DNA of 57,567 nucleotides, taken from assembly GCA_964438135.1 (NCBI GenBank), contig CAYTJW010000002.1:1-57567 (forward strand), written 5' to 3'. Below are positions 1 to 57,567 of the stretch, in pieces. A model generated the notes under the pieces. It made no database searches. It saw only the letters and a program-made list of their open reading frames with translations, and was not told the DNA's origin. How positions within the stretch are numbered: position 1 is the first letter of the stretch; every line of letters begins with the position of its first letter. The DNA comes from an uncultured Thermoanaerobaculia bacterium (GTDB lineage: Bacteria; Acidobacteriota; Thermoanaerobaculia; Thermoanaerobaculales; Sulfomarinibacteraceae). Position numbers and translations under genes: made by a program.

Positions 1-441
1 GGCGACGCCGCCGCCCCGGCCGGCGAGCAGGCCCTGGCCCGCATCCTCCTCGAGGGGTCGCCAGCGGCGCGCCAGCGGCTGCTCGAGGGGATCCGGGCCG
101 AGCTCCTCGTCGACCCGCGCGTGCGCCGCCTGCTCGAGGCCGCCACCTCCCTCGGCGACGCCGCCGGCCCGCCGGCCGCCTTCGTCCGCTCCCTCCTCGA
201 CCGCTGCGACGACCCCGCCGCCGCCGCCCTGGTCGCCGAGCTCGCCACCGCCGACCTGCCGGAGCTCGACCAGGCGGCCTGCGAGCGGCAGGTCGAGCAG
301 GCGGAGCGACGGCAGCAGGAGGAGCTGGCGCGGCGGCTCGGCCCGGCCATCCGCGCGGCCGAGCAACGCGGCGACCACGCCGAGCTCGAGCGGCTGCTGG
401 GCGAGAAGGCGCGCCTGCGCCAGGGCCGTCGGCCGCGGTGA
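1..441 (+). CDS. dnaG: C-terminal end of a protein truncated by the window edge; probably the DnaG primase C-terminal region
   Basis: Frame 1 is open from nt 1 to TGA 439-441, the same frame as track ORF 121..441. The tail is Ala/Leu/Glu-rich and looks helical. It lies directly upstream of rpoD, the conserved dnaG-rpoD arrangement. No catalytic motif lies in the window, so the call rests on synteny only. Confidence 0.45.
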   Translation, partial: GDAAAPAGEQALARILLEGSPAARQRLLEGIRAELLVDPRVRRLLEAATSLGDAAGPPAAFVRSLLDRCDDPAAAALVAELATADLPELDQAACERQVEQAERRQQEELARRLGPAIRAAEQRGDHAELERLLGEKARLRQGRRPR

Positions 442-467
442 GAGCGGCGCGACGACGGCGGCCGGGC

Positions 468-496
468 TTGCCAAAGGGCGGACCTCGGCCCATATT
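468..496 (+). promoter_or_regulatory. Candidate sigma70-type promoter for rpoD (TTGCCA-N17-CATATT)
   Basis: TTGCCA at 468-473, a 17-nt spacer, and CATATT at 491-496, in the dnaG-rpoD intergenic region. This is a sequence match only. Confidence 0.3.
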
Positions 497-519
497 CCCT
501 TCGGTGGCGATGAAACTGC

Positions 520-559
520 CGCTCGTGGTGGTGCTGGGCGTGACCGCGCACCACGAGCG
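520..559 (+). promoter_or_regulatory. Perfect 11-bp stem / 18-nt loop hairpin in the rpoD leader
   Basis: CGCTCGTGGTG (520-530) is the exact reverse complement of CACCACGAGCG (549-559). The hairpin lies between the candidate promoter and the rpoD start. Confidence 0.3.
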
Positions 560-741
560 AGGGAGCTGGTGACGACAGCCCCAGGTGGGGCGACCGGGGG
601 GAAGGGGCGAGCAGCCTGGGAGCGTTGTCCGTTCGGCGCGGGCAGGGCGGTCGCCGCCGCCAACCGAACGCGGCTCGGCGCTCGACACTCTCACCTGATC
701 TGGCCGAAGGCTGGTGGCGTGCGGCTTCTGGGAGGAGCAGC

Positions 742-2442
<1,701 letters not shown>

Positions 2443-2477
2443 GCAGCGGTCAGCGGTCGGCGATCGGCTGTCAGCTC
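2443..2477 (+). repeat. Five tandem heptamers (GCAGCGG TCAGCGG TCGGCGA TCGGCTG TCAGCTC) immediately after the rpoD stop
   Basis: Read directly from the sequence. It ends in GTCAGCTCCCGCCCC, the same ending as the array at 3405-3432. Confidence 0.4.
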
Positions 2478-2542
2478 CCGCCCCCGCCCGCGAAGCCACC
2501 CCGGCGGTTGCCCGTCCGGCGGCGAGCGAGTACCATGCCGCC

Positions 2543-2615
2543 GGGCCCATAGCTCAGCGGTCAGAGCCGCCGGCTCATACCCGGTAGGTCCCAGGTTCGA
2601 TCCCTGGTGGGCCCA
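2543..2615 (+). tRNA. tRNA with CAT anticodon (elongator tRNA-Met or lysidine-type tRNA-Ile2; not the initiator)
   Basis: The 73-nt sequence folds by hand into a cloverleaf. The acceptor is GGGCCCA/TGGGCCC, the D stem GCTC/GAGC, the anticodon stem GCCGG/CCGGT with loop CTCATAC, and the T arm CCAGG-TTCGATC-CCTGG. The discriminator is A and CCA is not encoded. A G1-C72 pair argues against an initiator. Confidence 0.9.
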
Positions 2616-2643
2616 GGGGGGCAGAAGCCGGAGAGGGGCCGAG

Positions 2644-3381
2644 GTGGAAAGCGCACGTCACGACCTGGTCATCATGGTTCGCCTGCAGGAGATCTACAAC
2701 CGGATCGCTGAGGCCATCAAGGAGCGCGGCTCCCCACCGCCCGAGGTCCTCGAGCTGCAGGAGGCCAACCGCCGCCGCCAGGCGGAGCTGGAGGAGCTCG
2801 AGCGCCAGGTCCTGCAGCACCACGAGGAGCTGCGCGAGGTGCGGCGCAAGGAGAACGAGTGCCAGCTCGAGCTCGAGCACTTCCAGCGCCAGAAGAGCAC
2901 CGTCTCGAACGAGCGCGAGTTCGTCGCCGTGCTGTCCGAGATCGACTACGCCACCAAGGGCCGCGACGAGGCCGCCGCCCGGCGACGGGAGCTGGAGCAG
3001 CTCATCGAGCAGCTCTCCGCCGAGATCGCCACCCGCAAGCAGGCGCGGCCGGAGGAGGAGGAGGCGCAGCGGACCGTGGTCGCCGGCTGGGAGGCCCGCA
3101 AGAACGCGCTGAAGCGGGTCGTGCACGAGGCGGCGCTGAAGGCCAGGGAGCTGGAGGGCTGCCTCCAACCCACCCACCGCGCCCGCTTCCTCCGCCTGCT
3201 GCAGAGCAAGCGCGGCGTGGCGGTGGCGGCGGTGGCGGACGGCTCCTGCTCGCTGTGCCACTTCTCCCTCCGCCCGCACCTCCAGCAGCGGGTGCGGCGG
3301 AGCCAGGAGATCATCGCCTGCGAGCACTGCCACCGCATCCTCTACATGCTCGACGCCCTCGACGACGGGCCGGACAGCTGA
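2644..3381 (+). CDS. Coiled-coil / C4 zinc-ribbon protein (COG1579-like)
   Basis: Track ORF of 245 aa. A long heptad-like Glu/Arg/Leu-rich region is followed by CSLCHFSL...ACEHCHRILY (CxxC...CxxC). Confidence 0.75.
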   Translation: MESARHDLVIMVRLQEIYNRIAEAIKERGSPPPEVLELQEANRRRQAELEELERQVLQHHEELREVRRKENECQLELEHFQRQKSTVSNEREFVAVLSEIDYATKGRDEAAARRRELEQLIEQLSAEIATRKQARPEEEEAQRTVVAGWEARKNALKRVVHEAALKARELEGCLQPTHRARFLRLLQSKRGVAVAAVADGSCSLCHFSLRPHLQQRVRRSQEIIACEHCHRILYMLDALDDGPDS

Positions 3382-3404
3382 CGAGCCGTGGACACGGCCA
3401 GCGC

Positions 3405-3432
3405 TCAGCTGTCAGCTGTCAGCCGTCAGCTC
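3405..3432 (+). repeat. Four tandem heptamers (TCAGCTG TCAGCTG TCAGCCG TCAGCTC) 24 nt after the zinc-ribbon gene stop
   Basis: Read directly from the sequence. It contains overlapping AGCTG-N-CAGCT inverted repeats and ends in GTCAGCTCCCCCTCCC, like the array at 2443-2477. Confidence 0.4.
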
Positions 3433-3475
3433 CCCCTCCCACCCGAGCGGGCGCCGCGGCAACGGCGAGACGGAC

Positions 3476-4189
3476 ATGCCGGGTGACGAGCCTCTGGGCG
3501 TGGCGCCGAGCGTGGCCGAGCGGGTGCGGGAGGTGCGGCGGCGGCTGGCGGCGGCGGCCGAGCGGGCCGGCCGCGACCCCGCCGCGGTCACCCTGGTCGC
3601 GGTCGGCAAGACCCACCCGGCGGAACGCCTCGCCGAGGCGCTCGCCGCCGGAGTCCTCGACCTGGGCGAAAACCGGGTGCAGGAGGCGGCGGCCAAGAAG
3701 CCGGCGCTCCCCGCCGCCCGCTGGCACCTGATCGGGCCCCTGCAGCGCAACAAGGCGCGCGCCGCCCTGGAGCTGTTCGACGTGCTCCACACCTGCGACC
3801 GCCTCGAGCTGGCGGAGCGGCTCGAACGGCTCCTCGCCGAGGGGTGGCCCGGGCGCCGGCTGCCGCTGCTGGTGGAGGTCAACGTCGGCCGGGAGCCGAG
3901 CAAGTCCGGCGTCCTCCCGGAGCTGGCCCGCGCCCTCCTCGAGCAGGTCGCGGCCTGCCCGCACCTGGAGCCGGTCGGGCTCATGGCCGTGCCGCCGTTC
4001 GCGGCCGACGCCGAGGCGTCGCGGCCCCACTTCCGGGCCCTGCGCCAGCTGCGCGACACCCTCGCGCAGCAGCTCGGCCGGCCGCTCCCCGAGCTGTCGA
4101 TGGGCATGAGCCACGACTTCGAGGTCGCGGTCGACGAGGGCGCCACCCTGGTCCGGGTCGGCACCGCCATCTTCGGCGAGCGGTCGTAG
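3476..4189 (+). CDS. yggS: YggS-family pyridoxal-phosphate homeostasis protein
   Basis: Track ORF of 237 aa with family hallmarks: VAVGKTHP, GENRVQE, WHLIGPLQRNKA and SMGMSHDFEVAVDEGATLVRVGTAIFG. Confidence 0.9.
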   Translation: MPGDEPLGVAPSVAERVREVRRRLAAAAERAGRDPAAVTLVAVGKTHPAERLAEALAAGVLDLGENRVQEAAAKKPALPAARWHLIGPLQRNKARAALELFDVLHTCDRLELAERLERLLAEGWPGRRLPLLVEVNVGREPSKSGVLPELARALLEQVAACPHLEPVGLMAVPPFAADAEASRPHFRALRQLRDTLAQQLGRPLPELSMGMSHDFEVAVDEGATLVRVGTAIFGERS

Positions 4190-4268
4190 GCTGGCCGCCC
4201 GGGGCGGTGGTTGTCATCGCCCGGCCCGTGTGTGAGGATTCCGGTGGAACCGGGGGGCACCCAACGGC

Positions 4269-5501
4269 ATGGCTCGGGAGCGCATGGAACCGTCCGATCG
4301 GCAGACCGCGGCGAGGAGCCTCGCAGCCGCCGCGACCCCGGCCTGCACCCAGCTGCTGCGCGACCTGGTGAGCATCCCATCCCCCGCCCGCGGCGAGCGC
4401 CTGGCGTGCGAGCGGGTCGTGCGCGAGATGGAGCGGCTCGGCTTCGAGGAGGTTGTCGTCGACGACATGGGCAACGTCCTCGGCCGCTTCGGCTGCGGGC
4501 CCCGGGTGCTGGCCTTCGACGCCCACGTCGACACGGTCGGCATCACCAACCCGGCGCTGTGGCGACACGACCCCTTCCGCGGCGTGGTCGCGGACGGGAC
4601 CCTGTTCGGGCGCGGCGCCTCGGACCAGAAGGGGGGCCTCGCCGCGGTGGTCCACGGCGGGGCGCTGGCCGCCCGTCTCGGCCTCCCCGCCGACCTCACC
4701 CTGTGGGTCACGGCCACCGTCCACGGCGAGGACTGCGACGGCCTCGCCTGGCAGTACCTGGTCCGGGAGCGCGGCCTGCGGCCGGAAGCGGTGGTCGTGG
4801 CCATGCCCTCCCACCTCGGGGTGTGTCGCGGGCAGCGCGGCCGGATGGAGATCGAGATCGCCGCCGCGGGCGTCTCCGCCCACGGCTCGCAGCCGGATCG
4901 GGGCGTGAACGCCGTCTACACCATGGCGCCGGTCGTGCTCGCGCTGGCCCGGCTCCACGGCGCCCTCACCACGAGCCACCCGATGCTCGGCCCGGGCTCG
5001 CTGGCGGTGACCGAGATCCGCTCGCGGACCCCGTCCCTGACCGCCCTGCCGGACGAGTGCACCCTGCACGTCGACCGCCGGCTGACCATCGGCGAGACGC
5101 CGGAGGAGGCACTGGACCAGATCGCGGCCCTGCCGGAGGTCCGCGCTGCCGGCGCGACCGTCCGCCTGCTCGAGTTCTCCCAGCCGTCGTGGCGGGGCCT
5201 GGTCTACCCGACCCGGAAGGTGTTCCCGGCCTGGGAGACGGCCGCGGACAGCGCGGCGGCACGGGCGGCGGTGCTCGCTGCCCGCCAGGTGCTGGGTCGC
5301 GAGCCCCGCCTCCACCGCTCCGCCTTCTCCTCCACCGGCTGCGCCACCGCCGGCCTGTTCGGCATCCCGACGGTCGGCTTCGGCCCCGCCGACGAGCTGC
5401 ACTCGCACACCGTCGAGGACCAGATCTCCCTCGCCATGCTGCCCCCCGCCATGGCCTTCTTCGCCCTCTTCCCGCTGGTCTACCGCCAGCTGGCGGGGTG
5501 A
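4269..5501 (+). CDS. M20-family metallopeptidase/deacylase (ArgE/DapE/YgeY-like)
   Basis: Track ORF of 410 aa. The motifs are LRDLVSIPSPARGE, AFDAHVDTVG and GRGASDQKGGLAA. The subfamily cannot be decided by eye. Confidence 0.8.
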   Translation: MARERMEPSDRQTAARSLAAAATPACTQLLRDLVSIPSPARGERLACERVVREMERLGFEEVVVDDMGNVLGRFGCGPRVLAFDAHVDTVGITNPALWRHDPFRGVVADGTLFGRGASDQKGGLAAVVHGGALAARLGLPADLTLWVTATVHGEDCDGLAWQYLVRERGLRPEAVVVAMPSHLGVCRGQRGRMEIEIAAAGVSAHGSQPDRGVNAVYTMAPVVLALARLHGALTTSHPMLGPGSLAVTEIRSRTPSLTALPDECTLHVDRRLTIGETPEEALDQIAALPEVRAAGATVRLLEFSQPSWRGLVYPTRKVFPAWETAADSAAARAAVLAARQVLGREPRLHRSAFSSTGCATAGLFGIPTVGFGPADELHSHTVEDQISLAMLPPAMAFFALFPLVYRQLAG

Positions 5502-5556
5502 GGGGCGGGAGAGCGGGGACGGAGAGACCCCTCGCAGCGCGGCGGGTCACGGGGGC

Positions 5557-5619
5557 TGGCGGAGGGAGTGGGATTCGAACCCACGGAGGCGTGAGCCTCA
5601 GCGGTTTTCAAGACCGCTC
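5557..5619 (-). pseudogene. 3' portion only of a tRNA-Ser(UGA) gene (anticodon stem to CCA); probable att core / island junction
   Basis: The reverse complement reads GCGGT-CTTGAAA-ACCGC (anticodon TGA), a long variable arm GAGGC-TCAC-GCCTC, the T arm GTGGG-TTCGAAT-CCCAC, and the acceptor 3' strand TCCCTCC-G-CCA. The required 5' strand GGAGGGA and a D arm are absent from the next 40 nt. Confidence 0.8.
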
Positions 5620-5624
5620 AGTTC

Positions 5625-5652
5625 CGTTCTGAGCCGTTCTGACTCGTTCTGA
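5625..5652 (+). repeat. Three copies of CGTTCTGA at an exact 10-bp period, between the tRNA-Ser fragment and the integrase gene
   Basis: CGTTCTGA occurs at 5625-5632, 5635-5642 and 5645-5652. The position and helical phasing fit arm-type recombinase or accessory-protein binding sites. Confidence 0.5.
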
Positions 5653-5780
5653 TTCTATCCTCGCAAGTATTGACAAATGCCGCTGTTGTGGACAGACTTT
5701 CTTGAGTGCACCTGATCGCTCTCGACGACCGGTGTAGAGAAGTGTTGCCCCGGCGTTGACCCAGCGGCCAGGCGCGGGAG

Positions 5781-7025
5781 GTGCTCGTGCCACGACGGCC
5801 AGCGTTCGACCTGACGACCCTGCGCAAGCTGGCGCCGCGCGCAGCGCGGTTCGACCACTGGGACCCCGCCACGCCCGGCCTCGCCCTGCGTGTCTCGCCG
5901 TCGGGGGTCAAGGTGTTCTACTGGGTCCGCCGCGTCGGCCGGCGGGTCGAGCGCGTGCGCCTCGGCGCGCTCGAGGAGTTCGAGCGGATCGGCGATGTGC
6001 GCGCGCTCGCCCAGCAGCAGACGGCCCTGAAGACGGGCGGCGTGGACCCCGCCGAGCACCGCCGCGCCCAGCGCGCGGAACTGACGCTTGGGGAGCTGTG
6101 GACGGCGTGGGTGGCGCACCCGAGCAAGCGCAAGGGGCAGACCTGGGGCGAGGTCAACTGGCGCGAGGTGAACCGCTGGGAGAAGTACCTCGCGGCGTGG
6201 GGCGGGCGACGCCTCTCGGGCGTCACCGCCGCCGAGGTCACCGCGCTGCTCGAGCGCATCGCGTCGGGCGGCTCGCCCGTGCAGGCGAACCGGGTCCGCG
6301 CCCTGGTGCGCGCCGTCTTCAACTACGCGGTGAGCCTCGGGCTCGCCGGGGCCAACCCCGTCAGCCGGACGACGCCGCGCAGCCGCGAGCAGCCGCGGGC
6401 GCGGCACCTGAGCGCCGCCGAGCTCAAGCGCTTCCTGGCTGCGCTCGACGCCCAGGAGTCCGGCGACCTGCGCGACTGGTGCCGCCTGCTGCTCTTCACC
6501 GGGGCCCGCAGCCACACCGTCTACGCCATGCGCTGGCAGGACGTCGACCTGAACGAGCGGGTCTGGACGATCCCGGGGGAGGCGATGAAGGCAGGCCGGA
6601 CGCTGGTCGTCCCCCTCGCCCCGGTGGTCGTGGACCTCCTCGCCACCCGGCACCGCGTGCGCCAAGTGGGCAGCCTCTGGGTCTTCCCGTCGCGCCGCCG
6701 AGGCGAGCACCTCACCGACCTGCGGGAGCTGTTCAATGACCTGCGCGACGCCGCCGCGCTGAAGGACCTCACGCCGCACGACCTCCGGCGAACCTTCGCG
6801 AGCTACGCCCAGGCCGCCGGCGTGCCGCTCGAGGTGATCGCTGGCGCGCTCGGCCACACCCCCGTCGGCGGCGTGACTGCGATCTACGCCAAGGTGCAGC
6901 CAGAGCACGTGCGGCTCGCCGTCGAGCGCGCTGTCGCCACGATGCTAGCGGTCGCCGAGGGCCCCGACGGCGGCGCGACCGTCCTCGCGGCGGTGGTCCC
7001 GGCGTGGGCGCGGGAGGCGACCTGA
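5781..7025 (+). CDS. Tyrosine recombinase / phage-type integrase (int1)
   Basis: Track ORF of 414 aa. The N-terminus is like P4-type integrases (GLALRVSPSGVKVFYWVRRV). The catalytic region has TGARSHTVYAMRWQDV, HDLRRTFASY, LGHT and AIYAKV. A GGGAGG SD-like sequence precedes GTG 5781/5787. Confidence 0.9.
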   Translation: MLVPRRPAFDLTTLRKLAPRAARFDHWDPATPGLALRVSPSGVKVFYWVRRVGRRVERVRLGALEEFERIGDVRALAQQQTALKTGGVDPAEHRRAQRAELTLGELWTAWVAHPSKRKGQTWGEVNWREVNRWEKYLAAWGGRRLSGVTAAEVTALLERIASGGSPVQANRVRALVRAVFNYAVSLGLAGANPVSRTTPRSREQPRARHLSAAELKRFLAALDAQESGDLRDWCRLLLFTGARSHTVYAMRWQDVDLNERVWTIPGEAMKAGRTLVVPLAPVVVDLLATRHRVRQVGSLWVFPSRRRGEHLTDLRELFNDLRDAAALKDLTPHDLRRTFASYAQAAGVPLEVIAGALGHTPVGGVTAIYAKVQPEHVRLAVERAVATMLAVAEGPDGGATVLAAVVPAWAREAT

Positions 7026-7026
7026 T

Positions 7027-7503
7027 TCAGCTGTGCTCCACGAGCCACGCGAGGTAGCGCTCCGCGACCACCAGGATTGCCTCGGGCTCCGAGAGCGTCG
7101 AGCCGGTCGACACCGCCGCCTTGAGCGCCACCGAGGCGAGGATGCCGTTCGTGCCCTGCGGCCTGGTAGCGGGCGCTGAGGTTAGTTCAGAAGGAGAGGC
7201 GGGGGTGATCTCGTACCTGGGGAACACCCGGCCGTCCTCGCTCACGCGCTGGCTGGTCGTGACGGCGATCCTGGAGCCGCGGCTGAGGTTGAGCTGGTCA
7301 AGCTCCGGGTAGAGCGAGCGCGGCGGGAAGAAGGTGTGGTCGGCCCCGTCGTCGGTGCGGACGCGGTAGGCACGGTACGGCCCGAAGCGTGTCTCGCCCT
7401 CGCGGGGCCTGTCGTACAGCACCGTCAGGGTCGTCGTCGTGCCGGGGGTGAGGAAGTCGTTGGATGGCATCGCAGTGGGGGGTAGGCGGTGCGGGGTGCG
7501 CAC
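7027..7503 (-). CDS. Hypothetical protein
   Basis: Track ORF of 158 aa with ordinary, non-shadow amino-acid composition. It is convergent with int1. No family was recognised. Confidence 0.5.
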   Translation of the reverse strand: MRTPHRLPPTAMPSNDFLTPGTTTTLTVLYDRPREGETRFGPYRAYRVRTDDGADHTFFPPRSLYPELDQLNLSRGSRIAVTTSQRVSEDGRVFPRYEITPASPSELTSAPATRPQGTNGILASVALKAAVSTGSTLSEPEAILVVAERYLAWLVEHS

Positions 7504-7528
7504 CGGGCTGCACCCCGCTCCGGGTGGA

Positions 7529-7921
7529 TCAGGGGGTCGTCGGCTCCTTCACCGACGTGGGGGCCTCGAGGCTCACGCTCGAGATGCCGTCCTTCTTCTT
7601 CCACGTGAGCACGTTCACCACGTCGGCCCGGACCTCGGTGACGTAGCGGCGCTCGCCGTCGACCTCGAAGGCGCGGTTGAGGAGATGCCCCTCGACGTAC
7701 AGCCCGGTGCCCTTCGTGAGGCATGTGGTGCAGATTTCGCCGAGCTTCCCCCAGGCGACGACCCGGTGGTAGTCGGTGACGTCCTTCTTCACGCCCTCCG
7801 ACGTGTGGTCGCGGTGCGTGGCGAGCGGGAAGGTGACGCGCGGTCGGCCGCTCTTCGTGGGGGTAGTCTCCGGGTCGGCGGCGAGGTGGCCGACGAGGAT
7901 GACCTTGTTGACGCTGCGCAT
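7529..7921 (-). CDS. ssb: Single-stranded DNA-binding protein
   Basis: Internal ATG at 7921 of track ORF 7529..8182. The sequence is MRSVNKVILVGHLAADPE...DYHRVVAWGKLGE...GLYVEGHL...YVTEVRAD, a typical SSB OB fold. The upstream 87 aa of the track ORF are Ser/Arg/Pro-rich junk. Confidence 0.85.
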   Translation of the reverse strand: MRSVNKVILVGHLAADPETTPTKSGRPRVTFPLATHRDHTSEGVKKDVTDYHRVVAWGKLGEICTTCLTKGTGLYVEGHLLNRAFEVDGERRYVTEVRADVVNVLTWKKKDGISSVSLEAPTSVKEPTTP

Positions 7922-7964
7922 GGTGGTGGGGAATGAGGGGACAGAGGTGGGTGGGGCTCGACGC

Positions 7965-8354
7965 TCACGCCGGTGAGGCCGGTGGCCTCGGCCGACGGTG
8001 GGCGGGATGCAGGAACGACGCGAGGGTTCGCTCCCCGGGGGTGAGGCTCGTGTCGCGCTCGATCCCGAGGCCGAGCGGCCCGCGGATCGAGCGCAGCTCG
8101 GAGAGGGTGACGTAGCCGTACTCGTCGAAGTCCTCGCCGAGGGGCGAGAGGCAGTAGCCGAAGAAGTCCCAGTCGGGCGCACCGCTGGGCCCCGGCTCGC
8201 CTGGGGCGGGCTCCCCCTCGGTCACGAAGAACGTGTAGCGGCCGCAGGGGTCGAAGAACTTGCAGACGACCAGCGCGCCGTCGCCCTTGCCCTCCTGGGC
8301 GTGGAGCGGGAAGCGCTGGAGCACTTCGGCGAGGGTCGTGGTGAGGAGCTGCAT
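7965..8354 (-). CDS. DUF2958-family protein (copy 1)
   Basis: Internal ATG at 8354 of track ORF 7965..8804. The sequence is MQLLTTTLAEVLQRFPLHAQEGKGDGALVVCKFFDPCGRYTFFVTEGE...FFGYC...EYGYVTLSELRSIRGPLGLGIERD, the DUF2958 pattern common on conjugative elements. Confidence 0.8.
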   Translation of the reverse strand: MQLLTTTLAEVLQRFPLHAQEGKGDGALVVCKFFDPCGRYTFFVTEGEPAPGEPGPSGAPDWDFFGYCLSPLGEDFDEYGYVTLSELRSIRGPLGLGIERDTSLTPGERTLASFLHPAHRRPRPPASPA

Positions 8355-8365
8355 CGCCGTGGGGG

Positions 8366-8920
8366 TCAGGTGGGGGGAGCCTCGTCGAGCGGCGTGGCGA
8401 CGTTCAGTCCCGCGTCCCGGGCAGCTTCGACCAGCCGCCGTATGAGCGCCTCGTTCTCGCCGAACGCGGCGGCGAGCCGGTCGAGGCAGCGCCCGGGCAG
8501 GTAGTCGCCCTCGTCGTGGATGACGAGCCGGCCGTCGAACGCCTCGCGGTTGAGGCGCTCCAGCAGGTCGCAGAGCTGGACGTGGACGCGCACCCGGTCC
8601 TTGGCGAACTGCGTCTTGCAGAAGGCGTAGGGCAGGACGCCCGTGCCCTCGACCCACTCGAGGCTGAAGGTCTCGCAGCCCGGGTCCGGGTTCCACGCCA
8701 CCGAGCGGATCGTCCCCGTGCTCTCGCGCGAGCTGCCGCACTGCCCGCTGCTGTGCTCCAGGTACCAGCGGCCCTCCTCGCGCCGCTGGCCGAGGGCCTC
8801 CCACCCGAACCGCGCCGCGGCGTCGGACGCGATGGTGGTGGCCTTGGTGAACTGGGCCTCCGCAGTGGCCGGGTCGAGGTGGTTCCCCGCCTCCGTGAAG
8901 TAGTGGATGGTGATGCCCAT
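8366..8920 (-). CDS. Hypothetical protein
   Basis: Track ORF of 184 aa with protein-like composition, in the same leftward gene string. No family was recognised. Confidence 0.55.
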   Translation of the reverse strand: MGITIHYFTEAGNHLDPATAEAQFTKATTIASDAAARFGWEALGQRREEGRWYLEHSSGQCGSSRESTGTIRSVAWNPDPGCETFSLEWVEGTGVLPYAFCKTQFAKDRVRVHVQLCDLLERLNREAFDGRLVIHDEGDYLPGRCLDRLAAAFGENEALIRRLVEAARDAGLNVATPLDEAPPT

Positions 8921-8932
8921 GGCCGTGGGGGA

Positions 8933-9292
8933 TCAGGCGGGTGCAGCCGACGAGAGGAGCGACGCCAGACGCTCGAGGTCCTGCTTCGACGGCGGGGCGG
9001 CGACGAGGTCGTGCCCGCGCCGCACCATGCGGGCCGCCTTGTCCGCGAACACGTAGAACTCGCCGAGCTCCGGGTTGACGACGAGCGGCCCCTCGGCCCG
9101 GAGCACGTCGCCGGGGCTGAGCGCGGCGATCGCGGCGGCCTCCTGGCCGATGGCCGCCACCGTGACGGTGGTCTTCGGCAGCGCCTCGATCTCAACCTCG
9201 GCGGACGCGAACACCGGGCCGTCCCGGGAGAGGCGGACCGTCGGCGCGCCCGCCCGGCCCTGGACCACGACGCGGTTGTAGGTCTGCTCCAT
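8933..9292 (-). CDS. Hypothetical protein (possibly OB-fold/SSB-like)
   Basis: Track ORF of 119 aa and the first gene of the leftward string. The sequence begins NRVVVQGRAGAPTVRLSRDGPVFASAEVE, weakly reminiscent of SSB N-termini. Confidence 0.5.
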   Translation of the reverse strand: MEQTYNRVVVQGRAGAPTVRLSRDGPVFASAEVEIEALPKTTVTVAAIGQEAAAIAALSPGDVLRAEGPLVVNPELGEFYVFADKAARMVRRGHDLVAAPPSKQDLERLASLLSSAAPA

Positions 9293-9521
9293 AGAAGCGT
9301 GGGGTTAGGGGTGTGGGACCCCTCGGGCGAAGCCCGAGGAATCTCACCCCTCCCGTGTTCCGGCGTTCGACGCGGTGCCGCGGGCGACGGTGTGCCTTGG
9401 GAGTCGGGGGCGTGTCGCCAAGCCTAGGTGCCGCTCAGCGTGACGCCGTACAGCCGCTGGTATCAGCCCGATGTCATGGTTGGTATGCTGGGGGTCGACC
9501 TACCCCTTCTCCAATATTCGT

Positions 9522-9980
9522 ATGCCCTCCAACAAGATCTGGGGGATTCCCCTCCTTACAGCGCTGGTCCTCTCGGGCTGCACGACTGAGACGTCCTCTC
9601 CGGGGCGTGCTCCCCGGTTACCGCGACCTTCACCTGTTTCCGCCCAGCAAGAGCCGTCCAGCGCTCGCACACAAGAACGCTCCCCCGCCGAGAACCTCGC
9701 AGTTATCGAGGCGCAGGATTCATCGCCCTCTCGGGAAGATGTGGCTGCCTTCGACACGCTCCTGACGCGTCTTGCGAATAGGTGTCCTGAAGGGAAGTCT
9801 CAGCTCTCCGACATCATCGTCAACGCACAAGAGGCCCTCCAGCAGAACGGGTACGAAAGAACTCTGCGACAGATCGGCGAGATGATCCTCGCGAGCCTTC
9901 CCGACTCGGGGAGAGCGCCGTCTTCTTGCCAGGACGTCGCCGCGGTGGATGTGATGTTCATCCTGAAAGGACTGGAGTAG
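9522..9980 (+). CDS. Putative lipoprotein
   Basis: Internal ATG at 9522 of track ORF 9471..9980 gives MPSNKIWGIPLLTALVLSGC, a signal peptide plus LSGC lipobox. The local sequence is visibly less GC-rich than its surroundings. Confidence 0.55.
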   Translation: MPSNKIWGIPLLTALVLSGCTTETSSPGRAPRLPRPSPVSAQQEPSSARTQERSPAENLAVIEAQDSSPSREDVAAFDTLLTRLANRCPEGKSQLSDIIVNAQEALQQNGYERTLRQIGEMILASLPDSGRAPSSCQDVAAVDVMFILKGLE

Positions 9981-10319
9981 GCAGCATCCTCTCTCTCCCA
10001 TGCAGACCACGCGCGCGGCGAGCGCCCCGGGCTAAGCTTCTTCGAGTTGCAGGGCTGCGGCGTGGAGAGCCATCGGGCTTCACGAACCCCTGAGAACAGG
10101 CGAGACTGACCCAGTTGCGCGACCGATGGTGGTGGTCTTCTGGGTGACCTATGGCCCCAGGGGCCGCTGCTCAGGAACGACGGAGCGCAGACGCGACTCG
10201 CCAAGATGTCTTTGACGTGCCCCTTCGCAGGGGCTGTGGCACCCACTGTCACGAGGAGAATCAGGGGAGGAATCGAGGGACGCTGAGGCGCGTCTGGCAC
10301 GATACGCGCCAGACGCCAT

Positions 10320-11279
10320 GTGCCAGCGATAGAGTCGGTTGCGTTCCTGGAAGGCGGGGTGCGAATGGCCTACGCTCTAGCGAACCTAGGGGACGCTGCA
10401 ATTCGCAACTCGGGTAGCAGCGGGTGCGATGCGGGGGCGGGCTTGCGGTACAGTGGGCTGATGGCCAAGAACTCCCTCACGCCAGAGCAGCGGGCTGTCA
10501 TCCACGCACGCCTGGATGCCCTCGACGAGGAGCTTGCGGCCCCGGTATCTCTGGTTCCGCGGGTCCGGGTGCGGCTCGATGCGCTCGAACTCGAGATCGG
10601 GTACACGGGGCTCCCTCCAGCGGTGCAGGCGGTCGTCTCCCGCGCCGAAGTTGGCTCGTTCCGTTTCCAGCGGGCGGCGGCGAAGCGTGGCTTCACGCCG
10701 CTGCAGTGGGCGTGGGTCGAAGGGGTCGTCCGCCAGCATCGGCCGCAGCGCAGAGTCCGTCTCACGGACTTCACACCGGACGGGCCGCACGGTCTTCGGG
10801 TCGTCGGCGACCTGTCGTTTGGGCACTGCCCATCGCTCGTCGCACTCCCACCGCACCTAGCGGTCGAGGGTTGCCTCGGTCTGACTGGCTGCCCCGCGCT
10901 AGCGGAGCTCCCCGCGCACCTCGTGGTCGGGCGATGGCTCTTCCTTGCGAGCTGCGACGCTCTCACGTCACTTCCGACGGACATCACACTGCGCGGGTGC
11001 ATTTCCGTCGGTGGCTGTCCCTCCCTCACCTCCCTCCCCCGGGGGCTCATGGTCGCGGCGGACTTCTCTCTCTTCCGCGGCACGGGTCTCACGGCACTAC
11101 CTGATCGGCTCACAATCGGGCGAGACCTCACCCTCTGCGACATCCAGACGCCCCTCCTCCTCCCGCAGGACCTTCGGGTCGGCGGGACCGTCTACCTCCA
11201 CCGGTGCGCGTCCGACCTCGTCGCCCAGGCGCAAGCGCTCCAGGTGCGCGGGCGGGTCGGAAGTGTCGTCGTCCGGTGA
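10320..11279 (+). CDS. Repeat protein with seven 21-residue LRR-like units
   Basis: Track ORF of 319 aa. The true start may be ATG 10461 (MAKNSLTPEQ). The C-terminal half is built from units of the form L.V.G.L.L..C..L..LP, for example LAVEGCLGLTGCPALAELPAH and ITLRGCISVGGCPSLTSLPRG. Confidence 0.6.
   Translation: MPAIESVAFLEGGVRMAYALANLGDAAIRNSGSSGCDAGAGLRYSGLMAKNSLTPEQRAVIHARLDALDEELAAPVSLVPRVRVRLDALELEIGYTGLPPAVQAVVSRAEVGSFRFQRAAAKRGFTPLQWAWVEGVVRQHRPQRRVRLTDFTPDGPHGLRVVGDLSFGHCPSLVALPPHLAVEGCLGLTGCPALAELPAHLVVGRWLFLASCDALTSLPTDITLRGCISVGGCPSLTSLPRGLMVAADFSLFRGTGLTALPDRLTIGRDLTLCDIQTPLLLPQDLRVGGTVYLHRCASDLVAQAQALQVRGRVGSVVVR
10794..11234 (+). repeat. Seven tandem 63-bp coding repeats (21-aa LRR-like units) inside the 10320..11279 CDS
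   Basis: The units start at LRVVGDLSF, LAVEGCLGL, LVVGRWLFL, ITLRGCISV, LMVAADFSL, LTIGRDLTL and LRVGGTVYL. Coordinates were derived by counting residues. Confidence 0.6.
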
Positions 11280-11337
11280 CAATCTCCGTTGGCGCCGCGC
11301 CGGCGACGTACGGGCATTCACCCCATTCGGCCCGCGT

Positions 11338-12036
11338 CTAGAAGACGACAGGGACGACGCACGCACGAGCGCAGCACGAGAGGAGCGCGCAGGAGCGGCA
11401 CCGCGGTGCGCGGGCAGTGCAGGTCGCGCGGCCGTGCGCGATGCAACCAACGTGGAGGGAGTAGCGCAGCGCTGGCGGGACGATCGCCTCCAGTGCCGCG
11501 TGGCTCTGCTCGGGCCTCGGGATGGTGATCCACCCGAGGCGGAAGCTGATCCGGTGCACATGCACATCGACGGGCAGCACCCGGAAGCCGAGCGTGTACA
11601 TCATGACGCACTTCGCAGTCTTGCGGGAGACGCCCGGAAGTCTGACGAGGAACTCCTCCGCGTCGCCCTCGGTGCGATCCCGGAGTGGATCGAGCGTCAC
11701 CGATCCAAACGCGGCGCGAATGGCGGCGATAGCCCCACGGATCTGGTGGGATCGCCTCCTCGCGAAACCCGCGGGGGCGAGGAGCGTAGCGAGGTCCTCG
11801 TGCGGTGCGCGGGCGACCGTCTCCCACGACCCGTACCGATCGCGGAGGGTGTCATACGCCGCGATAGCCCGCGACGGGGGCGTCCTCGCTGACAGGAGCA
11901 CGAAGATGAGGTCGTCCACCGGGTCGGTCGGGTTCCCGAGGCGGGGGTCTCCATACACCGCGCGGAGGAGGTCGACCACGGCGGCCACGCGGCGCCGCGC
12001 GGGTGGACGCACCAGCCGGGTGCCCGGCCGCCTCAT
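11338..12036 (-). CDS. Endonuclease III-like HhH-GPD DNA glycosylase with a 4Fe-4S loop
   Basis: Internal ATG at 12036 of track ORF 11338..12288. It carries an HhH motif (LPGVSRKTAKCVMMY), a catalytic-Asp region (LPVDVHVHRI) and a C-x6-C-x2-C-x5-C cluster (CTARAPRCRSCALLSCC). Its ATG overlaps the methyltransferase stop as ATGA at 12033-12036. Confidence 0.8.
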   Translation of the reverse strand: MRRPGTRLVRPPARRRVAAVVDLLRAVYGDPRLGNPTDPVDDLIFVLLSARTPPSRAIAAYDTLRDRYGSWETVARAPHEDLATLLAPAGFARRRSHQIRGAIAAIRAAFGSVTLDPLRDRTEGDAEEFLVRLPGVSRKTAKCVMMYTLGFRVLPVDVHVHRISFRLGWITIPRPEQSHAALEAIVPPALRYSLHVGCIAHGRATCTARAPRCRSCALLSCCARACVVPVVF

Positions 12037-13430
12037 GCGGGGCGGGCGAGCGGGTCCGGTGCAGCTAGGCCGAGGCGCGCAAACGCGCGCTGGCAGCGCG
12101 GGTCCCCGAGTGAGATGGGCGCGAGCGTCCACTCCCCGGTGAGGACCGCTCGCAGCACCCGGCCGTGGAGGTGCGTGAAGGCGGGCGGCACCGCCTCGCC
12201 GATCATGGCACGGACGTTTGTGTGCCCCCAGCGCTCCAGGGCGTTCCCCCAGTCGAACGACGGAGGGAAGGTCTGGAGGAGGGCGCACTCGAGGGGGCTG
12301 AGGACCCGGTTCTCGAACGGGTGGATCGTCGTGTCGCTTCCGACGTGTCCGCTCGCGGTCGTCACGGTAGCGGCGGGAACGTCGGGTCGCATCCGGCGGT
12401 AGCTCGACGAGTGGAAGCCGCGGACGAGGCGGTACTGGCCGTCAGGCTCCCGCACGATCGGGCGCGGGAGGGGTCCTCCGCACGCGGTGCACGCGGCGTT
12501 CTCGCGGGGCTGGTCGGGAGTTCCGCACGTCTGGCACGTGTCGTTCTCCCACGCGGTCTTCCCGGAACCGGGCGGGATGGCGGCGACCATGGGGTAGCGC
12601 CGGTCGCGCCACACCGGGACGGCGTGCAGCCCCCTGAAGCCGTCCGCCGCCGCGCGCTCACTCGAGGACGCGTCGAGTGGCGGCAGGCCCGACGCGGCGA
12701 GGGCCTTCCTGACCGTGACGGGGCGCTCGTCGCCCGCGTCGCCCGCGTGCGTGGGACGCGGGAACGGCGCGCGGTTGCCGGAGAGCAACTTCGCAAGACC
12801 GGGGGTGCCGCGCCGGAGGAAGGTGAGGAACGTTCGGACCCGCGTCTGGGGGACGCCGTAGTCCGCGAGGTCGGCGAGGATGGGGAACGCGCAGTAGTCG
12901 TCCCGCAGCGTGTCGACGAGGATATTCGCTGCGGAGCTGACGCGGCCACTCTCCGGGTCACGGACTTTGCGCGAGAGGAAGGCCGGGACGTTCTCGACCA
13001 CCACGACCTGCGGGCGGAGGGCGGTCGCAACCTGCCCAATGACCCAGACGAGCAGGTTGCGGGCGTCGCGGTTCCCGGCATCGGGGTCGTCCGCCCTGCC
13101 GCGGTTGCTCCGCGCCGTGCTCATGCCCTGGCAGGGCGGGCAGGCGGCGAGGAGGGCGGGTGCACCACCCTGCGCGTGGACGGCATCGACGACACGCGAC
13201 CAGGTCTCGCGCAGGTCGCCCGGGACACCCATGGCACCTGGGTGGTTGAGCAGCGCCACATCGAGGCGGCGCGGGTCCAGCTCGGCGAGGACGTCGAAGG
13301 TGAAGCCCGCCGCGCGGTACCCGAGATCACCCGCGCCGCAGTTCGAGAAGAGGCTCACCGCATGCAGCGCGGGTTCGCCACCCATGCGCGTGGTGCTGCC
13401 AGCTGCGCCGTCAGGCACCGTCCGGGCCAC
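12033..13430 (-). CDS. dcm: DNA (cytosine-5)-methyltransferase
   Basis: Track ORF of 465 aa with motif I LFSNCGAGDLGY, motif IV CPPCQGMS and motif VI VVVENVPAF. GTG 13430 is preceded by GGAGG 5 nt upstream and overlaps the upstream gene by 20 nt. Confidence 0.9.
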   Translation of the reverse strand: MARTVPDGAAGSTTRMGGEPALHAVSLFSNCGAGDLGYRAAGFTFDVLAELDPRRLDVALLNHPGAMGVPGDLRETWSRVVDAVHAQGGAPALLAACPPCQGMSTARSNRGRADDPDAGNRDARNLLVWVIGQVATALRPQVVVVENVPAFLSRKVRDPESGRVSSAANILVDTLRDDYCAFPILADLADYGVPQTRVRTFLTFLRRGTPGLAKLLSGNRAPFPRPTHAGDAGDERPVTVRKALAASGLPPLDASSSERAAADGFRGLHAVPVWRDRRYPMVAAIPPGSGKTAWENDTCQTCGTPDQPRENAACTACGGPLPRPIVREPDGQYRLVRGFHSSSYRRMRPDVPAATVTTASGHVGSDTTIHPFENRVLSPLECALLQTFPPSFDWGNALERWGHTNVRAMIGEAVPPAFTHLHGRVLRAVLTGEWTLAPISLGDPRCQRAFARLGLAAPDPLARPA

Positions 13431-15495
13431 CGCCGACCTCCTGCTGCTTCCGGGCCGACTCGTCCGCGACTTCCAGGAACTGCTGGTGCGCCTGCTTCGC
13501 GCGCAGGAGGAAGTCAGTCCAGCTTACCCTGCGGATCTTCCCGTCGCTCTCGAACTTCTCCCACGCCGTCTTGTTCGCGAGGTCGTTGAGTCTGGTGCCA
13601 TCGGCGACCACGTCGATGCTGTAGCCCAACGGGAACTCCACCTTGAACGACTGGTTCGCCGTGAAGAAGGCGTCGAACGCGTAGACATAGTTGATGAGGC
13701 GCTTGAAGTCTGCATCGTCGAGCGGGTGGCCCGCCTTCTTGATCTCGACGACGTGGAGCCTGTGGCCGACGCTCACGAGGGTGAAGTCGGGGCGTTTCCT
13801 CTCGTAGTCGATGGCGAGGGTGACCACCTCGCCCGTCCGTTGGTACCAGAAGGTCTCGAACGCCTGTTTGAACGTACGCAGGGCCTGGTTGCGCGTCAGG
13901 ACCGACCATGTGGGCTCAATGAGCCACGGGGCCTGGGCGAGGAGCTTCTGGAACTCACCCTCGTCGTGGTCGCTGAAGACGATTGTCTCAAGCTGCTGGA
14001 TCGAGCGCACCCGCTCCGCGGCGATCTGGCTGTAGGACGCCATCTCAGCGACGCGCGTCTTCCCGAAGAGGTCGACGAGCCGCTCGATCGGCTGCCCCTC
14101 CTGGCCCGTCGCGGTGCGGTTGAACTCCTGGAACGCCTCGATGAGCGCCTTGTGGGGCGCGACCGAGAGGATGACCTCCGTGAGGTCATCGACGTACGCG
14201 GCATCGGTCAGCTCGTCCTCCGCCGCGAAGCCCCCGATCTGCACCGCGAGCTGCACAGCCGTCTCGACGACCGCGGCGTCGTGGAACCGCTCCTGGGCCC
14301 GTGCGCGGATCTTCGACCGATCGAGGAACATCCTACTCGTGCGCTCGCGGCGGGGCTTGCGCGACGCGGCTCCGATCTCCTTGATGAGTTCGGCACCCCA
14401 CTTGCGTAACGCTCGGCCGTACTCGGAGTCCCAGAGGATGCCCTGGCGGTCTGTCCGCACGAGGTCCTCGCCGTCGTCCGCGTCGAGCCAGTCAGCCGTG
14501 ACCTGCCCCACGAGGTACGAGCGGAGGGTGAACTCCCCGGTAAACCCGGCGGGCTGCTCAAAGTCCCGAGTTGTCGCGACGATCTTACCCCGCGCGTAAA
14601 TGCGCACGCCCGCCATCTCCTCGTTCTTGTACGCCTCCTTGGCGAGAGCGAGCCAACCGCTTACGGGGAGCTCCCGACCGCCGTCGGTGAGCACCGGGCG
14701 CGTGTCGAGCTGGACGACGGTGCCATCCAGCGTCGGGACGGAGAGCTGGCTTACCGACAGCGGGGGGTTCTCATCGGGGTCGCGCGTGTCCTCGACGACG
14801 ATCCTGAAGTCCGGCTGGGCGAACGCGAACCGCGCCGCGAGCTGCCGGTGGAAGACCTCGGCGTCGGGCACGCGTTTCGTGAGGAAGCGCGAGAGCCGGA
14901 TCGTCGTCCCCGGCGTGGGGCGGAAGGTCTGGTCCTCCGGCCCGGTCTCGAGCGCGATCGGCTCGTCCGTGTCCGAGAGGATCTTCTCGAAGTCCATGAA
15001 GAAGTGCGCGACGGTGTAACCGCGCGGCGTCAGCGGGCCGCCCGCTGAGAGCACCTCGATGAGGCGGCAGATGCCGAACGGCGCGAGCTTGCCGATGCCC
15101 TTGCGGCCCATGACGGGTCTCGACCGTCCGCGGGAGCGGGCACCCTGGTCGTCGTGCTTCCTGCGGTCCCGCCCGACCTGGAGGTAGTGCGCCCGCGCCT
15201 CCTCGGGGGTCATCCCGTGCCCGTCGTCTGTGACCTCGATCGTCCCCTCGCCCCCGGCGGCGCTCGCCGCGACCGACGGGTTCCCGAGGAGCGTCGCGAG
15301 CGGCAGCCGGACCCGGACGTCGGTCGCGTCGGCGTCGTAGCTGTTCGCGATGAGCTCGGCGACGACCGCGGAGACCTTGTCGTAGAGCTTCACCCCGAGC
15401 TTGTCGATCGTGAGCCGGGAGATCCGCATGACGTAGCGCTCGGCATCGCCGGTGGTTCCGGGGGTGACCTGGGCGTCGGTACTGTGACCTGCCAT
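13411..15495 (-). CDS. GHKL (MORC/MutL-type, HATPase_c_3-like) ATPase fused to a C-terminal PD-(D/E)xK nuclease-like module
   Basis: Track ORF of 694 aa. The Bergerat-fold boxes are ELIANSYDAD, TDDGHGM and GRKGIGKLAPFG. The C-terminus has RPDFTLVSVGHRLHVVEIKKAG (D...ExK). GAGGAG lies 5 nt before ATG 15495. It is the first gene of the operon with dcm and the glycosylase. Confidence 0.8.
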   Translation of the reverse strand: MAGHSTDAQVTPGTTGDAERYVMRISRLTIDKLGVKLYDKVSAVVAELIANSYDADATDVRVRLPLATLLGNPSVAASAAGGEGTIEVTDDGHGMTPEEARAHYLQVGRDRRKHDDQGARSRGRSRPVMGRKGIGKLAPFGICRLIEVLSAGGPLTPRGYTVAHFFMDFEKILSDTDEPIALETGPEDQTFRPTPGTTIRLSRFLTKRVPDAEVFHRQLAARFAFAQPDFRIVVEDTRDPDENPPLSVSQLSVPTLDGTVVQLDTRPVLTDGGRELPVSGWLALAKEAYKNEEMAGVRIYARGKIVATTRDFEQPAGFTGEFTLRSYLVGQVTADWLDADDGEDLVRTDRQGILWDSEYGRALRKWGAELIKEIGAASRKPRRERTSRMFLDRSKIRARAQERFHDAAVVETAVQLAVQIGGFAAEDELTDAAYVDDLTEVILSVAPHKALIEAFQEFNRTATGQEGQPIERLVDLFGKTRVAEMASYSQIAAERVRSIQQLETIVFSDHDEGEFQKLLAQAPWLIEPTWSVLTRNQALRTFKQAFETFWYQRTGEVVTLAIDYERKRPDFTLVSVGHRLHVVEIKKAGHPLDDADFKRLINYVYAFDAFFTANQSFKVEFPLGYSIDVVADGTRLNDLANKTAWEKFESDGKIRRVSWTDFLLRAKQAHQQFLEVADESARKQQEVGGGPDGA

Positions 15496-15944
15496 GCGTA
15501 CTCCTCACCCCCGGCGTCGGGTTCGTCGTGGCTGGTGCGGAGTCTCTCCATCGCGGCGTCGAGCGGGGGACCGCTGGAGAGAGTGCTCTCCCCCCTCCAG
15601 ACTCAGCAGAGCACGAGCGGATAGCGCGCGGACCATGGGTGAAGTATAGGCTGGACTGCCCTCGAACGGGCAGCGCTTCCCTGGGCCGCGCGGAAAACGT
15701 TGAGGAGACTCAACATGCGAGTCGTCGCGGTGTGCAGTGGCAGCGCCGCACCTTCCCACGCCACGATGGGACCCCAGCGACGACCCAACTGCATGCGTGC
15801 AGGGGCCGCTCGAGGAGGGCGAACATGGCGATTGCATTCGACGGAAGCCACGAAAGGTACCCCCCGGCTGACTCCCGCGCCGACCAAGCGGGGGTCTTCA
15901 ATGCATGCAAAGGTCGGTGCGCCCCAGGGCTCGGCGATACTGAA

Positions 15945-15976
15945 AGCGGCGAGATGGTTCTAACCATCTCGCCGCT
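15945..15976 (-). terminator. 14-bp perfect hairpin, candidate intrinsic terminator of the leftward ArdC operon
   Basis: AGCGGCGAGATGGT (15945-15958) pairs perfectly with ACCATCTCGCCGCT (15963-15976) around a 4-nt loop. It lies 27 nt past the stop at 16003. On the minus strand it is followed only by TTTCAG, a weak U-tract. Confidence 0.5.
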
Positions 15977-16002
15977 GGGGAAGTGAAGGGGAAGAGCCGG
16001 GC

Positions 16003-16353
16003 TCAGGTCGCCCGGGCACTCTGGTACGCGAACTCAAGGTCGTCGTCGGTGTCGTCGTGGTTGCTCGCGCGACGCTTCGGGACGTAGCGGCCGCGCTCGT
16101 AAGCGAAGTCGAGGTCGTTGTCGTGAACCTCGTCCTCGGGCATCGCGGTGGCTAACTCGTGGGCGCCGTCTTCGTCGACCTCGGACAGCTCGTCGTTCTC
16201 CAGGTCGGCACCCTCCTCGAAGTCGCCGGTGTCGATCGGGATCTCGCCGAGGATGTGGTCGGCGCAGCGTTTGCAGAGGCTGATCTGCCCGTCGCCGTCA
16301 GGGTCGTCGTAGGGCTGCACGTCGATCGTGCAACCACACTCTTCGCAGGTCAC
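16003..16353 (-). CDS. Small acidic zinc-ribbon protein
   Basis: Same frame as track ORF 16003..16464. GTG 16353 is preceded by AAGGAGG. The N-terminus is CEECGC...CKRCADH. The C-terminal half is very acidic and has two DL(D/E)FAY motifs (DLDFAYERG and DLEFAYQSA). Confidence 0.55.
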   Translation of the reverse strand: MTCEECGCTIDVQPYDDPDGDGQISLCKRCADHILGEIPIDTGDFEEGADLENDELSEVDEDGAHELATAMPEDEVHDNDLDFAYERGRYVPKRRASNHDDTDDDLEFAYQSARAT

Positions 16354-16391
16354 CGGAGCCTCCTTTCGATGGGCCAGTTCGGCGGGATTGA

Positions 16392-17189
16392 TCACATGAT
16401 GGTCGGTGGCGCTGCACCGGCCCGCAGGATCGCGTCGGCGGCCTTGAAGACGCGCGCGGCGCACCGCTCGGGGAGCGCCTCGTGTCGTCCGTACCAGTGC
16501 TGGATGTAGCCGCGGGCGTACTCAGCGCCCGGCAGCCCCAGGGTGTCGAGGCAGAGCAGCGCCACCGCCTCGGCCTCGGCCTCAGCGGTTGACCGGCGCA
16601 CGTCGGCGCCGTCCGCGCCGGGCTGGGAGTGCCCGAGCAGGACGTGGCCGATCTCGTGGAACAAGGTCTTCCACGGCGCCTCGGCGATCGGGCTCACCGC
16701 GACGGAGCGGCCGCGCGCGAAGCCCTGCATGTTGCCGTCGGGGTGGTCGAAGGGGATCTCGGTGATGGCGAGCGATGCGAGCGCCCGGGCCCTGTCCCAG
16801 ACGGGCTGCGGGAGCTCCGGCGGGGGCGCGGCCCCTTCGGTCTGGGACAGCACGAACCAGTAGGGCTTCCACAGGTAGAGCGTCCTCGCTGGACGGTCGG
16901 CGGGGTCGCCGTAGCCGTCCGTGGCTCGCTTGTCACGCACGGTGACCGGCATGCAGAGCCAGAGTGCCTTCTGCCCCTTGGTGACCTTCCGCCCGAGTCG
17001 GTTCCACCGCTTGAGGGTGGCGATCGGGCCCGGCGAGATCTTGCGGGCGTGGCACTGGCACAGCGCCGCGAGCTGGTTGCCGAGGCTGTAGCCCGGGAAG
17101 CGGTGGTACGCCTCGAGGAGCAGGCCGGGCTGCTCGACCGCCTCGGCGAGGAGCTGAGCCCAGCGGGGGGACGCGCTGACGGGTTGCAT
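16392..17189 (-). CDS. ardC: ArdC-family antirestriction protein (ssDNA-binding N-domain plus HExxH metalloprotease domain)
   Basis: Track ORF of 265 aa with YHRFPGYSLGNQLAALCQ...LKRWNRLGRKVTKGQKALW and FHEIGHVLLGH. AAGGAGG precedes ATG 17189. Confidence 0.85.
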   Translation of the reverse strand: MQPVSASPRWAQLLAEAVEQPGLLLEAYHRFPGYSLGNQLAALCQCHARKISPGPIATLKRWNRLGRKVTKGQKALWLCMPVTVRDKRATDGYGDPADRPARTLYLWKPYWFVLSQTEGAAPPPELPQPVWDRARALASLAITEIPFDHPDGNMQGFARGRSVAVSPIAEAPWKTLFHEIGHVLLGHSQPGADGADVRRSTAEAEAEAVALLCLDTLGLPGAEYARGYIQHWYGRHEALPERCAARVFKAADAILRAGAAPPTIM

Positions 17190-17219
17190 GGGACCTCCTT
17201 CCTGGCCGGCGTCACGGCG

Positions 17220-17432
17220 TCAGCCGCTCGGGCTGGAGACGACCCACGGGGGCGCCTCGCCCGTGGCGCCGAGGTTCGTGTCGAAGAAGTGGTCGAGGAT
17301 GCGGTTCAGGAGGACCGTCATGGGGACCTTCCGGCTCTGCGCCGAGTTGAGGCGGGTCTTGAGCTGGTAGAGGCGCCGCACGTTGCGGTCCTCGATGAAC
17401 GGTTGGTAGAGGCTGAGTCGCGATCGGCTCAT
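17220..17432 (-). CDS. Small hypothetical protein
   Basis: Track ORF of 70 aa. AAGGAG lies 6 nt before ATG 17432. It sits between the MTase-helicase gene and ardC. No family was recognised. Confidence 0.5.
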   Translation of the reverse strand: MSRSRLSLYQPFIEDRNVRRLYQLKTRLNSAQSRKVPMTVLLNRILDHFFDTNLGATGEAPPWVVSSPSG

Positions 17433-17489
17433 GGGGTCTCCTTTCCGGCCGGGGCCGGACGCGAGGTGTGGGCGCCGGCTGCCGGCGTC

Positions 17490-20400
17490 TCAGTCGAAGA
17501 GGGAGAGCTGGCCGGAGACCACGACCACCGGGCCAGGCCGCGGCTTCACCCGCGCCGCGTGGCGGTCGGCGGCCACCTGCTCCCAGAAGGCGCGGCGGCG
17601 CGCCTCCGCCTCGGGGTCGGCCACGGGCATCGGCACCACGATGGGCTGCGGGCTGGTCGGCACGGCGAGGACGCCTGGAGGTGCCTGGATCGCGGCCGGC
17701 CGCGGGAGGGCGAGCTGCGGGGTCGGCTCGGGGGCATCGGCCGCCTGCGGGAAGGCTAGCAGCGACACGCGCCGCGCGATCTCGAGCTGGACGTCGCCGG
17801 TGACGCGCTTCAGGAGGTCGGCCACGTCGGTGAAGCGGGCGCGGCCGTCGATGGCGTGGCGGATCGCCTCGGCCTTCTGGAACAGGATCTCGTGCATCAC
17901 CTGGTCGATGGTGTCGCGCGAGAGGAGGTAGGAGATCTCGACCACCCGGGTCTGGCCCGGTCGGTGGACGCGGTCCTCGGCCTGCTCGGTGGCCTCCGGG
18001 CTGTACTCGAGGTCGACCAGGACCACGTGGTTGGCTGCGGTGATCGTGAAGCCGCGATTCAAGCAGTTGAGCGAGGCGACGATCGCCGTGGTCTCGGGGT
18101 CGCGGGAGAACTCCTGGATCAGGTCGAAGCGCCTCGAGGTCGGCACGTCGGCCGTGATGGGGAGGATCTTGCAGCCGGCGCGCTTGAGGTGGGTCACGAT
18201 GGCGGCCACCATGACCCGGAGCCCCGAGAACACGATCGCCTTCTCGCCCTTGTCGCGGGCCGCCTTCACCAGCTCGCGGACCTTCTCGAGCTTGTTCCAA
18301 GTCGAAGCGTCGAGCACGCCGCGGTCGAGGTAGTCGACGGCCACCGGGCAGGTGGCGGCGTAGCGCAGCTTCCAGAGGGCGTTCGAGATGACCCCCATGT
18401 TGGGGTTGCCCTCGTTCTGCCGGAGCGCCTGCTGGATCTCGCGCTTGGCCCACTCGGCGTAGTCGCCGTACAGGGTCGCGTGGTCGCGGTCGAGGCCGAG
18501 CACGATCACCTGCCGCTTCTTCTCGGGGAGGGTGAAGATGTCGTCCTTCCGGCGCCGGACGGTGAATGAGGCCAGGAGCCGCCAGAAGCGGTTGAGGTTC
18601 GAGACCTCGGGCAGGAGCTTGGCCCGCCCCTCGTGGAGGCTCTCCTCGAACTGCCGGGTGACGAACTCGTAGGTGCCGAACTCGTCGAGGAAGCGCTTCG
18701 AGCCGCCCCGGTACGCGTAGGGGAAGAGCGGCGTGTCGAAGCCGAGCAGCCACGACACGTTCCAGAAGACGTCGATCGGGTAGCCCTTCATGAGGGTGCC
18801 GGTGAGGATGAGCTTGCCCTTGGGCCTCAGCGCCCGCACGGCCCGGCCGCGCAGCGTGTTCTTCGACTTGGCGACCTGGGCCTCGTCGACCAGCACGGCG
18901 CCGAAGAGCTTCCTCATCCGCTTGTAGGCCGGCCACTGGTGGACGTCCATGGAGACCGTCCACGCCTGGTAGCCGCAGGCGTTGCAGTGGCCGCCGGTCC
19001 AGAGCGCATCCTCGCCGCACTTCGGGCACGCCTTCACCACGTCGCTGTAGGCGCGCTTGCAGACGGAGCAGGTGGCCTTGCGGTTGTCGAGGACCTCGTG
19101 CTGGATCGAGCCGTCCTTGGCGAAGGAGCGGCACTCCCAGGAGTCGTAGGTGCGCGGCCCGGTGAGGGCGAGGAACTCGAACGAGGTGACGTAGAAGGTC
19201 GTCTGCTCCGGGTGGCGGCCGGCGCGCTTCTCCTCGGCGAGTCGGGAGACGAGGTGGTGGGAGGTGAGCCGCGAGGCGGGGAAGCCGAACGAGCCGAGCT
19301 CGTTGAGCCAGTTGTCGACGAGCGACGACTGGCAGACCACGAGCACGCGCTTGAAGCCGCGGGTGGCAGCCCAGGCGGCCGCGGTGACCGTCTTGCCGCC
19401 GCCCTGCTCGTAGCCGAGGTAGCCGAACGGCTTCACGGCCAGGCGGGCGACGTCCTCCTGCTGGAAGGGGAAGAGGAACGGGAAGCGTGCGGCCACGGTC
19501 CGCCGGTGCAGCTCGACCGAGCGTGGCACGGTAGCCTCGAGGTCGGGCGTGTCCGGCAGGGTGAATGCCTGGGTGAGGAGCGCGACGTCGTCGACCGAGA
19601 CCTCGCGGAACACCCGCGGGCCGGCGTCGGTGACGACGGCGAACGAGAGGTAGCCGCGGTCCACCGAGGTGGTGAGCTGGACCTCGCGGCGGGCGGTGTC
19701 GTCCCAGACGGTCTCAACCTTGGCGACCTCGCGGTTTCGGACCCACGACGGCCGCAGGTGGTACGACCGGCCGGCCGTGAAGAGCACGCTGTCCCCCTCG
19801 CGCACGGTCTCCTTGGCGGTGTACGACCGGTCCTCGATGTAGGCGAGCCGCTGGTGGGCCTGCGGGGGGTAGGTCGGCGTGCGGAGGAGCTGGTAGCGGC
19901 CCTGGAGCCGGGTGATGCGCTCCCGGTCGCGGTCCGTGATGGACGGCTCGAGTCCGAGGGCCGAGAGGGTAGCCGCGGCCGCCTCCGGGCCGAGGGTGAT
20001 GAGCGAGGCGGGCGAGAGCGTGGCCGAGACGACGCCGTGCTCGATACCGCGCACGGGGTCGAACGCGGTGACCGTCTCGTCGAGGAAACCGAGCAGGCTG
20101 GTGACGTCGGCGGCTGCAGTGACCCCTCGGGGGGTGACTCGCGCCGCTCTCGACGGCGTGACGGCGAAGAGCCGGGACAGCGCGGGAACGGGGGCCGGCA
20201 CGGACGGTGGGACCCGGTCGTTCTCCGGGTCGACGACCTGGGCGAACGCGGCGCGCACCGCCTCCTCCAGCCGACCGGGCTCGGCGGCGACGCGGAGCGG
20301 CCTCCAGGTCGAGCCTGCGTAGCGGGTCTCCCGCCGAGCGAGGATGAGGTCGACGTCCACCGCGATGCCGTACTCCTCCTCGAAGAGCCGCGGCAGCGTC

Positions 20401-21122
20401 ACCTGCGCCAGGCCGACGAAGTTCCTGAAGAGGTTCTCGCGCAGGGCGCGGTCCTTCAGGTTCTCGAAGGTCGAGGTGGGGATGATGGCGACCAGATACC
20501 CGCCGTAGGTGAGTGCCCGGGTGCAGACCTCGAGGGTCGCGCCTTGGCTCTCGATCAGGCCGCCTGAGGTCTCGCAGGTCCACGCCTCGCCGGGGTCGGG
20601 CGGGGTCCAGTAGATGCCGTACGGCGGGTTGGTGACGACGAGCGAGAAGCCGGTGAGCAGGTGGCGGTAGTCGAGGACGTCGCCGGTCCGTACCGCGCCG
20701 GCGCCGAGCGCCTTGGCGGCGTTGCGGGCTGCCAGCTCGTCGAGCTCGACCCCTAGCACCCGGGCGCCGGCCTCGGCCCAAGGGGCGAGAAGCCGGCCGG
20801 ACCCGCACGTGGGGTCGAGGACCGAGATCCCCTCTGCGCCTCGGTCCGGCAGCAGCGGGCGGAGCAGCTCGAGGAGCAGCTCGGCCAGCCAGAGGGGCGT
20901 GAAGTACTGGGCGTGCTTGCTCTTGTTGTACTGCCGGAACGACAGGGCGTGGTTCGCCTGGCGGCCCGCGTAGGCGGCGCCGTCCAGGGGGGCAGCTTCG
21001 GCCACGGTGGGCCTCCTTTCGCGGGCGTGGTCACGGGAGAAAGGGGCTGGCCGGGATCGTTCCCGGCCAGCCCCGAGGGGAGGGTGGGTGGATCGGTCAC
21101 CTCGACGCCGCGACCCGGTCAT
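17490..21122 (-). CDS. Fusion of an N6-adenine DNA methyltransferase and an SNF2-family helicase (conjugative-element type)
   Basis: Track ORF of 1210 aa. MTase motif I is LDPTCGSGRLL and motif IV VVTNPPYG. The SNF2 motifs are GGGKT, VLVDEAQVAKS and EDRVHRPGQTR. The overlapping ORFs 17212..19134, 18633..20567 and 19714..20808 are shadows. Confidence 0.9.
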   Translation of the reverse strand: MTGSRRRGDRSTHPPLGAGRERSRPAPFSRDHARERRPTVAEAAPLDGAAYAGRQANHALSFRQYNKSKHAQYFTPLWLAELLLELLRPLLPDRGAEGISVLDPTCGSGRLLAPWAEAGARVLGVELDELAARNAAKALGAGAVRTGDVLDYRHLLTGFSLVVTNPPYGIYWTPPDPGEAWTCETSGGLIESQGATLEVCTRALTYGGYLVAIIPTSTFENLKDRALRENLFRNFVGLAQVTLPRLFEEEYGIAVDVDLILARRETRYAGSTWRPLRVAAEPGRLEEAVRAAFAQVVDPENDRVPPSVPAPVPALSRLFAVTPSRAARVTPRGVTAAADVTSLLGFLDETVTAFDPVRGIEHGVVSATLSPASLITLGPEAAAATLSALGLEPSITDRDRERITRLQGRYQLLRTPTYPPQAHQRLAYIEDRSYTAKETVREGDSVLFTAGRSYHLRPSWVRNREVAKVETVWDDTARREVQLTTSVDRGYLSFAVVTDAGPRVFREVSVDDVALLTQAFTLPDTPDLEATVPRSVELHRRTVAARFPFLFPFQQEDVARLAVKPFGYLGYEQGGGKTVTAAAWAATRGFKRVLVVCQSSLVDNWLNELGSFGFPASRLTSHHLVSRLAEEKRAGRHPEQTTFYVTSFEFLALTGPRTYDSWECRSFAKDGSIQHEVLDNRKATCSVCKRAYSDVVKACPKCGEDALWTGGHCNACGYQAWTVSMDVHQWPAYKRMRKLFGAVLVDEAQVAKSKNTLRGRAVRALRPKGKLILTGTLMKGYPIDVFWNVSWLLGFDTPLFPYAYRGGSKRFLDEFGTYEFVTRQFEESLHEGRAKLLPEVSNLNRFWRLLASFTVRRRKDDIFTLPEKKRQVIVLGLDRDHATLYGDYAEWAKREIQQALRQNEGNPNMGVISNALWKLRYAATCPVAVDYLDRGVLDASTWNKLEKVRELVKAARDKGEKAIVFSGLRVMVAAIVTHLKRAGCKILPITADVPTSRRFDLIQEFSRDPETTAIVASLNCLNRGFTITAANHVVLVDLEYSPEATEQAEDRVHRPGQTRVVEISYLLSRDTIDQVMHEILFQKAEAIRHAIDGRARFTDVADLLKRVTGDVQLEIARRVSLLAFPQAADAPEPTPQLALPRPAAIQAPPGVLAVPTSPQPIVVPMPVADPEAEARRRAFWEQVAADRHAARVKPRPGPVVVVSGQLSLFD

Positions 21123-21379
21123 GGCGCCGCTTCACCGTTGGCGAGGTGCTCGAGCGTCTGCTCGAACGCCTGGCAGGCTTCCGCGATGGATGCGGCTCGG
21201 GCGCGGAGCACCGGCTCCTGGGCCGCGCGGTCGCGGCGCATCACCGGAGTGCCGGCCGTTTGGCCGCAGGTGTGGAAGGTGGCGATCCAGGAGGCGCCGC
21301 AGAGGGAGGAAGGCGGCGTGCGTCGTCCAGACGACCTGGCTTGGTAGGAGGGGGCGGCGAGATGTGGAGCCGAGGCCGC
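21119..21379 (-). pseudogene. Stop-to-stop frame paralogous to 22032..22289 but lacking an N-terminal start codon; possibly frameshifted
   Basis: The frame reads ...CGASWIATFHTCGQTAGTPVMRRDRAAQEP...EHLANGEAAP. Compare TWIATFHTCGDTVGIAVMRPGHEG in 22032..22289. The DNA word GCAGGTGTGGAAGGTGGCGATCCAGG occurs at both loci. The only in-frame GTG/ATG codons are mid-ORF. Its TGA overlaps ATG 21122 of the MTase-helicase gene as ATGA. Confidence 0.3.
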
Positions 21380-21559
21380 TCAGGCGACGAGCCCCATCAG
21401 TACCAGCTCCTCGGCGCCGTAGACCGCGCAGGCGCCGCATGCCTCGCACTCGTACTCGCGAGCGTCAGGCTCCACGCCGTACGCGGCGGCGCCGCAGGCG
21501 GTACAGAAGCCGCCGCTGTCTTCGATCGCTTCCTCGATCTGCTCGAGGGAGAACTCCAT
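21380..21559 (-). CDS. 59-aa CxxC...CxxC zinc-ribbon protein (below the ORF-track length cut-off)
   Basis: Hand translation gives MEFSLEQIEEAIEDSGGFCTACGAAAYGVEPDAREYECEACGACAVYGAEELVLMGLVA. GAGGAG lies 7 nt upstream of ATG 21559. Confidence 0.5.
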   Translation of the reverse strand: MEFSLEQIEEAIEDSGGFCTACGAAAYGVEPDAREYECEACGACAVYGAEELVLMGLVA

Positions 21560-21645
21560 GGTTGGTCTCCTCTCTCATGTTTGGTGTGTTGGAACGGGGC
21601 TTCTCCGCGTGACGCGAGCCGCGTCTATCTGAGGCGACCCGGTCG

Positions 21646-21972
21646 TTACAGGCAGCAGTCCTTGATCGCCCTCTCCGCGACCGGAAACGAGAGGTCGCGC
21701 TCGATGCCCAGGCCGAAGCGGCCGGTGACGGCCTCGAGCTCGGAGAGGGCGGCGTACCCCCACTCGTCGAGGTCCGCGCCGAGCGGCGAGACGCAGTAGC
21801 CGAACAGGAGGAAGTCGTCCCCGTCGGGCTGGCCCTCGGTGGCGTAGAACGTGAACCGGCCGCTGGGGTCGAAGTACTTCGCGACGACGAGGGCGCTGTC
21901 GCGCTTCGTGTCCTGGGAGCGCAGCGGGAACTTCTCGAACGCTGCGCGAAGCTCGTTGGTGAGCAGTTGCAT
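21646..21972 (-). CDS. DUF2958-family protein (copy 2)
   Basis: Internal ATG at 21972 of track ORF 21646..22692. The sequence is MQLLTNELRAAFEKFPLRSQDTKRDSALVVAKYFDPSGRFTFYATEGQ...LFGYC...EWGYAALSELEAVTGRFGLGIERD, a paralogue of 7965..8354. Confidence 0.8.
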   Translation of the reverse strand: MQLLTNELRAAFEKFPLRSQDTKRDSALVVAKYFDPSGRFTFYATEGQPDGDDFLLFGYCVSPLGADLDEWGYAALSELEAVTGRFGLGIERDLSFPVAERAIKDCCL

Positions 21973-22031
21973 GACGTGGTTCCTTTCGGTCGCGCGGGTG
22001 AACCCAGCCCGGGGTGGGCCCCGGGAGCGGG

Positions 22032-22289
22032 CTATGCAGGCTGGGGGTCCGTGTTCGCGAGGGCGGCGAGGGCGTCCCGGGAAGCACGATGCGCCCGCAG
22101 GACCTGAGGGACCCGCTGGCGGAGGAGCGTCTCGGCCCCCTCGTGGCCAGGGCGCATGACCGCGATGCCGACCGTGTCGCCGCAGGTGTGGAAGGTGGCG
22201 ATCCAGGTCGCGTCCTGATGGAAGGTGACGCGCGTCGTCCCGGGCTCGCTTCCTTCGGCGAGCCGGACGGTGAGTCGATCGCTGTCCAT
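22032..22289 (-). CDS. Hypothetical protein
   Basis: Track ORF of 85 aa with protein-like composition. A partial paralogue lies at 21119..21379. Confidence 0.5.
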   Translation of the reverse strand: MDSDRLTVRLAEGSEPGTTRVTFHQDATWIATFHTCGDTVGIAVMRPGHEGAETLLRQRVPQVLRAHRASRDALAALANTDPQPA

Positions 22290-22292
22290 GGC

Positions 22293-22568
22293 TCAGGACA
22301 CCTGCCGGATCGTGCCGAGGCAGCGCCGGCATGGAATCCACGAGCGCGAGCCGATTCGGCACAGCTCGCCCGGGACCTTCCGCCTGCCGCAGGTGCATCG
22401 CCCGGATGCCGCCGCTCGGTGCCGCGCCCTCGTGCAGTCCAGGCAGACGGTCCAGCGCTGCGCTTCCACCGGGTTGAGGGGCCGCCCGCAGCCGTCGCAG
22501 GTCGCGGGCGGTGCCGCGGTCGCCTCGGGATGGCTGGGGCTTGGATCGTCGTAGGTTTCCTTGGTCAC
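22293..22568 (-). CDS. Small Cys-rich (zinc-finger-like) protein
   Basis: This is the C-terminal part of track ORF 22293..23177. GTG 22568 overlaps the upstream stop as GTGA. It contains CDGCG...CLDC...CTCG...CRRC. Confidence 0.45.
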   Translation of the reverse strand: MTKETYDDPSPSHPEATAAPPATCDGCGRPLNPVEAQRWTVCLDCTRARHRAAASGRCTCGRRKVPGELCRIGSRSWIPCRRCLGTIRQVS

Positions 22569-23086
22569 TGGATGCTCCCTTCGTCGACGCCGAGGACGCG
22601 AGCGGCGTGGTCGGCCCCGAAGTAGGACGGCAGGTCCAGCACGAGCAGGACGCCGTCGGTGAGGCCCCGGTCCTGGTGCCGGTCGAGGACACGCGGGCCC
22701 GGGATGTCCCAGGTCACCGCGAGGTCCTCTGCGCGTGCGGCCAGAGTGCGAGTGTCGGCAGGGTGGCCGAAGCGACGGGCGAGGTACTGGAGCGCGAGGA
22801 AGAGTGAGCCCGAGAGCGACGCTCCAAGGAAGGCGAGCTTCCTGGCGGCGTCCACGCGGTAGTCGAACCACGGGTGCCGCCAGGCGGTGGTGATTCGGTG
22901 CTGGCCGTCTCGGCCACCCTTCACGACCCAGTCGTTGTTCGGGAGATCCTCCTTGGCGAGCGCGGTCAGGCCGGCGACCTGGAGGAAGAGCGGGCCGCTC
23001 CTGCCGCCGTCGAACCACCGGTAGACGACATAGTCCTTGCCGTTGATGACCGCGTACGGGCGGTCGCGGATGGAGACGAGGTGCAT
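22565..23086 (-). CDS. Hypothetical protein; first gene of the leftward operon
   Basis: Track ORF of 173 aa. AAGGAGG lies 6 nt before ATG 23086. No family was recognised. Confidence 0.6.
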   Translation of the reverse strand: MHLVSIRDRPYAVINGKDYVVYRWFDGGRSGPLFLQVAGLTALAKEDLPNNDWVVKGGRDGQHRITTAWRHPWFDYRVDAARKLAFLGASLSGSLFLALQYLARRFGHPADTRTLAARAEDLAVTWDIPGPRVLDRHQDRGLTDGVLLVLDLPSYFGADHAARVLGVDEGSIQ

Positions 23087-23337
23087 GGGATACCTCCTTC
23101 GGGTGCACTCGGGGCGACGGCACCCTCGGGCGGCCGGCGCGCGCGGTCGGCAGGAAGCCGCTGGGCGCCGCGGTCATGCGGGCCCGCTAAGGAGCGCCGC
23201 GTCGGCCGCCAGAGAGGGTCCTCGCTCGAGGTGGACCCGATGGAGGTGAGGCCGGGTTGTGAAGGGGCACCCGTTCAGCCGGGCGCCCGGAGTGAACCCC
23301 GATCGGGGCGCCCTCTTCGAGGCGACAGGTGCTGGTC

Positions 23338-23352
23338 GTGACAGGCTGTCAC
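23338..23352. promoter_or_regulatory. Palindrome GTGACAG-G-CTGTCAC (GTGAC-N5-GTCAC)
   Basis: The 7-bp arms are perfect. It lies in the 318-bp gap upstream of the leftward operon. Confidence 0.3.
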
Positions 23353-23392
23353 ACCGCATCGACCGGTCGGCCGCAGCACGAGCACGACCGCG

Positions 23393-23409
23393 TGTGACGC
23401 CGCGTCACA
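23393..23409. promoter_or_regulatory. Palindrome TGTGACGC-C-GCGTCACA (again GTGAC-N5-GTCAC)
   Basis: The 8-bp arms are perfect. It has the same half-sites and spacing as the palindrome 56 bp to its left. It overlaps the stop codon of the replication-relaxation gene. Confidence 0.3.
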
Positions 23410-24247
23410 GCCGCGGTGGGCCGCACGCGACGAGCCCGCCGGCATCCGGGCTGTCCACCTCGACGGACGCGAAGTGGAAGATCGACCCCGCAAGCCTCTC
23501 GCTGGCGCAGCGCCCGAGCTCTACGAGCCGCTGGGCGGTCGCGGACGGATCGCCGGTGCGGACCGTCACCAAGACGCGGAAAGCCCGGAACCCGGTCAGC
23601 TCGGCGAGGAGTGCGGGTCGCTGAGCGAGCTGCCGGTAGCGGTCGACCTTGCTGAGGCGGAAGTGACGCAGGCTTTCGCCGCCCCGGTCGTGCTCGACGA
23701 AGACGAGCGCGGACGGCCCGCTCTCGCTAGCGAGCACCACCACCCCGTCCGGCTGCGGGAGGGCGACGCCGTGCGATGCCATCGGCAGGGGGCGGTTCCA
23801 CGACGACGCCCACACGACGGCGAGCGCCGGGTCGACCTGTAAGGAGAGCAGGACGTCGTTCACCTCCGCCAGGTGGCGGAGCCACGGGGGGACGACTCCG
23901 CGCACGAGCGGGAGCGGTCGCCGGCCGTCTCGCCGCAGCATGGTGCCCACGAGCTGCGCGTAGGGGTGGGCCGCGACCTGCGCCTCGATGCGCTCGAGCG
24001 CCCACAGTAGCCCCGGGGTCGTCGGGACCACGAACCGGGGGCGCCCCCCGAGCGCGACCGGCTGGTCCCAGGTCGTCAGCCATCCGCCCCGAACGAGGGT
24101 GGCGATGCGACGGCTCACCTGAGACCTGTGCAGGCCCGGGAACACGAGTCGGCCGAGCTGGAAGAGCGACAGGACCCGGTGGCGGGCGAGGCGGATGAGC
24201 ACGGCGCGGTCGCGGGCGAGCGCGGGACCCGTGCCGTGTGCGCGCAC
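23405..24247 (-). CDS. Replication-relaxation family protein (start uncertain)
   Basis: This is the C-terminal 280 aa of track ORF 23405..24802. The motifs are RHRVLSLFQLGRLVF, LRHLAEVNDVLLSL, LPQPDGVVVL and FVEHDRGGES, as in the Replic_Relax family. GTG 24247 is the first plausible start. The upstream part of the track ORF looks non-coding. Confidence 0.65.
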   Translation of the reverse strand: MRAHGTGPALARDRAVLIRLARHRVLSLFQLGRLVFPGLHRSQVSRRIATLVRGGWLTTWDQPVALGGRPRFVVPTTPGLLWALERIEAQVAAHPYAQLVGTMLRRDGRRPLPLVRGVVPPWLRHLAEVNDVLLSLQVDPALAVVWASSWNRPLPMASHGVALPQPDGVVVLASESGPSALVFVEHDRGGESLRHFRLSKVDRYRQLAQRPALLAELTGFRAFRVLVTVRTGDPSATAQRLVELGRCASERLAGSIFHFASVEVDSPDAGGLVACGPPRL

Positions 24248-24591
24248 GCGGCCGGCGTCCGAGGCCGCACACCTAGGCGTGCGGCTCGGTGGCGGGCTCT
24301 CGGCGTAGGCTCGCGCACCGCCGGGCGAGGCGCTGCGGTGAACGATGTGCTCTTCGCCGCGTTCACTTGCTGCGTCAGGGTGCACCGGCGGGCGGGCGGA
24401 GGGGGGAGCCACGACGCAACCGTGGACCGACCTCGAGCGTAGCGCGACGCCGGCGGTGGTCGACGTGACGCGCCGACACCACGCCGCGCGCGGTGCGGGA
24501 GAGCTGCTGTGGCCGGGTGCGTGACTGCGCGCCACAACCCCGACACAGCGGAGGCCGTCGTCTGGAAGGACCAGGCTCGCGCTGCATAGGC

Positions 24592-24620
24592 TTGACAGTT
24601 CTCCGTATTGGTGGCATAGA
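24592..24620 (+). promoter_or_regulatory. Weak candidate promoter (TTGACA-N17-CATAGA) for the rightward operon
   Basis: A perfect -35 hexamer lies at 24592-24597, but the -10 is poor. It sits in the divergent region between 24247 and 24810. Confidence 0.2.
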
Positions 24621-24809
24621 TCCCGTACCTCTTCGACGACTGTAACTCTCACCAGGACACTCGTTTGACGTGATGTCACAAGCGCGGGGGCTTCCGCGAG
24701 GGAAGGACGGCCAGACACGCCGGGACTGGCCGTCACCGTTCGGGGCGTGGCGCTCGCAGCCTGCCGGGGTGTGCCCCAGGATGCGGACGCCTCCCCCCGC
24801 ATGCCCTAG

Positions 24810-25508
24810 ATGCCCCCCGCGCCCGACATCTTCCGCGAGATCGACCGCCTCGCCCGGCGGCGTGGATGGACCCAGGCGGAGCTGGCGCGCCAGCTCGGGA
24901 TCGACCGCAGCCTGCTCGTCCACCTGCGCGCCGGCAGGCGGATGCCGAGTACCCGGTTCTTGGCCAAGGCCGCCCGCGCTTTCGCCGAGGAGGCGTCGCT
25001 GCGCGACACGCTCTGGCACTACCTGCTCTACGAGCTGCCCGTCGGCCCTGAGGAGGCGGTGGTGCGCGCCGACCGGAGCGCCGCCGACCTCCCGCCCGAG
25101 GCGGAGCGCAGCCTGCGCGCCTACGTCCGCACCTTCCCGCACCACCTCGTCGACGGCCGCGGGCTCGTCATCCGGTGCAGCGACGCGTCGCTGCTGTCCG
25201 CCGCCGCGTCCTTCGTCGCCGAGTCGCTCCGCCGCGGCGGCGTCGTGGTCGCCCAGCGCGCCGCCCACCTGGGGGTCCTGCCGTCGGAGGCTGCCGCCCT
25301 CCGCCGGGCGCGGCTCGTCGTGGTGGAGCGCGCCGAGTACGCCTCGGCCGCCGTACAGGACCTCCTCGCCGAACGCCTGGACCTGGAGCGCCCGGTCGTC
25401 GTCACCACCGCCACCCCACTCTCCGGGCGGCTCGAGGACGACCTCGTGCGCGTGCTCGGCCGCCGCTGCTCCGAGGTACAGATCACACCGCGAACGCCCG
25501 ATGCCTGA
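24810..25508 (+). CDS. XRE-type HTH protein with an uncharacterised C-terminal domain
   Basis: Track ORF of 232 aa with the HTH RRGWTQAELARQLGIDRSLLVHLRAGRR. Confidence 0.7.
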   Translation: MPPAPDIFREIDRLARRRGWTQAELARQLGIDRSLLVHLRAGRRMPSTRFLAKAARAFAEEASLRDTLWHYLLYELPVGPEEAVVRADRSAADLPPEAERSLRAYVRTFPHHLVDGRGLVIRCSDASLLSAAASFVAESLRRGGVVVAQRAAHLGVLPSEAAALRRARLVVVERAEYASAAVQDLLAERLDLERPVVVTTATPLSGRLEDDLVRVLGRRCSEVQITPRTPDA

Positions 25509-26262
25509 CGACGGCGCCCTCGCCATCAGCCGGCTCCGCCCCGAGCGACCGCTCGGCCTGCCCGCCCTCGCGGTGGACCTCGGGAGCTTCCTCGCCACCG
25601 CCCGCGAGGTCGGCGCGGACGCCCTGCTGCTGCTCCTCACCGCCCGCGCGCTGGCGATGCGGCGTCACGGCCGCGTGCCGCTCGACGAGCTGCGGTGGGT
25701 GCTCGGGGCGAGCCGCCGCACGATCCGCCGGTGGCTCGACGCCCTGGAGCGCTCGGGCCTCGCCGTCTGGCACGACGAGCGCGGCCTCCTGCGCGTCGAC
25801 GTGGCCTCGACCGAGACCGAGCGGACGCTCTTCGCACCCGAGGACGCGCCGGGGGTCGTCCACCGCATCCCGACCTTCTGGTTCGTCCGGACGCTGCCGC
25901 TGGTCGGCCGGCGGGCCTTCCTGGTCTACCTGTACCTGCGCAGCCGCGAGCGCGCGGCCGGCCTCACCGCGCCGCTGACGCTCGGCATGGTGGCCAGGGC
26001 CTGCGGGATTCGCTCCCCGCGGCAGGCGGCCTGGGCACTCGGCCGTCTCCGGCGCGCCGGGCTGGTCACCACAGCCGGTGGTCACGGGCGCTTCCTGCTC
26101 ACCGACCCGCCGCCGCTGCGCAGGTGGGAGCGGCTGCTGCTGCTCTGGCGGGCGAGCGGCGCGTTCCCCGCAACCCGGCTCGGTTGCGCCGTGCTCGAGG
26201 TCGGCGCGCTGCTCGCCGCCGTCGTCGCCGGGGCGATCGTGTACCTCACCCTCCGGCGATGA
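25501..26262 (+). CDS. Hypothetical protein with winged-helix-like segments and a C-terminal transmembrane helix
   Basis: Internal ATG 25501 of track ORF 24670..26262 overlaps the upstream stop by 8 nt. It contains LGASRRTIRRWLDALERSGL and a C-terminal segment AVLEVGALLAAVVAGAIVYL. Confidence 0.55.
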   Translation: MPDDGALAISRLRPERPLGLPALAVDLGSFLATAREVGADALLLLLTARALAMRRHGRVPLDELRWVLGASRRTIRRWLDALERSGLAVWHDERGLLRVDVASTETERTLFAPEDAPGVVHRIPTFWFVRTLPLVGRRAFLVYLYLRSRERAAGLTAPLTLGMVARACGIRSPRQAAWALGRLRRAGLVTTAGGHGRFLLTDPPPLRRWERLLLLWRASGAFPATRLGCAVLEVGALLAAVVAGAIVYLTLRR

Positions 26263-27710
26263 CCCCCGACACCGTGCTCCACCTCACGTTCGACACCCGC
26301 CAGATGCGCGACTGGCGCGCCGCGACCGAGTTCTACCTCGCCCGCGACCGCTTCCTCCACGAGATGCTCAGGCGGGAGCAGGAGTTCGGCTTCCCGTTCG
26401 CCACGTACCGGGCCGCCGACGGCAGCACCGTGCCCTGCCGGCTCACCGGCGCGGACCTACGCCAGCACGCGCTCGTGCTTGGCGCCACGGGCTGTGGCAA
26501 GTCGTCGCTCCTGGAGGCGATGGCGCGGGCGCTGCTCGCGCGCACCCAGGCGTTCGCGCTCCTGGACCCGCACGGTGACCTCGCCCGGCGGGTCGCGCGT
26601 TGGTCCTGGGCCGAGCGCAGCCTCGACGTCCGGGTGCTCGACTTCACTGACCCCGGTTCACTTCCGTCGTGGAACCCGCTGGAGCGCATGGACGGCGTCG
26701 ATGCGGGCCGCCAGGTCGATCTGCTGGTCTCTGTGCTCAAGCGGCTGTACGCGGGCGAGCGCGCTGCCTCCTGGGCGTGGGGCGTGAAGGTGGAGGAGAT
26801 CTTCCGGGCCACGCTGCGGGCGGCGGTCGAGAGTCGCGAGCCGATGACGCTGCTCGACCTGGAACGCTTCCTGCTGGACACCTCGTTTCGGGAGCGGGTG
26901 CTGGAGTCAGCCGGGCCAGAGGTGCAGGGCTACTTCCTCGATCGCTTCGGCGCCAGGGAGGAGATGTACGTCTCGGGCGCGCTCAACAAGCTCTCGCCGA
27001 TGCTGTCCTCCGCGGCGGTGCGGGCGTTCCTCGGGCGCGGGCCGGCGCGCCTCGACCTGCTCGGCGCCCTCGACCGGCCGACCGCCCTCGTGGTCAACCT
27101 GGCGCGCGGCTCGCTCGGGGCTGCGGCCGACGTGCTCGGGCGGCTCGTCATGAACGCGCTGCTGCTGTCCGCCCTGCGGCGGGAGCGGCAGCGACCTGAG
27201 GTGCGCCGTAGGGCCGTGGTCCTGGTCGACGAGGCGCACAGCTTCGCAGGCGAGGAGAGCGGGCTGGTGGACCTGCTCGTGGCTGGCCGCAAGTACAGGG
27301 TGGCGGTCGCGCTCGCCTCCCAGGGGCTGTCGCTGTTCGCCCCGGCGCTGCGGCCGCTCCTGCTCGGCAACACGACCCGGCAGTTCTTCTTCCGGCTGCC
27401 GCACAGCGAAGCGCAGCTCCTCGGCCGCGACGTCCTCGAGCCGCTCGGGTCGATCCCGCGCGTCGCGGTGCGTCCGTACGACCACATCACCGACCCGCTG
27501 CTCACGGCCGAGGAGGAGATCGCCGCCCGCGTCCGCGAGATGACCGACCTGCCGACCGGGGCGTGCTACTGGGCGATCCGAGGTCGGCGGTTCCGGGCGC
27601 GGCGAATTCAGCTCACCCGGCCGGGCCGGCCACCGACGGTGTCGCTGGCTCCCATCTCCACAGGAGTCACAATCGACGCCTGGGGTGTCACCTCCACCTC
27701 TCGGTCATGA
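26259..27710 (+). CDS. T4CP/TraD-VirD4-like (FtsK-HerA superfamily) ATPase without N-terminal TM helices
   Basis: Internal ATG 26259 of track ORF 25695..27710 overlaps the upstream stop as ATGA. Walker A is LGATGCGKSS and Walker B VVLVDEAHSF. AGRKYRVAVALASQ resembles the T4CP C-terminal region. Confidence 0.75.
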   Translation: MTPDTVLHLTFDTRQMRDWRAATEFYLARDRFLHEMLRREQEFGFPFATYRAADGSTVPCRLTGADLRQHALVLGATGCGKSSLLEAMARALLARTQAFALLDPHGDLARRVARWSWAERSLDVRVLDFTDPGSLPSWNPLERMDGVDAGRQVDLLVSVLKRLYAGERAASWAWGVKVEEIFRATLRAAVESREPMTLLDLERFLLDTSFRERVLESAGPEVQGYFLDRFGAREEMYVSGALNKLSPMLSSAAVRAFLGRGPARLDLLGALDRPTALVVNLARGSLGAAADVLGRLVMNALLLSALRRERQRPEVRRRAVVLVDEAHSFAGEESGLVDLLVAGRKYRVAVALASQGLSLFAPALRPLLLGNTTRQFFFRLPHSEAQLLGRDVLEPLGSIPRVAVRPYDHITDPLLTAEEEIAARVREMTDLPTGACYWAIRGRRFRARRIQLTRPGRPPTVSLAPISTGVTIDAWGVTSTSRS

Positions 27711-29149
27711 CTCCACGACCCGCAGCTGATCCGCCCACGGCGCTGAGCCCCGACTGCGTGCACGTGGAAGGGGTCGGCGTTCTGAGCCGGAGCTTCCTCG
27801 CGAAGGTGCTCCTCGGTTTGGCGTCAAACCCACAGACCGCGCCTCTGCTTGCCGCGCCAACCAACCAGCCTCTCGCTCCGTTTCAATTCGGGTCGGACGA
27901 CCTCTTCGGCGACGCGATCACGCGCGCGCTCGAGCACCGCCGCGGCGTCGACGGTTACAGCCGGAAGACAATCTCGTCGATGCGCACTGCCATGAACTCA
28001 TTCCGGACCTTCCTCGCAGGAACGAAGGCTACGGAGCGCTTCCTGCGCGGCGAGGCCGTCGCCCAGCGGCAGCTACTCTTCGATTGGACGGCGTACGTTC
28101 GCGGGCGGAGTGGCTCCCACGACACCGTGAACAACTACTGGCGGAGCCTGAAGGCGGTGTTCTGCGCCATGGCCGAGGCCACCAACGCATACTCGCCGTT
28201 CACGGGCCTGCGTCCGCCTCGCCCTGGGCAACGGCGCATCCGCGCCATCACGCCCGAGTCGCTCTACCGCGTGTACGACTTCCTCGTGAACCGTCAATGC
28301 CGCTCGGAGTTCGAGCGCCTTCGCGACCTCGCCGTCTTCGCGCTCGCGGCGATGGCGGGCCTCCGTAACGGCGAGATTCGACGCCTCGCGGTGTCGGAGA
28401 TCGACGTCGAGACGGGCGCTGTGCACGTCTCGCGGTCGAAGGGGCGGTTCGGCGGGAAGGATCGCGTCGCGCAGCTGGTCGGTGATGGGCTGCCCATCGT
28501 GCAGGCGTACAGCACTGCGCGTCAGCGGGCATGCCGGACCCATCGGGAGTTCATCTCGTCACTGTTCCGCGACCGCCCACTGAGCGAGAAGGCGCTCCTC
28601 GGAGTGTTCCGCCAGGTCGAGGACGCGACCGGCATCTTCCTGCGGCCCCACATGTGCCGTCACACGTACAACGTCATCCTCGAGAAGGCAGGCGTTCGGG
28701 ACGCGGCACGGATGGAACTCCTCGGGCACACGAGGCTCGCGGCACTCCAGTACTACACCCACGCGTTCGTCGGCGAGGCTGCGGCTGCCGCGCGCGGCAT
28801 CTCCCTCGGGCTCGACACGCGGTCCCTCCAGCTCTCCTCACCCGAACAGCGACAGGCGCGAGACGCCCGTCGACAGCTCGTCATCCCAGACCCGCGTGTA
28901 GCGCATGGTCGTCACGATGCTCGCGTGGCCAGCGAGGGCCTGCACGACGTGGATCGGGACACCCCCTTTCAGGAGCATCGTGACGAAGGAGTGGCGGAGC
29001 GAGTGGATGCTGAACGCTACGCCGGACGCGCGGCGCACGGCGCGGACAATCCGGACCAGCGCCGACTCGGAGAGGAAGGGGCCGCTGCGCGCAGAGGCCG
29101 AGGCGAACATCCCTGGCGAAACGACGTTCCGTCGGCGCCGTTCCCGTAG
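27707..29149 (+). CDS. Tyrosine recombinase (int2) with an abnormal ~130-aa run-on tail
   Basis: Internal ATG 27707 of track ORF 27563..29149 overlaps the upstream stop as ATGA. The catalytic motifs are AGLRNGEIRRL, HMCRHTYN and LLGHTRLAALQYYTH. After the catalytic Tyr (~28750) the frame stays open to 29149, of which 28838..29149 is antisense to int3. Confidence 0.8.
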   Translation: MTPRPAADPPTALSPDCVHVEGVGVLSRSFLAKVLLGLASNPQTAPLLAAPTNQPLAPFQFGSDDLFGDAITRALEHRRGVDGYSRKTISSMRTAMNSFRTFLAGTKATERFLRGEAVAQRQLLFDWTAYVRGRSGSHDTVNNYWRSLKAVFCAMAEATNAYSPFTGLRPPRPGQRRIRAITPESLYRVYDFLVNRQCRSEFERLRDLAVFALAAMAGLRNGEIRRLAVSEIDVETGAVHVSRSKGRFGGKDRVAQLVGDGLPIVQAYSTARQRACRTHREFISSLFRDRPLSEKALLGVFRQVEDATGIFLRPHMCRHTYNVILEKAGVRDAARMELLGHTRLAALQYYTHAFVGEAAAAARGISLGLDTRSLQLSSPEQRQARDARRQLVIPDPRVAHGRHDARVASEGLHDVDRDTPFQEHRDEGVAERVDAERYAGRAAHGADNPDQRRLGEEGAAARRGRGEHPWRNDVPSAPFP

Positions 29150-29902
29150 GAAGACCGTGAGGATCTCCCGCAGCTCAGGGCCGATGTAGGCGGTGCGGTC
29201 CTTGCCGCCGCCGACGCCCTTCCCGCGGTGGACGAGAATGGTGCCCTCGGCGAGGTCGATGTCGGCGAAGTTCAGGCGGAGGAGTTCGCCCTTCCGCAGG
29301 CCGGCGTAAATGAAGGTCGCGAGGATCGCGACCGCCCGGGCGCGCTCGTAGGACGTCGGCCACGGGTAGTGCTCGGCGGCGAGGATGACCTGCTTCAACT
29401 CCTCGGGGCTCCGTGCCTTCGGATTGACGCGAGGCATCACCGGCGGCTTCATGCCCCGGAAGGGGTTGAAGATGGCGTCGCGCCGCTCGAGGTCGATGAA
29501 GAAGGTGCGCAACCCCCGCCAGAGGGAGTTCACCGTGACGCCGGAGAGCGTGGCACGGCGGCTGTTCCAGGCGACCCACTCCTCGATGGCGAAGAGGCGG
29601 TCCCCGAGCGCGTCGCCGGGGCGCGTGACAGACGCCAGGAACTTCTTGAAGTTGTCGTACGCCCACTTGTAGCTGCGCAGGCTGTCGAGGCTCTTGCGCT
29701 CGACGTGTCGGCTGGAGTCGAGGAACGCGGCGAACCGCCGGTCGAGCGCCCGGACGGTCCAGCGGGTCGGATCAGGGGAGATTGGCGTCAGGATGTCACC
29801 GGCCGGCGCCTGGCAGGGGCTCGGCGTGACCATCCGCGTTTCTGCTGCGTGTCGCGGAAAACCCGGAATCGCGGACGGTCGCCGCAGCGTGGATCGAGAC
29901 AT
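28838..29902 (-). CDS. Tyrosine recombinase / integrase (int3)
   Basis: Track ORF of 354 aa with AGLRKGELLRL, HSLRHSFVTML and LAGHASIVTTMRYTRV. The start codon lies 145 bp from the CCA end of the tRNA-Asp fragment, on the same strand. Confidence 0.85.
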   Translation of the reverse strand: MSRSTLRRPSAIPGFPRHAAETRMVTPSPCQAPAGDILTPISPDPTRWTVRALDRRFAAFLDSSRHVERKSLDSLRSYKWAYDNFKKFLASVTRPGDALGDRLFAIEEWVAWNSRRATLSGVTVNSLWRGLRTFFIDLERRDAIFNPFRGMKPPVMPRVNPKARSPEELKQVILAAEHYPWPTSYERARAVAILATFIYAGLRKGELLRLNFADIDLAEGTILVHRGKGVGGGKDRTAYIGPELREILTVFLRERRRRNVVSPGMFASASARSGPFLSESALVRIVRAVRRASGVAFSIHSLRHSFVTMLLKGGVPIHVVQALAGHASIVTTMRYTRVWDDELSTGVSRLSLFG

Positions 29903-30047
29903 GGGATGGAGGGGGAAGAGATGGCGTCCTCTCGCCCTCGGTGCAATCTCGGCCCCATGACCGGTCTGCGCCGGATACGCGGATGGTCATGGAGGCGGGG
30001 GATGCCCGGTAGGGGCACCTCCGTTCCGTGGCTTACTGTAGCGGTTC

Positions 30048-30093
30048 TGGCGGGGATGACGAGGCTCGAACTCGCGACCTTCCGCGTGACAGG
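30048..30093 (-). pseudogene. 3' portion only of a tRNA-Asp(GUC) gene (anticodon loop to CCA)
   Basis: The reverse complement reads CCTGTCAC-GCGGA-AGGTC-GCGAG-TTCGAGC-CTCGT-CATCCCC-G-CCA. This closely parallels bacterial tRNA-Asp from the anticodon loop onward. The 5' anticodon-stem strand does not pair (TCGAC against GCGGA), and no GGGGATG acceptor strand or D arm follows. Confidence 0.7.
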
Positions 30094-30485
30094 TCGACCG
30101 GTCGGGGTCGACTGCTTGTTTACCGCGTACGTATGCGGGGAACGGAGACTACTGGGCCTCCCACGCCCGTCCGCGTGCCTGCGGACCGGTCGAGAGGTGG
30201 CCGAGAGTCGAAGGGACTGGGTACCCCCCCATCTAGCGCCGGATGCGACCGATGTGCAAGCGGGATGGGTGGCGCGGGCCGCTGCAGGAGCAGTCCGCGT
30301 CCTACTGGAGGACCCGGCCGCCCCAGACCACCGGTCTGCCGGCTCGACCCGGGCCGACTGCTCGATCGGCGTCGATTACCCTCGTCGAGGCCCGCGGTAG
30401 AATCTGGCTGCGCCGCAGGAGGAGGCACGCCGTGCCCCTGGACCCGAAAGCCGCCTCGGCGATCCGCAACGGCTGCCGCCCGTGG

Positions 30486-31430
30486 GTGGTGACGATGAGC
30501 CGGCGGACGGACATCGCCCTGCACCTGGAGTGGGTGTGGGACAAGATCGTGCGCGGCGGTGCCTACTACCAGAACCCGCGCAACAGGACGATTGCCTACT
30601 GCTCCCTCGACCCGCGGCTCGTGCGCGTCTTCCAGCCGTGGACGAAGGACCCGGTCGCGCTCGCCCCGTGGATTCCCCGGTACCAGGAGCGGGGCCTTCC
30701 GGTCTCCGTCTTCTGCACGGTGACCGGCTACCCGCAGTTCGTGGAACCGGGGGTGCCACGCCCCGACGCCTCGGTGGCGGCGCTCCGGCACATGCACCGC
30801 GACCACGGGGTGGCGATCAAGTGGCGCTACGACCCGATCTTCCTGACCGACAAGCTCGACGCCGACTGGCACGTCGAGAATGCCCGCCGCCTCGCAGGGG
30901 CGCTGGCGGGCGTCGTGACCGAGGCCGTCACTTCGTTCATCCAGATCACGGGCCTGTACGGGAAGATCGAGGCGTTCTTCAACGCCGAGCTGGCGCGCAA
31001 CGGGATGTCCTACCACGTCGCGACGCACGCGGAAATGGAAGACCTCCTCGCGCGCCTCACGGCGGTCTGCGCGACCGAGGGGATTCCCCTCGGCGTCTGC
31101 TGCCATCCGCAGCTCTCCCTTGACGCGCAGGCGCACGGCTGCGCCCAGGCGGCCTGCATCAGCATGTCGTTCCTGCGCAAGACCCGCCCCGACATCAAGG
31201 CCCTCCCGCTGAAGCCGACCCGCGAGCACTGCCTCTGCCACGAATCTCGGGACATCGGAGCGCTGAACAGCTGCCTCCACTGCTGCATCTACTGCTACGC
31301 GAACCGCAGCGCCGACATGCGCCCGGGGGCGACGCCGATCCCGCCGACCGCGCCGTGGCTCAGCCCTGACCCGCTCCCGCCCGGCTACCCGTACCCCGTA
31401 GCTGATGAGGTGCTCGGCCTCGTCTTGTGA
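30486..31430 (+). CDS. DUF1848-family protein (Cys-rich C-terminus, probable Fe-S site)
   Basis: Same frame as track ORF 30243..31430. The family N-terminus is (V)VTMSRRTDIALHLEWVWDKI, then IKWRYDPIF, with the C-terminal signature TREHCLCHESRDIGALNSCLHCCIYCYAN. The start is GTG 30486/30489 or ATG 30495. The 80 aa upstream look non-coding. Confidence 0.75.
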   Translation: MVTMSRRTDIALHLEWVWDKIVRGGAYYQNPRNRTIAYCSLDPRLVRVFQPWTKDPVALAPWIPRYQERGLPVSVFCTVTGYPQFVEPGVPRPDASVAALRHMHRDHGVAIKWRYDPIFLTDKLDADWHVENARRLAGALAGVVTEAVTSFIQITGLYGKIEAFFNAELARNGMSYHVATHAEMEDLLARLTAVCATEGIPLGVCCHPQLSLDAQAHGCAQAACISMSFLRKTRPDIKALPLKPTREHCLCHESRDIGALNSCLHCCIYCYANRSADMRPGATPIPPTAPWLSPDPLPPGYPYPVADEVLGLVL

Positions 31431-31542
31431 GTCTTCCCTCTCGCTCCGCGCTGGGATAATCCCCTCACCGCACGCTTGCATGAATCGCAGTCCGCCTCAC
31501 AAGCGCGAGGAGGAGACGGACCGAGTTCCGTGCCTGCTGGCC

Positions 31543-31577
31543 TTGACAGATCTTACATGTGGTACGATATTCGTACC
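31543..31577 (+). promoter_or_regulatory. Promoter TTGACA-N17-GATATT overlapped by the perfect palindrome GGTACGA-TAT-TCGTACC (operator candidate), abutting ATG 31578
   Basis: The -35 lies at 31543-31548, the -10 at 31566-31571 and the palindrome at 31561-31577. ATG 31578 falls 7 nt after the -10, so the transcript could be leaderless. Confidence 0.45.
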
Positions 31578-31907
31578 ATGGGACGGCCGCCGCCCCCTTC
31601 GCTCTTCACCCCGTCCATCTCGGACGTGCGTGCAGCGGTCGTCACGACGCTCGCCGAGGTCCAGCAGACGAGCGGGCAGGTCATGCCCGAACTCACCGAC
31701 AGCACGTGCCCATTGTTGGACCTCCCGGGCTTCGACAGCCTGAGCTCCGTCGAGGCGATCGTCCTGCTCTCTATGAAGCTCGACGTCGAGTTCGGGCACA
31801 GCTTCAGCCCCTTCGTCGATGGGAAGACCAAGCAGCCCGCGGACCTGGCCAGCATCGTGCGCGCGGTGGCCCGCGAACTCGGAGCACCACAGGAGGAGCA
31901 CCCATGA
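31578..31907 (+). CDS. Acyl/peptidyl-carrier-protein-like small protein
   Basis: Same frame as track ORF 31476..31907. It contains LLDLPGFDSLSSVEAIVLLSMKLDVEF, which matches the carrier-protein phosphopantetheine site pattern (G-x-D-S-L followed by an amphipathic helix). The start is ATG 31578, with ATG 31557 as an alternative. Confidence 0.55.
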   Translation: MGRPPPPSLFTPSISDVRAAVVTTLAEVQQTSGQVMPELTDSTCPLLDLPGFDSLSSVEAIVLLSMKLDVEFGHSFSPFVDGKTKQPADLASIVRAVARELGAPQEEHP

Positions 31908-32257
31908 GTGCAGACATGGAAGAGCAGCGCCGCGCCATCGCCGGTCGACTAAGGCTCGCCCGGGAACTCGCCGGGCTCTCGCAGAGCCAAGTGGCGCGGC
32001 TCCTCGGGCTCGCGCGACCCGCGATTTCCGAGATCGAAGCTGGCCGCCGTCGCGTAGCGGCAGAGGAACTCAGCGCGCTCGCAGGGATCTTCGGTGTAGA
32101 TGCGACGTGGCTCGCGGAGGGGCAGGGGCCGGGGAGCGCCAGAGAGAACGACCGTGTCTCGCTCGCCGCCCGGGAACTCGCGAAGCTGCGACCTGACGAC
32201 CTCTCCCGCGTGCTCGATCTCCTCGCAGCACTCCGGACGCACGGGGATTCGCAATGA
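31904..32257 (+). CDS. XRE-family HTH regulator
   Basis: Internal ATG 31904 of track ORF 31559..32257 overlaps the upstream stop as ATGA. The HTH is LRLARELAGLSQSQVARLLGLARPAISEIEAGRRRV. Confidence 0.8.
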   Translation: MSADMEEQRRAIAGRLRLARELAGLSQSQVARLLGLARPAISEIEAGRRRVAAEELSALAGIFGVDATWLAEGQGPGSARENDRVSLAARELAKLRPDDLSRVLDLLAALRTHGDSQ

Positions 32258-33141
32258 CGCGCCGTGAGGTCGCCAAGCGAGCGATCCACGAGGCTCTTCT
32301 CCTCCGAGCTCGACATGGGATCGCGGCGACGGAGGCGCTCTGCCCGCACGACCTCGCCGAGCGGCTCGGCATCGACGTTCGCTTCCTCGACCTCCCGAGC
32401 CTCGAGGGGATGTACGTCGCCGGTGAGGAGCCCGCGATCCTCCTCGGTGCGCTGCGCCCTCCAGGGCGTCAGACCTTCACCTGCGCGCATGAGCTGGGCC
32501 ACCACGTCCTACGTCACGGCATTCGCGTCGACGAGTTCTCGGGTGACTGGCACTCGCCGAGCCAGGACCTCGACGAGTACGCTGCAGACTGCTTCGCGGC
32601 GTTCCTCCTGATGCCCAGGCCGGCAGTGCTGGCGGCGCTCGGACTCCGCGCCTCCGACCCGGCCAACCCATCGCCCGAGACGGTCTACGTCGCCGCGAAC
32701 TGGCTCGGGGTAGGGTACGGCGCGCTGGTCGCGCACCTTCGGTGGTCCGTGCGCCTCCTGCGCGCAGCCATCGTGGACGAACTCGAGCACGCGCGCCTGC
32801 CCGCGATCCGGGCCGCACTCGCAGGGCCGACAGTGACAGAGGACGTCGTCGTCGCCGACGAGAGGTGGACCGGGCGCCCGATCGACCTACTCACGAACCA
32901 GGTCCTCGCGGCGCCGCGTGGTGCGCAGTGCGAGGGACGTTGCCTGGCGACTGCCGGTACGTACGGGACGCGCGCGCTCCTCCGCCCCGTGCGACCGGGC
33001 ATCGACCGCCTGCACGACCCGGCGACGGGGTGGGCTGCGTACGTGCGCGTCGGACGGAGCGGCTACGTCGGCCGCGCCATTTACCGCCACTTGGAGGACC
33101 CGGAGTATGACGACCGTCGACCCGACGTTGATCTCCCGTGA
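32254..33141 (+). CDS. ImmA/IrrE-family (COG2856) zinc metallopeptidase
   Basis: Track ORF of 295 aa with HExxH in FTCAHELGHHVLRH. It overlaps the XRE gene as ATGA, the classic XRE-ImmA pairing. Confidence 0.8.
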   Translation: MTRREVAKRAIHEALLLRARHGIAATEALCPHDLAERLGIDVRFLDLPSLEGMYVAGEEPAILLGALRPPGRQTFTCAHELGHHVLRHGIRVDEFSGDWHSPSQDLDEYAADCFAAFLLMPRPAVLAALGLRASDPANPSPETVYVAANWLGVGYGALVAHLRWSVRLLRAAIVDELEHARLPAIRAALAGPTVTEDVVVADERWTGRPIDLLTNQVLAAPRGAQCEGRCLATAGTYGTRALLRPVRPGIDRLHDPATGWAAYVRVGRSGYVGRAIYRHLEDPEYDDRRPDVDLP

Positions 33142-33883
33142 CGTCCTGTCGCGCGCGTGGCTCGATGCGCTCGCGATCGTGACGCAGCCCGGCGTCGAGG
33201 CGGTGTGCCCGCTCGTCGTATCCGTCACGGGGTTCGCGCCTGACGGGACGCCGCAGGAGGAGGGGCCAATCCGCCGCGAGCTGGATGCGACCCTCGAGCG
33301 GCTGGGGCACGCGCGCTGCCGGACCGTCGCGAACACGATCTTCCCGCGCTCCCTGTGGAATCCAGCGTCGGGTGCGGCAGCCCTCTACGCCAGGTACCTC
33401 CAGCTGTACCCGCGGATCGCGCGGTACCAGGCCAACCACCTCGGAACCTACTTCCACAGGATGATCGCGTTCGGCGACGGTGCGACTGCAAACCAGCTCG
33501 ACTTCATCATCCGGGCGGCCCGCGCGGGAATCCACCGCAGGAGCGCATACCAGATCGCGATCGTGGACCCGATGCGCGACCACAAAATGGTCCGCCAGCG
33601 CGGCTTCCCGTGCTTGCAGCAGGTCGCCGTCACGCCCATCGGCCGCGGCGACCTCGCGCTCACGGGCTTCTACGCCACGCAGTACATCGGCAACAAGGCG
33701 TACGGGAACTACCTCGGGCTCGCCGGCCTCGGCGCGTTTCTGGCGCACGAGCTCGAGCGCCACCTCGTGCGCGTCACGTGCGTCGCGGCGAACGCCCGCC
33801 TCGGCGACGCCGTCCCGCTGGCCGAGGCGCGTCGGCTCGTCGCCGCATTCTCCGCTCCACCCTCGGGCGGGCTCGCGTCATGA
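33107..33883 (+). CDS. Divergent thymidylate-synthase-fold protein (TS-like 1)
   Basis: Internal ATG 33107 of track ORF 32918..33883. HRRSAYQIAIVDPMRD...RGFPCLQQVAVTP...LALTGFYATQYIGNKAYGNYLGLAGLGAFLAHEL parallels ThyA motifs (RR...P.D, PC..Q..V, Y.(R/T)(S/Q).D...G.P.N). The assignment comes from motif order only. Confidence 0.5.
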   Translation: MTTVDPTLISRDVLSRAWLDALAIVTQPGVEAVCPLVVSVTGFAPDGTPQEEGPIRRELDATLERLGHARCRTVANTIFPRSLWNPASGAAALYARYLQLYPRIARYQANHLGTYFHRMIAFGDGATANQLDFIIRAARAGIHRRSAYQIAIVDPMRDHKMVRQRGFPCLQQVAVTPIGRGDLALTGFYATQYIGNKAYGNYLGLAGLGAFLAHELERHLVRVTCVAANARLGDAVPLAEARRLVAAFSAPPSGGLAS

Positions 33884-35634
33884 CGCTGTCAGGAACGCAG
33901 CCGCGTCCGCACCGCGGCTCCCTCTACGTCTTCGAGGGGCCGGACGGCGTCGGCAAGACGACGATCGCAGCGCGCTTCGCCGCCGTCCTGGGCGCCGAGG
34001 GCCCCGTGGCCGCGCTCTCGTTCCCCGGGCGCGAGCCGGGGTCACTCGGCCAGCACGTCTACGAGCTCCACCACGACCCGCGGCACTTCGGCATTGAGGC
34101 GCTCAGCCCTGCGAGCCTCCAGCTGCTCCACGTCGCTGCCCACATCGACGCTATCAGCGCCCGGATCGTGCCACTGCTCGACAGCGGCACCGGCGTCGTC
34201 CTCGATCGGTTCTGGTGGTCGACCTGGGTCTACGGCCTCGTCGATGGGGCCGACCGCGGCGTCCTTCGGGCGATGGTGGACCTCGAGCGGGTATGCTGGG
34301 GCCACCACGCTCCGGCGGCGGTCTTCCTCCTGACACGTCCGACTCCCCTACGCGAGGAGACCACAGCCGAGCGCTGGTTCAGGCTCACGAGGGAGTACGA
34401 TGCGCTGGCTGCAACAGAGGCCCCGACTAGCAGGGTGGTGTGGCTACCCAACGACGCCGCGCCCGACGATGTGGTGGCGCGGGCGATCGTCGCAGCCGCC
34501 AGGGCCCGTGACCCCATCGGCGTCCCCGCTGAGGAGCAGACGCCTGCGCGTCGCCCGGCCCCCGCAGACCAGCTCCCGCTCGTGTTCCCCCACCACTCCC
34601 CCCGACCCGTCGTGCCGCACCCTCCGCTCCCGACCCGCGACGCGTGGGCACCCGCCGAGCCTACCTCTGTGTTCGATACGTTCTGGCACTTCGCGGCAGA
34701 GCGGCAGGCGGTCTTCTTCCGCCGCGCCCGTCGCGAACCACCTCCGTGGACGGCCGACCCGATCCTCGCAGCCCACAAGTTCACGAACGCCTACCGGGCG
34801 TCGGACCGCGTGAGCCAGTTCCTCATCCGACGGGTCCTCTACGACGGGGACCAGCAGCCAGCGGAGATCTTCTTCCGGGCGATCCTCTTCAAGTTGTTCA
34901 ACCGGATCGACACGTGGTGCGACCTCGCGCGGGCCGTCGGCCCCATCGCTTGGGCCGACTACTCATATGAGCGCTACGACGCCCACCTGTTGGCGCGATT
35001 GGAAGCAAGTGATCGCATCTACTCCGCGGCGTACATCATGCCCGCTGCGGAGCGCACGCCAGGCGCCCGCAAGCACCAGACGCACCTCCGGCTCTTGGAG
35101 CGGATGATGCACGAGGGTGTGCCCGAACGACTCGCGGGCGCGCGTTCGCTGCGCGAGGCGTTCGAAGTCCTGCGGTCGTTCCCGATGCTCGGGAACTTCC
35201 TCGCGTACCAGTACGTGATCGACCTGAACTACAGTGAGCTGGTCAGCTTCTCGGAGATGGAGTTCATCGTGCCCGGCCCGGGCGCGCTCGACGGCATCCG
35301 GAAGTGCTTCGCCCATCTGGGGGGCCTCACGGAGGCCGACTTGATCCGGCGGGTCGCCGAGCGCCAGGAAGAGGAGTTCGCTGCGCGCGGCCTCGCCTTC
35401 GAGACGCTGTGGGGCCGGCCGCTCCAGCTCGTCGACTGCCAGAACCTCTTCTGCGAGATCTCCAAGTACGCGCGCGTGTACCACCCGGACGTCGCCGGGC
35501 TCACGGGTCGGACGAGAATCAAGCAGCGCTTCCGTCCGAGCCGGGAGCCCATCGCCATCTGGTACCCCCCGAAGTGGGGCATCAACGACCGGGTTGCAGC
35601 GGACCTCGGCGGGGCGGGCCGTGCGCGTCTTTGA
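33880..35634 (+). CDS. Two-domain protein: an N-terminal dTMP-kinase-like P-loop kinase and a C-terminal helical domain of the phage thymidine-hypermodification type (aGPT-Pplase / 5-hmdU-DNA-kinase helical domain-like)
   Basis: Internal ATG 33880 of track ORF 33355..35634 overlaps the upstream stop as ATGA. The N-domain has LYVFEGPDGVGKTT and VLDRFWWST, the Tmk signatures. A Pro-rich linker follows. The C-domain has PPWTADPILAAHKFTNAYRASDRVSQFLI and FPMLGNFLAYQYVIDLNYS, which I recognise from 'nucleotide kinase / DNA base hypermodification' proteins. This is a recollection, not a search. Confidence 0.6.
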   Translation: MTLSGTQPRPHRGSLYVFEGPDGVGKTTIAARFAAVLGAEGPVAALSFPGREPGSLGQHVYELHHDPRHFGIEALSPASLQLLHVAAHIDAISARIVPLLDSGTGVVLDRFWWSTWVYGLVDGADRGVLRAMVDLERVCWGHHAPAAVFLLTRPTPLREETTAERWFRLTREYDALAATEAPTSRVVWLPNDAAPDDVVARAIVAAARARDPIGVPAEEQTPARRPAPADQLPLVFPHHSPRPVVPHPPLPTRDAWAPAEPTSVFDTFWHFAAERQAVFFRRARREPPPWTADPILAAHKFTNAYRASDRVSQFLIRRVLYDGDQQPAEIFFRAILFKLFNRIDTWCDLARAVGPIAWADYSYERYDAHLLARLEASDRIYSAAYIMPAAERTPGARKHQTHLRLLERMMHEGVPERLAGARSLREAFEVLRSFPMLGNFLAYQYVIDLNYSELVSFSEMEFIVPGPGALDGIRKCFAHLGGLTEADLIRRVAERQEEEFAARGLAFETLWGRPLQLVDCQNLFCEISKYARVYHPDVAGLTGRTRIKQRFRPSREPIAIWYPPKWGINDRVAADLGGAGRARL

Positions 35635-36496
35635 GGCCGACACCGCGGACGACGTCTGGGGCGCGGCCGCCGACGAGCTGCTCCGCGGGGGCGACGCGGC
35701 GCAGCAGGCCAGCCGGTGCGGTCCCACGCGCGAGCTGCTCCACGTCGGGCTCGTCATCCGCGATCCGCGGCAGCGCTGGATCGTCTCGCGGCGGCCCGTG
35801 CCGAACCCCGCCTTCGCGATCGCCGAGGCGCTCTGGATTCTCGCCGGGCGGAACGACGCGGCCTTCCCGAACTTCTGGAACCCCATCCTCCCGAGGTTCT
35901 CTGGGAGCGGGCCGACGTATCACGGCGCGTACGGGCACCGGCTCCGGCACGCCTTCGGGCTCGACCAGATCGAGCGGGCGTACCGAGCCCTCGCGGCCGC
36001 CCCCGACACCCGGCAGGTCGTCCTCAGCATCTACCACCCTCGCCTCGACCTGCCCGACGAGGACGGGGTCGAGGCGTCGAAGGACGTGCCCTGCAACGTG
36101 TGCAGCCTCCTCAAGCTCCGCGGCGGGAGGCTCGAGTGGGCGCAGGTGATGCGGAGCAACGACCTCATCCGGGGCCTGCCGTACAACTTCGTGCAGTTCA
36201 CGACGATCCTGGAGGTGATGGCTGGGTGGCTCGGCGTCCAACCTGGGTCGTACACCCACTTCTCGGACAGCCTGCACGCCTACGAGACCGACATCGCTGG
36301 GTACGCCGTCGTCGGAGGCGCCACCCCGACGCCGCACGCTGACCGGCTCGATCTGCCGCACGACGAGTCGCACCGGGTCCTCGCCGAGCTGACCGCATCC
36401 TGCGATGCGCAATCCGACGAATCTGGACAGCGGTTCCGATTGAAGGCGGACAGGAGTCGGAGCGAAGCGACGCGGTGTGGCTCTCTGGATTGGTAG
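35621..36496 (+). CDS. Thymidylate-synthase homologue (TS-like 2; dUMP/dCMP hydroxymethylase-like); native 3' end displaced by an IS
   Basis: Same frame as track ORF 35594..36496. It contains AFAIAEALWILAGRND, GAYGHRLR, DQIERAYRAL, TRQVVLSIYHP, VPCNVCSLLKLRGGRLEWAQVMRSNDLIRGLPYNF and SDSLHAY, the full ThyA motif series including the catalytic Cys. From codon 36422 on, the reading frame is IS sequence. Confidence 0.75.
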   Translation: MRVFEADTADDVWGAAADELLRGGDAAQQASRCGPTRELLHVGLVIRDPRQRWIVSRRPVPNPAFAIAEALWILAGRNDAAFPNFWNPILPRFSGSGPTYHGAYGHRLRHAFGLDQIERAYRALAAAPDTRQVVLSIYHPRLDLPDEDGVEASKDVPCNVCSLLKLRGGRLEWAQVMRSNDLIRGLPYNFVQFTTILEVMAGWLGVQPGSYTHFSDSLHAYETDIAGYAVVGGATPTPHADRLDLPHDESHRVLAELTASCDAQSDESGQRFRLKADRSRSEATRCGSLDW

Positions 36497-36778
36497 TGTC
36501 CACCTTCAGGCTCGAGAACGCCCTCCTTTCGTCCCAAATCAGGTTAGTGGTGTTCGTCGTCGTCGTCGAGGCTGTGGTGCTGTGGTAAACCCGGGGGGTG
36601 GTCGGGGTGGGGGCCGGGTTTTCCAAGGAGCTGAGGAAAACGCGCAGCGTTTTCCAGGGAGCCTGTGGGCGGGTGTGGAAGTCCTCTTCCACAGCCGTCC
36701 ACAGGTCCCGGCAGCTCCGGCAGCTCCACAGCCGGGTGGGGGCCCGGCCGCCAGCGCGCCTGTCGCGCTGGCGCGTGT

Positions 36779-37543
36779 TCATGGCTGAGGCTCCTGTTCC
36801 TTGGCGCGTGCTTCGGCGTGACGCTTGGGTCGCATCGACTCGCCGTCGAGCTCGATCCGGTAGGCGTTGCTGGTAAGGCGGTCGAGGATCGCGTCGGCCA
36901 GGGTCGGGTCGCCGATCGCGCGGTGCCACTTGGCTACCGGCAGCTGACTGGTGACGATCGTGGAGCGCAGCCCGTGACGGTCCTCGAGGATCTCGTACAG
37001 GTCGCGGCGCTCGACGTCGCCAAAGGGGACCAGGCCCCAGTCGTCGAGGACGAGGACGTCGATCCGCGCGTAGGTCGCCAGGAGCTTGCCGTAGCGGCCG
37101 TCGCCCCTGGCGGCGGCGAGCTCCCGGAAGAGTTTCGGCAGGTGGAAGTACTGGGCGCTTGCGCCCTCGAGACACGCCTTGTGGGCCAGGGCACAGGCCA
37201 CGTAGGTCTTGCCCAGCCCGGTCGGGCCGGTGATCAGCAGGTTGTGGTGCTCGCTGACCCAGCGACACGAGGCGAGGTCGAGAATCAAGCCGCGGTCCAG
37301 GTTTCGCGGGTGGCGGAAGTCGAGGCTCTCGAAGCAGGCGCTCTGTCGGAGCTTGGCCGTGTGGAGGCGGCTCCTCAGGCGACGGCTGGCCCTCTCCGTC
37401 TCCTCGCGTTCCACGAGTAGCCCGAGACGGTCCTCGAAGGTGAGGCTCGAGACCTCCGGCATCTTCAGCTGCTCCTCCATCGCCCGAGCCATGCCGGTCA
37501 GACGCAGGGCGTGCAGCTTCTCCAGAATGGGGTGGATCAGCAT
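36779..37543 (-). CDS. istB: IS21-family helper ATPase IstB
   Basis: ATG 37543, preceded by GAGGAGG, lies inside track ORF 36779..37621. Walker A is LLITGPTGLGKTY and Walker B VLVLDDWG. Confidence 0.9.
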   Translation of the reverse strand: MLIHPILEKLHALRLTGMARAMEEQLKMPEVSSLTFEDRLGLLVEREETERASRRLRSRLHTAKLRQSACFESLDFRHPRNLDRGLILDLASCRWVSEHHNLLITGPTGLGKTYVACALAHKACLEGASAQYFHLPKLFRELAAARGDGRYGKLLATYARIDVLVLDDWGLVPFGDVERRDLYEILEDRHGLRSTIVTSQLPVAKWHRAIGDPTLADAILDRLTSNAYRIELDGESMRPKRHAEARAKEQEPQP

Positions 37544-37553
37544 GGCGACCTCC

Positions 37554-39095
37554 TCACCGGTAGTACTCAGGGCCGCGGATGTTCTGGTGCTCGATGACGT
37601 CACTGGCTGCGGGAGCCACAAGCAGGGGCTGCTGGTCGAGCCTCGTCTCGAGGATCGACTTCACGCTCCGGTACGACGCGCTCCGGATCAGGAGAGCCCG
37701 AGCGCACGCCGCTTCGAGCCGGTCGTTGCCGTACTGCTTGCCCAGCCGCAGCAGGCCCAGGCACGGCCGAAACCCCTGCTGCGGGTGGACCCTCGACCCC
37801 ATGATCGCCTCCACCACGCCCGCGGCCGAAGGGCCGATCTCTCCCGCCCACCGGACCAGCCGCTGAGGCGTCCACTCCGCCTGCGCCTGGTGCGCCGGCG
37901 GCATATGCTCACGCACCGTGGTGTGGTGCCCTCGCTTCCGGCTCCGCACATGGGCAGCCACCCTTCTTCCCTTGAAGAAGAGCTCCACCGTGGAGGCACC
38001 GGCCCTGACGTCCACCTCCTTCCTCACCAGCTGGTACGGCACGCTGTAGTAGTGACCCTCCACCTCGACGTGGTAGTCGACGTTGACCCGCGCCTTGCCC
38101 CACTCGGCAAACTCGAACCGCTCCTCCGGCAGCGCCTTCAGCGACGGCCGATCAAGGCTCTCGTACAGCTCCCGCCGCGACACCTTCAGCGCCCGCATCG
38201 GCCGGTCGTTCAGCTTCGCCAGCAGACCCCGCATCTCGGCGTTGAGCTCCGCTAGGCTGAAGAAGGTCCGGTTGCGCAGGCAGGCCAGGACCCACCGCTC
38301 GACCAGGAGCACGCCCGACTCCACCTTGGCCTTGTCCCTGGGCTTGCGCGGCCGGGCCGGTATCACCGCGGTGCCGTAGTGCCGCGCCATCTCGTGGTAG
38401 GTCGGGTTGAGGTCCGGCTCGTACCGGCACGCCCGTGTCACCCCTGACCTCGGGTTGTCCGGCACCACGATCTCCGTGACACCCCCGAAGAACTCGAACG
38501 CCCGCACGTGCGAGCCGATCCAATCCGCCAGGCCCTGCCCCCAGGTCGCCTCGGCATAGGCGTAGCTCGAGGCGCCCAGCACCGCCACGAAGATCGCCGC
38601 CGCCCTCACCTCGCCGGTCGCCGGGTCGGCGACGTCCACCGTCGGTCCGGCGTAGTCCACGAAGGTCTTCTCGCCGGCCCGGTGCTCCTGCCGCATCGTG
38701 ACCGCCATTTGGCCCTTCCACTCCCGATACAGGTCGCAAAACCGGCTGTACTGCAGCCCCTCCGGAACCCGCTCCTTGTACTCCTGCCACAGCAGGGCCA
38801 GGGTCACACCCTTGCGCCGCAGCTCACGGCTCACGACAGCCCAGTCCGGCAGAGACCGCCCACTCGCACCCCTCGCCGCCGGCGGGGGAAAGAGCAACCG
38901 CTCCAGCTCGCCGTCGTCCATCCCCTCGACCCTGCCCCAGGTCAGCCCCGCGGTCGACGCCCGCAGCAGGTAGTCACCGATCGTCCCGTGCGCCAGCCCA
39001 CAGCTCCTGCTCACCCGCCGATGGGACAGCCCACAGACCCACTTCAGTCGCAGTATCTCCCTGATCTTCCTCATGGATATCCTCTCCGCAGGCAT
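37554..39095 (-). CDS. istA: IS21-family transposase IstA
   Basis: ATG 39095, preceded by AGGAGG, lies inside track ORF 37554..39128. The N-terminal HTH is MRKIREILRLKWVCGLSHRRVSRSCGLAHGTIGDYL, followed by a DDE-type core. Confidence 0.9.
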   Translation of the reverse strand: MPAERISMRKIREILRLKWVCGLSHRRVSRSCGLAHGTIGDYLLRASTAGLTWGRVEGMDDGELERLLFPPPAARGASGRSLPDWAVVSRELRRKGVTLALLWQEYKERVPEGLQYSRFCDLYREWKGQMAVTMRQEHRAGEKTFVDYAGPTVDVADPATGEVRAAAIFVAVLGASSYAYAEATWGQGLADWIGSHVRAFEFFGGVTEIVVPDNPRSGVTRACRYEPDLNPTYHEMARHYGTAVIPARPRKPRDKAKVESGVLLVERWVLACLRNRTFFSLAELNAEMRGLLAKLNDRPMRALKVSRRELYESLDRPSLKALPEERFEFAEWGKARVNVDYHVEVEGHYYSVPYQLVRKEVDVRAGASTVELFFKGRRVAAHVRSRKRGHHTTVREHMPPAHQAQAEWTPQRLVRWAGEIGPSAAGVVEAIMGSRVHPQQGFRPCLGLLRLGKQYGNDRLEAACARALLIRSASYRSVKSILETRLDQQPLLVAPAASDVIEHQNIRGPEYYR

Positions 39096-39153
39096 GCCCC
39101 GTCCCCTCCTCGAGGACCACGAGACCATGCCCCGCCGCGAGAGTCACCATCCC

Positions 39154-39305
39154 CGTCCGCCATTCCGATCGATCCTGGTCACCGATTCCGATCCATCCTG
39201 GACACCCATTCCGACGACCCCGCCCAAACCGTCCAGCTTCACGTCGGAATCACTGTCCACCTTCGATCGGAATCACTGTCCACCTTCCGTCGGAATCAGT
39301 GTCCG
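39154..39305. repeat. Palindromic array of six ~18-bp IS-end repeats at a 23-bp period (three in each orientation) upstream of istA
   Basis: The forward-type repeats end in CCGAT/CCGAT/CCGAC at 39169, 39192 and 39215. The reverse-type repeats (TCGGAATCACTGTCCAC-like) start at 39244, 39267 and 39290. Confidence 0.6.
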
Positions 39306-39367
39306 GAATCCGTCGGCGCGGTCACTGCGACGAGCTCCGGTCGCCGGACCTCAGCTGCGGACGGCTG

Positions 39368-39598
39368 ATGGACCTCCTCCGAAGCGGCGTGCGACCGCCC
39401 GGCTATCAGAACCTCTTCGCGGTCGTGGCTGCGGATGCAGGACGGCGCCACGGGTGGTCCGACCTCGCTGGTGACATCCTCAGCACGTGCACGAACCCGG
39501 TCCTTCACCGCGCCTGCTCGCTGTGGTTCGAGAGGTTCCGCTCCCAAGCGCAGCACGACGAGCCGGCTCTTTCAGGTGAGGTGGGTCCACAAGTGTGA
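39368..39598 (+). CDS. Hypothetical 76-aa ORF, probable last gene of the IS-interrupted operon
   Basis: ATG 39368 shares its A with the TGA (39366-39368) of the reconstructed TS-like 2 gene. It is part of track ORF 39299..39598. No family was recognised. Confidence 0.35.
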   Translation: MDLLRSGVRPPGYQNLFAVVAADAGRRHGWSDLAGDILSTCTNPVLHRACSLWFERFRSQAQHDEPALSGEVGPQV

Positions 39599-39640
39599 GG
39601 GCAGGTCTTCTGTAGATGCGCTACACCCGGAGAAGTTAGA

Positions 39641-41161
39641 CTAGGCAAACAGCAAGGGGCTTCGGCCAGCGCGAGGCACGACCAGCGTCAGCGACGACGT
39701 CGCGCGACTCATGGCGACGTAGAGCTTGCGCCGCGCCGCGGGAGTGTCAGGGAACCGGGTTGCGTCACATGGAACGATGATCACGTTCGGGCACTCGAGC
39801 CCCTTCGCCTTGTGCACCGTGCTGATCGCCTTCGCGGGCGGCTTCGGATGCCGCGCGCTTCGTCGCTGTGCGAGGTCGGTTACGCCTGCGTCGGGGCTCG
39901 AGTAGTCTGCGAGCAATACGGCATCCCAGTACTCGCGCTGGTAGTCGATGCAGATGGACCCGAAGGCGGCGTCGCTCTCGACAAGGGTGTGAAGGCGACG
40001 GAGGACCTTCGCGACGCCGCAGTGATTGGGTTCGGCGAGGAGCATTCTCGCCAGGGCCTGAAGCGTGGCAGGCTTGCCACGGCGAGGGTGACAGCAGCCT
40101 GACTGCACTTCCGCGATGAGCGCGTCGCCGAACGCCGAGGGGGAAAACCCCTTGCAGACCTCACCGAGGAAAGCGACGAGCGCTTCCGCGACTGCGCACG
40201 GCTTCCCATCGTGTTCTCGCAACGACATCGCGAGCGCATCGAGCGCATCGCGGACGTGGCCCTCCCAGATTGGGAGGGCGCGATTGAAGAACGCGCGCAG
40301 TGCGAGAACGAGGTCGTTGTGCGGTGTCAGCACGAGCAGCTCCGCTGCGCTGTGGACGACGCGGTCGATTGGCCTCCGCTCTGCGGGACCTGCGCTGTAG
40401 CCGCGTGCCATCGGGGCGATGTTCTCGGCTCTGATGACGGTCACCGATGCCGGCACCCCTGAGGTCAGGTCCAGCTGGCCACCGTCGCGAAGGGTGCCTC
40501 GCGCGGCGAGGACCCACTGCCCGAGAAGCGGATCAGAGGCCCACCGATGGGGCGTGTCCAGCTCCTCGGTGACCCCTCGACCCTTCAGGGTGGACCAATC
40601 TGCCTCGAACGCGACTGCGGTTTTCCGAGACGAGGACCCGTAGATCCGCTGCATCGGATCGCCGAAGATCCGTAACGCCGCTCCACCTCGGAGGAGGGCC
40701 ATCGTGATGTCGTGCTGGTCGCTGCTCGCGTCCTGATGCTCGTCGCAAATGATGATCGGGAATCGCCGGGCGAGCATCCGCTCGATAACCGGCGTCGCCG
40801 CCATGAGGCGCGCGACCTTGCCGGCAACCTTCCCATAGCCGTCCTTCTGAGCACGCGCCCAGGCACCGGGGTCCGCTGGAAGATCAAGGGGAATGTGGTA
40901 CGCGGCCGCAATCTCGACAATGAGGCTGTCGATCGTACGAACCTCGACGCGCCTTCGGAGGTTCGGCGTTCGGCTCGCGAACACGTCGCACGCGGCGTGC
41001 GTGTGCGCGAGGATGAGAACTCGGCCGTCCCCCTGGAGCCCGTGAGCCGCATCGATCGCGAAGAGGGAACCCTGGTGGGTCTTCCCGCAGCCGGCCGGGG
41101 CCTCGACCACCACGAGCGGGTGACCGGACCGGAGCGCTTTGCTTACTGAGGCGTCGCTCAC
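39641..41161 (-). CDS. gajB: UvrD/PcrA-like superfamily 1 helicase, GajB-like
   Basis: Track ORF of 506 aa with VEAPAGCGKTH, IIICDEHQD, VHKAKGLECPNVIIV and YVAMSRATSSL. GTG 41161 overlaps the upstream stop as GTGA. Confidence 0.8.
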   Translation of the reverse strand: MSDASVSKALRSGHPLVVVEAPAGCGKTHQGSLFAIDAAHGLQGDGRVLILAHTHAACDVFASRTPNLRRRVEVRTIDSLIVEIAAAYHIPLDLPADPGAWARAQKDGYGKVAGKVARLMAATPVIERMLARRFPIIICDEHQDASSDQHDITMALLRGGAALRIFGDPMQRIYGSSSRKTAVAFEADWSTLKGRGVTEELDTPHRWASDPLLGQWVLAARGTLRDGGQLDLTSGVPASVTVIRAENIAPMARGYSAGPAERRPIDRVVHSAAELLVLTPHNDLVLALRAFFNRALPIWEGHVRDALDALAMSLREHDGKPCAVAEALVAFLGEVCKGFSPSAFGDALIAEVQSGCCHPRRGKPATLQALARMLLAEPNHCGVAKVLRRLHTLVESDAAFGSICIDYQREYWDAVLLADYSSPDAGVTDLAQRRSARHPKPPAKAISTVHKAKGLECPNVIIVPCDATRFPDTPAARRKLYVAMSRATSSLTLVVPRAGRSPLLFA

Positions 41162-42936
41162 GTCCTCGTGCCTGCAACTCCCACGCCGCGCACGGCCTGT
41201 TGCACGGCATCTGCAAACGGTTGAAGGCTCTTGCCAAGCTCCCCCCAGAGCCCGAAGGTCACGACCTTCTCCTCAAGCTCTCGTCCGCCCTTCCTCGACT
41301 TGAACCACTTCTCCGCGTGCTTCCGCCATGCCTTCTTCTCATGATCGTCGAGGTCGGTCCTGTCGGCGGGGATTGTGCCGGTCGCGGCCTCGATAATGAG
41401 GCGCTTCAAGTCAGCCGCCCGCTGACGGATCAAACTGAAGTCCTTGCCCTCGAGGCCAAGACGATCAGCTAGTGTGCGCAGCCGATCACCGGCGAGACCA
41501 TCCGGTGGAGTGATGAATGCCTCGAGTTGGTCATCGGCCACGAGCGGGACCACGTTCTCCTCGATGCACCCGGTCCCCCACCGGAAGAGCAGCGCCCCGA
41601 GCCGCTGCTGCACGCGCTTCCACCGCTCGGGGTTGCGGCCCTCCTCATCGACGAACCCCGCGACCGAGAGCCCCGCTGCCGAAAGGGCGTCGAGGATCTC
41701 GAGTGCCCTCTCGTTGCCACCGCCGTCTGTGATGACGATCCCGTGGGTGAGGAGATCCGAGTTCAGGTGACGACGCAACAGCGCATCGACGAAGCCGATC
41801 TCGGTGGCGCCCTCCACGACGACTGGCATGCGAGCGAGGTACGCCTCTGGGTCCTGGAGTCGATGGCCTTCCGTGCCTCGTGCGAGGCAGCCGATGGACC
41901 CTCGGGAGTCGAGGTACCAAAGCGCCGCGTCATTAGCTGCTCGGATGACAGCAGCACTGTGCGTCGTGACGAAGATCTGTGATTGGCGCTCGCTCAGCTC
42001 GGCAACAAGCGACCGTTGCCGGTAGGGCTCAAGGCCGCGTTCAATCTCGTCGATGAGGATGATGGGGTCGTCCCCCTGGTTTACGGCCGCAATCTCGAGC
42101 GCGGCGAGACGCCGGGTTCCGGAGCCCCAGCTCGCCAGAGGCAGCCGAGCGCCCTCTCGGGCTGCCGTGAGTCCGATCAGCGCGTTGAGCGACAAGCCCT
42201 GCCCCCCTGTGAGTCCAAGGCTCAGGTCGGTGGGTAGCGCCCTTGCGGCGAAGGCCGTGCTGAGCTCCGTGAGCTGCGCCTGGGCGTCCGAGGAGAGCTG
42301 TTCGTTGACGTCGTTCAGCGCGAGACGCTGCGCGAGGCGCGAACGCAGCGTCTTGTCGCCGACGAGACGGTCCAGTGCCGAGCCGTGGACGAGGCGGAGG
42401 TCGCGGTCGTTCCGGTCATCTCCCCCGAGGCGCACGAGGCCGATGCCCCGCCGCACACCGACGCTGAGATTGATGGCCTCCTCGTTCGGCTGGAGGATCT
42501 CGTAGGCAAGATCCAGCTCTGAGGTGCCTCGCACACGCAGCCGGTAGACCGCGTCCACCATGGTCCCGGGTTGGTGCTCCTCCCCGGGCTGCACCGGGTC
42601 CGCGCCGTCCCACTCCCAAGGCCATGCCGGCTTTCGGTCGTGGTTGATCCCTGAAGACTCCGGGAGCGACATGACACCCTCGATGCAGAACTCCTCGTCC
42701 GACCGTCGCAGGTAGTAGTCGGCGTCAGTGACCAGCGTCGTGTTGGTCGGGCAGAGAAGGAGCGCGATCGCATCCAATATGGTGGTCTTGCCGACATCCC
42801 CGCCGCCGAGGATCAAGTTGAGGCCCTCGTCCGGTAACCAGACCAGCTTCTGGATTCCCCGAAAGCGCTCGACGACCAGACGCTTGATCGTGGGGACCTG
42901 GGGAGTGGCGACTGGGGACGGAGGTGTGTCGTTCAT
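41158..42936 (-). CDS. gajA: OLD-family ABC-type ATPase plus Toprim nuclease, GajA-like
   Basis: Internal ATG 42936 of track ORF 41158..43290. The sequence has IKRLVVERFRGIQ, Walker A GGGDVGKTTILDAI, Walker B ILIDEIERGLEP, and the Toprim motifs VVVEGATEIGF and VITDGGGN. Confidence 0.8.
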   Translation of the reverse strand: MNDTPPSPVATPQVPTIKRLVVERFRGIQKLVWLPDEGLNLILGGGDVGKTTILDAIALLLCPTNTTLVTDADYYLRRSDEEFCIEGVMSLPESSGINHDRKPAWPWEWDGADPVQPGEEHQPGTMVDAVYRLRVRGTSELDLAYEILQPNEEAINLSVGVRRGIGLVRLGGDDRNDRDLRLVHGSALDRLVGDKTLRSRLAQRLALNDVNEQLSSDAQAQLTELSTAFAARALPTDLSLGLTGGQGLSLNALIGLTAAREGARLPLASWGSGTRRLAALEIAAVNQGDDPIILIDEIERGLEPYRQRSLVAELSERQSQIFVTTHSAAVIRAANDAALWYLDSRGSIGCLARGTEGHRLQDPEAYLARMPVVVEGATEIGFVDALLRRHLNSDLLTHGIVITDGGGNERALEILDALSAAGLSVAGFVDEEGRNPERWKRVQQRLGALLFRWGTGCIEENVVPLVADDQLEAFITPPDGLAGDRLRTLADRLGLEGKDFSLIRQRAADLKRLIIEAATGTIPADRTDLDDHEKKAWRKHAEKWFKSRKGGRELEEKVVTFGLWGELGKSLQPFADAVQQAVRGVGVAGTRT

Positions 42937-43048
42937 GTCATCGCCCACTGTAACGGAGCAACGAGGTGCGCTCAATCGAAGGACTGACCTGGAGCATCGG
43001 GCCGCCCCGGCCTTCATCAACTCGCGGCGCACGAGTAGAATCCATACG

Positions 43049-46000
43049 ATGGCGAACACAGCCGTGACAGACCTGGTCCCTGGAGTGGTGGTGGAAGGCC
43101 CGATCGTGCCGGAGCCCATCGAGGTCATGGGCACCGTGCCGATGGGCGGGTCGGTGAAGCTCATGGGCCGGGGACTTCGGACCGGCCTCTTCCGCGACCC
43201 GGTGCTCACGGTCGCCCAGGTGGCGCAGCTCGCGGTCACGCCGAAGGACCCTCCCTTCGACGGCGACCCCGGCCGCTTCAAGCTCGGCATCGAGGCGGCG
43301 CGCCTCGGGCTGGCGTACGAGTACGACCCGTACTTCTCGCTCTCGATCGCCCGGATCGACCCGCTGCCCCACCAGCTCGAGGCGGTCTACGACTACTTCC
43401 TCAAGCTGCCGCGCATCCGCTTCCTGCTCGCCGACGACCCGGGCGCGGGCAAGACGATCATGGCCGGCCTGCTCCTCAAGGAGCTGAAGATCCGGGGGCT
43501 CGTGCGGCGGACCCTCATCGTCGCCCCGGCCAACCTCACGTTCCAGTGGCAGCGCGAGCTGCAGGACAAGTTCCGCGAGCCGTTCGAGGTCATGCGCGGT
43601 GAGGTCCTACGCAGCCAGTACGGCCAGAACCCCTGGCAGGAGAAGAGCCAGGTCGTCACCTCGGTGTCGTGGATCTCGCGGATCGACGACGCCAAGGAGA
43701 GCCTGCTGCGGTCCCACTGGGACCTCATCGTCGTCGACGAGGCGCACAAGATGAGCGCCTACAGCGAGGACAAGAAGACCCTCGCCTTCCAGCTCGGGGA
43801 GGCGCTCTCGAGCCGGACCGACCACTACCTGCTCATGACGGCGACACCCCACAAGGGCGACCCGGACAACTTCCGGCTGTTCCTCTCCCTCCTCGACCGG
43901 GACGTCTACGGCGACGTCGCGAGCCTCGAGGAGGCGATGCGCCGCCAGTCGGCGCCGTTCTACCTGCGGCGCACGAAGGAGGCCCTCGTCACCTTCCCGG
44001 ACGAGACCGGCGAGGCGAAGAAGCTCTTCACCCGGCGCGAGGTGCGCACGATCAAGTTCGACCTCAACCCGGACGAGCTCGACTTCTACAACGAGCTGAC
44101 CGACTACGTCGAGCAGCAGTCGGCCCGGGCCGACCAGGCCGGTTCCCCGCAGGCGCGGGCGGTCAGCTTCACCATGGCGATGCTCCAGCGCCGGTTCGCG
44201 TCCTCGGTGTACGCGGTGCGCCGCAGCCTCGAGCGGATGCGCGACAAGCGCCAGAAGATCCTCGACGACCCGGAGAAGTACCGCAAGGAGCAGCTCGAGA
44301 AGAAGCTGCCCGCCGACTACGAGGACCTCACCGACGAGGAGCAGCAGGAGGTGATCGCCAACCTCGAGGACGCGGTGGTCGACGTCGACCCCGTCGCCCT
44401 GCGCGAGGAGATCCAGCGGCTCGACAGGCTCGTCCTCCAGGCCAAGACCCTGGAGTCCAGGGAGGTCGAGTCGAAGCTCCAGCGCCTCCACGACCTGCTC
44501 AGGGACCGGGGCATCTTCGACGACCCGAAGATGAAGCTCCTCCTCTTCACCGAGCACAAGGACACGCTCGACTACCTGGCCGGGGACGGCCGCGACGGCC
44601 GACCGCTGGGCAAGCTGCGGGAGTGGGGCCTGTCGGTGACGCAGATCCACGGCGGCATGAAGATCGGCGACCGCGACACGCCCGGCACCCGCATCTACGC
44701 CGAGCGCGAGTTCCGCGAGTCGGCCCAGGTGCTCGCCGCCACCGAGGCCGCGGGCGAGGGCATCAACCTCCAGTTCTGCTGGTTCATGGTCAACTACGAC
44801 ATCCCATGGAACCCGGTGCGCCTCGAGCAGCGCATGGGCCGCATCCACCGCTACGGCCAGGAGAAGGACTGCCTCATCTTCAACTTCGTCTCGATCTCCA
44901 CCCGCGAGGGCCGCGTCCTCGACAAGCTCTTCGAGCGCATCGAGGCGATCGAGGCCGACCTCGACCCGCGGCGCACGGGCAAGGTGTTCAACGTGCTCGG
45001 CGAGGTGTTCCCGGCCAACGCCCTGGAGAAGATGATCCGCGACATGTACGCCCGCAACCAGACCGTGGACGTCATCATGGAGCGCATCGTCCGCGAGGTC
45101 GACACGGCCCACTTCCAGCGGATCACCGAGTCGACGCTCGAGGGGCTCGCCCGGAGGACGCTCAACCTGCAGGCGATCGTCGGCAAGTCCGCCGAGGCCA
45201 AGGAGCGGCGCCTCGTCCCGGAGGTCATCGAGGACTTCTTCACGGCCGGCGGCCCGGTGGCCGGCGTCCACCCGAGCCCGGTCCGGGCCACGGCCCACGT
45301 CTACCGGGTCGGGCGGGTCCCGCGCACGCTCGCCGAGGTCGGCGAGCGGCTCGAGCCGCGCTTCGGGCGCCTCGGCGGCGAGTACAGCCGGATCGCCTTC
45401 GACAAGCAGCACCTCCTCGACGACGCCACCCTCGAGTGGGTGACGCCGGGTCACCCCCTGTTCGAGGCGGTGCGCGCCGATGTCGAGGAGCGGGCCGCCA
45501 CGGACCTGCGGCGCGGCGCGCTCTTCTGGGACCTGCACGCGAGCGCGCCGTACCGCCTCGACGTGTTCACCGCGTCGGTGAAGGACGGGCGCGGCCACAC
45601 GCTGCACAAGCGGCTCTTCGTCGTCCGCGCCGACCTCGACGGGACCCTGTCGGTGCGCCAGCCGACGCTGTTCCTCGACGTGGTCCCGGCCACCGGCGCC
45701 GCGCCGCCGACCGGCGCCGCGCTGCCCGACCGCCCGGCGGTCGAGACCTTCCTGCTCGAGCGCGCCCTCTCGCCGTTCCTCGACGAGATCACCGCCGAGC
45801 GGATGCGCGAGAACGAGACGGTCCGGCGCCACGTCGAGATCTCGCTCAACGAGCTGATCGGCCGGCAGAACGAGAAGCTCGCCGAGCTGGTCGGCCAGCA
45901 GGAGGGCGGCGACACCACCCCGGGCCTGGCGGGCAACGTGAAGCAGGCGAGCGACCACCTGGAGGAGCTGAACGGCCGCCTCGAGCGGCGCCTGCGCGAG

Positions 46001-46516
46001 CTGGAGATGGAGCGCCACTGCACCATCGGCGACATCCAGCACCTCGGCCGGGCGTGGGTGCTGCCCCACCCGAAGCGCGACGTGCCCGAGATCGCCCGGA
46101 TGGTCCGCGACCCCGAGATCGAGCGCATCGCCGTCCAGGAGGCGATCCGCCACGAGGAGGCGCGGGGCTGGCAGGTCGAGAGCGTCGAGAGCGAGAACCG
46201 CGGCTTCGACCTCATCTCGCGCAAGCCCCACCCCGAGGACCCCAAGACGTTCGTCGAGGTGCGGTTCATCGAGGTGAAGGGCCGGGCCGGCACCGACGCG
46301 ATCGCCCTCAGCCCGAACGAGCACCGCACCGCGCAGCGCCTCGCCGCGGACTACTGGCTCTACGTCGTCTTCGACTGCGCCTCGGCCCCGCGGCTCCAGG
46401 CGATCCAGGACCCGGCCCGCCTGGGCTGGAAGCCGGTCGTCGAGGTGAAGCACTTCCTGATCGGGCCGCAGGCGGTGGCGCAGGCCACCGCGGCGCCGCC
46501 GGAGCCGACCTCATGA
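43049..46516 (+). CDS. SNF2-family helicase with a C-terminal DUF3883 (nuclease-fold) domain
   Basis: Internal ATG 43049 of track ORF 42728..46516. The motifs are LADDPGAGKT, VVDEAHKMSA and NYDIPWNPVRLEQRMGRIHRYGQ. The C-terminus has NRGFDLIS...FIEVKGRAG...LSPNEHRTAQRLAADYWLYVV. Confidence 0.9.
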   Translation: MANTAVTDLVPGVVVEGPIVPEPIEVMGTVPMGGSVKLMGRGLRTGLFRDPVLTVAQVAQLAVTPKDPPFDGDPGRFKLGIEAARLGLAYEYDPYFSLSIARIDPLPHQLEAVYDYFLKLPRIRFLLADDPGAGKTIMAGLLLKELKIRGLVRRTLIVAPANLTFQWQRELQDKFREPFEVMRGEVLRSQYGQNPWQEKSQVVTSVSWISRIDDAKESLLRSHWDLIVVDEAHKMSAYSEDKKTLAFQLGEALSSRTDHYLLMTATPHKGDPDNFRLFLSLLDRDVYGDVASLEEAMRRQSAPFYLRRTKEALVTFPDETGEAKKLFTRREVRTIKFDLNPDELDFYNELTDYVEQQSARADQAGSPQARAVSFTMAMLQRRFASSVYAVRRSLERMRDKRQKILDDPEKYRKEQLEKKLPADYEDLTDEEQQEVIANLEDAVVDVDPVALREEIQRLDRLVLQAKTLESREVESKLQRLHDLLRDRGIFDDPKMKLLLFTEHKDTLDYLAGDGRDGRPLGKLREWGLSVTQIHGGMKIGDRDTPGTRIYAEREFRESAQVLAATEAAGEGINLQFCWFMVNYDIPWNPVRLEQRMGRIHRYGQEKDCLIFNFVSISTREGRVLDKLFERIEAIEADLDPRRTGKVFNVLGEVFPANALEKMIRDMYARNQTVDVIMERIVREVDTAHFQRITESTLEGLARRTLNLQAIVGKSAEAKERRLVPEVIEDFFTAGGPVAGVHPSPVRATAHVYRVGRVPRTLAEVGERLEPRFGRLGGEYSRIAFDKQHLLDDATLEWVTPGHPLFEAVRADVEERAATDLRRGALFWDLHASAPYRLDVFTASVKDGRGHTLHKRLFVVRADLDGTLSVRQPTLFLDVVPATGAAPPTGAALPDRPAVETFLLERALSPFLDEITAERMRENETVRRHVEISLNELIGRQNEKLAELVGQQEGGDTTPGLAGNVKQASDHLEELNGRLERRLRELEMERHCTIGDIQHLGRAWVLPHPKRDVPEIARMVRDPEIERIAVQEAIRHEEARGWQVESVESENRGFDLISRKPHPEDPKTFVEVRFIEVKGRAGTDAIALSPNEHRTAQRLAADYWLYVVFDCASAPRLQAIQDPARLGWKPVVEVKHFLIGPQAVAQATAAPPEPTS

Positions 46517-48198
46517 TGACCGCCGACCAGGTGCGTGCCCTCGCGGCGGGAGGCGAGACGTTCACCGTCGAGCTCAAGAGCGAGCGCAGGGCTCGCCTGG
46601 GCGACCAGGACGTCTACGAGGCCGTGGTGTGCCTCGCCAACGCGGACGGCGGCACGCTGCTCATCGGCGTCGAGAACGACGGCACGATCACCGGCGCCCG
46701 CCCCCGCCACCAGGCGACCACCGAGCCGGTGAAGCTCCAGGCCGCCATCTTCAACAACACCCACCCGTCGATCAACACGCGCGTGTCGGTGGTCGACGTC
46801 GGAGGCACGACGGTGGTCGCCGTCGAGGTCGACCCGTACCCGCAAGTGTGCGCCACCCAGTCGGGCAAGTGCCTGCGCCGCGTCCTGCAGGCGGACGGCC
46901 CGCAGTGCGTGCCGTTCTACCCGCACGAGCACGTCCAGCGCCGCAGCGACCTCGGGCTCGCCGACCTCTCGGCGCAGGTCGTCGCCGACGTGGAGGCCAG
47001 GCAGCTCGACCCGCTCCAGTTCGAGCGCGCCCGGCGGGCGATCCGCACCCGCCACGGCGACCAGAAGCTGCTCGCCCTGAGCGACCTGGAAATGGCCAAG
47101 GCGCTGCGCGTCGTCGAGTCGCAGGGCGGCAAGCTCGTCGCCACGCTGGCCGGCCTGCTCCTGTTCGGCCGCGAGGAGGACCTCCTCCGCCACGTCCCGA
47201 CCCACAAGGCGGCGTTCCAGGTTCTCGACGAGAAGGCCGACGTGCGGATGAACGACTTCTTCACGGCGCCGCTGCTCGAGACCATCGAGGCCGTCGAGAG
47301 CCGCTTCGACGCCCGCAACGACGAGAAGGAGGTCCTGGTCGGGATGATCCGCGTCCCGATCCCGAGCTACAGCCGGGAGGCGTTTCGCGAGGCGACGTTG
47401 AACGCGCTGCTCCACCGCGACTTCTCCCAGCTCGGCGTCGTCCACGTCCAGTGGCACCCCGACCACCTGCTGATCACCAACCCGGGCGGCTTCCTCGCCG
47501 GCATCGGCCCGCACAACGTCCTCTCCCACGAGCCGAGGCCCAGGAACCCGCGCCTCTACGCGGCGATGAACCGGCTCGGGCTCGTCGAGTACACGGCCCG
47601 GGGGGTGGACAAGATCTTCGTCGGGCAGGCCCGCTACGGCCGGCCCGCCCCGGACTACTCCTCCTCGGACGCGACCGGCGTCCGGGTCGTGCTGTACGGC
47701 GGCAAGGCGTCGCTGGAGTTCGCCGCGTTCGTCGCCCAGCAGGAGCGCCAGGGCAGCCCGATCACGACCGACCAGCTCCTCATCCTCAACGCCCTGCACC
47801 TCGAGCGGCGCATCGACACGGACGCCGCGGCCAGGACCATCCAGGAGAGCGCGTCGCGGGCCCGGGCCGTCCTCGAGGCCCTGGTCGAGCACGGCTGGGT
47901 CGAGGCCAAGGGCGAGAAGCGGGGCCGGGTGTACCACCTCTCCGCGTCGGTGTACCGACAGCTTGGGGAGCCGGGAGCCTACGTCAGGGTCCACGGCATC
48001 TCGGCCGCCAGACAGGAGGCACTGGTCCTCGAGTACGTGACCGCACACGGCCGCATCGAGCGCAAGCACGTCGTGGAGCTGTGCGGGCTGAACGAGGACC
48101 AGTCGAGCCGCCTTCTCGCCAAGATGACCCGGGCCGGCAGGCTCGCTCGCCGTGGTACCTCCCGGAAGGGCGCCTACTATGTCATCCCCTCAGAGTGA
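46513..48198 (+). CDS. COG2865-type protein (AlbA_2/Schlafen-like DNA-binding domain, ATPase-like domain and wHTH)
   Basis: ATG 46513 overlaps the helicase stop as ATGA. This is the C-terminal part of track ORF 43669..48198. The N-terminus is ETFTVELKSE...EAVVCLANADGGTLLIGVENDGTITG. Confidence 0.8.
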   Translation: MMTADQVRALAAGGETFTVELKSERRARLGDQDVYEAVVCLANADGGTLLIGVENDGTITGARPRHQATTEPVKLQAAIFNNTHPSINTRVSVVDVGGTTVVAVEVDPYPQVCATQSGKCLRRVLQADGPQCVPFYPHEHVQRRSDLGLADLSAQVVADVEARQLDPLQFERARRAIRTRHGDQKLLALSDLEMAKALRVVESQGGKLVATLAGLLLFGREEDLLRHVPTHKAAFQVLDEKADVRMNDFFTAPLLETIEAVESRFDARNDEKEVLVGMIRVPIPSYSREAFREATLNALLHRDFSQLGVVHVQWHPDHLLITNPGGFLAGIGPHNVLSHEPRPRNPRLYAAMNRLGLVEYTARGVDKIFVGQARYGRPAPDYSSSDATGVRVVLYGGKASLEFAAFVAQQERQGSPITTDQLLILNALHLERRIDTDAAARTIQESASRARAVLEALVEHGWVEAKGEKRGRVYHLSASVYRQLGEPGAYVRVHGISAARQEALVLEYVTAHGRIERKHVVELCGLNEDQSSRLLAKMTRAGRLARRGTSRKGAYYVIPSE

Positions 48199-48365
48199 GA
48201 TGCGCATGATCCACGCGCCGTACACGCACATTTCCACGCGGGCGACCTGCCCGCCGGCCTGCGCGTGGAAGCTCGCGTGCAAACCGCCTGTAACCCAGGG
48301 CACACGCCTGGCGCACGTCGCGTGCCCACACGGCGCATCGAGACAGCAGGACCGAGACACCACTC

Positions 48366-51300
48366 ATGCCTGACGCGCCCACCTACCCGAAACGGCTCAT
48401 CGAGGTCGACCTGCCGATCCGCCGGATCTCGGCGCACGCGCGGCGGGAGAAGTCGATCCGTCACGGCCACATCTCCACGCTGCACATCTGGTGGGCGCGG
48501 CGACCGCTCGCGGCGTGCCGCGCGGTGATCTGCGCGGCGCTCTGGCCGGACCCGGCCGATCCGCTCTGCCCTGACAACTTCCGGGAGGCGGCCAGAAAAG
48601 AGATGCGGGCGTGGGCGACCACGCACATGAAGCTCCTCTCCCCGGAGAGCTACCCCCGGTTCAACGCGATCGCCCGGGACCCAAGAAGGCTTGACGATCC
48701 GCTCGAGCTGCGGAAGGCGCTGCTCGACTTCATCGCGGACTTCGCCAACTGGGACAACTCCACGGTGACCGAGTACCTGGAGACCAGCCGCACTCTAACT
48801 CAAGCTGCGCATGAATCGCTGGCTGGTGAACCAGGAACTCGGCCGCTGGTCGCGGACCCTTTCGCCGGCGGTGGGGCGATCCCACTTGAGGCTCTGCGGG
48901 TTGGTGCAGAAGCGTTCGCGTCCGATCTGAATCCAATCGCCGTCATCCTCAATCGGGTTATCCTGGAGCACATCCCCAAGTACGGGTCACAGGCGATTAA
49001 CGTCACGGATGAGAGCGGGAAACGCCGCCGTCTAGCTGGTCTTGGCGAGGTCGTCCGGCATTGGGGCACCTGGGTGCAAGAAGAGGCGGAGCGACGGCTT
49101 TCATCCTACTACCCTCATGATCCCAACGGATCTGTACCAATCGCTTATCTCTGGGCTCGTACGATCCAATGCGAGGGGCCAGGTTGTGGTGTGGAGGTGC
49201 CCCTGATCCGGTCTCTCTGGCTTTCCAGAGGGCAGAAGACCGGCGTGGCGTTGCGATTGGTGCCAAACGTACCCGGGAAGAGGGTTGACGTGGAGATCCT
49301 CAACGACCCACAGATAGTCGGAGCCGCCGAAGGAACTGTGAAGCGGGGTTCTGCCGTTTGCCCGTTGTGCAAGTACACCACACCTGTGAAGGCGGTGAGG
49401 AAGCAGCTGAGCATGAGGAGAGGGGGAGCTTCAACCGCTCGGTTGCTGGCCGTGGTAACGGCGGTACCCGGGACCACAGGGCGCGCTTTCAGATTGCCGG
49501 AGGAACGCGACCGCGCCGCGATCAGGCTTGCCGTGAAGGAGTACGAGAGGAAGGCGAAGGAGTTGATCGCGCCGCAGTTACCGACATTGCCAGACGAGGC
49601 AATATCGCTCCAGGGGACACACAGGATCATCAAGATGCTGATCTACGGTGCTCGTTCCTGGAGCGACCTATTCACCCCTAGGCAGCTCGTAACCCTTGCG
49701 ACATTCGCTAGTCTCGTGCGAGAAGTTGGGCACAAGATCCGTTCCGAGAACGGGAGGGACCTCGCGTGTGCGGTGCAGACCCTGCTGGCCCTTGTGCTCG
49801 GGAGGGTCGCTGATCGCTGCTCTGCCCTTTGCAGGTATGATCCGTCCCCCACCATGAGCGGAATCAACAACACCTTCTCGCGGCAGGCGCTGCCGATCGT
49901 GTGGGACTTCGCTGAAGGTGACCCGCTCGGGAATCGGTCTGGCGGGTGGGGCCAGTGTCTTAACTGGTTGACGATGGTTCTCGAACGGGAGAACCAAGCC
50001 GGACTGAAACCCGGCACGGTGGACCTTGCGGATGCTGGAAACCACCCCCTACCCGACGATTCCGTGGACTGCCTGGTGACCGATCCTCCATACTACTCAG
50101 CGATTGCGTACGCTGCGCTCTCCGACTTCTTCTACGTGTGGCAGAAACGGGCTGGTCGGGAGGCAGAACCTCGTCTACTCGCGGACAGCATTGTGAACCG
50201 TGATGCAGAGATCATTGTGGACATGCATCACGAGAAGAACTCATCAAACAAGACAGTAGCCTTCTACGAGTCCCGGCTAACTGAAGCGTTCTCTGAAGCT
50301 CGTAGGGTACTGCGCCCAGACGGTATTGGGGCAATCGTCTTCGCTTCGAAGACAACGGCTAGCTGGGAAGCGATCCTCCAAGCTGTGCTTGATGCCGGAT
50401 GGACTATCTCCGCGTCATGGCCGATAGACACGGAGATGGAGAACAAGGTCGCTGCAATCGGACAAGCCCGGCTGATGTCGTCGGTTCACCTTGTCTGTCG
50501 CCCACGAGAGAACGCTGATGGTTCGCTGCGAACCGGCGACGTCGGTGACTGGCGCGAGGTGCTGGGCGAGCTCCCTCGGCGAATCCACGAGTGGATGCCT
50601 CGTCTCGCCGACGAGGGCGTCGTCGGGGCAGACGCTATCTTCGCCTGTCTCGGCCCGGCGCTGGAGATCTACTCGCGTTACTCCCGGGTCGAAAGGACGA
50701 GCGGTGACGCAGTAACGCTGAAGGAGTACCTCGTGCACGTATGGGCGGCCGTCTCGAAGGAGGCGCTGTCGATGATCTTCCGTGATGCCGACACATCTGG
50801 CCTCGAGCCTGATGCCCGCCTTACCGCCATGTGGCTGTGGACACTGGCTGGCCCCGTGGGCACGGAAGCCGACCCCATGGTTACTCTGGACAAGGAGATC
50901 GTCGACGAAGACGAGGACGAAGAGACGGCACCCAAGGCTAGAAACACCGGGTTCGCTCTGGAGTTCGACGCCGCTCGCAAGATCGCTCAGGGACTCGGTG
51001 CACGTCTTGAGGAGCTGACGACCGTCGTCGAAGTGAAGGGTGACACCGCCCGACTGCTGCCGGTCGCCGAGCGGACAAAGGCGCTCTTCGCCAAGGCCGA
51101 GCGGACCGCCGCTGCCGCCCGCAAGAAGGGGTCGAAGCAGAAGCAGAAGCAGATGAACCTCTTCGAGGAGGAGATCGGGCAGGCGGCCGAGGAGCAGGGC
51201 TGGGACGCCGTCGGCGCGCCCGAGGCGGGCAAGACGACCCTCGACCGGGTCCACCAGGCCATGCTGCTGTTCGGCACCGGCCGTGGCGAGGCGCTCAAGC

Positions 51301-51443
51301 GGTTCCTCGTCGAGGAGGGCGTCGGCCGCCAGGCGCCGTTCTGGAAGCTCGCCCAGGCGCTGTCGGCTCTCTACCCCGCCGGCTGCGACGAGAAGCGCTG
51401 GGTCGACGGCGTGCTCGCCCGGAAGAAGGGCCTCGGCTTCTGA
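48366..51443 (+). CDS. DUF1156-domain DNA methyltransferase
   Basis: Track ORF of 1025 aa. The N-terminal signature is LIEVDLPIRRISAHARREKSIRHGHISTLHIWWARRPLAACRAV. The catalytic motif is LVTDPPYY. The middle of the gene is visibly less GC-rich. Confidence 0.9.
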   Translation: MPDAPTYPKRLIEVDLPIRRISAHARREKSIRHGHISTLHIWWARRPLAACRAVICAALWPDPADPLCPDNFREAARKEMRAWATTHMKLLSPESYPRFNAIARDPRRLDDPLELRKALLDFIADFANWDNSTVTEYLETSRTLTQAAHESLAGEPGTRPLVADPFAGGGAIPLEALRVGAEAFASDLNPIAVILNRVILEHIPKYGSQAINVTDESGKRRRLAGLGEVVRHWGTWVQEEAERRLSSYYPHDPNGSVPIAYLWARTIQCEGPGCGVEVPLIRSLWLSRGQKTGVALRLVPNVPGKRVDVEILNDPQIVGAAEGTVKRGSAVCPLCKYTTPVKAVRKQLSMRRGGASTARLLAVVTAVPGTTGRAFRLPEERDRAAIRLAVKEYERKAKELIAPQLPTLPDEAISLQGTHRIIKMLIYGARSWSDLFTPRQLVTLATFASLVREVGHKIRSENGRDLACAVQTLLALVLGRVADRCSALCRYDPSPTMSGINNTFSRQALPIVWDFAEGDPLGNRSGGWGQCLNWLTMVLERENQAGLKPGTVDLADAGNHPLPDDSVDCLVTDPPYYSAIAYAALSDFFYVWQKRAGREAEPRLLADSIVNRDAEIIVDMHHEKNSSNKTVAFYESRLTEAFSEARRVLRPDGIGAIVFASKTTASWEAILQAVLDAGWTISASWPIDTEMENKVAAIGQARLMSSVHLVCRPRENADGSLRTGDVGDWREVLGELPRRIHEWMPRLADEGVVGADAIFACLGPALEIYSRYSRVERTSGDAVTLKEYLVHVWAAVSKEALSMIFRDADTSGLEPDARLTAMWLWTLAGPVGTEADPMVTLDKEIVDEDEDEETAPKARNTGFALEFDAARKIAQGLGARLEELTTVVEVKGDTARLLPVAERTKALFAKAERTAAAARKKGSKQKQKQMNLFEEEIGQAAEEQGWDAVGAPEAGKTTLDRVHQAMLLFGTGRGEALKRFLVEEGVGRQAPFWKLAQALSALYPAGCDEKRWVDGVLARKKGLGF

Positions 51444-51515
51444 TGACCACCAGCTCCCCCTACCACCAACACCGCTATGCCGCGACGAGCAACGCCTGAG
51501 GAGAGTGCGACCGCC

Positions 51516-54293
51516 ATGAAGCCCTGGTACAAGATCATCACCCCCCGCGAGGACCTGCGCGAAGGGCGCCCGCTCGACGCCTCGGAGTTCGCCGTCCACC
51601 TCGACCACGTCCGCGACGGGCGCGCCCCGGCGGTCTACCAGGACCCGGCCGAGTTCTTCGACCGCACGTACCTCACCAGGAACCTGCGCGACCTCGCCGT
51701 GCAGGTCGTGCGCCGGCTCAACGGGGTGCAGGTCGAGACGTCGGCCGTGTTCAACCTCTCGACTCAGTTCGGCGGCGGCAAGACCCACGCGCTCACCCTG
51801 CTCTACCACCTCGCCCGCGGCGGCGCCAAGGCGAGGCGGTGGAAGGGGGTCGAGTACGTCCTGAGCGACGCGAAGGTCGACGGCGTCCCCGCGGCGGCGA
51901 CGGCGGTGTTCGTCGGCACCGAGTTCGACTCGCTCACCGGCCGCGGCGGGAGCGACGGCACGCCGCTCCGCCGGACGCCGTGGGGCGAGATCGCCTACCA
52001 GCTCGGCGGCGACGCTGCCTTCGCCCTCGTGGCCGAGCACGAGGCGGCGCTCACCGCCCCCGGTGGCGACGTCATCGAGAAGCTGCTGCCGAAGGACAAG
52101 CCCGCGCTCATCCTCCTCGACGAGCTGATGAACTACGTGAGCCGCAACCGCAAGGGCGGCCTCGCCGCGCAGCTCTACAGCTTCCTCCAGAGCCTGTCCG
52201 AGGTGGCCCGCGCCCGCGACAACGTCGTGCTCGCGGTGTCGATCCCGGCCTCGGAGCTCGAGATGAGCGCCGAGGACCAGTCGGACTTCGAGCGGTTCAA
52301 GAAGCTCCTCGACCGCCTCGGCAAGGCGATGGTCATGGCCGCCGAGGCCGAGACCTCGGAGATCATCCGGCGGCGGCTCTTCGAGTGGGGTGGCCTGCCG
52401 AAGGAGGCGAACGAGACCGCCGAGCAGTTCGGCGAGTGGATGCGCGCGAACAAGCAGCACCTGCCGAGCTGGTTCCCGACCGAGAGCGCCCGCCAGGCGA
52501 TCGCCGACACGTACCCGTTCCACCCCTCGGTGCTCTCGGTGTTCGAGCGCAAGTGGCGGGCCCTGCCCCGCTTCCAGCAGACCCGCGGGGTGCTCCGCCT
52601 CCTCGCCCTCTGGGTCTCGCGGGCGTACAGCGACGGGTTCAAGGGGGCGCACAAGGACCCGCTCATCACGCTCGGCACGGCCCCGCTCGACGACGCCCTG
52701 TTCCGGGCGGCCATGTTCGAGCAGCTCGGCGAGGCGCGGCTCGAGGCGGCGGTCACGACCGACATCGTCGGCAAGGCGCACGCCCACGCCGTGCGGCTCG
52801 ACGAGGAGGCCCACGCCGAGGTGAAGAAGGCCCGCCTCCACCGCAAGGTGGCGACGGCGGTGCTCTTCGAGTCGAACGGCGGCCAGCACCGCGGCGAGGC
52901 GACGGTGCCGGAGATCCGACTCGCGGTCGCCGAGCCCGACCTCGACATCGGCAACGTCGAGCAGTGCATCGAGGCGCTCGCCCAGGACTGCTACTACCTC
53001 GCCGCCGAGCGGAACCGCTACCGGTTCAGCTTCCAGCCGAACCTCAACAAGCTCCTCGCCGACCGGCGCGCGAGCGTCATGGCCACCGCCGTCGACCAGG
53101 CGGTGCGCACCGAGATCCAGAAGACGTTCGCCGCCGGCGGCGGCGTCGAGCGAGTCTACTTCCCCGAGCGCAGCAACCAGGTGCCGGACCGGCCGGTGCT
53201 CACCCTCGTCGTCGTCCCGCCCGACCAGACGGCGGGCGACAAGGCCACGGTCAAGGTGCTCGGCACGATGACCGCGGAGTGCGGCCACCAGGCGCGGACC
53301 TTCAAGAGCGGGATCATCTGGTGCGTCGCCGAGGACGGCGCCGGCCTCACCGAGGAGGCCCGGAAGCTCCTCGCCTGGCGGGACATCGAGGGCGACGCCG
53401 CGGAGCTGAAGCTCGACGACTCGCAGCGCCGCCAGCTCGGCGAGAGCTTGAAGCGCGCCGAGCGCGACCTGCGCGAGGCGGTCTGGCGCGCCTACAAGAA
53501 CCTCTACCTCCTCGGCGAGGACAACGAGCTGCACCGGGTCGACCTCGGCCTCGTCCACTCCAGCGCGGCGACGTCGCTCACCGAGCTCGTGGTCTCACGC
53601 CTGAAGCAGGAGGACGTTGTCGTCCCGAGCGTGAGCCCGAGCTTCCTCGTGCGCTACTGGCCACCGGCGCTGCCGGAGTGGAGCACGAAGCAGATCCGCG
53701 ACGCCTTCTACGCCTCGCCGAAGTTCCCGCGGCTCACGAGCGCCGACGCGGTGAGGGACACCATCTCACGCGGCCTCGACCAGGGCCAGTTCGCCTACGT
53801 GGGCAAGACGGCGGACGGCGCCTACGAGCCGTTCTACTACAAGCGGTCGCTCCCCGCGGCCGAGGTCGAGATCGGCGACGACGTGTACCTCATCCGCAAG
53901 GAGCAGGCCGAGGCGTACCTGGCGGCGCGGGCGAGCGGGACGCCGGCACCCGAGGCCGCGGTCGTGGCGGCTGGTGGCACGCCTGCGGGCGGTGAGCAGG
54001 TCCAGCCCGCCGGTGCCGCGCGGCCCGCCGAGGTGGTGAAGCCGACCAGTACGGAGCCCGCCACCGCCGAGATCGTGGAGGGCCTCACCTGGTCCGGCGA
54101 GCTGCCCCACGCCAAGTGGATGCTGTTCTTCACCAAGGTGCTCTCGCGCCTGGCGAAGACCGGCGGCCTGCGGCTAACCGTCTCGGTCGATGTGGACACC
54201 CCGAAGGGCATGCCAGCCTCCGCGATCGACGAGACCCGGGTCGCCCTGCGGGAGCTGGGGCTGAGCGAGCAGGTCAACCCGAAGGGGAGGTAG
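51516..54293 (+). CDS. DUF499-family P-loop ATPase
   Basis: ATG 51516 lies inside track ORF 51477..54293. The sequence is MKPWYKIITPREDLREGRPLDASEFAVHLDHV...STQFGGGKTHAL...LILLDELMNY. Confidence 0.85.
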   Translation: MKPWYKIITPREDLREGRPLDASEFAVHLDHVRDGRAPAVYQDPAEFFDRTYLTRNLRDLAVQVVRRLNGVQVETSAVFNLSTQFGGGKTHALTLLYHLARGGAKARRWKGVEYVLSDAKVDGVPAAATAVFVGTEFDSLTGRGGSDGTPLRRTPWGEIAYQLGGDAAFALVAEHEAALTAPGGDVIEKLLPKDKPALILLDELMNYVSRNRKGGLAAQLYSFLQSLSEVARARDNVVLAVSIPASELEMSAEDQSDFERFKKLLDRLGKAMVMAAEAETSEIIRRRLFEWGGLPKEANETAEQFGEWMRANKQHLPSWFPTESARQAIADTYPFHPSVLSVFERKWRALPRFQQTRGVLRLLALWVSRAYSDGFKGAHKDPLITLGTAPLDDALFRAAMFEQLGEARLEAAVTTDIVGKAHAHAVRLDEEAHAEVKKARLHRKVATAVLFESNGGQHRGEATVPEIRLAVAEPDLDIGNVEQCIEALAQDCYYLAAERNRYRFSFQPNLNKLLADRRASVMATAVDQAVRTEIQKTFAAGGGVERVYFPERSNQVPDRPVLTLVVVPPDQTAGDKATVKVLGTMTAECGHQARTFKSGIIWCVAEDGAGLTEEARKLLAWRDIEGDAAELKLDDSQRRQLGESLKRAERDLREAVWRAYKNLYLLGEDNELHRVDLGLVHSSAATSLTELVVSRLKQEDVVVPSVSPSFLVRYWPPALPEWSTKQIRDAFYASPKFPRLTSADAVRDTISRGLDQGQFAYVGKTADGAYEPFYYKRSLPAAEVEIGDDVYLIRKEQAEAYLAARASGTPAPEAAVVAAGGTPAGGEQVQPAGAARPAEVVKPTSTEPATAEIVEGLTWSGELPHAKWMLFFTKVLSRLAKTGGLRLTVSVDVDTPKGMPASAIDETRVALRELGLSEQVNPKGR

Positions 54294-54450
54294 CAGCAGA
54301 GGGGCCAGGCCGACGGCCACGAAGAGCGTTTCTCCTGTCCGTGCTGCCGTCCTGATGGTGCGACAGTCCCAAGGCAGTCTGCGAACGGGGTTGCCATGCG
54401 TTCGTCGCCGGGTGTACCAAGGATGTCCCAGCCTGCTACCCCACGACGAC

Positions 54451-54930
54451 ATGCGAACCGAGAGCTTCGACACGTCCCGGGCGCCCGAGGAGCCGCAGCG
54501 CCCGCTCCGCGCAAACCGCATCGCGGCGGACAGCGCGGGCATCCTAGAGCGGATGCGTGCGGCCAACTCCCGCATCACCCGCCGGCAGCGCGCGTCCGCC
54601 CTGCCCCAGGTTGAGGCGGGCCTGGACCAGCAGATCGGGGCGGCGGCCGTCGGGAACGAGATCCTGCGCGAGGTGCGCGCCAACCCGGAGATCGCGCTCG
54701 ACCCCGGCTGGTGGCAGCAGCGCTGGCCGGCGCGCGCCCGCGCCGACGTCTGGGACGCGGCGGCCATCGACGACACGACATTCCTCCTCCGCGACCCGCG
54801 GCTGCGCCAGGCGGCAGTGACCCGGGTCATCGAAACCATCGAGGAGGCGGTCGTACGGACCTGCGAGATCCGAGACGCCCTCGCGGCCATGCACCTCGTC
54901 CTCACGGAGACGCACGAGGTGCCGAACTAG
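54451..54930 (+). CDS. Hypothetical protein
   Basis: ATG 54451 lies inside track ORF 54355..54930. The composition is protein-like. No family was recognised. Confidence 0.4.
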   Translation: MRTESFDTSRAPEEPQRPLRANRIAADSAGILERMRAANSRITRRQRASALPQVEAGLDQQIGAAAVGNEILREVRANPEIALDPGWWQQRWPARARADVWDAAAIDDTTFLLRDPRLRQAAVTRVIETIEEAVVRTCEIRDALAAMHLVLTETHEVPN

Positions 54931-54988
54931 CGCGGGCTCGCGACGCGCGAAGGGGTGAGGTCTGACCAGCTCCACCCCCGACCCTCAG

Positions 54989-55315
54989 CTATCTCGCGGC
55001 GAGGGCCGATGCCGCGGCTGCGATCGCGCCGAGGGCGAGGAGTTCGCCCACGGCGACCATGGCGAAGACGCGGGCGCGGCTTCGTGCCTGGAGCAGCGCC
55101 CGCTCGGCGCCGCTCCCCGTCGCCGCACCCCTCGCCTGCACTGCCCGGGTCTGCACGTGCCTGCAGAACCGGCGGTTCGTGCAGCGGACCTGGAGCACCG
55201 TGAGGTCGGGCTCGTCGGAGCCGCAGTGCACGAGCGCGTGGTCCCCACGTCCAGCCTCGCGGCACGCCGGGCAGAACTGGCCGCAGAACGCCTCGAAGTA
55301 GACCCCGCCGCTCAT
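54989..55315 (-). CDS. Hypothetical Cys-rich protein with a hydrophobic C-terminus
   Basis: Track ORF of 108 aa with CGQFCPAC...HC...C...C and the C-terminal segment VFAMVAVGELLALGAIAAAASALAA. Confidence 0.4.
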   Translation of the reverse strand: MSGGVYFEAFCGQFCPACREAGRGDHALVHCGSDEPDLTVLQVRCTNRRFCRHVQTRAVQARGAATGSGAERALLQARSRARVFAMVAVGELLALGAIAAAASALAAR

Positions 55316-55776
55316 GGCAGTGGGCGGTCAGGGTCGGCGGGAAGCCCCGGGTAGTCGAGCGCGAGGTCCTCGGCGAGCTGGGGGTTCAGCTCGCTGTACG
55401 GGATCGGCGACCCGACGGCGCTCGGCCGCCGGTCGACCTGCCAGCTGTCGCGCTCGTCCTCGGGCACCGCGATCCTGGCCACCGCCTCCTCGAGCCGGGA
55501 GCGCTCCCGGTTCGCGAGGCGCTCGGCATCGGTGCGCGGGAGCCCGACGGCCCGCGGGAGGCGGCGGAAGCGCCAGCGCTGCATCGCGCTGAACAGCCGG
55601 CCGAGGAAGACGTACGCCTGGCCGGGGTCCATGCGGGGGAAGTCACGCCCCGCGTGGAGCGCGCGCCACTCCGGGGTCCGGCAGAACATCGCCCCGAGGC
55701 GATCGTGGACCGCAAGCTGCCTGGGTGTGGGCATAGTCGTGGGGGGGTAGGGACTGTCAAAGACCGGCGTGGGCAC
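55312..55776 (-). CDS. Hypothetical protein
   Basis: Track ORF of 154 aa. Its stop overlaps the start of the downstream gene by 4 nt. Confidence 0.45.
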   Translation of the reverse strand: MPTPVFDSPYPPTTMPTPRQLAVHDRLGAMFCRTPEWRALHAGRDFPRMDPGQAYVFLGRLFSAMQRWRFRRLPRAVGLPRTDAERLANRERSRLEEAVARIAVPEDERDSWQVDRRPSAVGSPIPYSELNPQLAEDLALDYPGLPADPDRPLP

Positions 55777-55919
55777 CGCACCGGTGGCGGCGACTCGCGT
55801 CGAAGCTGGTCAGCCTCGACGAGGCATATCGGTCCTGCACGAGCGATCGGCAAGGTCCGTTCGCACGTTCGCGAGGAAATCCCGGACGCCTGGACCCCGG
55901 GAGACTGTTCGCAGCGCCC

Positions 55920-56981
55920 TCAGGGGACCGTTCGCACCGCCCCAGCCGCGCTGAGGACTGACGCGAGGGCAGCCGGGTCGCTGCTCGCCGGGTCGCCACC
56001 GAGCCGGACCACGGCCGCCCGACCCCCGAGGGCCGCGGCGACCCGTGCGGCCCCCTCGCGGCCCGGTCCGTCGCCGTCGAGGGCCACGACGACGCGAGGG
56101 TACCGCGCCAGCGCGGCGAGCTGGTGCCCCGTCGCCTGGCACCCGAGGAGCGCGACCACGGCGGAGAACCCCGCCTGGCAGACGGCGAGGGCGTCGAACG
56201 GCCCTTCCACCACGACCACCGAGATGGTGTCCTCGGTCCCGGCGCCGGCGACCTGGCCGGGGTTGACGGAGGTCTCGGCGGCGCAGATCTCATTGGTGCG
56301 ACGCGAGTTGCTGGTGGCGGGGTGCGCGGCCGGGATGATGGCCACGTTGTCCGAGTTCACGATGTTGGTGTCGGTGCCGGTGGCCGACGCGACCGCGTGC
56401 TCGTTCAGGAGGAGGAGCCCCTTCCGCAGGCCCTTCTGGAACCGGTAGCGCGGCTCGAGGTCGGCATCCACCGCCCGGCCGACGTGCCCGACGAGGCGGC
56501 CGTCGGGCGTGCGGACCGGGAACACGACGCGCCCGCCGAAGGCGCCCTGCCCCCAGTGGTACCCGCAGCCGAAGCGCCGCGCCGTCTTCGGCGAGACCCC
56601 CCGGGAACGGAGGTACGGGTGGCAGGGGTCGAGGGGCCGGATCGCCGGCACCGGCGGGAGGGCGGCGAGCAGCCGCTCCCGCTCCCGCGCGAGGCGCTCT
56701 AGGTCGCGGGGCGACGGCACCGTGTGCGACCGGCCGTCCACCCAGGGCCGTGGGGGGACGCCGGGGGCGGCGGGGTCGCCCATCAGCTCGAGGAAGGCCG
56801 CGACCCCGCCGCCCCGGCCGCACGCGTGGCAGTAGAAGCCCCGGCCCGGGGAGATTGCGAAGCTCGTGGGGTTCGCGCCGCCGTGCAGCGGGCACGGCCC
56901 GCGGTACTGGCCCCCGTGGTGCGTGAGCTGGAGCCCGTAGCGGGCGATGACCTCCTCCCAGGACGGGAAGCGGGCGGGCAT
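55920..56981 (-). CDS. DnaG-type primase (CHC2 zinc finger plus Toprim), mobile-element type
   Basis: Internal ATG 56981 of track ORF 55920..57257. The zinc finger is GPCPLHGGANPTSFAISPGRGFYCHACGRGG and the Toprim motifs are VVVEGPFDALAV and VVALDGDGPG. Confidence 0.85.
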   Translation of the reverse strand: MPARFPSWEEVIARYGLQLTHHGGQYRGPCPLHGGANPTSFAISPGRGFYCHACGRGGGVAAFLELMGDPAAPGVPPRPWVDGRSHTVPSPRDLERLARERERLLAALPPVPAIRPLDPCHPYLRSRGVSPKTARRFGCGYHWGQGAFGGRVVFPVRTPDGRLVGHVGRAVDADLEPRYRFQKGLRKGLLLLNEHAVASATGTDTNIVNSDNVAIIPAAHPATSNSRRTNEICAAETSVNPGQVAGAGTEDTISVVVVEGPFDALAVCQAGFSAVVALLGCQATGHQLAALARYPRVVVALDGDGPGREGAARVAAALGGRAAVVRLGGDPASSDPAALASVLSAAGAVRTVP

Positions 56982-56982
56982 G

Positions 56983-57540
56983 TCAGTCCTCGCTCGGGTC
57001 CGCGCCGGCTGTCGGGGGGGCGGCCGTCGGAGTGGCGGGAGCCGTGGCCAGGGCGATACGCTGCGCGTCCTCCGCGACCGGCTGCCAGACGCCCGCAGCG
57101 AGCAGGCGGCGGCGGACGGCCTCGAGCGCCGCGGGCAGGGCGCGCTTCGCGGTGCCCTTCGCCGCGGTGAGCGGCACCAGCTCCCCGTGGGTGGTGAGCA
57201 CGTGGTTCTTCGCGGCGCGCTGGACCGACCGCACGCCCTCGAGCAGCCCCGCCTCACCTGCGGCAGTCGGCGTCCAGACCAGCGTGGTCAGGGTAGTTCC
57301 GGGCGGGAGTGCGACCGGGCCGACGCGGTGGTGGCGCGCGAGGTCGCGCTCGACCACGCCCACCTTGGCGGCCTTCTGGGCGCCGATGCGCCTCGGCGGC
57401 GTCTCGCCGAAGCCCGTCTCCACCTCCAGGGCGAAGGCGTCGGTACGCCGCGGGCCGCCGTCGGGTGACCACGTGACGGTGAAGAACGTGTCGGGCGCCC
57501 AGCCGGTCTGGCTGCCGTCGCGGGTCCGGCGCAGGCTCAC
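56983..57540 (-). CDS. Hypothetical protein (frame stays open to the window edge, so the start may lie outside)
   Basis: Track ORF of 185 aa. No stop occurs between 57541 and 57567 in this frame. It lies directly upstream of the primase gene. Confidence 0.45.
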   Translation of the reverse strand: MSLRRTRDGSQTGWAPDTFFTVTWSPDGGPRRTDAFALEVETGFGETPPRRIGAQKAAKVGVVERDLARHHRVGPVALPPGTTLTTLVWTPTAAGEAGLLEGVRSVQRAAKNHVLTTHGELVPLTAAKGTAKRALPAALEAVRRRLLAAGVWQPVAEDAQRIALATAPATPTAAPPTAGADPSED

Positions 57541-57567
57541 GTTCTTCAGCCCCAGCTCCAGGCTGGC

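Follow-up and report, generated by a model that had tools for sequence, protein, structure and literature searches.

Results

A six-gene operon in a defence island

The window, a 57,567-nucleotide stretch of an uncultured Thermoanaerobaculia genome, carries six translationally coupled genes, the last of which is split by an insertion element:

31543-31571, +, promoter-like site TTGACA-17-GATATT directly 5' of the carrier gene (consensus match only)
31578-39598, +, operon: ACP-like carrier, XRE repressor, M78 peptidase, TS1, kinase fusion, TS2
31578-31907, +, ACP-like small carrier protein, 109 aa, with an invariant GFDS(L) motif
31904-32257, +, XRE-family HTH repressor, 117 aa, CapH/ImmR/DdrO-like (HTH_3, 5.9e-15)
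32254-33141, +, Peptidase_M78 metallopeptidase, 295 aa, ImmA/IrrE/CapP-like (PF06114, 3.2e-15; PADLOC capP, 1e-17)
33107-33883, +, TS1, divergent protein of predicted thymidylate-synthase (TS) fold, 258 aa (AF2 model, Foldseek, TIGR03283)
33880-35634, +, kinase fusion, 584 aa: N-terminal thymidylate-kinase type, C-terminal HMUDK_hel
35621-36405, +, TS2 5' part, codons 1-262 (TS superfamily; ThyA catalytic and dUMP-binding residues all kept)
36406-39324, -, IS21-family insertion, 2919 bp (IstB_IS21, 3e-71; rve, Mu-transpos_C_2)
36779-37621, -, istB, within the IS21 element
37554-39128, -, istA, within the IS21 element
39331-39598, +, TS2 3' part, codons 263-350 (C-terminal helical extension typical of the TS2 family)

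The first-pass annotation had drawn the unit as 33107-39598, which leaves out the first three genes. All six ORFs overlap, three of the overlaps being ATGA, including those of the carrier stop with the XRE start and, as already noted in the first pass, of TS1 with the fusion gene (33107-33883/33880-35634); the 14-nt overlap of the latter with the ORF starting at 35621 was likewise confirmed. The promoter-like site was found once against 0.0 expected in shuffles, and transcription from this candidate promoter would yield a leaderless or near-leaderless transcript for the ATG at 31578. The operon is non-phage and sits, as first described, in a defence island with GajA/GajB (Gabija), tyrosine recombinases and a SNF2 helicase with a DUF1156 methylase and DUF499. 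This island is tRNA-Ser-associated and carries Replic_Relax and FtsK/TraB-like genes as well as an integrase; no phage structural families were found in the window ORFs scanned and aGPT-Pplase2/AADT (amino-acid:DNA transferase) is absent at the locus. A DUF1848 gene does lie near the operon (Pfam), but this neighbour is not conserved (0 of 84 related loci) and was rejected as a member.

Carrier and regulatory genes

The serine of the carrier GFDS(L) motif is a putative phosphopantetheine-attachment site: D35 and S36 are invariant in the family alignment, PF00550 (PP-binding) matches 15 of the 27 members of the family (4.4e-7 at best; at 0.04, the window protein itself is below the cut-off), and the top 60 PDB matches of the family profile are almost exclusively acyl carrier proteins (best 1.6e-5). 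No carrier-loading enzyme is conserved among related loci. The M78 peptidase contains an HELGH motif, and together with the XRE repressor it recalls CapH/CapP, the biology of which is drawn here from bioRxiv 10.1101/2022.04.27.489752; however, the usual CapH/CapP arrangement is divergent from the operon, whereas the XRE/M78 pair is co-directional and internal. The XRE/ImmA-type control and carrier protein seen in the first pass are conserved with the operon: among the 80 best related genome loci, to which the following counts also refer, the carrier is present in 47, XRE in 59 and M78 in 64.

Two TS proteins, one split by IS21

TS1 has no Pfam match, but its membership of the TS fold, proposed in the first pass, is borne out by TIGR03283 (NCBIfam, 5.9e-8) and by a confident AF2 model (pLDDT 93.3) that Foldseek matches to MilA (1.3e-8, TMq 0.62) and also to ThyA. 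The residue pattern first read in TS1 holds in part: RR, GFPC (Cys169) and Asn201 are invariant in the family alignment (TS1 has 1650 homologues), but equivalents of ThyA E58, R166 and D169 are apparently missing in a low-confidence profile alignment (hhalign against the TS2 family). TS1 retains the nucleophilic Cys and seems to have no folate site, the folate-binding Asp being among the residues apparently absent. It occurs in 64/80 loci, and a triple fusion TS1-Tmk-HMUDK_hel in locus L074 argues for functional coupling.

TS2 had been read as 35621-36496, a truncated version of a gene that the IS21 element interrupts. The element has imperfect terminal inverted repeats and a 6-bp target duplication, CTGCGA, at 36400-36405 and 39325-39330; homology to intact TS2 ends at about 36406 and restarts at 39326. 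Joining 35621-36405 to 39331-39598 gives a stop-free CDS of 350 aa (homologues, 335-350 aa), residues 261-329 of intact homologues align in the 39331-39598 region (tblastn), and ORF 39299-39598 is the TS2 C-terminus, with matches to the C-terminal portion of TS2 from 51 loci. Given that TS2 in the window lacks its C-terminal 88 residues and that the operon is interrupted, the system is probably impaired here. A homologous operon free of the IS lies on JASNYI010000001.1 at about 795.9-800.9 kb.

TS2 (PF00303, 1.1e-16; phrog_5131, 1e-59; best PDB match MilA, 1.9e-24) keeps the ThyA motif series including the catalytic Cys, as originally claimed, with equivalents of E58, Y94, R126, C146, R166, S167, D169, G173, N177, H207 and Y209. 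It is 36-37% identical to the dUMP hydroxymethylases of SPO1 (gp29), SP8 and Goe9 (about 1e-35) and 37% identical to PaMx11 gp51 (8e-39): TS2 is probably a dUMP hydroxymethylase, not a methyl-transferring synthase. It is found in 52/80 loci.

A thymidylate kinase-type domain fused to HMUDK_hel

The motifs quoted in the first-pass annotation are all found in the translations, and the fusion it described is real. The N-terminal domain (about aa 13-207; Thymidylate_kin aa 18-154, 2.7e-12) has the P-loop EGPDGVGKTT and a DRF motif and is aligned along its whole length by PDB thymidylate kinases; the C-terminal domain is a full-length match to HMUDK_hel (PF18723, aa 262-539, 8.5e-105) and belongs, as we read the tables of two papers, to aGPT-Pplase clade 1. 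Assignment to the aGPT-pyrophosphorylase/5-hmdU-DNA-kinase group stands for the helical domain but not for the kinase, which is Tmk-type and without similarity to PaMx11 gp49; of the phage hypermodification pathway, only the helical domain is common with the fusion. A DNA-base kinase is an alternative reading of the kinase domain, as SP10 gp186 also joins a kinase to the helical domain. Family-wide invariants of HMUDK_hel (F.N..R..D, GPG...G, C525-E526..K529) are common to the window, phage and DS-4 homologues. The best fold match of its AF2 model, PaMx11 gp46, is weak, and the likeness to DNA glycosylases and a 5-PmdU transferase is remote and weak.

Relatives in bacteria and phages

More than 7237 homologues share the fusion architecture (NCBI name on relatives, 'putative DNA base hypermodification protein') and at least 567 species-representative genomes, from Acidobacteriota, Chloroflexota, Planctomycetota, Cyanobacteria, Proteobacteria, Bacteroidota and further phyla, encode the protein; the six-gene order recurs across phyla with strongly conserved proteins. 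No description of this operon type was found in the literature searched. Many family members have only TS1 and lack TS2; what they all make may thus be something other than 5-hmdU. The last gene is swapped for MazG+MazG_C in 22/80 loci and for a radical-SAM enzyme in 9; in about 20/80, a DS-4-like TIR-Nmad2 stands beside the fusion protein and TS2 (E-values down to 1e-98). Related loci are often near integrases and many are in long chromosomal contigs. In the survey of neighbourhoods, prophage or defence island, flanking genes were mostly of defence families (TIR/ThsB, type I R-M, Mokosh, AbiE, PD-T4-6, dCTP-deaminase-like), with no phage structural families among the commonest in 127 flanking proteins. 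The swaps for MazG and radical-SAM enzymes and the dCTP-deaminase-like neighbours point to a nucleotide-pool logic. No nuclease partner or effector is conserved among related loci.

The operon is of the same broad family as E. coli DS-4 (TS, dNMP kinase, HMUDK_hel, TIR and Nmad2), a validated and replicated anti-phage system published in 2026 without a mechanism (PMC13092281). The kinship is that of distant cousins: homologues of the DS-4 TS and HMUDK_hel proteins are encoded in the window (4e-21 and 5e-29), and DS-4 represents a sister architecture with an added TIR-Nmad2. With this precedent the locus is less unprecedented than it first appeared. In phage PaMx11, gp49 (kinase), gp50 (HMUDK_hel; 27% identity, 4e-18) and gp51 (TS-like) follow the same order as the window genes.

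Discussion

We propose, with a probability of roughly 0.55, that this is a widespread, self-regulated anti-phage operon, DNA-damage-inducible, which makes and processes 5-hydroxymethyl-dU nucleotides, by a chemistry familiar from phages, and of which the window holds an IS21-inactivated copy. Of the three functions suggested in the first pass, the inducible production of modified pyrimidine nucleotides fits best: the operon has its own damage-type repressor and peptidase, its last gene is exchanged for MazG or radical-SAM enzymes or joined by TIR-Nmad2, no nuclease partner is conserved, and the related DS-4 protects E. coli. By homology to CapH/CapP, ImmR/ImmA and DdrO/IrrE, the XRE protein would hold the operon off until the M78 peptidase, activated by DNA damage or by single-stranded DNA in the course of infection, cleaves this repressor. 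TS2 would convert dUMP and methylene-tetrahydrofolate to 5-hydroxymethyl-dUMP, as its closest similarity (to SPO1 gp29 and PaMx11 gp51), complete ThyA-type active site and uracil-specifying Asn suggest; the Tmk-type domain, given its family membership and intact motifs, would turn the modified dNMP into a diphosphate, from which host Ndk would form the triphosphate. 5-hmdU would then enter replicating DNA, mainly that of the phage, while dTTP synthesis would run short of dUMP. More speculatively, HMUDK_hel could take the hydroxymethyl-pyrimidine as its substrate, either within DNA or at the nucleotide level, perhaps with TS1 and the phosphopantetheinyl carrier also taking part, and the end product might be a lesion or adduct blocking phage replication or transcription. 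Toxicity is plausible: one study reports that 5hmU in template DNA, once enzymatically phosphorylated, shuts bacterial transcription down in vitro (PMC6457204). Incorporation of hmU would strike host DNA too, a point against the proposal.

The system could instead act by pool starvation alone, TS2 draining dUMP and methylene-THF, the kinase trapping the product and MazG, in variants, hydrolysing dNTPs, such that dTTP collapse stalls the phage with no modified base in DNA. Defences that deplete dNTPs are an established class, the kinase belongs with the nucleotide kinases (Tmk type), and both the interchange of TS2 with MazG+MazG_C and the dCTP-deaminase-like neighbours would fit; yet we consider this unlikely, because it leaves unexplained the ever-present HMUDK_hel with its remotely DNA-glycosylase/transferase-like fold and invariant Cys-Glu-Lys, accounts for neither TS1 nor the carrier, and has hm-dUMP phosphorylated, a step towards a polymerase substrate and not sequestration. 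Rather improbable is that, on damage induction, the operon modifies the DNA of its own integrative (possibly conjugative) element, shielding it from recipient restriction enzymes as phages do. Such counter-restriction would suit the tRNA-Ser-associated island with its integrase, Replic_Relax and FtsK/TraB-like genes, the integrases near related loci, the classical role of ImmR/ImmA-type regulators in ICE and prophage induction, and the characterised HMUDK_hel and TS2 relatives, all of which serve phage self-protection. However, DS-4 by itself guards E. coli against phages, many chromosomal loci are flanked by defence and not transfer genes, a quarter or so carry the TIR-Nmad2 pair (TIR being known from defence, e.g. 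Thoeris), and the operon has neither AADT nor another tailoring transferase and, in most versions, no dTTPase.

The other two functions first suggested fare worse. Hypermodified thymidine could be an epigenetic self mark on host DNA, read by an unlinked nuclease as in Dnd- or Dpd-like systems: the enzymology has been taken from phages that hypermodify their DNA, relatives bear the NCBI hypermodification label, and Iyer et al. in 2013 reportedly proposed that such genes, in their bacterial versions, have R-M-like functions. Constitutive self-marking of this kind is not supported and seems very unlikely, in that the repressor and peptidase imply an operon kept off by default, nucleases are not conserved with it, pre-replicative replacement via hm-dUTP cannot be sequence-specific, and the IS disruption is tolerated although cells that lose a modification arm usually die if the cognate restriction arm is present. 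A functionless relic of a degraded prophage is hardly credible as an explanation of the locus: phage homologues are abundant (871 records for TS2, 474 for HMUDK_hel) and the window copy was struck by an IS, but the conserved gene order in many phyla, the defence flanks and the lack of phage structural families there and in the scanned window ORFs speak against it, and in IMG/VR relatives of the fusion protein are encoded on only 11 viral contigs, with a full-length match in 2 of the 11.

The operon and its interruption by an IS21 element

The system consists of six plus-strand ORFs spanning 31578-39598, in a region of ~70% G+C, and every one of them overlaps its successor:

31578-31907, +, small ACP-like carrier protein; ATGA overlap with the XRE gene
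31904-32257, +, XRE HTH protein (HTH_3, 5.9e-15); ATGA overlap with the M78 gene
32254-33141, +, Peptidase_M78 protein (Pfam, 3.2e-15); 35-nt overlap with TS1
33107-33883, +, TS1, predicted divergent thymidylate synthase (TS)-fold protein without a Pfam match; ATGA overlap with the kinase fusion
33880-35634, +, kinase fusion, Thymidylate_kin (2.7e-12) and HMUDK_hel (PF18723; 8.5e-105) domains; 14-nt overlap with TS2
from 35621, +, TS2, second TS homologue (Thymidylat_synt, 1.1e-16)

Directly 5' of the first ATG lies a consensus match to a sigma-70-like promoter (TTGACA-17-GATATT, 31543-31571). The Pfam scan gave nothing above cut-off for TS1 or for the small protein. Given these overlaps and Pfam assignments, the coordinates, overlaps and motifs reported in the first-pass annotation are correct and the locus is real; what had to be revised is the integrity of TS2, which is split by an insertion sequence, the extent of the operon and the type of the kinase. 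A DUF1848 gene (30243-31430), previously listed as a neighbour in the system, is not a member: its homologues occur in 0 of 84 related loci and it is missing in L087, the locus closest to the window's operon. It is a stand-alone gene (Pfam, 1.8e-54) that matches the PADLOC RTasDUF1848 model (2.3e-20), a model associated with defence reverse transcriptases.

The IS21-family element that splits TS2 (36406-39324) carries istB (IstB_IS21, 3e-71) and istA (rve and Mu-transpos_C_2) by Pfam. Its terminal inverted repeats are imperfect, and the 6-bp target duplication CTGCGA (36400-36405 and 39325-39330) is perfect. Undisrupted TS2 homologues of other genomes, 335-350 aa long, match the window in two blocks, 35621-36406 and 39326-39532, and deleting 36406-39330 restores a stop-free ORF of 350 aa. 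The ORF at 39299-39598 is hence the C-terminus of TS2 (it has no Pfam match, yet it matches TS2 in 51 related loci), and the earlier reading of the gene as 35621-36496 has the right start and a truncated end. The copy of the operon in the window is probably impaired by this disruption. At the right end of the element, tandem 23-nt repeats, TCGGAATCACTGTCCACCTTCGA, occur in three copies (39244-39312) with related copies at 39149-39215; they may be multiple transposase-binding terminal repeats.

TS2 is a predicted dUMP hydroxymethylase

TS2 is a member of the TS superfamily (PF00303, 61.2 bits, gathering cut-off 24.3). Aligned with what we take to be the E. coli ThyA sequence, its family invariants are E69, Y104, R131, C158, R178, S179, D181, G185, H219 and Y221, and at least 90% of the family members have N189 at the uracil-specifying position N177 of ThyA; all catalytic and dUMP-binding residues of ThyA are thus retained, the uracil-specifying Asn included. 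Among phage proteins its nearest relatives by E-value are dUMP hydroxymethylases from SPO1 (gp29), SP8 and Goe9, all 5-hmdU phages (36-37% identity, ~1e-35); PaMx11 gp51 is close as well (37% identity, 8e-39). Its best relative of solved structure is MilA (1.9e-24), a bacterial TS-fold enzyme that acts as CMP 5-hydroxymethylase in Streptomyces mildiomycin synthesis, with true ThyA structures reaching only 1e-5 to 1e-11. MilA differs in being cytosine-specific with Asp at the pyrimidine-specificity position, whereas TS2 has the uracil-type Asn, and in belonging to an antibiotic biosynthetic cluster rather than to an operon of this kind. From these comparisons we predict that TS2 is a dUMP hydroxymethylase. 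A C-terminal extension of ~90 aa is specific to the bacterial family.

A thymidylate-kinase-type domain fused to HMUDK_hel

The N-terminal domain of the kinase fusion is, by profile comparison, a genuine thymidylate-kinase-family (Tmk) domain along its whole length: the family profile covers residues 5-197 of E. coli Tmk (4tmk; 2.4e-13), and the invariants include the P-loop (E19, G20, D22, G25, K26) and the DRF motif (D109, R110). It scores under the cut-off for the housekeeping dTMP kinase (TIGR00041, 45.7 bits, cut-off 83.25). The helical-domain motifs of this protein had been likened to the aGPT-pyrophosphorylase/5-hmdU-DNA-kinase group; the kinase domain itself is not of the phage type, since BLASTP of PaMx11 gp49, the phage 5-hmdU DNA kinase, against the fusion gave nothing at E ≤10, and the Pfam families differ (AAA_33 and Zeta_toxin on gp49, Thymidylate_kin only on the window's domain).

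The helical domain was placed correctly at the outset: it matches HMUDK_hel over model positions 1-280 of 281 (350.6 bits). The motifs F.N..R..D, GPG...G and C-E..K are invariant across the window's protein, PaMx11 gp50, LuckyBarnes gp38 and the corresponding protein of DS-4 ('NTTI'), an E. coli anti-phage system (PMC13092281). Because these motifs persist across bacterial, DS-4 and phage members, the comparison suggests that HMUDK_hel has an enzymatic role and is more than an inert helical appendage. Its fold offers few leads: the AF2 model (pLDDT 89.9) gave weak Foldseek matches, none at E ≤0.001 in the PDB, the best being the PaMx11 5-PmdU glycinyltransferase gp46 (E 0.07-0.14, probability 0.77-0.85, TM 0.32-0.42), followed by EndoIII-3 (endonuclease III). 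The profile of the whole fusion family matched only thymidylate kinases in the PDB, and nothing for the helical domain.

In phages the HMUDK_hel homologues are separate proteins, and the gene for PaMx11 gp50 sits between those for the kinase gp49 and the TS-like gp51. Based on this gene position and on the tables of the 2018 and 2021 phage papers, whose labels for M6 differ, we take HMUDK_hel to be the putative counterpart of the 'aGPT-Pplase clade 1' paralogues M6 gp55, ViI gp160, PhiW-14 gp72 and SP10 gp186C. M6 gp55 was dispensable for the reaction in vitro (2018/2021 phage papers), and the accessible phage hypermodification literature assigns no function to the clade; the operon therefore offers a handle on it. 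Searches of the literature for HMUDK_hel, PF18723 and 'DNA base hypermodification protein' returned nothing. Among phage homologues, gp38 of the Brevibacterium phage LuckyBarnes is the nearest to the helical domain (37.6% identity; locus L086, 1843-5858). Its gene comes after two glycosyltransferase genes and a gene for a 517-aa TS homologue, a hint that LuckyBarnes may carry a glycosylated hydroxymethyl-pyrimidine.

TS1 defines a new TS-fold family by structure prediction

TS1 could be placed only by fold prediction because sequence searches failed. It has no PF00303 match and scores 32.5 bits with TIGR03283, far under the cut-off of 174.55 (Pfam, NCBIfam); phmmer against the PDB returned a chance match only, no signal came from hhalign with one ThyA sequence, and BLASTP against TS2 and the DS-4 TS was not significant. 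In Foldseek, its AF2 model (pLDDT 93.3) had MilA as the best match of solved structure (1.3e-8, TMq 0.62) and also matched ThyA and AfhB, a phage dCMP hydroxylase; all three matches are at probability 1.0, with TMq of 0.5-0.63. Viral TS and dCMP hydroxymethylases were also among the matches, and no close viral relative emerged from this search. Judged by the model, TS1 has a TS fold. The initial description of both proteins as TS-like is thus upheld by profile for TS2 and by AF2 and Foldseek for TS1, which no Pfam or NCBIfam model matches above its cut-off.

The TS1 family counts 1650 homologues in the protein database and has no Pfam model. Its invariants are RR (143-144), GFPC (Cys169) and Asn201. 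In a colinear hhalign alignment of low probability with the TS2 family, the positions of ThyA Glu58, Arg166 and Asp169 are occupied by Pro80, Ala190 and a variable residue. With an invariant Cys and these apparent substitutions in the folate-dependent active site, TS1 is probably a Cys-dependent pyrimidine enzyme that makes no classical use of folate, and the operon provides a handle on this new TS-fold family.

An ACP-like protein and a CapH/CapP-type pair

The small protein is ACP-like, with a putative phosphopantetheine-attachment site. The Asp-Ser of its GFDSL motif is invariant in 27 sequences and aligns to the DSL of ACPs; 15 of these 27 relatives match PP-binding at E ≤1 (best 4.4e-7), the window's own copy reaching 14.6 bits, below the gathering score of 20.8. 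Nearly all of the best 60 PDB matches of the family profile are acyl carrier proteins (best 1.6e-5).

The XRE HTH protein and the M78 peptidase, with its HExxH motif (HELGH in translation), form a CapH/CapP-type pair, the capP profile match being limited to the N-terminal half. As in CapH/CapP, ImmR/ImmA and DdrO/IrrE, an XRE HTH protein and an M78 metallopeptidase are encoded with an immune operon. CapH/CapP genes are upstream and divergent (bioRxiv 10.1101/2022.04.27.489752), whereas in the window both genes run in the direction of the operon and are placed within it, behind the ACP gene.

A conserved and modular bacterial operon

In the protein database, more than 7237 homologues share the two-domain architecture of the kinase fusion; NCBI calls some of them 'putative DNA base hypermodification protein' or 'nucleotide kinase domain-containing protein'. 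It occurs in at least 567 species-representative genomes, often on megabase contigs, from Acidobacteriota, Chloroflexota, Planctomycetota, Cyanobacteria, Verrucomicrobiota, Proteobacteria, Bacteroidota and other phyla. Only 11 related loci were found in IMG/VR, two of them with a full-length match.

Gene content was counted in the best 80 genome loci. TS1 and the M78 peptidase are each present in 64, XRE in 59, TS2 in 52 and the ACP-like protein in 47, and the commonest gene order is that of the window (ACP, XRE, M78, TS1, kinase fusion, TS2). The slot after the kinase fusion is variable and holds TS2, MazG+MazG_C (22/80) or a radical-SAM enzyme (9/80), rarely a metallophosphoesterase joined to a TS-like domain; in L031 and L048, a 750-aa metallophosphoesterase with a TS-like C-terminus is placed before TS2. 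The TS2 position is occupied by MazG+MazG_C (~295 aa) or a radical-SAM enzyme (~345 aa) at L006, L011, L014, L016, L018, L033, L036, L044, L055, L058 and L077, where the gene comes directly after the kinase fusion, and at L020, L022, L035, L045, L047, L063, L072, L073 and L076. As many members are without TS2, the product of TS1, and not 5-hmdU, may be the common currency of the family. At L074 (Dehalococcoidia MAG, 7143-9683), a single 846-aa ORF joins TS1 to Tmk-HMUDK_hel.

Loci without TS1 mostly comprise the kinase fusion, TS2, TIR and Nmad2, with a divergent XRE-M78 fusion upstream. This fusion (350 aa, XRE-Peptidase_M78) is seen at L029, L040, L046, L049 and L050 (~6590-7670, minus strand), which have neither TS1 nor the ACP-like protein. 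TS1 and the TIR-Nmad2 pair tend towards mutual exclusion, the pair being found in 12 of 16 TS1-less loci and 8 of 64 TS1-containing loci.

The closest relative of the window's operon, L087 (3255-8253, minus strand), has a TS1 that is 76% identical. Its upstream genes encode a YfbR-like HD protein, a 498-aa GTP cyclohydrolase II protein, a creatininase-family protein and a 367-aa protein of unknown function; they may constitute another nucleotide-based system.

Relation to DS-4 and to phage hypermodification clusters

DS-4 encodes a thymidylate synthase, an adenylate-kinase-like dNMP kinase, an HMUDK_hel protein, a TIR protein and Nmad2. Its anti-phage activity was validated and replicated in E. 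coli (DefensePredictor, Science 2026, PMC13092281), a study which counts thymidylate synthase and the 5-hydroxymethyluracil-kinase domain among its newly validated defence domains and does not dissect the mechanism. The anti-phage phenotype has been shown solely for this E. coli system. The window contains the same set of TS, nucleotide kinase and HMUDK_hel: the DS-4 TS is 27% identical to TS2 (4e-21) and its HMUDK_hel protein 26% identical to the window's helical domain (5e-29), a small nucleotide kinase gene adjoins the HMUDK_hel gene, and both systems are bacterial and found in defence contexts. In addition, about 20 of the 80 related loci have TIR and Nmad2 next to the kinase fusion and TS2, with E-values against the DS-4 proteins down to 1e-75 and 1e-98. 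There are also clear differences: the DS-4 kinase is a separate adenylate-kinase-like protein and not a fused Tmk domain; DS-4 has TIR and Nmad2, which the window's operon is without; and DS-4 is without TS1, the ACP-like protein and the XRE/M78 pair. The homology of TS2 and HMUDK_hel, together with TIR-Nmad2 in about a quarter of related loci, therefore marks the operon, by sequence, as a class with its own architecture within the same broad family. The operon is not a categorically new type and belongs with DS-4-type TS/kinase/HMUDK_hel defence; we found no paper describing its class in the literature searched, and neither a reappraisal of Dnd nor the CapH/CapP preprint describes it.

The likeness to the phage clusters (PaMx11 gp46-gp51, M6 gp51-gp55, ViI, PhiW-14, SP10) lies in the trio of kinase, HMUDK_hel and TS-like genes, in the same order in PaMx11 gp49-gp50-gp51, and in the shared invariant residues of HMUDK_hel. 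The Tmk domain is however unrelated to the phages' 5-hmdU DNA kinase, a P-loop protein of AAA_33/zeta-like type, and the operon is carried by a bacterial chromosome or island with its own repressor and peptidase. It also differs in being without the PF18724 transferase and the PLP, rSAM, FAD and acetyltransferase tailoring enzymes: Pfam found neither PF18724 (AADT; positive control, PaMx11 gp46) nor tailoring enzymes in the operon proteins and 20 other large ORFs of the window.

A model for inducible modified-nucleotide defence and its alternatives

Phages replace thymidine with 5-hmdU and its derivatives and thereby evade restriction. The operon family suggests that bacteria of many phyla run this chemistry in reverse, as inducible immunity, and we consider a non-phage, inducible modified-nucleotide defence the best-supported model (probability about 0.55). 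An inducible producer of modified pyrimidine nucleotides was among the readings first proposed, and it is the one favoured by the operon's own regulators and the homology to DS-4. By analogy with CapH/CapP, ImmR/ImmA and DdrO/IrrE, the repressor/peptidase pair would silence the operon until DNA damage or ssDNA appears. By homology, TS2 would then make 5-hm-dUMP and the Tmk domain would phosphorylate it towards 5-hm-dUTP, as in the pre-replicative route of hmU phages; this logic of hydroxymethylase, dNMP kinase and host NDP kinase matches the SPO1 gp29 pathway, except that the operon's version is without a phage polymerase, dTTPase and dCMP deaminase. More speculatively, hmU would enter replicating DNA while dTTP synthesis starves, and HMUDK_hel, TS1 and the carrier could turn the hydroxymethyl-pyrimidine into something more harmful. 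At least one route to toxicity is plausible, since bacterial transcription in vitro is reported to be turned off once 5hmU in the template DNA is phosphorylated enzymatically (PMC6457204).

Four other explanations were weighed. Starvation of the dTTP pool, which the model includes as a speculative component, would have to be the whole effect in the purest form of the hypothesis, and given an operon that also encodes HMUDK_hel, TS1 and a carrier we regard this as unlikely. The window is a tRNA-Ser-linked island, with an integrase (5781-7025), downstream of a principal sigma-factor gene; that the modification is a counter-restriction measure for the mobile element carrying it seems slightly less probable still. 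A mark applied constitutively to the cell's own DNA would be served by the same enzymes, here encoded with a repressor and a peptidase, and we judge it quite improbable. Prophage debris, considered at first as a degraded module, is the account to which we give almost no credence. Among the 127 proteins that flank the loci most closely, the enriched families are TIR/ThsB, dCTP-deaminase-like, SLOG, type I R-M, Mokosh, AbiE and PD-T4-6; their commonest matches include no phage structural family, nor do the scanned ORFs of the window, and the loci are scarce in IMG/VR.

The operon's chemistry is potentially novel, and a bolder form of the model, which we hold to be doubtful though worth stating, is that of a host-encoded hypermodification weapon in which damage-derepressed TS1, Tmk-HMUDK_hel and the carrier build a phage-poisoning pyrimidine product. 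TS1, with a TS fold and apparently no folate site, would act with Tmk-HMUDK_hel, whose helical domain would serve as a Cys-dependent transferase akin to the 5-PmdU transferases of phages; the product would be a previously unknown pyrimidine derivative, possibly linked via the carrier's phosphopantetheine arm, and a nucleotide-carrier or DNA-protein adduct could poison phage replication. If true, this would give aGPT-Pplase clade 1 a function. The operon family is conserved and modular, and its natural TS1-kinase fusion, its swaps of TS2 for MazG or radical-SAM enzymes and its dedicated carrier make the mechanism directly testable. Should cells with the inducible modified-nucleotide defence make 5-hmdU nucleotides, this would also matter for the reading of modified bases in environmental DNA and for DNA-labelling enzymes.

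Other genes of the island

The tRNA-Ser gene (5561-5649) adjoins the integrase, which has an Arm-binding domain (5781-7025). A Replic_Relax gene (23405-24802) and an FtsK/HerA/T4SS-coupling-like (FtsK/TraB-like) gene (25695-27710) suggest an actinomycete-type integrative conjugative element, and two convergent tyrosine-recombinase ORFs (27563-29149, plus strand; 28838-29902, minus strand) overlap by ~310 nt. On the minus strand, a C5 cytosine methylase (12033-13430) is followed by an HATPase_c_3 protein (13411-15495) and a 1210-aa N6-methylase-SNF2 helicase fusion lies at 17490-21122; the genes of this stretch (12033-21122) are likely further defence or modification genes. The window also contains Gabija and an SNF2-helicase/DUF1156-methylase/DUF499 set, and neither the DS-4 TIR and Nmad2 (tblastn) nor MazG_C was found elsewhere in it. 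A 526-aa ORF without a Pfam match (46629-48209) comes before the DUF1156/methylase gene (48366-51443), whose G+C of ~0.61 is well below the ~0.70 of the rest of the window.
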